Positions 1-63,985 are shown, numbered from the whole stretch's first letter. The stretch is 63,985 nucleotides of DNA, filler included, from Collodictyon triciliatum (GCA_043381765.1; 6 parts of 6 records of this genome joined end to end with filler, not necessarily neighbours in it), one strand, 5' to 3'. Translations and numbers: made by a program. The notes: generated from the sequence alone by a model not told the origin.

Positions 1-382
1 TTGTTTTTTGTTTTTNNNNNNNNNNNNNNNNNNNNNNNNNNNNNNNNNNNNNNNNNNNNNNNNNNNNNNNNNNNNNNNNNNNNTTTTTTGGTTTTTTGTT
101 TATGGTTTTTTGTTTTTCGTTTTTTGTTTTTCGTTTTTTGTTTTTTTCTTTTTTCTTTTTTTGTTTTTTGTTATGTCAGATGATGAGACTTGGAAAGTTG
201 CGACGATAGACCGCCTTCGGGTCGTGTTTGACAGCAAAGAAAGTAGAAAAAGCAAAAACAAGAAAAAGAAAAAGAAAAAAAAGAAAAAAAAAAGGAAAAG
301 GGAAAACGTCGAGCATAATGACAAGACGCACTTCTCCAGGGCCCGGCCGAACGTGGCAGCAAAGGCCATCTTGTGAATGCAT

Positions 383-935
383 TTATTGGGACGCTTTAGC
401 TTCGGCAGCAGCAGAGACATCGCCGGAGTTTTCGACATGGACGGTGTATCCAGACTTTTTGAGGAACTCAACCACGTCAAACTCTTCCATTTCCTGCTTG
501 GCTTTGTCTGCTTTGCTGTGTGTGACGCTGAGTCGCTCAATCGTGTCCTTCTCCAGGATGGTGCCTTCGGTGTGGATCATTGGGTCCCACTGGCCTTGGA
601 TGCTTGGGTTGCTGTGGAATGATGATCGATGATTGATGATTGATGGTATTGTTATTACTATTGTTATTATTATTGTTATTATTATTGTTATTATTATTGT
701 TCTTATTATTGTTCTTATTATTGTTCTTANNNNNNNNNNNNNNNNNNNNNNNNNNNNNNNNNNNNNNNNNNTTATTATTATTGTTATTATTATTGTTATT
801 ATTATTGTTATTATTATTGTTATTATTATTGTTATTACTAGTATTATTATATTTATTATTATCATCATCTAGTTACCCAATATTAAATTCATATAATGAT
901 TGTCTTTGAATGGGTTCAAAGGTCAAGAATGTGCC
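383..935 (-). CDS. Possible additional 3' exons of the DYRK gene (or the end of another gene)
   Basis: Two phase-compatible exons (about 935-877 and 613-383) read GTFLTFEPIQRQSLYEFNIG-NPSIQGQWDPMIHTEG...AKASQ*. Joining them to the kinase needs a weak GTCTAG donor near 1025. Confidence 0.4.
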
Positions 936-1008
936 TTAATCGTGCGCCTTTAAAAAATGCCAATAGCATGGGTATCCATAGTCATTTATTATCAGATGCA
1001 ACACGAGC

Positions 1009-2261
1009 TTAGTTCGCTACTAGACCATCTTCAAAGTCCTCACAATCTGGCAAAATCGTATCTGCATTCCCGCATCTGTTTTCCTCGTTGCTGCCGCAGC
1101 TACTGCTATCACCAAAGTATTCCCGCTCATGCAAAATGCCTTCAATCGCTGCTTCGTCGCCATCTTGCGCAGACTTTGAATCGGCCGTGCTTTCTTTGTG
1201 GCTTTCATTACTAGTGTTGCTTTTGTCGTCTTCTTCGTTCTTGTGGATTTGAATTACAGGCTGGTAAAAAATCTCGTGGTCATTATCTTCCACCTATTTT
1301 GCAAAGAGATGGAGTTGTAGTTTATAGTATATGATTCATTCGTTTCTCTATCTTTTTCTTTTACATTTCTTTTTTATTTTCTTTGATTTATATTTCATTT
1401 ATATCTGATTTTTTCTCTACTGAAATAAGTATTCACCTGCAACCATGGGTGCAACAAAGCTTCTGATGCAGTTGGCCTATCAAATAAAGTGGTGTTTGGT
1501 TGAATACATCTTTTCATCAATTTTCATTTTCTTTGAAAAGAAATTATTTCTCTATGAAGAGGTGGTTCAAACCTTTCTGATGGATGGATGCGCAGTAAGG
1601 AGTGAACAAACGTGTACATTTCTCTATTAGGTGCGCGAAGTCTGTGCGCAAGAGTTGTATATTTTGGGTAATACAATCTACATGCAAGATTAATTATGGG
1701 TTGTACTACTTATATGCTGATAACCTTAAGTGAATGAGAGAAAGGAAACCAATCTACTAAAATAGCCAAAGGGCTTTGCATTTGTTAAAACTTCAATTAC
1801 AGATAGTAGATGTAACTAAATCTATGTTGGATTAAAAAAAATACAATGCGTTAATACTTTATCGCCCTTTGATCTGTACGTTCCTCATACAACGTGTAAT
1901 CCCTTGTGAAGAATCGCTTGGTTTGAATCCCACGCTTGAGCATTTCCATTGGTATCGGTCCTGAAGTGAAGATAAAAAAAATTATCAGGAGCCCGCTAAT
2001 ACCTGAGCGAAGGGATTATAAATTATCAAATGTCTTGTTGGGTTAATAAATTGTTATTGATAGAAATAGTTATTGATCAAAAAAAAAAAAAAAAGAGGGA
2101 TGGCCGGTTAAATCTATGAATAAAAAAAAAAGAAATAAAAAACAAAAAATTGCACTATTTTNNNNNNNNNNNNNNNNNNNNNNNNNNNNNNNNNNNNNNN
2201 NNNNNNNNNNNNNNNNNNNNNNNNNNNNNNNNNNNNNNNNNNNNNNNNNNNNNNNNNNNNN

Positions 2262-2360
<99 letters not shown>

Positions 2361-3845
2361 AGTGATGACCGGTTAAATCTATGAATGAACAAACAAGTGA
2401 TAGAAAAGCATAAATTGCTCTATTTTCCTACCCAAAATTGACATTAGCCGAGCCAATAATGTTTGTATGGACGTATTTTGGAATAAAACTGAGCCTGTGA
2501 ATAGCTCCGAGATAATGCACCCGACTGACCAAACGTCAATTGCGAATCCATAGGGAAATCCAATAATAACCTATTTAGTTGACATGTATCTAGCTAATCA
2601 TTATTTTGATAAAAAAAAAATTCTGACGTTTAAATTTGATTCAATACTTTCTGCTTGAAAGAAAAACGTCTGGATTTTTATATTTGATCGAATTTAAAAG
2701 CGAAAGAACGAGAATAAAAATGGAGTTTGACTTACCTCGGGAGCACGGTATGACCGAGATTGTACATAGGATGTATGGAAGTCGTTTGTGAAGCAGCTGG
2801 ACCCAAAATCTATGAGCTTCACATTACACCTGAATCAGACGAAAGAAATATGGTATTTAATGTTTAAATTCTACCGGCATCATTGCCTGGAAAGAATTAT
2901 AGCTGTCAATAGGTTTCTTGTCGTTTAAAAAAAAATAGGGAAGGTTCAAAAACATGGAAATGCTGCTCAGCAGTATATTTTCAGGCTTCAAATCGCAGTG
3001 TATAATGTTGAGGCTGTGAAGATACGCGAGGGCTGACAGTATTTGCCTACGGCATCAAAATAAGATTAAACCCCCTTTTTCAATTTAGCTACATGCTAAA
3101 ATTAAGAAAATATTATGTTGATCACTAAGTGCAAATTCATATACTTGGACATCAGATTAAGTGTCTCGCTAACGTTACAACATTGAAAATGAGAACTCTG
3201 AAGAAAAAAAAAATTGATAGTATCAGACCGTGAAATTCGACGAAGACGAGGCGCAGTATAATAACTAGGAAGTTTGTTGTCCTGGTGGTATTTCATGAAG
3301 TCATAGAGATTGTATTTGAGAAGTTCCATGCTGAGGAATAAATGCTCTTTGTAGTAAAAGTACTCTATGAAATGATGGCGTCAATTACAATGTCCATATG
3401 ATCAATATATAAATGGAACAACATAAATAACACTGAATTAAATCAAAAAATTAGCTGCGGTTCCTGTAAAGAACTTATCACTCACCAAACAATCTGACTA
3501 TGTGGTGCCGGTCGGTGGGGTCATTTGTGTTAATCATTCGAAGCAATTTGATTTCATCTAAACTTTGGTCGACAAAGCTCTTTTTATTTCGAACAATTTT
3601 GATGCATACCTAACAAGTGTGTCATTGAGAAAATCATGTAACATGTCATGTGTTAAGGCAATCATTTAAACGTTGACCATAATATACCATGATTCCAGTT
3701 TGCATATCTAAGCACTTCACCGCCCGACTGAAGGCAGCAGAGCCCAAGTATTCAATAATTTGGTACCGAGCGGCAATCACTCGCCCTGGAATAATTTCAA
3801 AATCTTCACTGGCTTCAAACCCGGTTCTGTCCACTTCATAAACAA

Positions 3846-3944
<99 letters not shown>

Positions 3945-6134
3945 GATGGTAAGAATAAGAATGAAAATAACATTGTTAAAAAAATTCGGAAATCTTGGAA
4001 GAGTGAGAATAATCTATTGAATCTGGAATAAAAAGAAGAGTAAATAACAATAGATTCATAAAAAAAAATAATTGTTTTGCCTATGAAACAAAAAACCCGA
4101 ATGTATTGGCTTTAAATTTTGGTAATGCGCAGATACAACACAGCACTTTTAACATGTACGAACCAAGTGTCGCGCTAGACATATCCATAAGATCTGATAA
4201 TTCGTCAGTGGAGCATTCTTCTGCATCGAGCGATTCGACGATTTGTTTGATTTGAATCTTTTTGAACTCCTTTAGGCCTAGCATATCTACATTCGAGTCT
4301 GGACATGCAATTCCGTCTTGATAAAATACCGCTGTTGTATCGTCATCTTTGGGAGCTTCGTCATCAAAATCAAAGTGCTCAATCAACTCTCGATTTGGGT
4401 TTGACCAACTCTTCTTAACCCCGAATTCTGGTGAAAAAGGATTTATTGGTTCGTTTCTTGCAAATATAATGCCAAGGAATGCCATTTTCAACAATATTTT
4501 TTTTAAAAAAAAAAATCAGGGCCACAATTGCTAGCAACAAATATAAGGAACCTGATACATCGACCCTTTGAGTTAGGTATCCACAATCGTCATCATCCAC
4601 CCAATCGTCCGAATCTAGATTGAGCAGACTTTCAATAATAATAACAGTTCGGCATTCTCACTAAAAGGATTTGTATTGTATCTTGTCTCGAATTGCTGTT
4701 TCAAATAGGTGACGTTTTAAACAATAACTAAATAAATAAAAAGTGCCAGTTTCAGATTGAGGTATGTAATAGCTTATTTCTTTCTCATTTTGGTGAATAT
4801 CTATATATATATATATAATCATAGAAATAAAAGCCAATATTGAACTATTAGGGAATAGAAGATTATGGCGTATATAAATTTTTTGCATAGAATATATTTG
4901 AAAATGGTTTGATAATCGAGCACACGAACACAGGGAGGCGAAAATAAAATAAAAAATTTGAAAAAGACTCTAAAATATAACCTTCATATTTTTCTAGAGC
5001 ATTATCGATTCTTTATGTATTCAAAAATATGAATTAATGACTTGTGGTAAGAGATGACATATGTTTTCATATTTCATCTTCATCGATCATATAAAAAAAA
5101 TACGCATGTGTGAGGAATCTTTCCTCCAATTTTTCGGAACGTGCGATAGTTGACTTTGGAAGAAGTCCTGGGGTATTCGAGCCTTGCTATAGAGGAGACT
5201 TTGGTGATAGAATGATTGCCTCTGACTCTATTTCGTGGCTCAAGTCCAAAAACTTTTCAATCAAGGCTTCATTGGATAGATTCTTTTTTCCGGAAGTACT
5301 TGTTTTCATCACAGGCAAACTCTTTGGCGAATTAACCGGAGTTTTTTCGATGGATTCAATGGTATCCATACTAGTAAAGTTGCTATCTACATAGGTATTA
5401 TTATTTTGAGTTGAATTATACAATTTGTTAAAAAAAATTACAAATTATGTCATATTTCGTTTCTCTCGTTATAAAGATCATTTGAATGTGTTGACTCTTT
5501 GTTTTGGCCCCTTTTTTTTTTTTTTCTTTTTTTTTTTTTTNNNNNNNNNNNNNNNNNNNNNNNNNNNNNNNNNNNNNNNNNNNNNNNATTCAGCTTCTAG
5601 CTTAAATTTGAATCTTGACCTCACAAGAAGCTCTGCGAATATTATGTTATAAAGTATTAGAGTATAAAATTTCATCATCACGAGCATCAGAAACAATATT
5701 TTTGCAATCTTTTCGATTAGACTGTAAATTTGAATATATGCATAAGAATAAGGATTGTAAACGCATTAAAAACAATACAGAGTCTTTGTGATGCTCAAAA
5801 ATTACTGATATGACAATCATAATTCATAACTCATAATTCATATTGCGAAGATATCAAAGAATAAATTGGATAGTACTATGTAATTCGGTCTGTCCTAGAC
5901 GATGGGAAGGCTCCGTCTCCTCTATTGAAGAAGCAGTTTTACCATTGGTACAAAAAAAAAAATGTAAACCCTGTGTGATGTCGTATAAGCAATACCCAGT
6001 TTGTGTGATATGATCTGGTTCAGCTTCCCCCAGTCACGGCTCTTGAAAAAGTCCATAATAGCAAGAATAGGAAAGTCGTCAGTCTCTACTCCATCCTCTC
6101 CGTCATGATCGCTTCGTAGTATTCTTGATTCCAT
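1009..6134 (-). CDS. DYRK-family protein kinase, plant-type DYRKP-like (multi-exon)
   Basis: Minus-strand exons read [39 protein letters not shown] / [23 protein letters not shown] / [13 protein letters not shown] / [23 protein letters not shown] / IDVWSVGCI / [13 protein letters not shown]. The LGSAAFS glycine loop and RTGFE motif are typical of DYRKP. Start ATG at 6134 is inferred. Confidence 0.9.
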
Positions 6135-6331
6135 TCCCAAAAGCTTTCCTTCTCTTTTTCTTTCTGTGGCTTACTTTTCTCCTGAAAACTACGCGGGAAT
6201 AATAAAATGAATAATTACTTTGTGACCTTTGCGGGGTTGTGCAGGAAAGAAAAGTAAAAGAAAAGGGCTGCTTGTTTGATTTTTGAAACGCAGCGCTAAT
6301 TTTCTTTTCTTTTCTTTTCTTTTCTTTTCCT

Positions 6332-6369
<38 letters not shown>

Positions 6370-6469
6370 NNNNNNNNNNNNNNNNNNNNNNNNNNNNNNN
6401 NNNNNNNNNNNNNTTAATTAATTAANNNNNNNNNNNNNNNNNNNNNNNNNNNNNNNNNNNNNNNNNNNN
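6370..6469. other. Artificial scaffold linker (Ns + TTAATTAATTAA, stop codons in all six frames)
   Basis: The same 12-mer sits inside a 100-nt N block five times: 6414, 13757, 27894, 42377 and 62291. Confidence 0.97.
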
Positions 6470-7047
6470 GTTTTATTGTTTTATTGTTTTATTGTTTTAT
6501 TGTTTTATTGTTTTATTGTTTTATTGTTTTATTGTTTTATTGTTTTTGTTTTTGTTTTTGTTTTTGTTTTTGTTTTTTTGAAGGTGAATAAGCATACATC
6601 CGAGTTGGAAGGACGTTGAGTTTTTGCTGCTTCGCCGACATGCCTTTCGAACCTGCGCAAAACTTTTCTCAAAAACATTCTCTTGCAAAAAAAAAAATCT
6701 CGAACGAAGAAAAAGAGAGAAAAGAAAAAGGACAAAAAAAAGATAGAAAAGAGAAAAAAAAGAAAAAGGACTAGAAAAGGTAAAAGAAAGCTGGTTTTGA
6801 TGGATGTTACAATCTGAGATGAATCAAGCATCGGCCAAAACCAAAAGTCATAAAACAATCCGTTGCGCTTTAATCGATATCAAGCGCAAAATGAATATTC
6901 AAAGAGACTGAATGGTAAGAACTTCAGGAATGCTCGTATGAAAATAAAAGGATGAATACTGAAAAAAGAAAAAAAAAGGAAAAGAAAAAAGGAAAAAAGA
7001 AGCAGAAAAACACAACCCACCCAAACAACGCGGCACCCAGGAGAGCC

Positions 7048-10000
7048 ATGTACAAAGCCAAAGCCACGCTACTCCGAACACTCAGCCAGGCGAGCGGACA
7101 AAGCGCCCCAGCCGCAGCACAACCGCCTCAAAGCCCGAGTCGACCTCCACAAACACCCAACTCGAAAAGGCCGCATCCCGGCGCACATCTCCGCATCAAC
7201 ACACAGATTGGCGCAACGCCCGAGGCTCAAAGCACATTCAACAGGAGCCCAACAGCAAACCGCAAAGCATCGGCCCCAATTTCCAGCAGCGGCCCGAGTC
7301 TGCGGAGTGCAACGCCTTCAGGGAAGTCTACACCGCATGGAACAAACACAGCACAGACTCCCAATCGGCGGTCGCAGCGCTCGTTCAGCGTTTCGCACCG
7401 GAGAATGTCGCAGCCGGTCACGCACGTTCGCTCGGACGCCGATGTAAACGCACATCTCGAGTTCTTCACGGCCAATCCGTCGCTTCTGAGTTTTGCAAGA
7501 CGCGCATCAGGTGTGGCATCGGCAGCTGGAGACACACAGTCGCATCAAAGTAGTCGCTTTCGTGCAAAGTCCAAGGCAATTGCAAAGCTTGTTTCGCCAT
7601 CCACGCCCACACGCGAAGGCCACAATGATTTGTCGCTGGATGCTGCTACTCCGGGTGCGAGTGGCAGCCGGAAAAAGTCCACGCGCATTTTGTATTCGAT
7701 GAGTGATGAGTCTGAGTCTTCAGCCAGCAGCTTCGATGTTGATCTGCCTGATATGGAATGGGATGATGATGATGTTGTTGTTGACGGTGATGATGACGAG
7801 TATTATGCTCGGAAGAAGAAGGTAAATCGGGCCATCATCGTCATTCCGCAAAGGCGTCACGTTCCAGATGCTGTCCAGGAGGATGGTATAGTTTTGCAAC
7901 GATTCTGTCGAGATTTGATCAGTATTGCAAACCGCACAGAGACTCTCATCAAATCCATGGATGAATCTATGAATCTTTGCGAGATGCGCTCGTGGGTCGA
8001 CCAAGTCTTGATAGACTGTCCAGATCCGAATAAATCTGCATGCAGGACGCAAAAGGACAGGGACAATCCCACAGCTGAACCAACTTCCAGTTGTAGCGAG
8101 ACACTTCTCCCTGCATCCACACTCGTTTCAAATGAAGAGCACTTGGATTATAATGTTAAACTTTCAGATATCACAAAGGATGCTCCTATGATTTCCACAA
8201 CTAAAACTGATGAAAGTATCCAACTGCAAAACATAATACTTTCAGAATCGGCTGTCAAAACACATCCCACCATGTTAAGTCAGGCTTTGCGCAACACCAT
8301 CATTTCAAATTCAATCCAAAAGCTCATTTTGTCTCCAACTTTGTCGGCTGCTTCATCATCTGGCTCAAATAAGGCTGACTTTTTCATCACCGAACAACCC
8401 CAACTTCCAGTTACCCAGACAAATACTGATCCAGAAGGCTCCAAGGGGCTTTCACCAGGGATGCCCTCCATTATCTTGAGCAGGAGAAACTCATTTCGAT
8501 CTGTCAATCTGTCCCAGCCGATAGGGATTGGTTTGTCTGGTAGCGGCAGACTTTCAAGAGCAGACTCTCTAAAAAATAGTGACTTCGATCAACTTTCAGG
8601 CAAACCCTCGAGTCAGGCACAATCTCCCAGCTCCACACCCAAACAAACTACAAACTACATGAATCTTTTATCTGGTGTGGCGCACTCCATTCCCCAGTTG
8701 ACTTACAAGCTACCATTATCACAATCAAGACTTGGGAACAGCGGAGATGAGCAAGAAGAAGAAACGAATGAAATGCAATCTTCGAACAAAGGAGGATCTG
8801 AATCTGTCTCGATATCGCCATCTGCATCTGTGCCCATGGAAATGTCCTCAAACGGTCAGAATTCAAGGCCTCAATCACCAACATCTGCTTCCACGAATAC
8901 AAACACAACCTCTTCCTTCCCATCACCGAGACAGATATCCCGTCCATTTACGCAGCCGGAAGCTCATATTGCACATTCGGATTTAGGCCTAGACGTGGCA
9001 TCCCTTCGTCGCAGTGTAAGTTTATGATCTTTACTTTCTCTATTTCCTTTTCCTTTTCCTTTTCCTTTTCTTTTCCTTTTTCTTTTCCTTTTTCTTTTCC
9101 TTTTTCTTTTCCTTTTTCTTTTCCTTTTTCTTTTCCTTTTTCTTTTTCTTTTTCTTTTTCTTTTTCTTTTTCTTTTTCTTTTTCTTTTTCTTTTTCTTTT
9201 TCTTTTTCTTTTTCTNNNNNNNNNNNNNNNNNNNNNNNNNNNNNNNNNNNNNNNNNNNNNNNNNNNNNNNNNNNNNNNNNNNNNNNNNNNNNNNNNNNNN
9301 NNNNNNNNNNNNNNNTTTTCTTTTTTCTTTTTTCTTTTTTCTTTTTTCTTTTTTCTTTTTTCTTTTTTCTTTTTTCTTTTTTCTTTTTTCTTTTTGTTTC
9401 TATATGTATTTATGTGTTCTGGGTTTAAATCTAACACCTTCACCAAATATTTTCCTTTATTCGATTCAGAGAACACCTTCACCAAATACGTTCTTTTTTT
9501 CGTCTCAAGAGCCTAAATCCAAGAGTTAATGCATGCATGCTCGTACAATTACTTAGTATACTTCATGTGTTCAAGCAGCATTTACGTGAAATTAACTTAA
9601 TTAAAATATTAGTCATGTTCCCCAAATCGTCTTGGTGCATTAAAGGTTCGAAAAAATACTCATATACTTCATCAATATATATCATAAACTTAGGTTCGGA
9701 AGCCTTCTATTCCTGTCATTATCTAGTTTTTGTTTCATTGATTCCCCTTCGTTCAATAATAAGGACTTGAAAACGATGTCTCGCTCCTTGAGCTACAACA
9801 AAGCCAGAAGGCAGCTTGAGATAACAGAAAATTTGCTTGATTTTGTCCCATGTATGTACCCACTCTTTTAGTTCCAGAATCCTGAGATGAATTTCATGCA
9901 ATTTATTTGATTTTAAATGATGTACTTGAACGAAAATACATGTATTTACAACTTCTCGGTCATATTTGTATGTAACAAATATCTCGCCTTATTATAATTT

Positions 10001-12092
10001 GCATGAAGCTCAAGGCACAGAGGAGGATACAGAATCATGCGACGATATGCAAGGACTTGGAAAAAAGAAAGTTAAGAAGCCAACTCAACAAAGCCCATCC
10101 ACAGACCCCGTCTTACAAAGGATTCACGTCAACGCCAGGAGCCGCGTATGCTGCCTAGTATATCTGTGATTATATAGCTCAACTAGCTGATTCACCATAA
10201 AATGCATTCCACCCAGGCCTATCTCAAATCTCCCATCCATGATGTGAATACAGAAGAAACTCCTAAAGAAAAGCTCCCAGATGGAAAGATTATGGTATTT
10301 TGATATATCTTATTATATTGACTAATGAATTTACATTTCAACTATGGTTCGATAATTCAAAACGAATACTTGCATAAAAATTCATTACATGATAAACTTA
10401 TATACAGAATTTGTTGCGTGGTCGTCAAATATATCGGTGGCTGCAGCAAAGAAAAAAAGGCGCGGTAAAGTTGCGACCGAGTGACGCTGTTGTGAAAAAT
10501 TTCAGAGACTTATTTGACCAACTCGATGAAGGAAAGAAAGGTTCACCATTTTCCATTATAATCTTCTCTTTTTTCTTTTTTCTTTTTTCTTTTTTCTTTT
10601 TTCTTTTTTCTTTTTTCTTTTTTCTTTTTTCTTTTTTCTTTTTTCTTTTTTCTTTTTTCTNNNNNNNNNNNNNNNNNNNNNNNNNNNNNNNNNNNNNNNN
10701 NNNNNNNNNNNNNNNNNNNNNNNNNNNNNNNNNNNNNNNNNNNNNNNNNNNNNNNNNNNNCTCTCTTTTCTTCTCTCTTTTCTTCTCTCTTTTCTTCTCT
10801 CTTTTCTTCTCTCTTTTCTTCTCTCTTTTCTTCTCTCTTTTCTTCTCTCTTTTCTTCTCTCTTAACCGAAATTATATGAATATATATGTTGAGCATAATA
10901 TAGCAACATGCTTTGATGAATGCTAGTCATATGTTTGAATTAAGATTTATCATGATAGGACTCATCCCTGTTGAAAATCTGCAGAAGTTGTTGCAGGGTT
11001 CTGGCATGCCTAGCTCTGCTGTGGTGAAGTAAAAAATAAATTACATATCAAACATATTGTTTATAATTATGTGAAAGAGTTTTTATAAAGCAATAGTAAC
11101 TACTTTCATATAACAGAGTAATTGAGGAGGTTGATAAGGACGGAAGTGGTGCCATTGATTTCAACGAGTTTTTAGCTGCAATGGTCCGTGTCAATGAGGA
11201 TGATAGTGCGGTTTTGTCTCAACTAAGACACATTTGTTCATATTTACATGTCGAATTACGCCGAGATAACCCAAAGAAATCCAATATTCTCATAAATTAT
11301 GACTCTAGGTAGCGATTCGTATCAGAGCGCACTATTGTTCCCGATTCTTGTCACCACATTCACCAGGTATGGTGCAGAACTATCGAAGGGGGAAATTCCT
11401 TTTACAACAAAGCTAATTAGACATTGAATTGATTCACAAAGGGGAAAAAATGAGCAAAAATAGTGAATTATTATATCATTTTAATACATTGAAGCCAGAC
11501 TCATTTGACCTCTTTACGTGAAGGAGGAGGCATATGGAGTCCGTGATGAGTCGAGGAACTCGCCAGGTCTGTTTCTTTTTTATTTTATTTTACTTTATTT
11601 TGGGTTTTGGGTTTTGGGTTTTGGGTTTTGGGTTTTGGGTTTTGGGTTTTGGGTTTTGGGTTTTGGGTTTTGGGTTTTGGGTTTTGGGTTTTGGGTTTTG
11701 TTTTATTGAATTTGCTATTATAATACTCGGGTAATATCAACGCGTTATGACAGAACGTCGATGGAATTTGGGATGTACCGGCGCCCATTCCCACTAACTT
11801 GGTCACACCAACAAAGAAGCAGTCGTTATCAAGAAATCACGGAGGTGAGTGGGAGATAGGACAATTCAAGATATATCCCATCTACAATACTGACACACAC
11901 AAACACCCCGAACCGAAACAGAACTGCAATTCAGCTCAATCATCCAACATATTCCATTTTCTTCCCTTTTGCAAATCAGTTGGCATCGGAATCGGCCTCG
12001 GAGTCGGTGGGAAGTCACCCGCCTCACCAGCACGGCGGCCAAACACGTCCAGCTCTTTCATGACAACACCGTCTTCAGCAGACGATTTTTGA
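7048..12092 (+). CDS. Ser/Pro-rich protein with C-terminal EF-hand pair (multi-exon)
   Basis: A long low-complexity first exon (ATG 7048 to GTAAGT at about 9016) is followed by exons FRDLFDQLDEGKKG / LIPVENLQKLLQGSG / VIEEVDKDGSGAIDFNEFLAAM, the last a canonical EF-hand loop. Probable last exon ends ..SSADDF* at 12092. Confidence 0.7.
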
Positions 12093-12693
12093 TTATCACT
12101 CACGCGCTGTGATGCCTCCCGTTGCATCTGTTTAAGCTAAATTGCATCGAGCTCATCCCAACTCTCGTTTCCAACGAAATGTAAATCTATACAATAAACT
12201 TGAATATCCCATATAATCGATGCGCTAGCAGGAGCTGTTTGTTTACAGTAAGAAGCAATTAAATCTTTTGACTATGAAATATGATTGGTATATCTGAATA
12301 TCACTTGGTTGTTTCTGTTTCTGTTTCGTTTTTTTTTTTTACATACGACGCAATAACAAAATCGGAGTATTTGTACTGTTATTCTCTGCTCCTTTATGAA
12401 CTGCTTTTATTTGGGTTTATATTACATTGTGGAGAACGATCCTATGCAGAGAAAAATAATTTCATGACGGGTATGAATTTGTTTATTTCATCTTGTATCT
12501 TTTCCTTTCGTTGGGGAACGAAAAAATAGGGGGAGGGGTGGGGGTGGGGCGTGAGGCATCGCTGGGAGGACGAAACAAAAGGGAAAAAGAAAGGGAGGGG
12601 CGGTTTTTTTTTCTTTGTGTGGAGGCAGAGACTTGAAAGAGGTCGTTGTCAATCCTTCGTCTGCAAACATGCTTTTTGTCGGATACTTTGTCT

Positions 12694-12849
12694 TTACGCT
12701 TTCTTAGGCTTGGGGCGATCTCGGGAGGCCAGCTTTCCAAAGAAGTAGCCCAGGGTGAACGTGATAACGAGGTAGAGAATCACAACCATCCCAACTTCTT
12801 GCCAGCGACTGAACGTCAAGTCTACGATGATCCCTGTGTCGCTGCTCAT
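12694..12849 (-). CDS. 51-aa single-pass membrane microprotein (below the ORF-track cutoff)
   Basis: MSSDTGIIVDLTFSRWQEVGMVVILYLVITFTLGYFFGKLASRDRPKPKKA*. One hydrophobic helix, a basic tail and coding-like composition. Confidence 0.6.
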   Translation of the reverse strand: MSSDTGIIVDLTFSRWQEVGMVVILYLVITFTLGYFFGKLASRDRPKPKKA

Positions 12850-13712
12850 TTTAACCTTGCCTATTTAAGTGAGGTTGCAGATGAGAGAAGTTCTCTAGCA
12901 AGATCATGAAAAACGCCGCATCGGCAGACAACTCTTTCTGAGTCATCCCGATCCAACGAAGGGCTGATTCATCAGAACACACAGACAAGCGCAAATAGGT
13001 TGCACAAATTTTGAAGACCAGAGGGTGCGAGCTAATGGAAAGATTGGTAAATCTGGTTAGCTAGTTTTTTTTTCTTTTCTTTCCGGTTTCCCTTCAGTTT
13101 ATTAGCATGATGGAGAAGAGATTGATGGGATATGGCTTGGTAGGTCGCATGCCGAAGGTAGGGGTGCTCTTACGAAGGGGTGTGTGGGAGACCATTAATG
13201 GCCAGAGGTGTGGGGTGCATGGGGAATCTTCCAAGGAGGGCAGGAATGGATGAGAGGGTGGGCAGTTATGTCGGGGTATGTTAGTTGTGGGTTCGAAGCT
13301 GGGCGTAGATACGGTATCTTTGACCTCATTGGGAGGCGCTCTGTTGGTGGCGTCTCATTCTTCAAGATACTCGAGTGGTGTGTTTCAACGCCCAGCGAAG
13401 CACATCCCGTCTGCCCTAGGTTGGGTGTAACTGAAGGCTCAGGAAATGCATGATTCAGAGCTGGAATCACACACATTGCAAGAACTAAAAATCAATAAGT
13501 TTATATTCCATCTAAGTATAAAAGACATTGAATTTCATTTCTGGAATTGTTGAGATGCATTGCAAGGACAAGCCAAGATCTGATTCACGCTTCGCGCTCG
13601 AGATCGGGAATGTGCGAAGAAGGGATATGATTTCCGTCGACCCTGTACAGATGGCAACCCAAGGCGCCAGGAAGAAAAAGATGACATACAAGCAGGTTAT
13701 GAACAGGAGCAG

Positions 13713-13812
13713 NNNNNNNNNNNNNNNNNNNNNNNNNNNNNNNNNNNNNNNNNNNNTTAATTAATTAANNNNNNNNNNNNNNNNNNNNNNNNNNNNNNNN
13801 NNNNNNNNNNNN
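13713..13812. other. Artificial scaffold linker
   Basis: N-TTAATTAATTAA-N. Confidence 0.97.
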
Positions 13813-13988
13813 AAGAGAAAATAGAGAAAAAAGAGAAAAAAGAGAAAAAAGAGAAAAAAGAGAAAAAAGAGAAAAAAGAGAAAAAAGAGAAAAAAGAGAA
13901 AAAAGAGAAAAAAGAGAAAAAAGAGAAAAAAGAGAAAAAAGAGAAAAAAGAGAAAAAAGAGAAAAAAGAGAAAAAAGAAAGAACCCAC

Positions 13989-14054
13989 AAGACTCCCACC
14001 AGGGATAAAGTCGTTCTGAACATCGATAACAAGCAGTGACACTCGCTGGGTCAT
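13989..14054 (-). CDS. Nicotinamidase/isochorismatase-family hydrolase, first exon (rest cut off by the scaffold end)
   Basis: MTQRVSLLVIDVQNDFIPGGSL matches the PncA/PNC1 N-terminal signature LLVxDxQNDF.xGSL. A GT donor and an intronic repeat follow. Confidence 0.8.
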
Positions 14055-14808
14055 CCTTCCTTGATTCTGTCACATGTTATTACCCGTTTGTCTCGAAATC
14101 AAAGTTATTCCCTGAATCAACAATAAGGAAAGGCTTGGTCTTTCTCTTTTTTGCTTCTCTCTAGTTGCTCGCAACGCAGGAGTTTTGTAAGACGGTGTCC
14201 AGGTCTTCTTCTGTACGTCTTAAGTTGCGCGAGCGTGAAGCGGCCAACAATACCGAGCGGACATGTACTCCTTCGTAGGACGGCGTGAACACGGGAAAGG
14301 GCATCACACATTCTATATACGGGAGTGAGACATATCGTACATATCTCGCGGTAGATAGTTCTGGGTGATTATCCATCCACATCCCATCAACCGTGCACAC
14401 GACGCCGCAAAAAAGCAAAAAGCAAAAAGCAAAAAGCAAAAAGCAAAAAGCAAAAAGCAAAAAGCAAAAAGCAAAAAGCAAAAAGCAAAAAGCAAAAGCA
14501 AAAGCAAAAAGAAAAAAATAGAGGCGCATAGATATACTTCTGTTTTAAAGATTGGTCGGTAGCATAAAGACTCTGTTTTTTGGGCCTTTTGTTTGTTTGT
14601 TTGTTTGTTTGTTTGTTTGTTTGTTTGTTTGTTTGTTTGTTTGTTTGTTTGTTTGTTTGTTTGTTTGTTTGTTTGTTTGTTTGTTTTAGCATATTTTTTT
14701 TTTGTTAGTTTGCTCCTTTTAGTTAATCACGAAGCTCGACAAGCAGGGCCCCACAGCAACCTTCTTTTCCTCTCTTCAAGGGCTTGGTGTGGGATTTGTC
14801 TTTGACAG

Positions 14809-22056
<7,248 letters not shown>

Positions 22057-22920
22057 TTCACCGTGGACACCAGCAAGAATCGGCCAATCTATGGCGGGCT
22101 CCGGATCAGAAGGGAATCGCGTTGGCGGCTTTGTGGTTGGGTTTAATTTCTTGTTGGCCTGCGTCCGCTCTATTTCCGTGCCCCCCTTTTTGGCCGTGGA
22201 ATTAGGCTTTTGGGCGGCTTTTTTCCGTCCTGAGTCTCTGTCTTTCATTCGGTGCCGATGCCTCGGGCGTGATGGGACGGCCACCTGGCCAAGTCGCTAT
22301 CACCGATTTCTTTCCGGTGCTAGCCTCTCCACGGTAGTGTCTTCTTCTCGCGTTTAATATCTACCATGCGCACCTATCTCGCCCCTTGTATGACATAAAC
22401 TTGTGGCGCTTTGGATGGATTAAAGGGGAAAAAAAATAATCTTTTTTCCTTTTTTTTTTTTTATTTTTTTAAATGTATTCACTCTCTTTTGGTGGCAACA
22501 ATAAATAAATCCGATGAAACAAATGTGGCTGAGGGTTCAAAAGTTGATTGTACTGTATGCATACATGTCCCTCTCTTCGCGGAGTGCTTTGTCTGTGCGA
22601 TTTAAGCTCTTAAAGCTCGCAGAGAAATAAAGATAAGAATAAAAAAAAACAACTTATAATAAAAGACATGATGATATTATCGCAACTGTCGGCGCTTGTA
22701 TATATATTCTGAGGGCGGGGGTAGTCCGCTTTGCGATGGAACGAGGGTGGCATGTTACTAAGATTGAACGGTGGTTTATTCCTGGTTTTGCTTGCTCCGT
22801 ATCGTATCGAAATCTGGCCGGGGATGGGACGTTTTTGGGATTCTACCGCTAAGCCATTGAGTCTGCGCTAATTCCGTTTCTTATTCCAACTTCAGGAGCA
22901 GGTTTCTTGAATATGCTGGC

Positions 22921-23729
22921 TTACGATATAATTTTACCAACATTGGCATATTTGTTGCTAAAGAATTCAGCCCAGTTGTTGAGCGCATCCATCTCGCTCT
23001 GGGAGAGTCCAGAAATGTCTGGGATGGCCTATAATAAAACGCAGAAATATTTGAGGCTAAGTTAGTAGCTATTCATTCACATGCCTTTGTTTTGTTTTTT
23101 CAGTGAATAGTATGGTTACTTCTCAATGCGAGATAATATGAAATAAATGCTGTTTCATGAAAAAGAGAAGGTAAACTCATTTTCTTAAAACGTACGTCTT
23201 TGAGATCTGTTGACATCTTTGCAAATCCTCGGTTGGCCTCACGCCCAGCAAACACGTGATATGAGCCACCAGGGCCATAATGAGAGTTCTCTAGCCCAAC
23301 ATTATAAATCTTGCCCTTTAATAAAGAGAACATTACGAATCAATAACTCATGGTATATAGATAAACAACGCCCAAAGGAAACAAACTACCTTAATGCCCA
23401 CATAGATCGGAAAACCTTTCTTTGTCCCATCATATTCTTTAAGTTGCTCGTGTGTGAGGTCGCATGGGACAACAGATTCAACTGGGGCTGTGCGTTCCTT
23501 TGTCTTCTTTTTATCTGTTTGGGCCATAACCAGGAAAAGTGGTGATCAGTATATTTTCTCAAGAGACTCCAACACGGTAGAGTGTTAGAAAATAATTCAG
23601 GTTGATAGAGTCACAGAACAAACCCGTGTAGAGCATGTACAGGTAAACGACGACACCGAAAACTATTCCAATAAGGATGGAGTACAAAATGCCGAAGGAG
23701 GCCTCGCTCTTTTGATCGGGGTTTGCCAT
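22921..23729 (-). CDS. Membrane-associated progesterone receptor (MAPR)/cytochrome b5-like heme/steroid-binding protein
   Basis: N-terminal TM segment (FGILYSILIGIVFGVVVYLYML), then LTHEQLKEYDGTKKGFPIYVGIK-GKIYNV..HYGPGGSYHVFAGREANRGFAKMS..LSQSEMDALNNWAEFFSNKYANVGKI. Confidence 0.92.
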
Positions 23730-24329
23730 GCTATGATTCTATTGTAAGGATCAGGAATATGGTCAGAATAATGACATGCGCTGCATTTTTAACATGAGTG
23801 GGAGAGACACGGACTGCAGCAGGCTTATTTCTTCAAGCTAGAACAAAACACCGACTGCCTTCTTCTCATCTGTGCTGACTTTCATTTTTGTTTTGTTTTG
23901 TGTGGTTTTGTGTGGTTTGTTTGGATCTGATTCATCCACATCTCGATTCTGTGTTCAATTTCAGGTTCGTGAGCTGGACTATTCTGGAAAACAAAATAAA
24001 TAATCAATTAGTTAACAGCAATTCTGTCGTGTGTGTGGTCGACCTCTTGCCTGTCGTGTGGGAAGGACCAGCTCATTGAATCTTTCGTCTGGCAGAGATT
24101 ATAGGCATTGCTTTCCCAGGAGCCGGCACCAGAATGCAAGTGGCAACAAAGGTCGACGAAACAAAAGAAAACGAAAGAAAACAAGACACAAAAGAGAAAT
24201 ATCAGAGAATGACTTTCCTACAGTCCTTTATCTGTATTCGTTGATTTATTCCCAGAAATACCAGGTGCGTGAAGGCAGGTAAAAAAATAAAAAAAGGCTG
24301 GGAGGCATAGAATCTGTCGAAAGTGTGTG

Positions 24330-25282
24330 TTATGAGGGGTTTGATATTTGTTCTACGATATCTATTAGAACGGGACGCAGGTTCGCGGCAGTGGCACGTT
24401 CGGATGGTTTTAGTTTGCAGCAGTCCAATATTACCTGGACAAGACTAGGATTACTCCTGGGGGGAATAGGAGGAAGCTTGTTTTCAAGTTTCAAGGGAGC
24501 TAGGCCTCGCACACACAAACCATCGTAAGGACGCTCGCCAGAGAGCATAGCCCATATAGTCAGACCAAAAGAATACATATCACTAGGCGGACCACATGAC
24601 TTTGAATCGAAGGTCTCTGGGCAACAGTAATGATATGTTCCTTTGAACTCTGTGGTGTGGGAGACGGCTTCGTGAATAGAAGCACATCCAAAATCTGCGA
24701 TCTTTGCGACCCCATCGAAGAGAAGAATATTTTCTGGTTTCAAATCACAGTGCTCAACTGGGGGCGTTTGCCTGTGAAGATATATAAGCCCTTCATTGGT
24801 TTGGTTAACATATTGCGCTGCCCGGTCTGCTGCGAGCGGGCCTGATTTCTCGATAATATCCCATATGCTACCACCACCTGCCAGCTCCATGATATAGACA
24901 ACTTTCGAGTTAATACATCCATAGGTGTGCAGTTTGGTGATGTTTGGGTGTTCTAAGGATCTCATCAGTCTGGCCTCCTCAATAATATTCTCGTAACCAG
25001 GTGTGTGTGGCTGGGCCGGCAGTTTGAAGTATTTTACGGCTATCGTTCCAGCCCGAAGCGTAACTGCGTAAGTTTTTCCGAATCCACCTTCCCCAATAAA
25101 TTTCCATTCAGAGATTGGATGCGACATGATATCACCATACTGTCCACTGATAAAGTCGCAATTTTCGTCTATGATATCAATAACAGAGCAGAGGTTTAGA
25201 GAACGGAATACTAACAAGAATAAAGCGGTAGAATTTATAAAGATTAATTCAAATATATGGGGCAGGGGTGGAAGGGTAAGCA

Positions 25283-25380
<98 letters not shown>

Positions 25381-26885
25381 GAAGCCATCGTTTTAACGGA
25401 AATATAATAACGCATTACAGACAAGCTCCTGTCATAATTGGATGCAACGCAGGGAGTACATGAAACAAAACAAAAAGTAAAGTAAGTATGCGTTTCTTAA
25501 TGAGACATTTATGAAGTGGCCCGGTAGATTTTAAAGCTTTCAGAGACTTAATAATAGTAATAGTAGTAATAATAATCATACGTCTCCAATGGTGTAAATC
25601 TTCCGTAGCTGTGTTTCGTGATTGTAGCACGGAAGTTGAGATATAGATGTGGGTATGGTACTGATTCTGTGCCGGCCAATCCCGATTAAACTTTTGAGTC
25701 TTCTGAGTCTCAAAATCCAGGGATCGATGTGTTCGATCTGTTAACAGGCAAGTATGTTGTTCGACTCATGGATCATCTTCATAAAAGTATGTACTGCACC
25801 AAGTCTCTATTTTGTATACCAAAATATGCATACATACCCCTGGATTGCTTGCTATCGACAAATTCAGCATGTTTGTCATGTGGCTTACACACAAGGGCAA
25901 GCTCGAAAACTGTGCGGTTGCACAAATAATTATCATTTGATAAGCTTGTAGATGAAATGCTGATAGAGACTATTATCGATTAAACTGTGAAGTGGGAGCA
26001 AATGAGAAAGTACCAGATTCACAGAAATGTTAAGTTCTGTAAGTAGTTGCAAGCAAGAATAATTCTCGGGAAGGCTTGATAACTGCGAATATTAATACAT
26101 GATTACTGATTGTTCCATGACATGCGGAATTGAGAAGAGAGGGAAAGTGTACATGAAAATAGCATAAAAATTACCTTGTTGTCATATAGCGATAGTGATA
26201 CTAGTCTTGTCAATAAGGAGAAATTGTGCGGTACTTCTTTAATCTAAAATTGTTGGAAATAAAATTGGTTATATATATATATCTGAGGTACATAGCCTCA
26301 TCTGGCCACTTCTCGATCCCATCTCTCCTCTAGAAGATGACCAATGCCATGATCATTAACATAATGCTCGATAGACACGTAAGTGAGACGTAAGACGAAA
26401 GGACTCGGATAGATATTTGGAAGGTAAAAATAAAAAATAAAAAATGAAAAATAAAAAATGAAAAATAAAAAATGAAAAATAAAAAATGAAAAATAAAAAA
26501 TGAAAAATGAAAAATAAAAAATGAAAAATAAAAAATGAAAAATAAAAAATGAAAAATAAAAAATGAAAAATAAAAAATGAAAAATAAAAAATAGAGCCGA
26601 TGCTAGGATATTCTTTGAGTTGCTGGTTTTACGAGACAACACATAACAAATAGTAAGAATACGACAGACCAGGTTCGAAGATACCCGCAGCGTTGTCAAA
26701 TTCGTCAGGGTAGAGACACATATGGGTACCCTGGTTGCTTTTTTATCGTGGATCTTCAAGGCAACTGCCTTACTGATGGGGAATCCTTTAGAAGTACTCC
26801 AACTCGTGCCACTGTCATCCAATAAGTCCGGCTTCAAAGCCTTGAGCTCGACGTAGTAGTCATCGATTCCCCGCTCTCCAGCCAT
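24330..26885 (-). CDS. LRR-containing Ser/Thr protein kinase (non-RD)
   Basis: 5' exons contain LRRs (LTNLTTLRVSSNL, LTRLVSLSLYDN, LSSLPENYS). The last exon encodes [26 protein letters not shown] and SDMYSFG. That LRRs and kinase form one gene is inferred from colinearity. Confidence 0.8.
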
Positions 26886-27849
26886 CCAAACAGTTTTTTT
26901 CAGAAACGGGTTCGGTGACAAACGTGAGCAACTACGAGTGTTTAGTTTGCAGCGACGGAATTTAAGAGATGGACAGTTTGGCAGGGCTGCTGCGGCTGCA
27001 GTCTCGTTGCGGAGCACAATGTGGCTTCCTTGGTGGATCTTTCTCTCTTGGAGGTTTGATCGCCTTGGCTATCTGTGTCTTTCATGTGATCCTTTGGCTT
27101 TTTATGAATGCGAGCTTGCACACAAACATTCAAAGAAATTAAACACAGATAGCTATTGACATTTTCTAAATTGGATTCAGCTATTCTTTTTTTTTCTTTC
27201 CTTTTTCCATTCAGAGAATCGGATTGAGCTTTTATTGCATTTTTTGAACTTAGCCAGAAAAGATTTCGGTATGTGTTCGTTTATCAGGCAAACATCACAT
27301 TGTTTCCTATCGAATGGCTTCTTTTTTTTTTTTTTTTTGTTTTTTTTTTTTTTTTTTTTTTGGTTTTTTTTATTTATCTTGTGGGAGCTGCACTACATAC
27401 TACCTGAATTCGAGACGAAAAAGAGGCGGCAAATAATGCGAGTTGGTTGTACGCCACGGCGCTATGGCCAAGTGAAGTCCTGCGCGGAAGATCTATTAGC
27501 GCGTTATTTTTTTAAGGGAACATTTCACAGGCGCTTCCAAGTTCCACACAATGACTTGCTAGTTTCTAAATAGTCTGCAAAGCAAACGCAAACTCATATT
27601 CATCACACCGAGAGACACAGACTTGAGAGGAACAATAGAAAAATCACAATAATTAAGAAAAAGTCTTCTTTGCTGAGAAATAATAAACACATTGAGAGAC
27701 AGAAGACAATCATCGGAAAATAGTATTATCACGCTAGGGCTCTTTCCTTCTTCTCCCAACCCACCACATTCTGAAGCCGGAAAAAAACAAATAAAAAAAC
27801 AAATAAAAAAACAAATAAAAAAACAAATAAAAAACAAATAAAAAACAAA

Positions 27850-27949
27850 NNNNNNNNNNNNNNNNNNNNNNNNNNNNNNNNNNNNNNNNNNNNTTAATTA
27901 ATTAANNNNNNNNNNNNNNNNNNNNNNNNNNNNNNNNNNNNNNNNNNNN
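27850..27949. other. Artificial scaffold linker
   Basis: N-TTAATTAATTAA-N. Confidence 0.97.
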
Positions 27950-28169
27950 AAGCCAAGAAGAAAGGAAAAAAAAAAAACGTATGATTCCACACAATCAGAC
28001 AGTGAAAAAAAAAAAAAAAAACAACAACTTAATACACCAGAACCTTCCCCTATGCCTTTACAAAATGCACGAACAAACAACACAAGAAACCAACAACCGA
28101 GGCCACAATACAGAACTCACGTTTCTATTAGCTAAACCCACATTCTCACACACGTGCACATACACACAG

Positions 28170-28907
28170 GAAACCACGCGCTTTGCCGCGCTGACCGGTA
28201 CACTCAACACAAACAGAGTCTTTTCCCGACGGGCCATCCAACGCCTACGAAACGCAGTCGTCCGCAACCGCAGCGAAAACCGGTACCGAATCCCCGGAGC
28301 AGCGCGCTTCCTTGGAGACGAGGAGGATGCCATCGAGCACCTGGACGAGTTCCTCATCGGACAGCTCTTTGACGAGCAGCAGACAGACACAGCCTCAGCC
28401 TCCACCGACGACTTCGATTTGCCCGGCCTGTTTGACGCCGAAGACGATGCCGCACACGAGGCCCAGACGCAAGAAGGCCCTGCACTTGGGGGAGTGGACG
28501 AGCATGACCTGTTTGCAGACGATGAGGACTGGGCTGGCGGCTTGGGGCTCGGGCTCTTTGATGATGTGGAGCAGCCCCCTGCACAGAGAGGCCTCCAGCA
28601 GGCGCAGGCAGAGCCACATTCCCTGGTCGAGAGCCCGCCGCACGACAAGGAGCCTGCAGGATGCCACGAGGCCGCCCGACTCACCGGCGATGCAGAGGCG
28701 AAGCAGACGCAGGAGGCGGCCGGCTCGAAGGGCAGTGATGCAGGCGATGCAGGCGATGCAGAATGCCGTGACAGTCTCGGCCTTGCGAAGGACCGCGGCG
28801 TGATGCGGCGGATGCAGAGTCCATGGCTGGTTGCTGTGTGCGGGATTCTTGCTGCAGCCTACTCGGGCCTGCTTGCCTTCTATCCGAGCGGCCTGCTGCG
28901 GGGCTGA
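28170..28907 (+). CDS. Hypothetical acidic protein with C-terminal TM anchor (probably a last exon, 5' part uncertain)
   Basis: GC-rich open frame after an AG acceptor, with a Asp/Glu-rich middle and a hydrophobic C-terminus WLVAVCGILAAAYSGLLAFY. Confidence 0.55.
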   Translation, partial: ETTRFAALTGTLNTNRVFSRRAIQRLRNAVVRNRSENRYRIPGAARFLGDEEDAIEHLDEFLIGQLFDEQQTDTASASTDDFDLPGLFDAEDDAAHEAQTQEGPALGGVDEHDLFADDEDWAGGLGLGLFDDVEQPPAQRGLQQAQAEPHSLVESPPHDKEPAGCHEAARLTGDAEAKQTQEAAGSKGSDAGDAGDAECRDSLGLAKDRGVMRRMQSPWLVAVCGILAAAYSGLLAFYPSGLLRG

Positions 28908-29593
28908 TTCGGCTGCGTGCGTCGTGGCTCGGCTCTCGGGCGCAGGACGCAGGGTTTGCGTGGCGGTTCTGTGATGTATTTGGAGCAAGAGGCACCCCCT
29001 TCCTGGAGCGCAGAGTGCACGCGGTCTCTGGTAGGGTAAATGGCCTCTGTGGGAAGTATAGTTTGAGGTGAATAAAGAGAGAGAGAATAATCAAAAGTGA
29101 TTCGTGTCTTGTCTTTCGGGGTCTGCGCTGTGTGGCTCTTCCTTTTGAGTGTGTGTGTGTTTGTTTATTTGTGTTGGGTGGGACTTGGATGTTTAGGTTC
29201 TATTGGGTGTATCATTTGACATCCCACACTGACAGACAGACAGACAAGGGCGAGAGACGTTTCTTTGTTTCTTTCTTTAGATGGCGATGAGAATATGAGA
29301 TAATCATAACAAAAAAGTAGATTGGGAGAAAATATGACGAGACAGAGATAAGATTAATGCTGCAAAGACAGGGAAGAAAAGAAATCAAACTTCTTTGGAT
29401 CATTTTTTTTTTGGGTCGTGGATACTCGTTTTCTCGGTATTGAGTCTGGTGCGGATATGAAAGGATATTGAAGATGGCGGATGTCATCAGTGCATGAACA
29501 GCCGACTGTTGTCCTTGGTGGTGGTGCGATGAGAGTGATTCGACACACCAGATTCGTCGAGCATGCAGCGAATTCCCTCCTCCTCTTCCTCTC

Positions 29594-31828
29594 CTACTTG
29601 CTGCTTGTCATGGGCACGTAGTTGTAGTCGCGCAGAGCCTCCCACACGGCGCTGTTGCCTGTAAAAATCACACAGTCAGATTAAATACATCGTTCTCTCC
29701 AAAAAGAAAAAAGATGATGTTTAACAGTCTTCGATATCTTTTTTTTTTTTTTGGGAATGTTGAAAAAGAGTCATTAATGAAAGATGAGTACATTTGAATC
29801 CGCTGCCAAACGCAATCTGCCACACTTTCTGTCCCTTTCTCGGCTGGAACTGCTTCTCGATGTAGTTGAGCTCGTACCAGATGGAGCTGGATGAAGTGTT
29901 GCCAAAGCGATAGAGTGTGGCGCGTGACGGCTCTGTGTCTTTCTTTTCGAGGGACAGTTCCTTCTCGATGGTGTCAATCACCGCGCGGCCGCCAGCGTGG
30001 ATGCAAAAGTAGTCCACAGCTTTCTGTAGTGTTTATGGTTTTGAGTGGGACGAAATTATGTCGATGCATTCATCACGATAAGTTTACTTGTGTTAATATC
30101 CTCGACAAGTTACCTTGAAGTTTGGTGTGTAGAGTTTGCCTTTTCCAGCCAGCTTCTTTTTGATGAGAGAGAAAACAAACTTCAGCTTTTCGTCCCATGG
30201 AAGAATAAGTGGTCCAATTGTTGTCATGTTCTCTTGGATTCCTCTACCAGCAACGCTCATCAAGTCCTTGCTTAGGCGAACACCACGAATCTCTTTGCAA
30301 TCCTCCAGCTGATAGACAGCCTCATACGAGTCCTTGTCGAATCCCTAGTTGTTGTGTGTGATTATTTCAACCGCACTTTCTCTTTCTCTTTCTCTTGCCT
30401 TTTTTTTTTTTTTTGATACTTTCACACTATCTGGAATGCATATTTTACTCAATCAAACACTGAGATGTTCCAATCATAGAAATAAGAAAAAATCGGGCTT
30501 ACCATGTGGATGCGAACAAGCTCTTTCAGCTCGTATTTTGCTCGGTAACGGTCCATCGAGTGATTCGAAAGAACAATCGCAGCCCCGCCAACACGGAACA
30601 GTGTATTAGACAGGAGCATTGCCTGTATGTTTATGAAACATAGTTATACGTCATTTAAATGGGATTAGAAGCTGGTTAAACTACGGGCTATGCAGTCGAG
30701 GAAAGCAATACCCTGTCGTTCCCAAGGTACCAGTTCTGTGTGATGTTTTCCGTGCTCACAACAAGTGCGTATTTCCTGCGCTTCAGCTGCAGTTGCTCAC
30801 GCGCCAGTGCGATGGCGATCAGTCCCGCGCTGCATCCCATTCCTGACAGATTGTAGCTGGAAATGTCCTTTCGCATCTTGAACTCGTTGATGATCTGAGA
30901 GGTCGGTTAAACTTCAGTACTTGTGATGGATGTGATATGTGGAATTACACATCGATAAACATCCCTTCCACTCATCGTTTCTTAATTTCCTCTCCATCTC
31001 ATTCACTGACCATAGCGCTGAGAGAAGGCGTGGGGTTGAAGAGACTGCAGTTAACGACAAGGATTCCAATGTCCTTTGGCTTCAGTCCACAGCGTTCCAA
31101 TGCCTCCTTGACGATGGGGAACATCACATAACGGGCCTCTTCGCGGGCGTGCTCCATAGAAATTCCAGGGGGCAATTCCATTAAAGCTGTCTTTGTTTGA
31201 ACGCATGAACAGTTTAAGTAAATAAAGTCTCAAAACATGGGTTTACAATACCATCCTGATGTGGCATGAACATAGAAAGAAACAGCGGCATGGATGAAAT
31301 ACGAGAGGACTTATCGGAACCTTTGGGGAAGTAAGTCTCCTCTCCAACACCATTTCTGGGGAGTGTGCGGAACTGGAACTCAAGTGACTCCTTGTCAAAC
31401 TTTTCAACGCGCTTGGAATGCTCGATAAAGCGTCTCATGGGAACCTTGTTCTCGTCACCAATGCCGTGAAGAACAGAGAAGTTGAGAAGGTAGACGGAAG
31501 GCGCCGACGAGGCCCACCAGTAGAAAGCAATCACAAACACAAAGGCCGCAAGGGCAAGCAAAGGCTGCTGATTCTCAAGGACAAACTGCTCGTAGAAAGC
31601 TTTTTCCTCGGGAGTCATGTTTTGGAAAACATACACAGCAGAAGCCACAATCGGGACGCACAGAGTCAGAGTCTTGACGAAGCTTTTCAGGTGGAAAAAC
31701 TTGTACGACAGGCGCTGATCAAGCTTGTTGGGTTCCCACGGATAGTCATAGTGCGGATTGGTGTTTTTGTAGAGCAGTTCATCCTCAGCGGGTTGCGTCT
31801 GGGCAGGTTCTTTCGGTTCCTCGGCCAT
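29594..31828 (-). CDS. 3-ketoacyl-CoA synthase (FAE1/KCS-type very-long-chain fatty acid condensing enzyme)
   Basis: Two N-terminal TM segments, then [30 protein letters not shown] (catalytic Cys), [27 protein letters not shown] (His), [14 protein letters not shown] (Asn) and [15 protein letters not shown]. Confidence 0.95.
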
Positions 31829-32231
31829 GTTGATACGTCTGTGAAGTGGGATCGAGTTGAGTTTGAAGTGTGAAGACAAAGAAACTGGCTCTGCTTTATG
31901 AGGGCGGGTGTCATTGTATGGGGTTTTATTGCCCCTTGTATGCTGAGGCACGCAATACAAAGTGAGATCGGTTAGCGTGTGAGGATTATGGAAATAGTTA
32001 TGGCGTTTCCGAATCTCTTTCAACCTTTTTACTACCTCTTTTTTTTTTTTTTTTTTTTTCTTCCTCTTGCGCCAAACCCCAATGATATGGTGAATAAGCA
32101 GGAACAAAATGACTTTTTCTTTTCTGGTTTTGTTTTTTGTAGTTCACATTTAAATCGATAAAATAAACAGCAACGGGTCTCGTATTGTGCAAACGTATAG
32201 TCCCATATGTTAAAGAAAGAACACACAGGAC

Positions 32232-32570
32232 ATGAGTGCCTTGATGGCCAGACTCAAAGAAATGGTCTCGGACAGGACTGCCACAAAGAAGCCGGGCGAG
32301 AGACAACCCTTCCCCGAGATCGGGATCGGGATCGAGATCGCACCAAAGAAGGCATCTTTTGGCGGACTGGCCGCTCTCGTCAAGAGCAGGGATTGGCTCC
32401 GCAAGAGGCACAGAAAAAAGTCCGCCGAAGCAAAGCAAGCAACAGCAAACCCGACGGAAGCAACGAGTGTGCAAGGAAGCGATTCGACAGGAAGGACAGG
32501 CAGAGAGGACGAGGCGATGATATTGTCAAAGGCACAAGGACGGTTTGTTGGTACCCAGGACTTTGTGTGA
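32232..32570 (+). CDS. Hypothetical protein (112 aa)
   Basis: GC-rich ATG-initiated ORF between AT-rich flanks. No recognisable motif. Confidence 0.35.
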   Translation: MSALMARLKEMVSDRTATKKPGERQPFPEIGIGIEIAPKKASFGGLAALVKSRDWLRKRHRKKSAEAKQATANPTEATSVQGSDSTGRTGREDEAMILSKAQGRFVGTQDFV

Positions 32571-35463
32571 GGAATTCTATTTGCCAGAGTGCCTCTTTTC
32601 TCTAGCTTTTCCTTCTTGATTTCTCTTTGCTTCAAACAAACAAACAAAAAGAAAAAAAAAAAGGGTATTCGTCTTTTCTTGTCTCTCTTTCATGGGTTTT
32701 GTTTCAGGCACGCTAAGGAGATGACCTGTCACAGCATAAAGAGCCTCGGTCGAGAAGAGGTGCGGCCAGTCAGCCGATTGGGTGATCGTTTTTGCGTCAC
32801 AATGATCGGATGGACTTGTCTTGCTGGCTCTTATGCCCAGGCTGTTTCACATTCCATTGAAATGCGTTTATCCTTCTGTGCAGATCAGGGCCACGTAAGC
32901 AAAGCTGTTTTGTTTCGGGCGGAGATACAGACCACGGATTCATAGAAAATGTACAGAATTGGGCTGCTATCGAGACTTGAATGACGCTATATGTTCCGTG
33001 ACGTAGTTGATTGGCGTCATCTTATCGTAGGCTGGTGACGTCATGTTCCATTTTTGGACGAATCGAGAATGAGGGCGAGTATGGCACAGAAGATATAACT
33101 TTTATTGTTTTTTTTTATATCTCCACTTCGTATATGTCCAATTTTTTTTTTCAGTTATGAATGTGAAGCGCATATTCAATGGCGACCTTTTATTTGGCAA
33201 CCTCAAAGATAGATTGGAATATATGAAGCACATCTTGTGGTGTCTTCCATGGATGCTTATTGGCTGAGACCTGCACGAATAGAAGATTTAATTATTGTTT
33301 TTTTTTTTGGCAGTTTTGCTCGAGGGAATGATGGTTTCGGTTGACTTAATAGCTTTCTCTACAAAAAAGGCTGCATACTAACGGAAGAGTGGGATTTTTT
33401 CAGACCTTAGAGCCGAAGCAACGGGACTGATCGTAGTAGTTGTAGACGATGGAGGATTCTGATGCCTGATTTTGAGGGTTGGACGGTAGTGATGGATTGG
33501 CGGCTTCGGATGAAATAATCAGTTTGTGAAGTGGATAATCAACGCGCACAAGGACGTGTCCATTTCTAAGAACACGAGAAACCAAAGAAAAAAGAATCAA
33601 AGAAAAGGAATTTTTTAACGTGGGAACACTTCATTCTGATGTTTAATCCATAATTACTTTTATTTCATCAGAAACGTCGTACTTTTTAGATTCAAACGGA
33701 TTGAAAATGTATGGATTATTACGCTTTCATTCGTGTGCAAGGACAAAAGTCCCCTCTTCCGTCACCAATGTAAATAACAGATGCATCTTCAGGATGGTTG
33801 GGGACAATATGTGTTTGAAAAATTGAGCCTATCATTTGTTAAATTTTATTTCAGAGGCAATCAGCGTTATCAAAACGCCATGAATTATACATGGATGATT
33901 TACTGCACGTAATTTTGCTTTACCAGCTTCATTGAATCAAGAGTACACCATATGAAGGTTCTTTTAAAAAATAACCTTTGCACATATTCGCTGGACAAAG
34001 AGGACATCCATGTTGCTCGCGTTCAAAGTCGTGGTATGGTTTTATGTGCAGTCGCCTCGTAGTTTGCCATAAACCAAATTATTGTTATTTTTTTTTTTTT
34101 TAGCATTCAGATAATTTAGAAAAAAAATTAATTTAAAAGAATGATTTAAATATCATAAAATACCCATTCTCGTCAAAATATCCTGGATTAGTGAGAATCT
34201 CTTTGAAATAATGGTCGCATTTATTCGCCTGAATAAAGAATAAAGTCATGAGTCAAATCGCGTCACGAACAGATAGAACATAAAACATAATAATTATTTT
34301 TCAGAAAGAAGAGAGACCTTTAGAATGGTCTCGATAAAAACTTGATTTGCATCTGAAAGTATGTATAGAACAGCACCATTGCGGTGGCAAAGCTCTAAGG
34401 CCTCTCTCATGCTTTGGTCCTGATGTACAAATAGGCAGTCAATTTGATTATTTTGGTTTCCACACTAAAGAAGGAACGCACCAGGGATGTAATCTTGATT
34501 AGAATGATTGAAAAAGGTGGATAAAACATGCCAATTGAATGAGCGAAAGGACTTGGCAGAGCTTCTCCTTCGTATGTCCTTCTTCGTACAGTTTTTCCAT
34601 GCACGTATCCTAACAAACGAACAATATACACAAATAGAGTCATTATTAGGGTTTTCTTTCGCGTCTGTTTTGCTTTTTGTCAACTACCGTGCCTTAAAAT
34701 GGGCTTGGATTGAGACGCATACCATTAAGCGAGTCCACTGGATTTTCTTCACATTTTCTTTAAGGAATTGGGTCACTTGCGCGGACGAGTTTTCCACAAC
34801 GAAAGGATCGCTGTTCACTTCAATTAAAGAGCTACGCGCAAAAGAAAAAGGCTTACATAATTTATTCATTGACACAGACAAAACTGTACATTATTTTCAG
34901 CACGAGAAGTTTACTTGTCAAAGTCGAAGACGACCACGTAGTTTGTAAGTGCCATGAACGCAGAAGCAAGCAGCACAATGAACTTATCGAAAAGGCGCCT
35001 TGGAACTTGCCCAAGCTGTTTGAAATGAAATCAACACCAGAAAAAATACAGAAATCTATCCCTATTTTGGGAATAGATTAAGCTGGATTGCAGCAATGCG
35101 CATCAAATGAATCCGGATTTCACTGCCTCGATAATCTCGTTTTCAAGACCTCGGGTATTGATTTCTGATCATCAAAAAAGAAATAAAATTGGCAAATAAA
35201 CAAAGAATCGGCAACAAATCAAATGGTGAGCCATCGGCCTTCAAACAAGCGATCGGGTCGAACTGCTGAGAAGAGAACAAACTGAAAAAAACCTTTAGCC
35301 TGGCTCGATTGCTCGTGTGCAACGAAACATATTGCACCTTTCTGTCTGAAAGATCGTTCTGACCGCGTTTTTTTTTGAATCTTGAGTTTATCAAGAAAGC
35401 CGCAACTACAACAACAACAACAACTAAAAAAGAAAAAAAACAAGCCAGTTTAGCACAGACAGC

Positions 35464-36626
35464 ATGCTCGTCAAAGTCAAGGTATAACACACGCCCCTTC
35501 ATCTCGATTGTTATTTTACTTATTTAGATAGATAGAAACAGAAAAAAAAATAGAAAAAACGGTTCGAAAGCAAAGAGACCTATGTATCAATGACCATTTC
35601 TCTTTGGCCTCGAAACCATTCAACAAAAAGCACTTTATGTTACAATGTAAACTTTACTAACGTTGGCATTAATGCACGTCCCTTAATTATCACGCGCCTA
35701 TCTGGATGTAGACAATTACTGGAAAAGAAGTACGTTGTCAAATTCAAGACTACTTTGTTCTACATTATTTTTGTGCAGAAGACTTCTTTAATATGTTCCA
35801 AACCTTTCATTTTTCTTTTTTAAAAAAGACTACGAAATTACGTGGTTCACAAAACCTCAAATAATCAACATAAATATACCCTAGGTCGAGATCGACGTGG
35901 AGCCGACAGACAAAGTACAAACATACCTGTGCAACTATTACCTATTCTATTTTTGTTTAGAAGAGCATGAAATATACTCATCATACCAGATGAATGACGA
36001 GTCTGAAGCGAAAAGTATCTTCAAGAGTGTAGTAATATTAATGCATGTAGATTGAACGAGTTAAAGAGAGAGTCGAAGAGAAGGAAGGCATCCCACCACC
36101 GCAACAAAGGCATGTATTTATAGCCTGCAAACTGGTATCGGACCAATGCCACCAAACGATCAAATCAGAAATCTCATTCATATCTTTCATTTAATAAACC
36201 CTTCTTTTCGATAAGTTCCTGAGTAGTTTGCTAATCTATTTTTTTTCTTTTCGTGTCCGTTCTAATATCTGCGCTGGGTTCGTCATGGAGACAGGCTGAT
36301 TTTTGGCGGTCGTGCTCTGTAAGTTCCTTGCCATCCATGAATGTATCAAAACCTTGTATTATAAACCTTTTCAATGAGTTGCGATTCTATATCCACTTTG
36401 TTTTACCTGCCAACATTTTCTCTAATTTGACCATTTTCCAAAAATATCGCAGGTCGGATGAAAAGACAGTGAAGGAATGCAACATCGAAGGCAACCAGAA
36501 CACACACTCTTCAGCCATTACGAAAGAATATCTTCGTCCGCAAACCATGTCATGTTAAATTAAATATCTTATTCTGCAGGTGGCTCTGTGATCCATCTCG
36601 TCCTTGCTCTGCGTGGGGGATATTAG
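35464..36626 (+). CDS. NEDD8: NEDD8/RUB1 ubiquitin-like protein (7 exons)
   Basis: Exons 35464-35481, 35712-35729, 35885-35914, 36051-36109, 36295-36318, 36453-36490 and 36580-36626 give [77 protein letters not shown]. Ala72 (LALRGG) distinguishes NEDD8 from ubiquitin. Confidence 0.95.
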
Positions 36627-37179
36627 GTTCATCACACACCCACATCCACCAGCCTCCACCCACTAACCACAATCACAAGTCCATCACCATTTTTTTCTTT
36701 TCCTGCCTTTCGCGTCGCAATAAACCGAAAGATTCAGAAAGCTCCAACCTACTCCCTTCTCTACCGACTACCAGCTGTCCAATATATCCAGATTAGGGAG
36801 ATGCAACTGAATCAGGCAAACACTTTGTCACCCAAGATCAAAAGCCAGAATCAGCCAAAGCGCATTGTGTCTGTGCGATCCAGTAAAAAAAAGAAGAAAA
36901 AAAGAAAGAAAAGTACTTGATCACGTGAAAAGTTTCATGACATAGAAACAAGCAAAAAGGATACACTACACAAGAGAAACCTCCCACACACAGCAATATT
37001 TTTTTCCAATAATTATCATTTCATTCTCTTGCAGTTATTTCCCCTTCTTTCCTCTTCTCTTCATTCTGTTTGCCTTTGCTTTATCCACGCCCGCCTTCGC
37101 CTTCACATTCCCCGCCGCCAACTAATCCAACGCCCATACATAAAGCAAACACCGCGCAGTTGCTCAGAGTGCGCCTTGA

Positions 37180-41005
<3,826 letters not shown>

Positions 41006-42332
41006 TTTTATCAGGTTCTGAAAAGAAAAAAAGCATGGAAGGAGAAGGGAGAGCTTTCCATTTGGAAACGCATATTGATACCCTTTTTCTTCCCTTTTGT
41101 TTGTGAATGTATATTGTTGCATAACAGCCTGGTGCTTGTATCAGTTTTGGTTTGCTATCGGTTGGTACGCCTCATTATTCTTCGGATATATGGGTTTGCC
41201 ATGGTATTGGTTTCAGAGATGTTGAGAAAACAATCAGTGGGTTGAATATTCAGCAGTAGCAGTGTTTTGGGGGTGACACACAAGGAGATAAACGGACTGG
41301 CTCGGCAGATTTTCTCTGTATCTTTATTTTTTCTGAGTAGAGTCCAATTCCTTTTTCTTTTTTTTTTTTTTTTTTTTTTTTCTTATTCCCTTTTTTTTTT
41401 TTTTTTTTTTTTTTCCCTTCCTTTTTTTTTCCATTGTTTTTTTNNNNNNNNNNNNNNNNNNNNNNNNNNNNNNNNNNNNNNNNNNAACGAGATATGCAAA
41501 CTTTCCCCTTGTGTGTTTGGTTCTATTTTTTTTTTTTTTTTTTTTTTTTTCAGTCTGTCATCATCACCATCGTTATTGTCATCTCCATTTCACCCGCGCA
41601 TGTTTTTGCAAGGTCTTTGTGACGGTGGAATTATAAATGAATTCGTATGCCTTATCATTACATCTATTTAAAAAAAAATGGGTTTCTACATCAACAACTT
41701 TCTGTTGAGTTCACCACACTTAAGTTTATGTGTGACAACTCTACCTTTTTAAACCTGGTAGCAAAATGAACATGTGAAATGTAATGGATCCACAAAATAA
41801 AGCCTGGTTGTAAATCTTTCCTACGAACATTACTTACAGACTAAAGTTATTGCCCAAGCAGATAATATATATTAGGGAATTAATGTATTGCCAATTCGTA
41901 TATGAAAGAAATATTTTTGGGTTATTTACTGATAATTGAAAATACGAACATAAATCCCACATATGGTATTGTTATTTCGATTTCGCCAAAACAAAACACT
42001 TTTCTCGTCTTCTCCACTTTTCCTTCAAACAGCATTCTTGCGAGTTATTCACACAGATCACCCGGCGAAGAGACTCAATCAGTTTATTCTGCGCGTTTGG
42101 ATAATTACTTTTCGTCCCAGGGAAATCGCGCAGCCGCCTCGGCGTTTCACATCCCGCTCTGCACGTCTGGGTCGGGGTTTCTTTTTCTTCTTTCTTCCTT
42201 GTTGCTCTTTCTATGGGCATTTAATCCAAAAACATGAGAATATAAAAAGAGAGAATAAAAAAGAGAGAATAAAAAAGAGAGAATAAAAAAGAGAGAATAA
42301 AAAAAGAGAGAAAAAAAAAAAGAGAGAGAGAA

Positions 42333-42432
42333 NNNNNNNNNNNNNNNNNNNNNNNNNNNNNNNNNNNNNNNNNNNNTTAATTAATTAANNNNNNNNNNNN
42401 NNNNNNNNNNNNNNNNNNNNNNNNNNNNNNNN
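42333..42432. other. Artificial scaffold linker (cuts off the left end of the viral element)
   Basis: N-TTAATTAATTAA-N. Confidence 0.97.
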
Positions 42433-43124
42433 ACATCAGGTATATAAAATTCTTCTTCTTGTGTAATAGGATTAATTGTCAACGGATTGATATTAATTCC
42501 ATATTTCATATCAACATCTTCATTATCATCATATTGTTGTTGCATAGCATTTACTTCATCTTCAGTCAATCTTGAAAATCGTGGGTCTCTTTGCGGTCCT
42601 AGGGCATTTTGAATTTGAATATCTCCAGTTGTAATTTGTGCTTGATTAGCTACACCCGGTTGTCTTTGCAGTCCTTGCAATTCACCTTGTACAGCTGCTA
42701 GTCTTTGGTTTGTTGTTTCCAATGCACCAGTCATCGCATTTTTTATTTGTGCAGCTGATGGCCCACTTGAAGCTGCAGCAGCAGGTTGAGCAGCTGGCTG
42801 TGGTATATTTCTTATTGCAGTAGATACAGCATCCAATTTAGTATTTGTAGGTTCTAATGCCTCCCTAAATGCACCCTTCATTGCCTCCGTAAATTGTGAT
42901 AGTCCCATTTCTACACCCACACGCGGGTCAGCCTGACCTGTTGGTGGTGTTGTTTGCGACCTTGGAGGTCCACTAGACGATGAAGCAAGTTGTGATGAAC
43001 TACCTGCGCCTCCAGTTGAACTAGAACCGGATAATGTACCGGCTCCTGCTCTTGGTGCTAAAGATGATGATGGTCCGCCTGTAATTGCTGGTTGTTTTCC
43101 TTTACCTCCGGGTGGTGTGCTCAT
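42433..43124 (-). CDS. Viral hypothetical protein, Gly/Ser/Ala/Gln-rich with short coiled coils (3' end missing)
   Basis: ATG at 43124 and open to the scaffold end. Internal repeat AMKGAFREALEPTNTKL / AMTGALETTNQRL. Confidence 0.75.
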
Positions 43125-43143
43125 ATATTATTAAATAAAAAAA

Positions 43144-46100
43144 TTATAAATTAAGTCGAATATCTAAAAAAAATTTGTCTGGTACAACCCAAATCCTCAG
43201 AGTATTGTCCGGGATTTTCTTTGTGTACTTTTTTGTTTTCCACTGAAAGCTTTCCTCCTCTGTAAATGTTGGACCCCTACGCTGTTCTTGTTGCGTTTCA
43301 TCTACATATTCATATTGATACTCCGGTTCATCTAAATCTTGTGGGTCTGCACGTATTATTTGCAGACCTTGAATATCAGGGTCATATTCATCTTCTTTTT
43401 CATAATCCATTGCTATTAAAGATTTTTCATATTCATTTTCAATCATCGGCTCATATTCTAATAATAGTGGTGCTTGAGCTTCTTGTGTAGCCTGGGAGCT
43501 TACTGGGGATTCTGGTAATAATCGTAATTCTAATGGAACCATTTGATTAAATATTCTAAGACCATCAAATGTAATTCCTTGTTTTTGAAAAATATCTAAA
43601 ATATCTTGTCTTGGTTCTAATACATTAAATGAATATTTATATTTAGTCATTACCCCTTTTGAATTTTCCTTTTTGTCTTCTATAATTTCAATAAAGCGGT
43701 TTCGCATCGGCGCAGGTAATTGTTTTTCTATTATAAACTCATATTGAAAATCTGGAAAACCTTCAACCGGTGTTTTATATGTTGTCAAATCTTGTTTTTT
43801 TTCTATGAATTCAAAGTTGGACCAACGAACTAACTGCTGTTCATCAGTGTTTAAATATTGTTCTTTAATTTTTAACTTTCTTATAGCTGCAATAGAATTT
43901 GAACATAAATCATAAAAATCAGTTGGTACTCCAAATTTAGGTTCTATTAATTCTGTTATAAATGTTGAGCGCCTTTGATTTTCTGGTTTGCGTAGCACCG
44001 TATCCATTAAAACTAAAAATTGTGCAAGTGTACCATATTTTACTTCTTTATAAGCAGAAGGAATAAGAGCAAGTTCTGATATGGCTCTTTGGTCTTTTTC
44101 TGAAGTTGTATTCCAGACAATCTGAAGAAATTTATCCCAAAGTTGATCCACCCCATTGGCTAACATAACTTGAGAATAATTTCCTGATTTCTCTGTTTTT
44201 TTTAGAATTTTATCTTGAAATGTTCTAAAATCATCTCGAAACATAGGTCTCAAATATTTATTATAAAACTGTTCCATAGTTAATTTTTCAGTGGGAAACA
44301 AATTTCGAGCTAGACTTGTTTGCGGTGAGGGTCCAGGTGTTAGAACTGTATCTGGTCGTGACGGAGAAATAGAAATAGGAGTTTTTGCTGGCGTCCGTAG
44401 TTTTGAAACAGGTGTTTTCGGAATATCCCATTTATCAACATTTGAACTAGTCTCCACAAATAAATTTTGTATGTCTAAGTTTACAAATTTTTCGTCTGGT
44501 TGCTTTTCTTCTCTAGCTCTTTTTTCAATAACTCCTATTTTAGCTGATAAACTAGCATATTTATCTAATAATAATAATCTTTCACGTGAATCAGGTAACT
44601 GTCCTTTAATATTTTCAACATTACCACGTAATGCTGCTTTAAATTGTCTAATCTCATATAATAAATCACCAGGTACTGCTTTCTTTTTTACCACATTTTC
44701 CCCCAGTTGAATTATTTTTTTTAGTTCTTTGTATAAATTTGCTATATCATGTTGTTCGTCATTTATAATTGCGTCTCGTTCACTTATTGGTGTAATTTCA
44801 CCTGGCAGTCTTTTAGGAGTTACTGGCTTTTGAGGCAACGCTGGATTTGTTGGATTTACCCGAGTTTCGGCTTCAATTCGAGCCATCAATGTATCATTTA
44901 ATTTAAAAAGCAACTCTTCAAAATATTTTTGTTTAGACTCATTTTCTTCTTTTTCAGCGTCTTCTATCTTTTTTTCCAAAAAGTCCTGTAATTTTTTTAA
45001 TTGATTTATATCAGTTATATTTCCAGCTTTTAATTCTTCATCTATTTTTTTTTCTCCAGCACTAGGCACATATACAGCTGGCTGTTTTTTTGGTGGTTCT
45101 GGTTTAGGTAGTTCTACGGGTTGCGGTGGTGGTATATATTCACGACCAGCATCATAAATAAAAGTATTATAAAAATGTTCTTTATGTCTACCAGTAAATG
45201 AGGCATCACTCATAGTAGCTTTTAAATTTGCATTTTTTTCCGATAGTCCTTTAGCTGTCAAATAATTTAATTCTCTCCTTAAATACACACCATCGGGACT
45301 TATTGAGTTTATTAGATACAGTTTATTTGCTTTATCCCATACAAAACCATAATTAACAATTGGCAGAGCTATTGGATCTCTTCTTCTTACATAAGCATTA
45401 TAAACAAATAACAAAGCATACATTAAATGAATATATGGTTCCTCTGGTTCATATTTACCCATACTAAAAAATAGCCTTGTTGCTACCACTTGACTCCACA
45501 ATATTTTTATACATTCTTCTTTTGAACCTGTAGTTATTTTGTCTAAAAAATCAGATTTTGGAGTGTAAACATAATTTAATATATTTTTACCTTCTCGTGG
45601 TGTATCTTTGCGTGGCGTTTCAGGGCCAACAGATATTCGTCGTTTTGCAATTTCACTTGTTATTTTATCCAACTCTTCTTTTTTAGCTTCTGACAAACCA
45701 GAAGACGGTTGAAGTCTATTTCTTTTAAAAGTTTCTTTTTCTTTTCGTAGATTTTTGTAATCCTCCACATTCTCAAGGTCTGTTTTGCCTTGCATTACAC
45801 CTTCATAGTATGAAATGAATGTATTTTTTGCTTGTATAAATTTACTAAGTCCTAAAAATGACTGTGCTCTTTGAAACAGTGATAGCATTGTGTCAGTATC
45901 AAATTTAAAATTAAAATATTTTCTAGCATCTTTTTTCATTTCATTATACACCTGGTCGTCTGTTAGTGTTCCGTATTTATTCGTGGTCTCTGTGCGCCAT
46001 ACATTAAAAATAACATCCAGATAGAAATTCTTGCTTAGTTTTCTAAATGTTTCTTCGTCTAGTTTTCGAGTTTTAACAGCTTTGATTAATTCAATTCCGT

Positions 46101-46194
46101 TTCCCGTCCCAGCTGTAAATGCCAGGTCGGTATAGTATGTTTCCACATAGTTGTTCAAGTAAATTTGTTTTACTTTTCTCAATCCAACTGACAT
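43144..46194 (-). CDS. Viral orphan protein (1016 aa)
   Basis: Intronless 3-kb ORF with a coiled-coil-like middle, TP/SP-rich patches and an acidic C-terminus. Confidence 0.85.
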   Translation of the reverse strand: MSVGLRKVKQIYLNNYVETYYTDLAFTAGTGNGIELIKAVKTRKLDEETFRKLSKNFYLDVIFNVWRTETTNKYGTLTDDQVYNEMKKDARKYFNFKFDTDTMLSLFQRAQSFLGLSKFIQAKNTFISYYEGVMQGKTDLENVEDYKNLRKEKETFKRNRLQPSSGLSEAKKEELDKITSEIAKRRISVGPETPRKDTPREGKNILNYVYTPKSDFLDKITTGSKEECIKILWSQVVATRLFFSMGKYEPEEPYIHLMYALLFVYNAYVRRRDPIALPIVNYGFVWDKANKLYLINSISPDGVYLRRELNYLTAKGLSEKNANLKATMSDASFTGRHKEHFYNTFIYDAGREYIPPPQPVELPKPEPPKKQPAVYVPSAGEKKIDEELKAGNITDINQLKKLQDFLEKKIEDAEKEENESKQKYFEELLFKLNDTLMARIEAETRVNPTNPALPQKPVTPKRLPGEITPISERDAIINDEQHDIANLYKELKKIIQLGENVVKKKAVPGDLLYEIRQFKAALRGNVENIKGQLPDSRERLLLLDKYASLSAKIGVIEKRAREEKQPDEKFVNLDIQNLFVETSSNVDKWDIPKTPVSKLRTPAKTPISISPSRPDTVLTPGPSPQTSLARNLFPTEKLTMEQFYNKYLRPMFRDDFRTFQDKILKKTEKSGNYSQVMLANGVDQLWDKFLQIVWNTTSEKDQRAISELALIPSAYKEVKYGTLAQFLVLMDTVLRKPENQRRSTFITELIEPKFGVPTDFYDLCSNSIAAIRKLKIKEQYLNTDEQQLVRWSNFEFIEKKQDLTTYKTPVEGFPDFQYEFIIEKQLPAPMRNRFIEIIEDKKENSKGVMTKYKYSFNVLEPRQDILDIFQKQGITFDGLRIFNQMVPLELRLLPESPVSSQATQEAQAPLLLEYEPMIENEYEKSLIAMDYEKEDEYDPDIQGLQIIRADPQDLDEPEYQYEYVDETQQEQRRGPTFTEEESFQWKTKKYTKKIPDNTLRIWVVPDKFFLDIRLNL

Positions 46195-46223
46195 AATTAT
46201 ATAAATATTTTATTGTGTATTGT

Positions 46224-46415
46224 ATGAAAACAAAACAGTACAAGAAGGCCAAAGTTGAAAAGAAAAAAAAAGTCAGAAAACTGGATTATTCCAAGGAAGT
46301 CGAGCCTTTTGCCAGCACCGTCCACCACTTTATCGAACGCAGAATAAAATCTCAGGAAAAAGTAAGCAATGGAAAAGAAAATCCTGCCGAGAGACGAATG
46401 GCAAGCAAAGATTAA
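46224..46415 (+). CDS. Small basic viral ORF overlapping the integrase start
   Basis: MKTKQYKKAKVEKKKKVRKLDY... is Lys-rich and NLS-like. It is divergent from the 1016-aa ORF. Confidence 0.45.
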   Translation: MKTKQYKKAKVEKKKKVRKLDYSKEVEPFASTVHHFIERRIKSQEKVSNGKENPAERRMASKD

Positions 46416-47574
46416 CGAGGTCTTTTATGAGTCACCCAAACACACCAATTCACGAGACAGTCTATTCAGAGCAGTGCGTGAATTTGGCATAACCCGCTCG
46501 TACGTCGATAAATTTATCAGAAGTCAACCAGACTGGCAGATTTTACAGAGACCGGTCAAACCAAAAAACACAAATACAATTATGCGGTTCGAGCCTGGCT
46601 ATGTACAAATCGACACCATCGACATAAGAAATTTAGACAGTGAGGACGCTAATTATCTTTTGACTTGTACAGACATATACACACGCAAATTATGGGCGTA
46701 TCCACTCGAGTCATTGAAAGCCAGTGATGTCGCTGAGCAACTGCAAAAATTCTTAAATTCTTATAAATTAACAAAAACAATACAGTCAGACAACGGAAAT
46801 GAATTCAAAGACCAAGTGGCTGATATACTGGAGAAACAAAATATAACTCACGTAAAAAGCAAGTCTGCGACACCGACAAGTCAGTCCCATATCGAACGCA
46901 AAAATGGCACCCTCAAACGCGCGCTTTACGGATACAAGCAAAAAACAGGAAACGACCCCATACCAGAACTGCAGAGTTTTCTGGACAGTCTAAATCTACA
47001 GCCCAACAAAAACACCAAAGTCGCCCCGGCTGTGGCGCTGCTGCCCGAGTACAAGGAAGAAATTATTAAAAATATGGAAAATTACAACTCGAAAAAAAGA
47101 GAGCAGGGCTCAATGAAAGACCTGGAGCCTGGTCAAAAAGTCAGAGTACTCTTAGAAAAAACCGATATTCCGGCAAATATGAAAAACAAAATTAAACAAC
47201 AGAAGGGATATCTACCCAAGTGGTCTTTAGAGGTTTATAAAATTAAGAAAAAAAGTACACCGAGCTCGCAGTGGGAACTCCCGTATTATACACTCGACAC
47301 AACAGACAATTTAGAAAATAAAAAGTTTAATCGCGCTGACTTGCTGCTGGTGTCAGATGACACAAAGATTGAAAAATTTAAACCAAAATCGCAACTAATC
47401 AGTGAGTTTGCTGAACAGGACGACTTGGATGAATTTTTAAAAAATAATAAGGGTAGGAAAATGAAAGGCGCTAGTGGTCTCGAAGAATCAGATATATTTA
47501 GATTCAACAAAGAAACACGAGAAATACAAAAAAATAGTCGGGCTGAACGGGCTGCGAGAAGAAATAAATTGTAA
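46369..47574 (+). CDS. rve (retroviral-like DDE) integrase, Polinton/Maverick type
   Basis: Catalytic triad YVQID / IQSDNGNEF / QSHIERKNGTLK. Polinton-type N-terminus (FYESP..ITRSYVDKFIRSQ) and C-terminus (PGQKVRV..KGYLPKWSLEVYKI..YYTL..FNRADLLLV). Confidence 0.93.
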   Translation: MEKKILPRDEWQAKINEVFYESPKHTNSRDSLFRAVREFGITRSYVDKFIRSQPDWQILQRPVKPKNTNTIMRFEPGYVQIDTIDIRNLDSEDANYLLTCTDIYTRKLWAYPLESLKASDVAEQLQKFLNSYKLTKTIQSDNGNEFKDQVADILEKQNITHVKSKSATPTSQSHIERKNGTLKRALYGYKQKTGNDPIPELQSFLDSLNLQPNKNTKVAPAVALLPEYKEEIIKNMENYNSKKREQGSMKDLEPGQKVRVLLEKTDIPANMKNKIKQQKGYLPKWSLEVYKIKKKSTPSSQWELPYYTLDTTDNLENKKFNRADLLLVSDDTKIEKFKPKSQLISEFAEQDDLDEFLKNNKGRKMKGASGLEESDIFRFNKETREIQKNSRAERAARRNKL

Positions 47575-47581
47575 AATAATT

Positions 47582-48064
47582 TTATTTTTTGGGTGGCCGG
47601 CCTCGGCGCGCAGGCTTCTTTTCTTCCTTACTGACTTCTTCAAGTTGCTCCTCCAGTTTTTCAGTGTCATATTTTAGCCTGGTAGCTCTTGACTTTTCTC
47701 TAGCTTCCTGAGCACGTTTTTTTCCCTTTTCCATTAATTCTTCCATATTCTTTTTTGACTTAAAGAACATCACCACATTGTCCTGATTAACAGACCATTT
47801 AACAGCAAATTGTCGAAAGAAAAACACCTTATCATCGTTGGCCTTGCGTCGCATTTGCTCGTCCATGTCTGGAATAACTGTAATTATACCTCCCTTTTTC
47901 CATCCACCAGCATCCTCTTTTCCAGACATGTATTTTCTGGCCTTGGCTAGATACGCAATGTAATCGCCTACTTGAATATCTTCTGGGGCAATCGGCTCCC
48001 AATCATCGGAGCTATAATTCTCTGGGAGTTTATCCTTGATTTCTTGCGTGAGTTTTGGAGCCAT
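47582..48064 (-). CDS. Viral protein with beta-rich (SH3-like?) domain and C-terminal AT-hook
   Basis: IQVGDYIAYL..WKKGGIITV..KWSVNQDNVVMFFK, then a charged helix, ending in ARRGRPPKK (RGRP AT-hook core). Confidence 0.75.
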   Translation of the reverse strand: MAPKLTQEIKDKLPENYSSDDWEPIAPEDIQVGDYIAYLAKARKYMSGKEDAGGWKKGGIITVIPDMDEQMRRKANDDKVFFFRQFAVKWSVNQDNVVMFFKSKKNMEELMEKGKKRAQEAREKSRATRLKYDTEKLEEQLEEVSKEEKKPARRGRPPKK

Positions 48065-48086
48065 CTTAATATTATCTAGATAATTG

Positions 48087-48125
48087 TTTTTAAGTTAGTA
48101 AATGGCTTAAAAAGAAATTTGTAAG
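48087..48125. promoter_or_regulatory. Back-to-back CTTAAAAA putative promoter motifs for two divergent viral genes
   Basis: The motif starts 30 nt upstream of ATG 48064 (-) and 30 nt upstream of ATG 48136 (+). Confidence 0.55.
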
Positions 48126-48135
48126 ACTATACAAA

Positions 48136-48324
48136 ATGGATCCTCAGTTCGAGCTCCGCTGTCTTCAAGAATTTGGATTTACATCCGACAAGGTCAAGCA
48201 CATCGTTCAGGTGTGGAAAAAAAAGAAGCAATATGCAGACAGATATAATCCTGTTTACGCAGTCAAAAGGAGAAAAATCAAAGATGCTGATAATCACAGT
48301 CCAACTCTAACATCAAGCGAATAA
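48136..48324 (+). CDS. Small viral hypothetical protein (62 aa)
   Basis: ATG-initiated, fills the gap between neighbours, and carries the same upstream motif as the polymerase-helicase gene. Confidence 0.6.
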   Translation: MDPQFELRCLQEFGFTSDKVKHIVQVWKKKKQYADRYNPVYAVKRRKIKDADNHSPTLTSSE

Positions 48325-48364
48325 AGAATTATAAATAAATTGTATTGATAGACTCAATTTATTT

Positions 48365-50836
48365 TTATTTTAAAAGAAAGGATGGTTTGTTTTCAGATTT
48401 AAGCGGCTCGGTTCCTATTTCAGTAATCATTTCAACTTCAGTATCTTCTTTTTCCTGTACACTCAATTTTTGGTGTCCAAGTATTGCAGGCTTTTTTAAT
48501 TTTATGTTTTTACACATCACATCCCGCTGTTTGACGTACTTGCTGAGCATAGGACACACTGTCATTTTTTCGTAAAATGTCCCAATTTTTATTTCAAACT
48601 TATGTTCAGATTGTTTTTTAAACTCAATGTAGTCTTTGCGCAGATCAGCTAAATAAACAATTTCATCTTCATCACGGCCAACTTTTTTATAGTTTGTGTA
48701 AAACCAACTTGTAAAATCATCTGATTCCTGAAAATAAGTTTCTGTAATTTGATGCGACCGACTGCCTTCTTGTAGAAGAAAAGATGGATTTTGTATATAT
48801 GATTGATACGCATCGGCCAAAATATGAAAATACGCAATTTTATTAGATTTCAAAAAATCAAAATCCTTGTATTTAATATTTACAATGCCATACCCCTTTT
48901 TATCATCCAGACCATCATACACTTCCTTTTCAATAAACTTGATAGGAAAATGTATTACAAATAGTCTCTGTGTAATTGCCTGTTCTACAACATCAAGTTT
49001 CGGTTTACTGTTGCACTCTAAAATAAAAGTCCCGCAATTTATGGTATCTGTCTTTTTTGAATAAAGACCTCGTGCGTTGATGACCGAGCAGCCTGTAAGT
49101 GATTTTAGTGTACTAGTATTAATTAATTCACCCTGGTCTGGTTCCGAGGTTGTAATGAGTCGCTTGCCCTCGATATTTGCCAAAGCTTGATTTGTTCCTT
49201 CTTTTAGTTTGGTTTGAATACTACTAGGTGCCAGCGCATAAAAATAGTTGCCCAGTGCGTATTTGTTGAATTCCTGAAATAAACCTTTGCCATTTCGTCC
49301 AGACCCGTGTGCCAAACAAATTTTTTCTATCAGTGTCCCGGTGAGACCCGTCGAGCAGTATTTCAAAAAAAGCTTCAAATCGTATTCCAGCGGTAGAATT
49401 GTTTTGAATATTTCCATTAAATTTATTTTTTTGGCATCTAATTCTGGGTCAGCTTCATAATTGTATCCACAGGTCTCTGATATATACTGTTCTGGTCTGG
49501 GTTCAATAAATTTGTTTAGCTGTAAATCAAATATTGCGTTATTGAAGGCAAATAAATGCGGTTTCTCGTTAAATTTCAGTGTCGAGTTTTCGAGTCTTTG
49601 CAAAACTAGTGTCACGAGCGCCCTGAAATTAAAAACACGGGATTTGATTAATTCTTTCTCCCACATTTTTTTATGTGCCTCAATAGCTTTTGTATTTGCT
49701 TCTTCAGCCATTTCAGATTCTTGTTTACCTCTTTTTCTTTTGTTTGATTTTTTTGTTGGTTGTTCATTTTGACCAAATGCTTGTTTCATCAAATCGTAAA
49801 TGACGTAATAATAATTATCGCTCCAATATTTTGCGAATTGGTAATAGTTTTTTTCCGGTGTGTCAGCCTCCCAATAAACGCCATTGTAAACATACAAGAC
49901 TCCGTTACAAGCCGTAAACTCTTTTTTTTTCGCAATCTCAGAGGCGATATTGTACAAATCAAACGGGTCCCAGAAATTAATATTTATTTTATTAGCTGTC
50001 TTGAGGTCAATTATCTCGGTCATTTCTTTATAAATAAAAGTTATGCCCGGTTCATCTACATATTCATTTATCATTTGTATGAATTTTTCCAGACCCATAG
50101 CCTTGTATCGGTCTTTATGTAAATAAAAACCATCGTGAGCTGGGATATACATATTTGTATTTTTTACAAAATCCAGCGCTTTGACGAGATAAACAGACTC
50201 GTAGTGTTGCATAATCAGGGACATTCCCGTATTAACTATTTCATACGGATTTTCTTTTTCTTGTTTGGCCATATCAAAAAACTTTTTGTAATCAGGGATA
50301 ATCACAAATTGTTCTTTGAGCCTCTTTGATTCTTCATAGTATGTTTTTATAAATTCAGATTCGATTGAATCTACAATTTTTTTGTCTTCAACCCAGGTAG
50401 TGAATCCTCCGCCAAAATTCATAATATTGAATAGGTCTTTGGCATCTTGTTTTGAGCATTTGTATCTATCCATAATCTCAGATAAACATAGGTCTCGATT
50501 ATTACAGTAACGCGTCAATGCTTCACATTTTATGTTATGTTTGTTACACAACTTTAAAAGAATGCTGGGATGGCAATTTGATATATCCACGTCTACATAC
50601 TTTTGATGTAATAGTGTCTGCTTTATCCATCTTGGTAGCGCATTGATATCTGGCTTACCCCAAAATCGCCCCTCGTTTTTTTGAGTGTACTCGACTTTTA
50701 CCACACCATCCACAACTGACTTTTTTAAAAAAATTAAAGCATTCTTTACACTTGTTTGCTGACTAATAAATCGCTCTGTTTTGCAGAGCTCAATTATATC
50801 GTCTTTGCAAATCTTAAATTCAACTTTTAATGACAT
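48365..50836 (-). CDS. TVpol (PolA-like primase-polymerase) fused to D5-like superfamily 3 helicase
   Basis: N-terminal GRF..LPRWIK, motif A YVDVDISNCHPSIL, motif B AKDLFNIMNFGG and motif C IPAHDGFYL. D5_N-like FAFNNAIFDL. SF3 Walker A GSGRNGKG, Walker B TSEPD, motif C LECNSKP, and AITQRLFVIHFP. Confidence 0.88.
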   Translation of the reverse strand: MSLKVEFKICKDDIIELCKTERFISQQTSVKNALIFLKKSVVDGVVKVEYTQKNEGRFWGKPDINALPRWIKQTLLHQKYVDVDISNCHPSILLKLCNKHNIKCEALTRYCNNRDLCLSEIMDRYKCSKQDAKDLFNIMNFGGGFTTWVEDKKIVDSIESEFIKTYYEESKRLKEQFVIIPDYKKFFDMAKQEKENPYEIVNTGMSLIMQHYESVYLVKALDFVKNTNMYIPAHDGFYLHKDRYKAMGLEKFIQMINEYVDEPGITFIYKEMTEIIDLKTANKININFWDPFDLYNIASEIAKKKEFTACNGVLYVYNGVYWEADTPEKNYYQFAKYWSDNYYYVIYDLMKQAFGQNEQPTKKSNKRKRGKQESEMAEEANTKAIEAHKKMWEKELIKSRVFNFRALVTLVLQRLENSTLKFNEKPHLFAFNNAIFDLQLNKFIEPRPEQYISETCGYNYEADPELDAKKINLMEIFKTILPLEYDLKLFLKYCSTGLTGTLIEKICLAHGSGRNGKGLFQEFNKYALGNYFYALAPSSIQTKLKEGTNQALANIEGKRLITTSEPDQGELINTSTLKSLTGCSVINARGLYSKKTDTINCGTFILECNSKPKLDVVEQAITQRLFVIHFPIKFIEKEVYDGLDDKKGYGIVNIKYKDFDFLKSNKIAYFHILADAYQSYIQNPSFLLQEGSRSHQITETYFQESDDFTSWFYTNYKKVGRDEDEIVYLADLRKDYIEFKKQSEHKFEIKIGTFYEKMTVCPMLSKYVKQRDVMCKNIKLKKPAILGHQKLSVQEKEDTEVEMITEIGTEPLKSENKPSFLLK

Positions 50837-50849
50837 CTTCTTACAATCC

Positions 50850-50871
50850 CTTACAAAAATCTTTTTAAGCC
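50850..50871 (-). promoter_or_regulatory. Putative promoter motif GGCTTAAAAAGATTTTTGTAAG upstream of TVpol-helicase
   Basis: 20/22 identical to GGCTTAAAAAGAAATTTGTAAG at 48104-48125. Confidence 0.6.
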
Positions 50872-50944
50872 TTTATTTTTTTGCGTTTTGTCAATTTTAA
50901 AAAAAACAATAGGGGAGGGGAGGGTTGGCCCATTTTTTTAATTT

Positions 50945-51072
50945 TTGGCCCATAAATCCCAAAAAAAATGGGTAAATCATAAACTCCGCGTAGGCGTTTT
51001 TTTTACATCGTGTTGAAATTAAACATAGGCAAGGAAATTTTTTAGGCATTTTTTTTGGGATTTTTGGGCCAA
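50945..51072. repeat. 26-bp inverted repeat (1 mismatch) with flanking GGCCCA motifs; candidate replication origin
   Basis: TTGGCCCATAAATCCCAAAAAAAATG (50945-50970) pairs with CATTTTTTTTGGGATTTTTGGGCCAA (51047-51072). Confidence 0.75.
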
Positions 51073-51091
51073 TGGGCCAAAAAATGGGGGG

Positions 51092-51274
51092 CTAATCAAA
51101 TGAAACTAAAATTTTTTCGTTCAACAATTTAGATTGAATTTTATAAATCCTATTATTTTTTTCTTTTCTATGAAACTTTTCAAGATAGTATATGTAGTTT
51201 TGTAAATCGTCCAAGTCGTCATATACGCCCTGATGGGTCAAAATGTCATTTATATAGATTAGAAGCTCGTACAT
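51092..51274 (-). CDS. Small viral hypothetical protein (60 aa)
   Basis: ATG-initiated and divergent from the ATPase gene across 21 nt. Confidence 0.5.
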   Translation of the reverse strand: MYELLIYINDILTHQGVYDDLDDLQNYIYYLEKFHRKEKNNRIYKIQSKLLNEKILVSFD

Positions 51275-51295
51275 ACTTTTTTATAGATAATAATA

Positions 51296-52018
51296 ATGAA
51301 TACGAAACGCGTTTCAAACATCAAAATAGCGCCACTGACAAAACCAACTAAAACCCGTGATTTTGGAATTCCGTTTCCGCTCCCGGATATTTCCGTCAGA
51401 AATTTTATAATGGGTGTCCTTGGACCGACTGGCTCGTCAAAAACAACGTTATACGCAAATTTAATTAGAAAGCACTATTTTGAGATTTTCAACAAAATTT
51501 ATTTCTGCTCACCGAATGTGACGGACGAAGGGAAGGTCTACGACAAATCCCTGGACTCGATCGAGTTTTCAGACGAGCGTGTTTTTCAGACAATAAATAA
51601 TGAAGTAGCAGATTACATAAAGGAGGATATAGAGGGTGACGAGGATTTCGAGAAGGAGGATTTCAGAGCGCTCTTGATAATCGATGACTTGGCCAATGAG
51701 CTGAAAAGCATTCGGCATACCCAGCTGACTAAATTAATTTTAAAGTCGCGGCACTTGCATCTCAGCATAATTATGATATCACATAAATTCACATACTTTC
51801 AGCGAATACATAGAACGAATTTCACGCATTTTATAATGTACAGAAGCAAATCAAAAAACGAGGTAAAATCCATTTATGAGGACATTATAGATTTGTCTGA
51901 AGAAAAATTCCAGCAGTTTTATGAGTATGCCACAGCAGAAAAATACAATTTTCTTTATGTTGTTTGTAATTCGAACCCGCAACTTTATTTTAAAAATTTT
52001 GAGGAGGAGTTAACCTAG
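51296..52018 (+). CDS. A32-like (FtsK-HerA) genome packaging ATPase
   Basis: Walker A variant GVLGPTGSSKT, Walker B LLIIDDL, Arg-finger region KSRHLHLSIIMISH, and RTNFTHFI. Confidence 0.9.
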   Translation: MNTKRVSNIKIAPLTKPTKTRDFGIPFPLPDISVRNFIMGVLGPTGSSKTTLYANLIRKHYFEIFNKIYFCSPNVTDEGKVYDKSLDSIEFSDERVFQTINNEVADYIKEDIEGDEDFEKEDFRALLIIDDLANELKSIRHTQLTKLILKSRHLHLSIIMISHKFTYFQRIHRTNFTHFIMYRSKSKNEVKSIYEDIIDLSEEKFQQFYEYATAEKYNFLYVVCNSNPQLYFKNFEEELT

Positions 52019-52038
52019 ATTTTTTTATAAGTAATGAT

Positions 52039-52449
52039 ATGGTATTCACACGGAGAAGCTTAAGGGGATTCACAAAAGGTCTAGTAAAAGTTGTTAGGAA
52101 GGGGATGAATGTCGGTGAAAAAGTAGTCAATGCCGTTGATAAAGCCACCGGTGGGGGACTGCGTGACTTGGCTCGCACGGCCACGGGTGGACTCAGTGAA
52201 CAGGCCCTGAAAGTTTACAATGCAAATAAAGGGTATGTGAAAAAAGGCTTGGATTTGGCAGAAGGGAAAAAAGGCGCAACAGTTGCGGGTCTTGTAGAAG
52301 GGACAAAATACGAGGGGCAATTTAAAAAAGGTGTTGACCAAGTAAATAAATACGCGCCTGTAATTCGCGGAGCTGCACAACGAAATGAATCCCTGGGAAA
52401 AGTCATAAAATCATACGAAGACAATATCCGAAATAAAATAGGTTATTAA
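52039..52449 (+). CDS. Basic amphipathic viral protein (136 aa), possibly a virion core or membrane-active protein
   Basis: Lies between the ATPase and capsid genes. N-terminus SLRGFTKGLVKVVRKG is amphipathic and the protein is Gly/Lys-rich. Confidence 0.7.
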   Translation: MVFTRRSLRGFTKGLVKVVRKGMNVGEKVVNAVDKATGGGLRDLARTATGGLSEQALKVYNANKGYVKKGLDLAEGKKGATVAGLVEGTKYEGQFKKGVDQVNKYAPVIRGAAQRNESLGKVIKSYEDNIRNKIGY

Positions 52450-52476
52450 TTAGAAAATTATTTTCTTTTTTAGAAT

Positions 52477-54099
52477 ATGGATTCACTACCCGGAGGAGCT
52501 ATAATTTAGAAATGTATCGTCAAAAAAGAAAACTATTTTGGAAAAACAAATGAGACAAGTACTTCCCTCAAATGGAACGGAGCAGACAGCAACTTATTCA
52601 TCTGGTCCTCAAATTGTTTTTAGGATCCAATTGATAACGAATGGCCGATTCAAATGGATAGCGCCCATATTATAGCTGATTTAACCGTAAAAGAACTAGA
52701 TACAGATGCAGTTGCTGCTCAGGATAGATTAAAAAGAAGTGTTATTAGCGGAGCTGCTGCTTTGCCAATTCTAGCTCCTTGTGAAAGTTACGAATCTTTT
52801 GTGAATCACATTGCTGTTTATCTCAATGGAAGTGAGCTCGAACGAATAGACAACTATTCATATCTTGGAAACTTTCAAACGTAACTGGTGCAGTAACCAA
52901 AATTGGGTAAATCTTATGAGTGGAGGAATGGGAATAGGTCAGTCTGTTCTTGATAGGTCCAGATTTTTTTTAGTTGGTGCAGCAGGCACAACAAGCAACA
53001 CAGTTCAAATTGGATTTCCACTTAGATATCTTGGATTGATGAATATAAAAACTTTATTGCCTGCTTATTTACTAGGTCCCAATTCGTTGGAAATCCGTAT
53101 TTGGATGGCGCCCGCATCAGAGTGTTTTAGTCATGGTATGATAACTTACGGTGCGCTAGGAGCCGGTAATGGAGCAATAGACTATAATGATATTGTTAGT
53201 GAAACTGATACAACTCTTAATTATACTTTAAGAAATATAAAAATGAATATAAACTACATTCAAACGGAGCCATCATATAACAATGCTCTTTCACAATATT
53301 TAATAAATAATAATTTACAGATTCCAATTGAAACATATTTTATGACTCAGTTTAATATTCCAAAAAAACTTCAGGATGGGTTACACAAAATATTTCAGTT
53401 CAATACTCAAATATAAATGCAATATATTGTATATTTACCCGAGCTTGTGAACAGGGTAATCTTGGATATCTAGGTACTGATAGAATGCATGCTATTGAAG
53501 GACTTTCTCAAGCAAGACTTACAGTCACTGGTAAAGTGCTACCATCAGTCCCTATTCAATTAGCTAATCCAGCTTATGCCAATGTACCGGCTGCTGGCCA
53601 AAATAATACTGGTACGGCAGCTGCGGCATCCGGATTTTTATCCAGCGCAACAATGGGTCAAGCTTTGTGTCAGCAACCAGAAGCCCTAAACTATTTAATG
53701 AAAGCATTGGGATATAACATAAGTGCTGAGATGCTGGGACAGGCCAACTTCGGTCAACAGGTTACTCAATCACTTCAATTGAATGTCGATGACGCACTGA
53801 ATACTGGAATAGCTAAACTGATGTTACCGAGGTCAAGCGCAAGTGTAAATTATGCCTACAACAAAGCCGTTCAAAATCGTATGATTGTAACGGCAAATAC
53901 AACAGCTGATAAAAATACCAATCCACTTGAATGTGAAGAAATATTCTGGAAAACTCCGACTCTGTTCGCGTTGGGGTGGTCTATGACCCGTTCAGATTAT
54001 ATTGACGAATTTGAGCTTTCGGGATACAATGCAAGCAGCAACTCAGTGGTATTATGCAGGTCGGTCTTCAAAAGTTGTTTAAACCGATCAAGTAGCTAA
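52477..54099 (+). pseudogene. PLV-type major capsid protein, disrupted by frameshifts and one stop codon
   Basis: Reconstruction: MDSLPEEL*FRNVSS..MRQVLPSNG..QIVFRIP..VYLNGSELERIDNY..FPLRYLGLMNIKTLLP..LEIRIW..YTLRNIKMNINYI..ISVQYSNINAIYCIF..LTVTGKVLPSVPI..FELSGYN, about 540 codons. Beta-strand-rich and downstream of the packaging ATPase. Confidence 0.75.
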
Positions 54100-54121
54100 C
54101 ACTACCTAATCAAAGAGAGAG

Positions 54122-54274
54122 CCCTTTGGTTTTGCACAAAAACCACGTTTCCCTTTGGTTTTGCACAAAAACCACGTTTCCCTTTGGTTTTGCACAAAAA
54201 CCACGTTTCCCTTTGGTTTTGCACAAAAACCACGTTTCCCTTTGGTTTTGCACAAAAACCACGTTTCCCTTTGG
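54122..54274. repeat. 29-bp tandem repeat (5 full copies plus a partial, running into a gap), each unit with a hairpin
   Basis: Unit CCCTTTGGTTTTGCACAAAAACCACGTTT, with internal stem TGGTTTT/AAAACCA. Confidence 0.95.
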
Positions 54275-54962
54275 NNNNNNNNNNNNNNNNNNNNNNNNNN
54301 NNNNNNNNNNNNNNNNNNNNNNNNNNNNNNNNNNNNNNNNNNNNNNNNNNNNNNNNNNNNNNNNNNNNNNNNNNTTTTTTATTGTTTTTTTATTGTTTTT
54401 TTATTGTTTTTTTATTGTTTTTTTATTGTTTTTTTATTGTTTTTTTATTGTTTTTTATTGTTTTTTGGTTTCTTAGGTGTCTTTGGTTTTTTTTGGTCTT
54501 TTTGTTGGATTTGTGCCAAAGAAAATTGTGGAGGCGTCAAAGTTTAAACTACATATATAAGATGTAATTATTTTAAAACAAATTTTATTATTTCATGATA
54601 GACCGGTAAATTTATCAGTTGTAAGTATATTTATTTTAAATTCCATAAATAGATGTGAGTATTGTTTGTCGCCGACACTGCAGGCTCTCTGCGATCGTCA
54701 CAAGCGCTCGCAAGCAACACAGGATGCTGCCTGACAACATGGTGCAGATCCTACCCGCCAGTCTACTGAACGCCACTCCCCTGATTATTTTTTCAGAAAG
54801 CGTTGTGAAAATAATGCGTTTTATACTGTTCTAAGTAGGCGAAAAAGGTTATGCAACCGCTGTTTTGATTCCTCTATTCTGCCTGTCACCTTTCTAAACT
54901 CTGACGATTAGCACAGTCCTTTGACAACTGCGTTGGTGTGTCCTGCGTCCAGCTGAGTTAGG

Positions 54963-57900
54963 ATGGGGAGTTTGGAGGAGTTGAAGGGCTTCTTCAAAAG
55001 TCTTTGGATGGGCTTTGTGTTGAACATCAAGGTCGTTTGGACTTTCTTTGCGAGTGGTCGGTGGAAAAGAGAGGTTTGTAGACACATCAATCAACCAAAC
55101 AGCACGCGTATGTGTGTCCTGCGAACGTAAAAGCATGAAGCTATGGATTACAATTGACAAAAAAATCGAAACACCACGCAATCAGGCGAAAGAAGCATGG
55201 TACCGATGGTATCATGGTATTGACGAGAACGACAAAATTAGCGATGCGTTGCTAATTCATTTCGGTGACTTGAAGCTTGATAAAAAGGTTTGTTTCTACC
55301 AACATGTTCTTCATTCGAGTACACAGAGAAGCATATTGACTAATACTCAAGCGTATAATGACCCCTCATATTATAAAATCAGTCAAAATAAAAATAATGC
55401 AAAAATAAGTAAAAACAATATCTTACATTTTATGATTGGACTCGCATAAGATCGGGGAAGGTGGTTTCGGCATTGTTTATCAAGGTACGTATCGAAGAGA
55501 AAAAGTGGCCGTCAAAAAAGTTCGAAACCAAGTTATCGGGGAAATGGCCATAAAAAATTTACTGAAGGAGGGAAAAGTAATACTTATTTGTATACCATAG
55601 AAATATCCCTTTCAATTTATTTTTCATTCTCGCATATGTGCCGTATGATAAATTTGTGCTATAAAATATATTAAACTGGCCTATCGAAACTGGTAACAAG
55701 TATGCATTTTTTGTTATCAAAATATTACGCAATGTGGATTATTTTTATGTAATATCAATTTTCTACAGATTCACTCAAGGTTAAGGAGTAAATATATAGC
55801 ACAATTGTTGGGTGTTTGCATCGAAAAAGATAATGTTTGCTTAGTAGTGGAATGGATGGACAAAGGGAATTTAAGGAGTATACTACACAGCCCCAAGGCA
55901 ATAACTCAATTATACGATATACTTACCGAATCTCAAGTCACTACCACTATTCTTTTTAGAAGTACAGCGTTGACACCTAAATCGTTATCTTTATTTTATC
56001 TTTATTTTTATCTTTATTTTTATCTTTATTTTATCTTTATTTTATCTTTATTTTATCTTTATTTTATCTTTATTTTATCTTTATTTTATCTTTATTTTAT
56101 CTTTATTTTATCTTTATTTTGTNNNNNNNNNNNNNNNNNNNNNNNNNNNNNNNNNNNNNNNNNNNNNNNNNNNNNNNNNNNNNNNNNNNNNNNNNNNNNN
56201 NNNNNNNNNNNNNNNNNNNNNNTTTTATCTTTATTTTTATCTTTATTTTTATCTTTATTTTTATCTTTATTTTTATCTTTATTTTTATCTTTATTTTTAT
56301 CTTTATTTTTATCTTTATTTTATCTTCATCTTTATCTTTATCTTTATGTTCATGTTCCTCCATTTTGTAGGAAATACTTCCTTGGAGCCTGAGGATTTCT
56401 ATTCTTCACCAAATTGCTCTGGGTATGAATGTCCTACATGGATGCCGGCCTCCAATATTGCACCAAGACTTGAAAAGTGCTAATGTACTTATCGACCGAC
56501 ATTGGCAGGCAATATTATATTCTACCATGCCCTATATATGTTTCACGTATAGATTTTCTATTTCCCAGTGCGAATCTTCTCTTTTTGATAGTATAGACTT
56601 TGGAGGGAAAGAGAGAAAGAAAGAAACATGAACCATAAGATACGTATATAATATAGGCTAAATTATGTGACTTTGGAATATCTTCGACTTTATTGGAAAG
56701 AAAACCACCAGAGTCAGCAAATTCTGACTATATTTACGGAACAGTCCAATGGACAGCACCTGAATTGTTTTTGAGGTTTGACTGCCATCAGACCAAAGAA
56801 ACAGATGTATACAGCTTTGGTATTCTGATGTGGGAAATAGCAAGTAGACAGGTAATTTTAAATATATTGTATGTTGTAAAGCTATGTGGAACAGGGTCAT
56901 GATTCATGACATGAACACCGCACACTAGGACCCGTTCTGGAATCAACCAACTTCGAGTATACCGAGCTTGGTTGTAAAAGGCAGTCGTCCAACAGGAGTG
57001 CTTCCGCCTGATGTACCACCCATATGGACCAAGCTAATGCAAGACTGTTGGAGCCAACTCCCTCTCAACAGACCGACGTTTGAGGTGATAGTGTCTGCTA
57101 TTGAGAGCATCACTGACTCTGATCAAGCCTCCAACCCGGCTTACGTTGACAATTTCGTTCACGGCCTGGAGAAACTATCGATTTATCAATATGAGGCAGC
57201 GAATCAGCTTTTCTTGGCTTCGCACGAACAAAACACTGCTTTTACGGGGGCATACTTGGGATTGTGTTTAAGCTACGAGCTCCATCCTTCCAGCATATAT
57301 TCCGGCAACAAAGGTGTAGTCATTTCGCATACTGCTCTCTCTTGTGACCGTTTTGTTCTGCACCATCTTTTACGACAGGCTCAATTTGCTGGGTCGAGTG
57401 CTTTTTCGGAAACCATTCGAATTCTCAGCCAACTGGCCAATGGTGAGTATGGGACTACCACAGAATCCCCAATTCTATTGAGGTGGATGCAAAGAACAGA
57501 AGCCAAGATAAGGCAAGACGTATTCGCGGCACACATGATGGGCATGCTTAAAGATCACATCCAACATGATAATGAAGGGGCTATCGAGTGGTATGAGAAA
57601 GCTGCTGCCGCAAATTTCCGCCCATCTCTATCTGCTCTATCAGTGATGTACCTGGAAGGAAAGGGTTGCCACAGAGACATCCAAAAGGCTTATGAATGGG
57701 CCCAGCGTTCAGTCTCCAATGAAGGCGCGTACATCCCAGAAACGCCACTTGGGTCAGGCTGGCTAGCCAAAGGCGCGGTTGTTGAAGCGACGGCTCCAAG
57801 TAATATCTTTCCTGAGCTTGGGACCAACGCAGAGACACTTATTGAAGAGGAGAACAAGAAAGGAGCTGTGCAATCCGCCACACCCATGAGGTCCCAGCCA

Positions 57901-58485
57901 AAAATCCTTGTGGAAGCTTATGATTCATATCTGCGAGGCTCCCAATCCCAATGGGCACCGTGTGAATACCGCGTTGCCGTGTGCCTAGAATATGGACGAG
58001 GGGTTAGAGCAGACCCTCATCAAGCACTAGTCTATTACTTGCGCGCTGCACGCAGAGGATATGCAGAGGCTCAGTTGCGTGCGGGTCGCTGGTTGGCAAA
58101 AAAGAGTCAAATGCAGACAACAACACAGTCGAGTCCAAATACATCTGCTATTACACAAGGAGCCTCAGTACAGCCACAAGCTACGACTCGAAGAAGCTCT
58201 ATTACAGCACCATCACAAAACGTCCCATCCAACACCGCTGGCACGACAGAGTCCGCAGCTTTGTTCTTGCGTCGAGCAGGAGAGCAAGGATGCGCTTCAG
58301 CGTGGGTTTTCCTTGGGGAGATGTATGAAAAGGGGACTGGAGGCGTCCCTAAAGATGTAGAAGAGGCTGAGAAGCTCTACAAGAAAGCTGCTCATGGCGG
58401 GAGTCAGTTGGGACATAGATCTGCTCGGCGGCTGAGTGATGCAAAGAAACCCTTTTGGTCGGCATGGATGAAAAACTCCACCTAG
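54963..58485 (+). CDS. TKL-family protein kinase with C-terminal Sel1-like repeats (multi-exon)
   Basis: IGEGGFGIVYQG..VAVKK, LVVEWMDKGNL, PPILHQDLKSANVL, AKLCDFG, GTVQWTAPE, DVYSFGILMWE and CWSQLPLNRPTF. Sel1 motifs include AIEWYEKAA, MYLEGKGCHRDIQKA and LGEMYEKGTGGVPKDVEEAEKLYKKAA. Start is inferred. Confidence 0.9.
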
Positions 58486-59581
58486 CAGCATTTTTCTGTC
58501 AATTATTCTTCTTTTTTGTTTCCCTTTCTTACACATTTTCTCTTTGTGTTTCATGCAATTGAGATTGAGGCGTGGTTGCTTCATTTTGCAGTCCTTGCTC
58601 CTTTGCCTATATAGATAACCGTCCGCCCTTGTCTGCACATTAAAATGCCCCTGATTTTTTCAAGTTTTTTGTGAGTGTGTTTTGTGCTTTACATTTTGTA
58701 TTTTATGCAAAAGAATACAAGAAATATCCTCCTTTCATTTTAAATTTACATGCACTTACCCGAAAGCCGAACGGAACCATCTGCCAGGTGTGATTATCTG
58801 GCTGCATATGTTCGACAAAGGGGGAGAAAAAAAAAATTAAACCCTGTCCATCTTCCGCTCCCTTGCCAGCCGCGCGCGTGCGAATACCAAATGCATCGTC
58901 TTATATTCCACATATGGATTTGTCATCCTATTTTGGATTTCCGCCTCACGGTGCCAAAAGAAAAGGGGGCGAAAGGGAATAAGAAAGTGGCCGTTGTAGT
59001 TTGTCAGTCGCTGTTGTTGCGTCTTCATCCTTAGCGCGCTTTGGCATATTCAAACCCGCTTCGCCACACAGGGAGCTTTCGGCAGGAGAGAAGGAGAGAA
59101 GGAGAGAAGGACGCGATATAGAGTAGGAGAAGGAGAGAAGAAGATAAGGAGGAAGGAGAGAAGGACGCGATATAGAGAAAGAGTGAGGGAGAAGAGGATC
59201 GTGTTGAGTGGGTGTGGAAGAAGGGCAGAGCATCCGGTGTCTTCGAAGAAGGGAAGCAGAGGGAAAAATGACATGGTTAGATATGACCAACAAAGAAAGA
59301 AAAGTAAGGGCAAAGGAAAGTTTTCCAGAGTCTACCCTTTCCGTTTTCAATTTTTTTTTTTAATTAAATAAACAAACAATAATAATAAAAAAAAAAAAGC
59401 GAAAGGGGCATAATGATCATAACGTAATTTCGTTTTGGTTGGGCGAGTCGATCAGAGTCGCAAGATCGGTAGGATGCAGTTTGGCTGTGTTCATGGATAC
59501 TTTCTCACGCGGCAGTGCTTTAATTGAATCTTCCTTCTCAACTTTCAGACTTTATTCCCATAACGCAGCTGACTGTTGATT

Positions 59582-62124
59582 ATGCAGACACAGATACCTA
59601 CAAACACAATGGATCGCAAGGCCCAAGCGCTGCGCAGTGGATCGCAACCGCCCCTCCCAGGTTTCCACGTCTTTAGCCTTTTGGATCAGCTGCGGGCAGA
59701 GTACGAAACACTGTCGAGAGAGGCACACTCGTATAAAACGCAGAAAGAGGACTACGAGCGCAAGTGTAAGTTCCTTTCTTTTTCTTTTTCTTTTTCTTTT
59801 CTTTTCTTTTTCTTTTTCTTTTCTTTTTCTTTTCTTTTTCTTTTTCTTTTTCTTTTTCTTTTTCTTTTTCTTTTTCTTTTTCTTTTTCGTAAAGACTGGG
59901 CATGTCATGTTGATCTCACTCTTACTATAATAATTCGTATTTTTGAACCTATTCCCCCGTTAAACTACGTGCGAATATGGAATTATGCAGTGCAGGCTCA
60001 GTTGGCAGAACTGGGGACAATACAGCAGGCACTGCTAGAGATGGAGAAAAGCCATGTTCGTATGAAGCAACAGTAATAATCATGTTTCTTTTTTCTGTGT
60101 ATTCTCTTTTTATCTTGTTTTCTTTTCATTATTTTTTTTTGTCCATCTTCTCCTTCTCTCCAATCTGAATATCAACTTCATGATAACACCGCATAGCAAT
60201 ATTTCTCTGAAGCCCCTGTTTATTATTCCCCTTCGAAACCCCCGCTTCTCGCCCTCCATCACCAAAGTGTTTAGATTTATATTCACGTAGATATGAAGAA
60301 GAACTGAATAGATACAGACGTGCCTCAGACCCAGGTGCTCTACCGCGTGAAATCCCACCGCCGTTCATAAGTATATAGAAGTTTTAATTTGAAATCCATG
60401 AAATTAAGAGAAAAGAAAAGTTCATCTAAGCCAGGATCGATGGTTGATTAATATATTACATCGCTAAATATTGTAGCGGAGAAGACAACGCCGTTTCCTA
60501 CGTTTATGCCCCAGCCCCAGAGTATGCAGATATATCCAAGTAGCCTACATACAAGTCCAAATATATGAATGTAATCTATAAGTTTTACTTCACCGGCTAG
60601 GCCTCAATTCCGCTCTTCCATTCAACGCAACCTCAAACGAGAAGAAGCATTCCGTGAATGGAAATTCTCAATTGCATTCATCATACGTTCCACAATCCCC
60701 AAATGCCCCTAGTCACCCAAAAAAGCACCGTTTAGATGACACACTGTCTCATACAAATCAGAATCCAAGTAAACTTTGATTATTATGGTGTCTATTAACC
60801 ATACTTTGCTTTTCTCTATTTGATTCACTATTCAAGATTTTCTTATTGTATAATTCAGCCCATCGAAGCATGCATATTGCAGAGGTTTTTTTAAAATTTC
60901 TTTTTCTTACCTCAATACATCATTTATTTATTTAAATATTATTTATATATTTTGATACGCATCATTAAAAATGGGTTCCAATTTGCTTGGATGCTTAACT
61001 AAATCTGTTAATTTCATGGCAGCCTCGCGAATCTAAAAGCCCAGTGATGCGTCCTCAGGGCACGGACCATATCCTAATGTGGCACATGAAAACGATATAA
61101 GTCATTCATACAATTTCTTATGGAGAATTTTATCCTTCACTCTTTCCATACACCGTTCATTCGCCTCTGGAGTACCCGGAGATGGGATTCAGCGTGATTA
61201 TCGCCCGCGAACTCCGACGATGGACGAATCTGATTCCACCAGGTTTTATAGGACTAGTCTATGGTATGCTGTATTTCATATCCTAACGTCAGAATATTAT
61301 CGCAATACACAGGCATTTGAAGGATGAAAGAAGAATGAATGCAGTTGACCGGAAACCGAAAGAAACTCCTGATTGGACTGTCTCGTTTGTATTCCCAAAC
61401 ATACACCTTCCCCGCATAGCTGCTTCTTTATCGTCTTTGAAATGGATAATAGTATTATGACTGCTCTCTATTGTTTCTTTTCTGTGTATCTTTCTCGTAA
61501 CCGCGAAACATTATGGGTATTAGGAAAAATCCAAACGCATATGCCAACCATATGTTTGTAGACTTGGCACATACTTTGGACCATTCTAGTGTAGTGTGCT
61601 GTGTAAAATTCAGTGGAGATGGAAGGCATCTTGCGACTGGATGTAACAAGAGTGCTCAAATATACGACGTAGAAACAGGAGAGAAGACCAGGTTAGATTG
61701 CGTATGTTGTACGAAGTAATCAACTTTCTTTTTTTCTTTTTTTTCTTTTTTTCTTTTTCTTTTTTCTTTTCTTTTTCTTTTTCTTTTTCTTTTTCTTTTT
61801 CTTTTTCTTTTTCTTTTTCTTTTTCTTTTTCTTTTTCTTTTTTTTCTTTTTTTTCTTTTTTTTCTTTTTTTTCTTTTATGAGCACTCTTTAGTATGGGTA
61901 ACAAATTTCATATTCGGATTTTTGCTGAGTGTAGATAGTGCGGCCTGCATCAGAATGTTCATTCAAAAAAAAACTAATTTTTGCATTTCTGCATCAGTTT
62001 GTTTAATGAAGAGTTATTGGATGTGGATGGAACGCGCAAGGATGGAGACCTTTATATTCGCTCTGTCTGCTTCAGTCCTGATGGCAAATTATTGGCTGCA
62101 GGTGCGGAAGACCAGACTGTCAAG
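59582..62124 (+). CDS. TUP1: TUP1/TupA-like transcriptional co-repressor (Tup_N + WD40), 3' end missing
   Basis: Tup_[65 protein letters not shown]40: [36 protein letters not shown] and [26 protein letters not shown]. Confidence 0.93.
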
Positions 62125-62246
62125 GTTTGATGCTTTCTTTTTCTTTTTTTCTCTTTTTCTCTTTTTTCTCTTTTTTCTCTTTTTTCTCTTTTTTCTCTTT
62201 TTTCTCTTTTTTCTCTTTTTTCTCTTTTTTCTCTTTTTTCTCTTTT

Positions 62247-62346
62247 NNNNNNNNNNNNNNNNNNNNNNNNNNNNNNNNNNNNNNNNNNNNTTAATTAATT
62301 AANNNNNNNNNNNNNNNNNNNNNNNNNNNNNNNNNNNNNNNNNNNN
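62247..62346. other. Artificial scaffold linker
   Basis: N-TTAATTAATTAA-N. Confidence 0.97.
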
Positions 62347-62525
62347 AAATAATAAATCTACACTAACGAGAAAATGTTACGAAAAAAAAAAGGGAAGATA
62401 ATTTAAAAAAAAAAAAAGGGGGAGGGGGGGGGGGGGGGGGAGAGAGAGGTCAGCATACCATAGACAAGTAGAATGAGAGCTGCTATATTATTCTTGTTCA
62501 AGATAGAGTAATTTTGTGACTCACC

Positions 62526-63530
62526 ATTTCATAGAGCTGGAGTTGTTTGAGGGCGTCCTCGAAGCTCATGGACATGGTGCGCATATTCCTCTCCGGGTTA
62601 GTGTAGCAAGGAAGGGCTGAAATAGCTCTTGGGGCCCTCTTGATTGTAATCTCTCCTCGATGCTCTATGTAGAGACACTTTAAATTGGATAGGACGGCAA
62701 TCTGAGCCGGGAGCTCGTTCATCTAGTGGATTTATTTTATTTATTGCTGGGCAATAACAATAATAATAACAATAATAATAACAATAATAATAACATACAG
62801 GATTGTCGATAAGATTGAGAGTTTCCAGGGCAATTAACCCTGATATTCCTCTCGATAAAAGGGAAATCCGATTTGATGAAACATCGAGTTTGGTTAGGTG
62901 TACCAAAGCTGATATTGTCTCTGGTAAGGAAGACAGCTGGTTTTGTTGAATGAAAAGGTCTTTCAGGCTTATCATTCGAGAAATTCCCGGAGGCAAAAAG
63001 GATATCTCATTCCAAGACAAGTTCAGGAGGGAGAGGGATGTTATGTCAAGCACTTCAACGGGAAAGTGAGAAAAAAGGTTGTATGTGACATCCAGAATCC
63101 TCAGAGACTGAACCCCGGATATGCTCACAGGGAGAGCCGAGAGCTGATTGGACGGGATTTTGAGACACGCCAGGTTCATCAATCCAGATATCTGTGGAGG
63201 CAGAGCAGAGATCATATTGTCACCAGCAAGCAGCTCTGTGAGCTGGGTAAGGACTGAGAGCTCAGAGGGGAGAGAGGATAGTTTGTTCGAGTAGACATGC
63301 AGGACTTTCAGCTCGGTCAGTCTTGACACTTCAGCCGGAAGGAGTGAGATTTGGTTGCTGTGGGCCTCAAGGTTCACCAGGTTGCTCAAAGAAAAGACTT
63401 TTGGTGGAATCGTGGCCACATCCTTGCCGTTGATCCAGAGCCTTGTGCAGATGTCAATGACCCCGTAGTTCGGGCTGAATGAAGGCCGCAAAGCTGCCAA
63501 CTCATCCGCATACAGGGCAGGCGGCTCCAT
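62526..63530 (-). CDS. Leucine-rich repeat protein (3' end missing), paralog of the LRR-kinase at 24330-26885
   Basis: About nine 23-aa LxxLxLxxNxLxxLP repeats, with an in-phase splice to the exon MNELPAQIAVLSNLKCL..ISALPCY. Confidence 0.88.
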
Positions 63531-63985
63531 CGAGTTTCTATACTATAGAGGCACAGCTTCGTCGTATCAGCAACCTTTCGCTATCAATGGATCTTGTCTT
63601 GGGGTTCTGCGCCGCCCAGCTTGGCGTGCAGATTGTTTTTTTAGTGGCAGCCGTTGGCGATCGAAAGAGTTGTGAAAGAAAAACAATATTCTCCACTTTA
63701 GGATAATTTTATTAAAGTGGAAATTTAAATAAAAAGGTTTAAATCGCTATGGCATTTTTTTACGGCTGAAATGGCGCATGTAGTTTATACATATTCTGAT
63801 TCCAGACAAATTTCACTTTACTAGAACGTCCCTTTCTTTGTTTATGCTCCAGAGGATACAACCGTCCCCCTTTATGCAACGGTTTAGTGCAACTGACCCC
63901 GCGTTTCGGTCTGTTGGCAAGCAAAAGGTGCAAGTATTCTGGTGGTGGGATAGAATAAAATTCGCTCAAAGGAGATAAGCCAAAC

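Follow-up and report, generated by a model that had tools for sequence, protein, structure and literature searches.

A decaying, probably integrated polinton-like virus fragment on a gap-bounded contig in the assembly of a eukaryote with protist-like gene content

Positions 42433-54274 of the window (the whole stretch of DNA analysed, 63,985 nucleotides) coincide exactly with a single contig, 11,842 bases long and bounded by gaps. The first-pass annotation had proposed an endogenous polinton-like virus (PLV), and we indeed find genes of an rve integrase, an SF3 helicase replicase, an A32-type packaging ATPase, and a double jelly-roll capsid protein. We interpret the contig as a decaying, probably integrated PLV fragment (probability roughly 0.7) in a eukaryote that, judged by its genes, seems to be a protist; it is the decay that points to integration.

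Contig boundaries and gene organization

The ORFs of the contig are intronless, packed and uninterrupted, lie on both strands, end without exception in TAA or TAG (standard code), and by their coordinates occupy about 90% of the sequence. The earlier description of some 12 kb of packed, intronless ORFs stands for the integrase, polymerase-helicase and ATPase but not for the capsid gene, which is a truncated pseudogene. The features are:

42333..42432, no strand: artificial spacer, 44 N + TTAATTAATTAA + 44 N, at the start of the element's scaffold unit
42433..43124, minus: orphan ORF p247; N-terminal 230 codons present, C-terminus removed by the contig start
43144..46194, minus: orphan ORF of 1016 aa, uninterrupted, no family
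46369..47574, plus: rve integrase, 401 aa, Pfam rve, intact D,D35E
47582..48064, minus: orphan ORF of 160 aa, C-terminal end RRGRPPKK
48365..50836, minus: replicase, 823 aa; TV-Pol-like N-domain of about 300 aa, then D5_N and a D5-type SF3 helicase
50929..51088, no strand: imperfect inverted repeat (pair I2) in the divergent intergenic region between replicase and ATPase
51296..52018, plus: A32/FtsK-HerA-type packaging ATPase, 240 aa, Pfam Pox_A32, intact
52039..52449, plus: basic Gly/Lys-rich protein p136, 136 aa, conserved, between ATPase and capsid gene
52477..54071, plus: pseudogene of a major capsid protein, double jelly-roll family, about 590 aa, delimited by tblastn of the homologue P0010 and DNA alignments
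54122..54274, no strand: tandem repeat of a 29-bp unit in 5.3 perfect copies, which extends into the gap (5 matches versus 0 expected)
54275..54374, no strand: scaffold gap of 100 N, the sole link between the element's contig and host-like DNA at the right

Intact, when said of the integrase or of the ORFs of 1016, 160 and 247 aa, stands for uninterrupted; the comparison with relatives covered the replicase, the ATPase, p136 and the capsid gene.

The spacer at 42333-42432 is a 100-base six-frame-stop construct that occurs at five sites (6370, 13713, 27850, 42333, 62247), and it provides no evidence that the element adjoins the DNA at its left. With this spacer on one side and a plain gap of 100 N on the other, there is no continuous sequence from virus into host, and the case for the element sharing a scaffold with spliced host genes loses some of the strength first given to it. 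At the left the contig begins within an ORF, and at the right the element breaks off within the capsid gene, so that both of its ends, where terminal inverted repeats (TIRs) and target-site duplications (TSDs) would lie, are missing; no TIR pair was found in the contig at 42433-54274. The 64-kb window holds no second copy. The GC content of the element's ORFs is 32-44%, versus 46-50% in six host-like ORFs.

Integrase and packaging ATPase

The integrase matches Pfam rve at 1.7e-10 (41.5 bits; curated cut-off 32.6) and, among PDB sequences, the integrases of lentiviruses, foamy virus, and Ty3 (9e-5 to 1e-3); matches to the NCBIfam models for IS481, IS30, and IS3 fall under their cut-offs. Its D,D35E triad can be read from the translation as SDNG, 35 residues, and E. 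The ATPase matches Pfam Pox_A32 at 3.8e-14 (53.2 bits; cut-off 22.8), carries GPTGSSKT as its Walker A motif and LLIIDD as its Walker B motif, and aligns without gaps to its homologues in L008 (99% identity), an environmental metagenome locus, and L005 (90%), with a dN/dS of 0.02-0.05.

The replicase and its N-terminal domain

The helicase half of the replicase bears out the SF3 assignment of the first-pass annotation. D5_N (2.1e-8) and DUF5906 (4.8e-8) match above their Pfam cut-offs, so that the protein combines D5_N with an SF3 AAA+ core, as D5-type SF3 helicases do; the PDB matches are monkeypox E5/vaccinia D5 (1.4e-21) and ASFV C962R (1.9e-18), and the NCBIfam model of the P4-family primase C-terminus scores 4.8e-24, under its cut-off. 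Homologues in public data are 95% (P0044), 93% (P0001), and 78-79% (P0002) identical.

TV-Pol is characterized, in the part of Iyer et al. 2008 (PMC2579912) concerned with it, by two palm aspartates and a fingers module with RxxxK. An alignment of seven N-domains has as invariants G56-R57, D82, D84, R114, K133, E213, and D235-G236. The palm aspartates would be D84 (with D82) and D235, the latter in an H/F-D-G motif, all conserved in 7 of 7 sequences; in MAP_030 of the Microcystis phage Ma-LMM01, an Asp aligns with D84 and an HDG with the HDG motif. G56-R57, likewise present in all seven, is preceded by two predicted strands in a low-confidence model and aligns to an Arg of MAP_030. In the RxxxK motif K133 is invariant, while the first position is R in three sequences (P0003, P0005, L005), K in three (the window, P0001, P0002), and missing in P0040. 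In hhalign the N-domain matches MAP_030 with a probability of 68% (P 4.6e-5; the runner-up among 51 ORFs reached 1.1%), and in an HMM search MAP_030 came top among 300 ORFs (E 0.053). Ma-LMM01 is a named TV-Pol carrier, and MAP_030 is presumably its TV-Pol. The structural model of the N-domain is unusable (pLDDT 40), and Pfam, PHROGs and the PDB yielded no direct match to PolA. The TVpol claim accordingly survives at the level of motifs and one Ma-LMM01 profile match and lacks a direct PolA match; by these sequence features the domain appears to be TV-Pol-like (a PolA-related primase-polymerase).

The other candidate, which we regard as distinctly unlikely, is the kind of primase that poxvirus D5 and many primase-helicases of PLVs possess, an archaeo-eukaryotic primase (AEP). 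The failed PolA search would fit an AEP, as would the invariant D82-x-D84, which we take to resemble AEP motif I. AEP-SF3 fusions are moreover described as common in PLVs in the portions of 10.64898/2026.10.13.758929 and PMC4642659 that treat them. Against this, the profile matches to D5, E5, and C962R cover helicase parts and not the AEP domains, and the stretch from D84 to D235, roughly 150 residues long, is predicted at low confidence to be helical, which suits a fingers insertion in a PolA-type palm. The [RK]xxxK motif followed by N-x-G-G, the upstream hairpin Arg, and the HDG motif suit the TV-Pol features listed in that section of PMC2579912, and the ORF annotated as primase in Ma-LMM01 is a different one from the match and scored 0.3%.

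The capsid gene is a truncated pseudogene

The annotated capsid motif proved to be right for the protein family and wrong for a working gene in this copy. Lesions were called by tblastn of P0010 in three frames and by DNA alignment to L008 and to five relatives. The reading frame is spread over three frames by five frameshifts (+1 at ~52489, -1 at ~52626, +1 at ~52867, -1 at ~53373, and +2 at ~54045) and is further broken by one nonsense codon, TAA for CAG at 52502-52504. Homology to the relatives stops at ~54071, so that the last ~55 codons are missing. The fragments are 77-89% identical to the intact P0010.

The gene has no Pfam match, and the capsid protein no sequence-level match to any named virus. 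Of 823 candidates, 19 belong to its family at E<=1e-3, and 18 of these have a length of 579-632 aa. An AlphaFold model of P0010 is of moderate confidence (pLDDT 57, pTM 0.63), and Foldseek with this model gave 101 BFVD and 238 PDB matches at E<=0.001, among them the capsid proteins of SGIV, EhV-201, mavirus, PBCV-1, Sputnik, and PRD1. Matches to double jelly-roll capsids of NCLDVs, virophages, MELD viruses, and PRD1 have a probability of 1.00, at a sequence identity of at most 13%. As modelled, the family has the double jelly-roll fold of major capsid proteins.

In L001-L004 and L006 the capsid gene is followed by a small ORF, an ORF of 291 aa, and a further ORF, none of which has a match anywhere in the window. 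The 291-aa protein, a putative penton, has no Pfam or NCBIfam match, and no minor capsid (penton) protein is recognisable in the window. The 29-bp repeat beyond the end of capsid homology is missing from L001-L009 and from IMG/VR. With five frameshifts, a nonsense codon, a lost 3' end, and the downstream genes absent, the window copy cannot build a capsid.

In an intact virus of this kind, the rve integrase would place the linear genome in the DNA of its host, replication would start with priming and unwinding by the TV-Pol-like/SF3 helicase fusion, and the A32-type ATPase would package the genome into an icosahedral shell, presumably made of the ~590-aa double jelly-roll protein and the putative penton-like protein of the downstream gene in the relatives. 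The integrase, replicase, ATPase, and 136-aa genes are still open reading frames. Genes near the capsid gene are under purifying selection (omega 0.02-0.06), and since the divergence of the open genes from their relatives is almost all synonymous, the inactivation appears to be recent.

Relatives in public data

Close relatives, unannotated and with 78-95% protein identity, are present in metagenomes and run assemblies, and none was found in IMG/VR; the suggestion of a possibly undescribed lineage was thus overstated. DNA of L008 is 95% identical over 1.1 kb. The run assemblies contain many distinct capsid variants (57-89% identity) and replicase variants (78-95%); P0044 is almost identical to the window's replicase at residues 300-640, with the differences clustered on either side. 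Synonymous divergence from L008 is 0.17-0.29 for p136 and the ATPase and 0.57 for the capsid gene.

Comparison with known viruses

The core morphogenetic module of PLVs, as Yutin et al. 2015 (PMC4642659) summarize it, consists of a double jelly-roll capsid protein, an A32/FtsK-HerA-type ATPase, and a penton protein, of which the window has the first two. The same summary gives PLV genomes as 14-40 kb, bounded by TIRs, and with TSDs if integrated by an rve enzyme. PgVV as well as PLV-YSL1 and PLV-RED1 resemble the element in being small dsDNA genomes with a double jelly-roll capsid gene, an A32-type ATPase, and a PolA-like/SF3 fusion, and the passages of PMC4642659 that describe them report neither a protein-primed PolB (pPolB) nor a maturation protease. 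They differ in lacking, in those passages, the rve integrase that the element has; the sole rve-bearing PLV presented there has pPolB. The pairing of modules was nonetheless overrated as a distinctive trait, as replication and integration modules are frequently swapped in PLVs according to the relevant parts of PMC10120064 and 10.64898/2026.06.19.733378.

The rve integrase, with its Pfam match, its retroviral structural matches and its D,D35E triad, is shared with mavirus and with Polintons/Mavericks, as are the A32-type ATPase, the double jelly-roll capsid, and, probably, integration into host DNA. Polintons and mavirus are however defined by a protein-primed PolB, nearly all with an adenain-like protease, whereas the element has the TV-Pol-like/SF3 fusion as replicase and no protease was found. 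No contig ORF matched a PolB family in Pfam, PHROGs, or NCBIfam, leaving the fusion as the sole replicase. With Sputnik, whose V13 replicase is described in sections of PMC2579912 and PMC3671162, the element shares the TV-Pol-like domain joined to a D5-type SF3 helicase, the double jelly-roll capsid fold, and the FtsK/A32-type ATPase. Sputnik differs in having, in the same sections, a tyrosine integrase and a cysteine protease, neither of which was seen in the element; no sequence similarity to the element was detected in the profile and database searches.

Endogenous PLVs and virophages of protists, as portrayed in parts of Bellas et al. 2023 (PMC10120064) and Bellas and Sommaruga 2021 (PMC7805220), likewise have a capsid gene, pPolB or a primase-helicase, and a tyrosine recombinase or rve; stop codons in their capsid genes are frequent, and their hosts include Amoebozoa. 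They are typically 15-30 kb with TIRs in these accounts, in contrast to the present 11.8-kb fragment without ends. The amoeba-linked "VC20" capsid group resembles the Singapore grouper iridovirus capsid by HHpred, as stated there; this capsid is the top solved-structure match here too.

Could the family instead have a virophage lifestyle, as a giant-virus-dependent, defence-like provirus and not an autonomous PLV? TV-Pol-SF3 is typical of Sputnik-type virophages and rve of mavirus in the descriptions available in PMC3671162 and PMC4642659, and the P0010 model resembles the capsids of mavirus (6g43, E 1.4e-11) and Sputnik (3j26, E 2.4e-10). However, iridovirus and coccolithovirus capsids match slightly better, there is no cysteine protease among the ORFs of the window or of L002 and L005 (one might lie in the missing ends), the octamer of mimivirus early promoters shows no enrichment (12 occurrences versus 15.2 expected), and the window has no giant-virus gene. 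We consider a virophage unlikely.

Origin of the lesions

The capsid gene has six frame-breaking lesions in ~1.6 kb and the other ORFs none in ~9.0 kb, a clustering with a chance of ~1e-5 by simple arithmetic if lesions were evenly spread. This is odd for simple neutral decay; low sequence quality near the end of a contig, or several copies assembled into a chimera, would account for it as well. A free or episomal PLV or virophage genome, brought in when the sequenced culture was infected or contaminated, might have been mis-scaffolded next to host DNA and its capsid gene disrupted by sequencing or assembly errors at the contig end: gaps lie at both boundaries, near-identical DNA occurs in the environmental metagenome of L008, no lesion lies outside the contig's last 1.8 kb, short one-base runs contain or adjoin three of the five frameshifts, and the neighbouring genes are under strong purifying selection. 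Yet homopolymer errors do not explain every lesion, as the nonsense codon is two substitutions away from CAG and the frameshift at ~54045 inserts 2 nt. It would be unusual for six independent errors to fall within 1.6 kb next to an error-free 9 kb, and the capsid 3' end is replaced by unrelated sequence and a tandem repeat found in no relative, making a free genome very unlikely.

Equally doubtful is the idea that the host carries many copies of this virus family and that the assembly has collapsed several of them or fused them into a chimera. An older, dead copy would then have supplied the capsid part and a younger one everything else; the element would still be endogenous, but the mosaic would not be one molecule. 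The many capsid and replicase variants in run assemblies, the block-wise differences of P0044, and the jump in synonymous divergence at the capsid gene would all be expected, but natural recombination, common in such viruses, would give the same jump, the variants are not known to share one host, and the window lacks another copy. We thus retain the decaying, probably integrated PLV fragment as the preferred reading. That the capsid module was selectively destroyed and cut away in a non-random decay, while integrase, replicase, and ATPase stay open, is a long shot; if true, the PLV would be becoming a capsid-less, self-replicating integrating element or would have been disarmed by its host, and the lost capsid would belong to a lineage without a named relative or an IMG/VR member.

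Orphan ORFs and an intergenic inverted repeat

The seven orphan ORFs first counted reduce to four substantial ones (247+, 1016, 160, and 136 aa), the other three having just 60-63 aa. The gene for p136 adjoins the capsid gene in 9 of 9 metagenomic loci, a shared gene order, and has a dN/dS of 0.056 versus L008. Neither p136, p247, nor the 160-aa ORF has a family in Pfam, PHROGs, or NCBIfam, and the 1016-aa ORF matched nothing in those three, PDB sequences, ESM Atlas, or IMG/VR. The N-terminal part of p247 is low-complexity and rich in Ser, Gly, Pro, and Ala; its single match to a PHROG tail protein (E 0.0098) is not credible. The end of the 160-aa ORF resembles an AT-hook. The inverted repeat at 50929-51088, not kept in L005, whose replicase differs, has 48-nt arms that are 81% complementary, a 64-nt spacer, and GGCCC/GGGCC cores, and is a candidate origin or promoter element.

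A Polinton-Like Virus Fragment Confined to a Single Contig

The element at 42433-54274 is real and of the polinton-like virus (PLV) kind; it is a broken fragment without ends and belongs to a thinly sampled capsid lineage. It coincides with a single 11,842-base contig, with runs of N on both sides, and carries long uninterrupted ORFs on both strands in the standard code, which by arithmetic from the ORF coordinates leave about 90% of the contig coding.

Features of the element contig (coordinates, strand, content)
42433-43124, minus strand: 247-aa ORF truncated at the contig start, orphan
43144-46194, minus strand: 1016-aa ORF, orphan
46369-47574, plus strand: 401-aa ORF, rve integrase (Pfam, 1.7e-10)
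47582-48064, minus strand: 160-aa ORF, orphan
48365-50836, minus strand: 823-aa ORF, replicase (Pfam D5_N, 2.1e-8; DUF5906, 4.8e-8)
51296-52018, plus strand: 240-aa ORF, ATPase (Pfam Pox_A32, 3.8e-14)
52039-52449, plus strand: 136-aa ORF, orphan
52477-54099: capsid gene region, coding sense shifting between frames (three-frame tblastn match to the capsid homologue P0010)

The rve, D5_N, DUF5906 and Pox_A32 matches all exceed the curated Pfam cut-offs. Among solved structures in the PDB, the integrase matches those of lentiviruses, foamy virus and Ty3 (9e-5 to 1e-3), and its translation has an intact D,D35E, made up of SDNG and, 35 residues further on, the Glu of HIERK. The ATPase has a Walker A motif (GPTGSSKT) and a Walker B motif (LLIIDD). 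The GC content of the element is 35.8% (32-44% for its ORFs), whereas six host-like ORFs elsewhere in the window range from 46 to 50%. Reassignment of a stop codon was considered and ruled out; none is needed, because every long ORF closes with TAA or TAG, and the breaks in the capsid gene are frameshifts.

The 1016-, 247-, 160- and 136-aa ORFs had no match in Pfam, PHROGs, NCBIfam or PDB sequences, and for the 1016-aa ORF a search of the ESM Atlas was also empty. The 160-aa orphan (47582-48064, minus strand) ends in RRGRPPKK, which we take to resemble an AT-hook DNA-binding motif. The exact proteins of the window are absent from a collection of 15 billion proteins.

A Replicase with a Probable TV-Pol Domain

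The replicase-family profile matches monkeypox E5/vaccinia D5 (1.4e-21) and ASFV C962R (1.9e-18) in the helicase part only. For the N-domain there was no usable match in Pfam, PHROGs, the PDB, the ESM Atlas or a tblastn search against phages, and its AlphaFold model (pLDDT 40) was too poor for use. We aligned this domain from seven proteins: the window copy, P0001, P0002, P0003, P0005, the replicase ORF of the related metagenomic locus L005, and P0040. The last, a 957-aa metagenomic protein, has an N-terminal polymerase-like domain fused to an SF2 (ResIII) helicase, not an SF3 helicase. Invariant across the seven are G56-R57, D82, D84, N87, Y110, R114, K133, E213, L217 and D235-G236.

The text of Iyer et al. 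2008 (PMC2579912), as far as it is drawn on here, defines the TV-Pol core by four features, namely a thumb, a hairpin whose Arg is invariant, a pair of Asp residues in the palm, and a fingers module carrying RxxxK. In our alignment, the Arg of the hairpin and both Asp residues agree with this list; the first position of RxxxK varies, three sequences having R and three others, the window copy among them, having K. The same text names Microcystis phage Ma-LMM01 as a TV-Pol carrier and does not specify the ORF there. We searched an HMM of the N-domain against all 300 Ma-LMM01 ORFs of at least 80 aa; the best match (E 0.053; next, 0.26) is MAP_030, a 506-aa hypothetical protein that adjoins two transposase genes. 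In hhalign comparisons with the 51 ORFs of at least 300 aa, MAP_030 reached a probability of 68.4% (P 4.6e-5) over 237 columns, the runner-up 1.1%, and the alignment pairs the Arg, D84, C88-H89, R114, K133, N-x-G, E213 and HDG. It is the lone match for the N-domain, and of moderate strength. On these residues and this match, we put the probability that the N-domain is a TV-Pol at about 0.75; an archaeo-eukaryotic primase (AEP) would be the other reading, and an improbable one. The pairing of an rve integrase with a TVpol-SF3 helicase replicase, proposed in the first-pass annotation, is borne out, its TV-Pol part as probable.

A Double Jelly-Roll Capsid Protein

With the middle fragment of the capsid as query and longer proteins searched, 19 of 823 candidates were homologous at E<=1e-3, and all but one of these are 579-632 aa long and 57-89% identical. 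When the C-terminal fragment was run in a full HMMER scan of 1.84 billion representatives, only 12 matched at E<=1e-3; the capsid family is therefore small. Searches of PDB sequences with the capsid profile found nothing. P0010, the closest homologue, was modelled with AlphaFold from 18 sequences, at moderate confidence (pLDDT 57, pTM 0.63). The model's matches are to double jelly-roll major capsid proteins, with a probability of 1.00. At E<=0.001 there are 101 BFVD matches, including ascovirus, MELD virus, Qinghai Lake virophage, mavirus and TVS1, and 238 PDB matches, led by Singapore grouper iridovirus (1.2e-12), with EhV-201, mavirus (1.4e-11), ASFV p72, PBCV-1 Vp54, Sputnik and PRD1 P3 among the other leading ones. 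Identity to all fold matches is at most 13%. From this moderate-confidence model, the predicted fold is certainly a double jelly-roll, in a capsid lineage that has no named close relative. Capsid motifs had been noted in the first-pass annotation; a capsid gene is present, and the window copy of it is broken.

The tblastn match of P0010 to the window falls into three pieces, in frames +1, +2 and +1, and ends at residue 531 of 591. We located the lesions by DNA alignment with related metagenomic loci, among them L008, a contig with an open capsid frame that is 95% identical to the window over 1.1 kb.

Disabling changes in the capsid gene of the window copy (position, change, basis)
~52489: extra C (DNA alignment with L008, confirmed by five relatives)
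52502-52504: TAA instead of the CAG of L008 (DNA alignment with L008)
~52626: T missing (DNA alignment with L008, confirmed by five relatives)
~52867: +1 (alignment with L001, L002, L004, L005 and L006)
~53373: -1 (alignment with L001, L002, L004, L005 and L006)
~54045: +2 (alignment with L001, L002, L004, L005 and L006)

The last three lie within conserved blocks and are seen in the window copy alone. Length differences at ~52735, 52993, 53146, 53615, 53755, 53780 and 53902 were not counted, because the relatives' own lengths vary there and the protein match keeps its frame across them. Introns were also considered and ruled out, the frame changes being indels of 1-2 nt relative to the relatives. 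Homology to every relative stops at ~54071, about 165 nt short of their stop codons, and is followed by 50 nt of unrelated sequence and then by 29-bp repeats up to the gap. As assembled, the capsid gene of the window copy is dead.

Related Loci and Module Exchange

A metagenome scan with the capsid alignment yielded nine short loci, and one with the replicase alignment yielded none. Scans of IMG/VR found no relative of the replicase, the capsid alignment, the 1016-aa ORF or the integrase. The gene order in the metagenomic loci is replicase (minus), ATPase (plus), 136-aa gene (plus) and capsid (plus), and the 136-aa gene is found in all nine. Downstream of the capsid gene, the relatives have a small ORF (minus), a 291-aa ORF (plus) and then a Gly-rich ORF (plus); the latter two lie at 2797-3672 and 3689-4198 in L002, and likewise in L003 and L004. 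Neither has a family match. The 291-aa ORF is the best penton candidate. The Gly-rich ORF contains repeated stretches resembling G..G..L.TNG....W and looks fibre-like. The three post-capsid ORFs are unmatched across the entire window; the window copy therefore lacks at least 2 kb of the intact genomes, including the penton candidate.

Between the window and L008, dN/dS is 0.023 for the ATPase and 0.056 for the 136-aa gene, and between the window and L005 it is 0.046 for the ATPase; by these ratios, purifying selection acted strongly on the lineage during almost the whole of its divergence. In the capsid gene, the first 79 codons usable for comparison with L008 give a dS of 0.57 and an omega of 0.16, and the higher dS suggests a different history of that segment.

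The ATPase of L005 is 90% identical to that of the window, and its SF3 replicase (L005 3-2210, minus strand) is only about 24% identical in the N-domain. Judged by these identities, L005 is a replicase swap inside one morphogenetic/capsid lineage, so that module exchange becomes visible within a single lineage. Replicase relatives from run assemblies and metagenomes include P0044 (95% identical), P0001 (93%) and P0002 (78-79%). The longest contig is 24,938 bp for both P0002 and the capsid protein P0014, and 12,670 bp for P0044; the capsid protein P0010 is encoded on a contig of 10,337 bp. P0044 is almost identical to the window replicase (48368-50836) over residues 300-640, and its differences cluster to both sides of that stretch, which suggests that variants have recombined.

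Scaffold Context and the State of the Element

The left boundary (42333-42432) is artificial, consisting of 44 N, TTAATTAATTAA and 44 N, a six-frame stop linker. Such linkers are used for stringing together unlinked pieces. Identical 100-base linkers occur at 6370-6469, 13713-13812, 27850-27949, 42333-42432 and 62247-62346; the window therefore strings together separate scaffold units, gene neighbourhoods across linkers are meaningless, and the element is not linked to the genes at its left. The scaffold unit that begins with the element ends at 62246 and continues from it through a 100-N gap into a 1.7-kb and then a 6-kb contig, which encode a kinase C-lobe with Sel1 repeats (Sel1, 1.2e-27; kinase, 0.0037, below the cut-off).

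The ORF at 55697 resembles an earlier kinase exon and is putative. Host-like genes at 24330-25496 (minus), 55697-58485 (plus), 62598-63542 (minus) and 31214-32143 (minus) comprise two kinase genes, an LRR protein and an FAE1/type III polyketide synthase-like ORF; one of the kinase genes has Sel1 repeats and seems to be interrupted by introns. The surrounding DNA is AT-rich and packed with microsatellites and homopolymer runs. No tRNA or Rfam family was found in the window. Judged by these genes, the host may be a protist, perhaps an amoebozoan, which is a guess.

Six disabling capsid changes, a lost 3' end and absent downstream genes point to a genomic fossil, not a replicating virus, and make up the indirect case that the element would be integrated, the least secure part of the interpretation. 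All six lesions fall within ~1.6 kb, and ~9.0 kb of other ORFs has none; the chance of such clustering under an even spread is ~1e-5 by arithmetic, which counts against simple decay. Poor sequence at the contig end would explain the clustering, as would an assembly that merges several copies into a chimera, or an exchange by recombination with a copy already dead.

Comparison with Described Elements

In the part of Yutin et al. drawn on here, an rve integrase appears in only one PLV, a pPolB carrier. For cryptophyte PLVs, the available text of PMC12220804 places the TVpol-SF3 cluster mostly with a tyrosine recombinase and reports rve in 2 of 298. In excerpts of Bellas et al. 2023 (PMC10120064), insertions in protists number in the thousands and carry either pPolB or a primase-helicase together with a tyrosine recombinase or rve; stop codons in the capsid gene are described there as common, and amoebozoans are named among the hosts. 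A 2026 preprint (10.64898/2026.06.19.733378) reports, in the portion cited, replication-module switches in all PLV groups. Current concepts are unchanged; such swaps and many broken capsid genes are already in large surveys. The pairing of a TV-Pol-like SF3 helicase with rve is intermediate between Sputnik-type and mavirus-type gene sets, and is relevant to the order in which virophages, polintons and PLVs exchanged modules, which is debated in the passages of PMC3671162 considered. If the integration is true, the catalogue of endogenous polinton-like viruses gains one more host and a capsid lineage of which few members have been sampled.

We found no paper describing this particular element; the supplements of two surveys (PMC10120064 Dataset S1, PMC7805220 Table S4) may list the assembly or its capsid group. 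According to the text of Bellas and Sommaruga 2021 (PMC7805220), HHpred finds VC20, an amoeba-linked capsid group, similar to the capsid of Singapore grouper iridovirus, which is also the top structural match of the P0010 model; we regard this as a lead only.

Noncoding Features

An imperfect inverted repeat at 50929-51088, with 48-nt arms and GGCCC/GGGCC cores, lies between the divergent replicase and ATPase genes; the equivalent spacer of L005, where the replicase is different, lacks it. At 54122-54274, a 29-bp unit is present in 5.3 perfect copies with zero mismatches and extends into the gap; no copy occurs elsewhere in the window, in the nine metagenomic loci or in IMG/VR. A mimivirus-type promoter octamer and a T-rich upstream motif were considered, and neither is distinctive in the AT-rich window. 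About 18 bases before the ATPase start are kept between the window (51276-51295) and L005 (2481-2498), T-rich and then TATAGATAATAAT, and the spacer beyond them is unrelated. These conserved bases may be a promoter element. TAGATAATA, similar to the TATAGATAATAAT upstream of the ATPase, precedes the 160-aa ORF.
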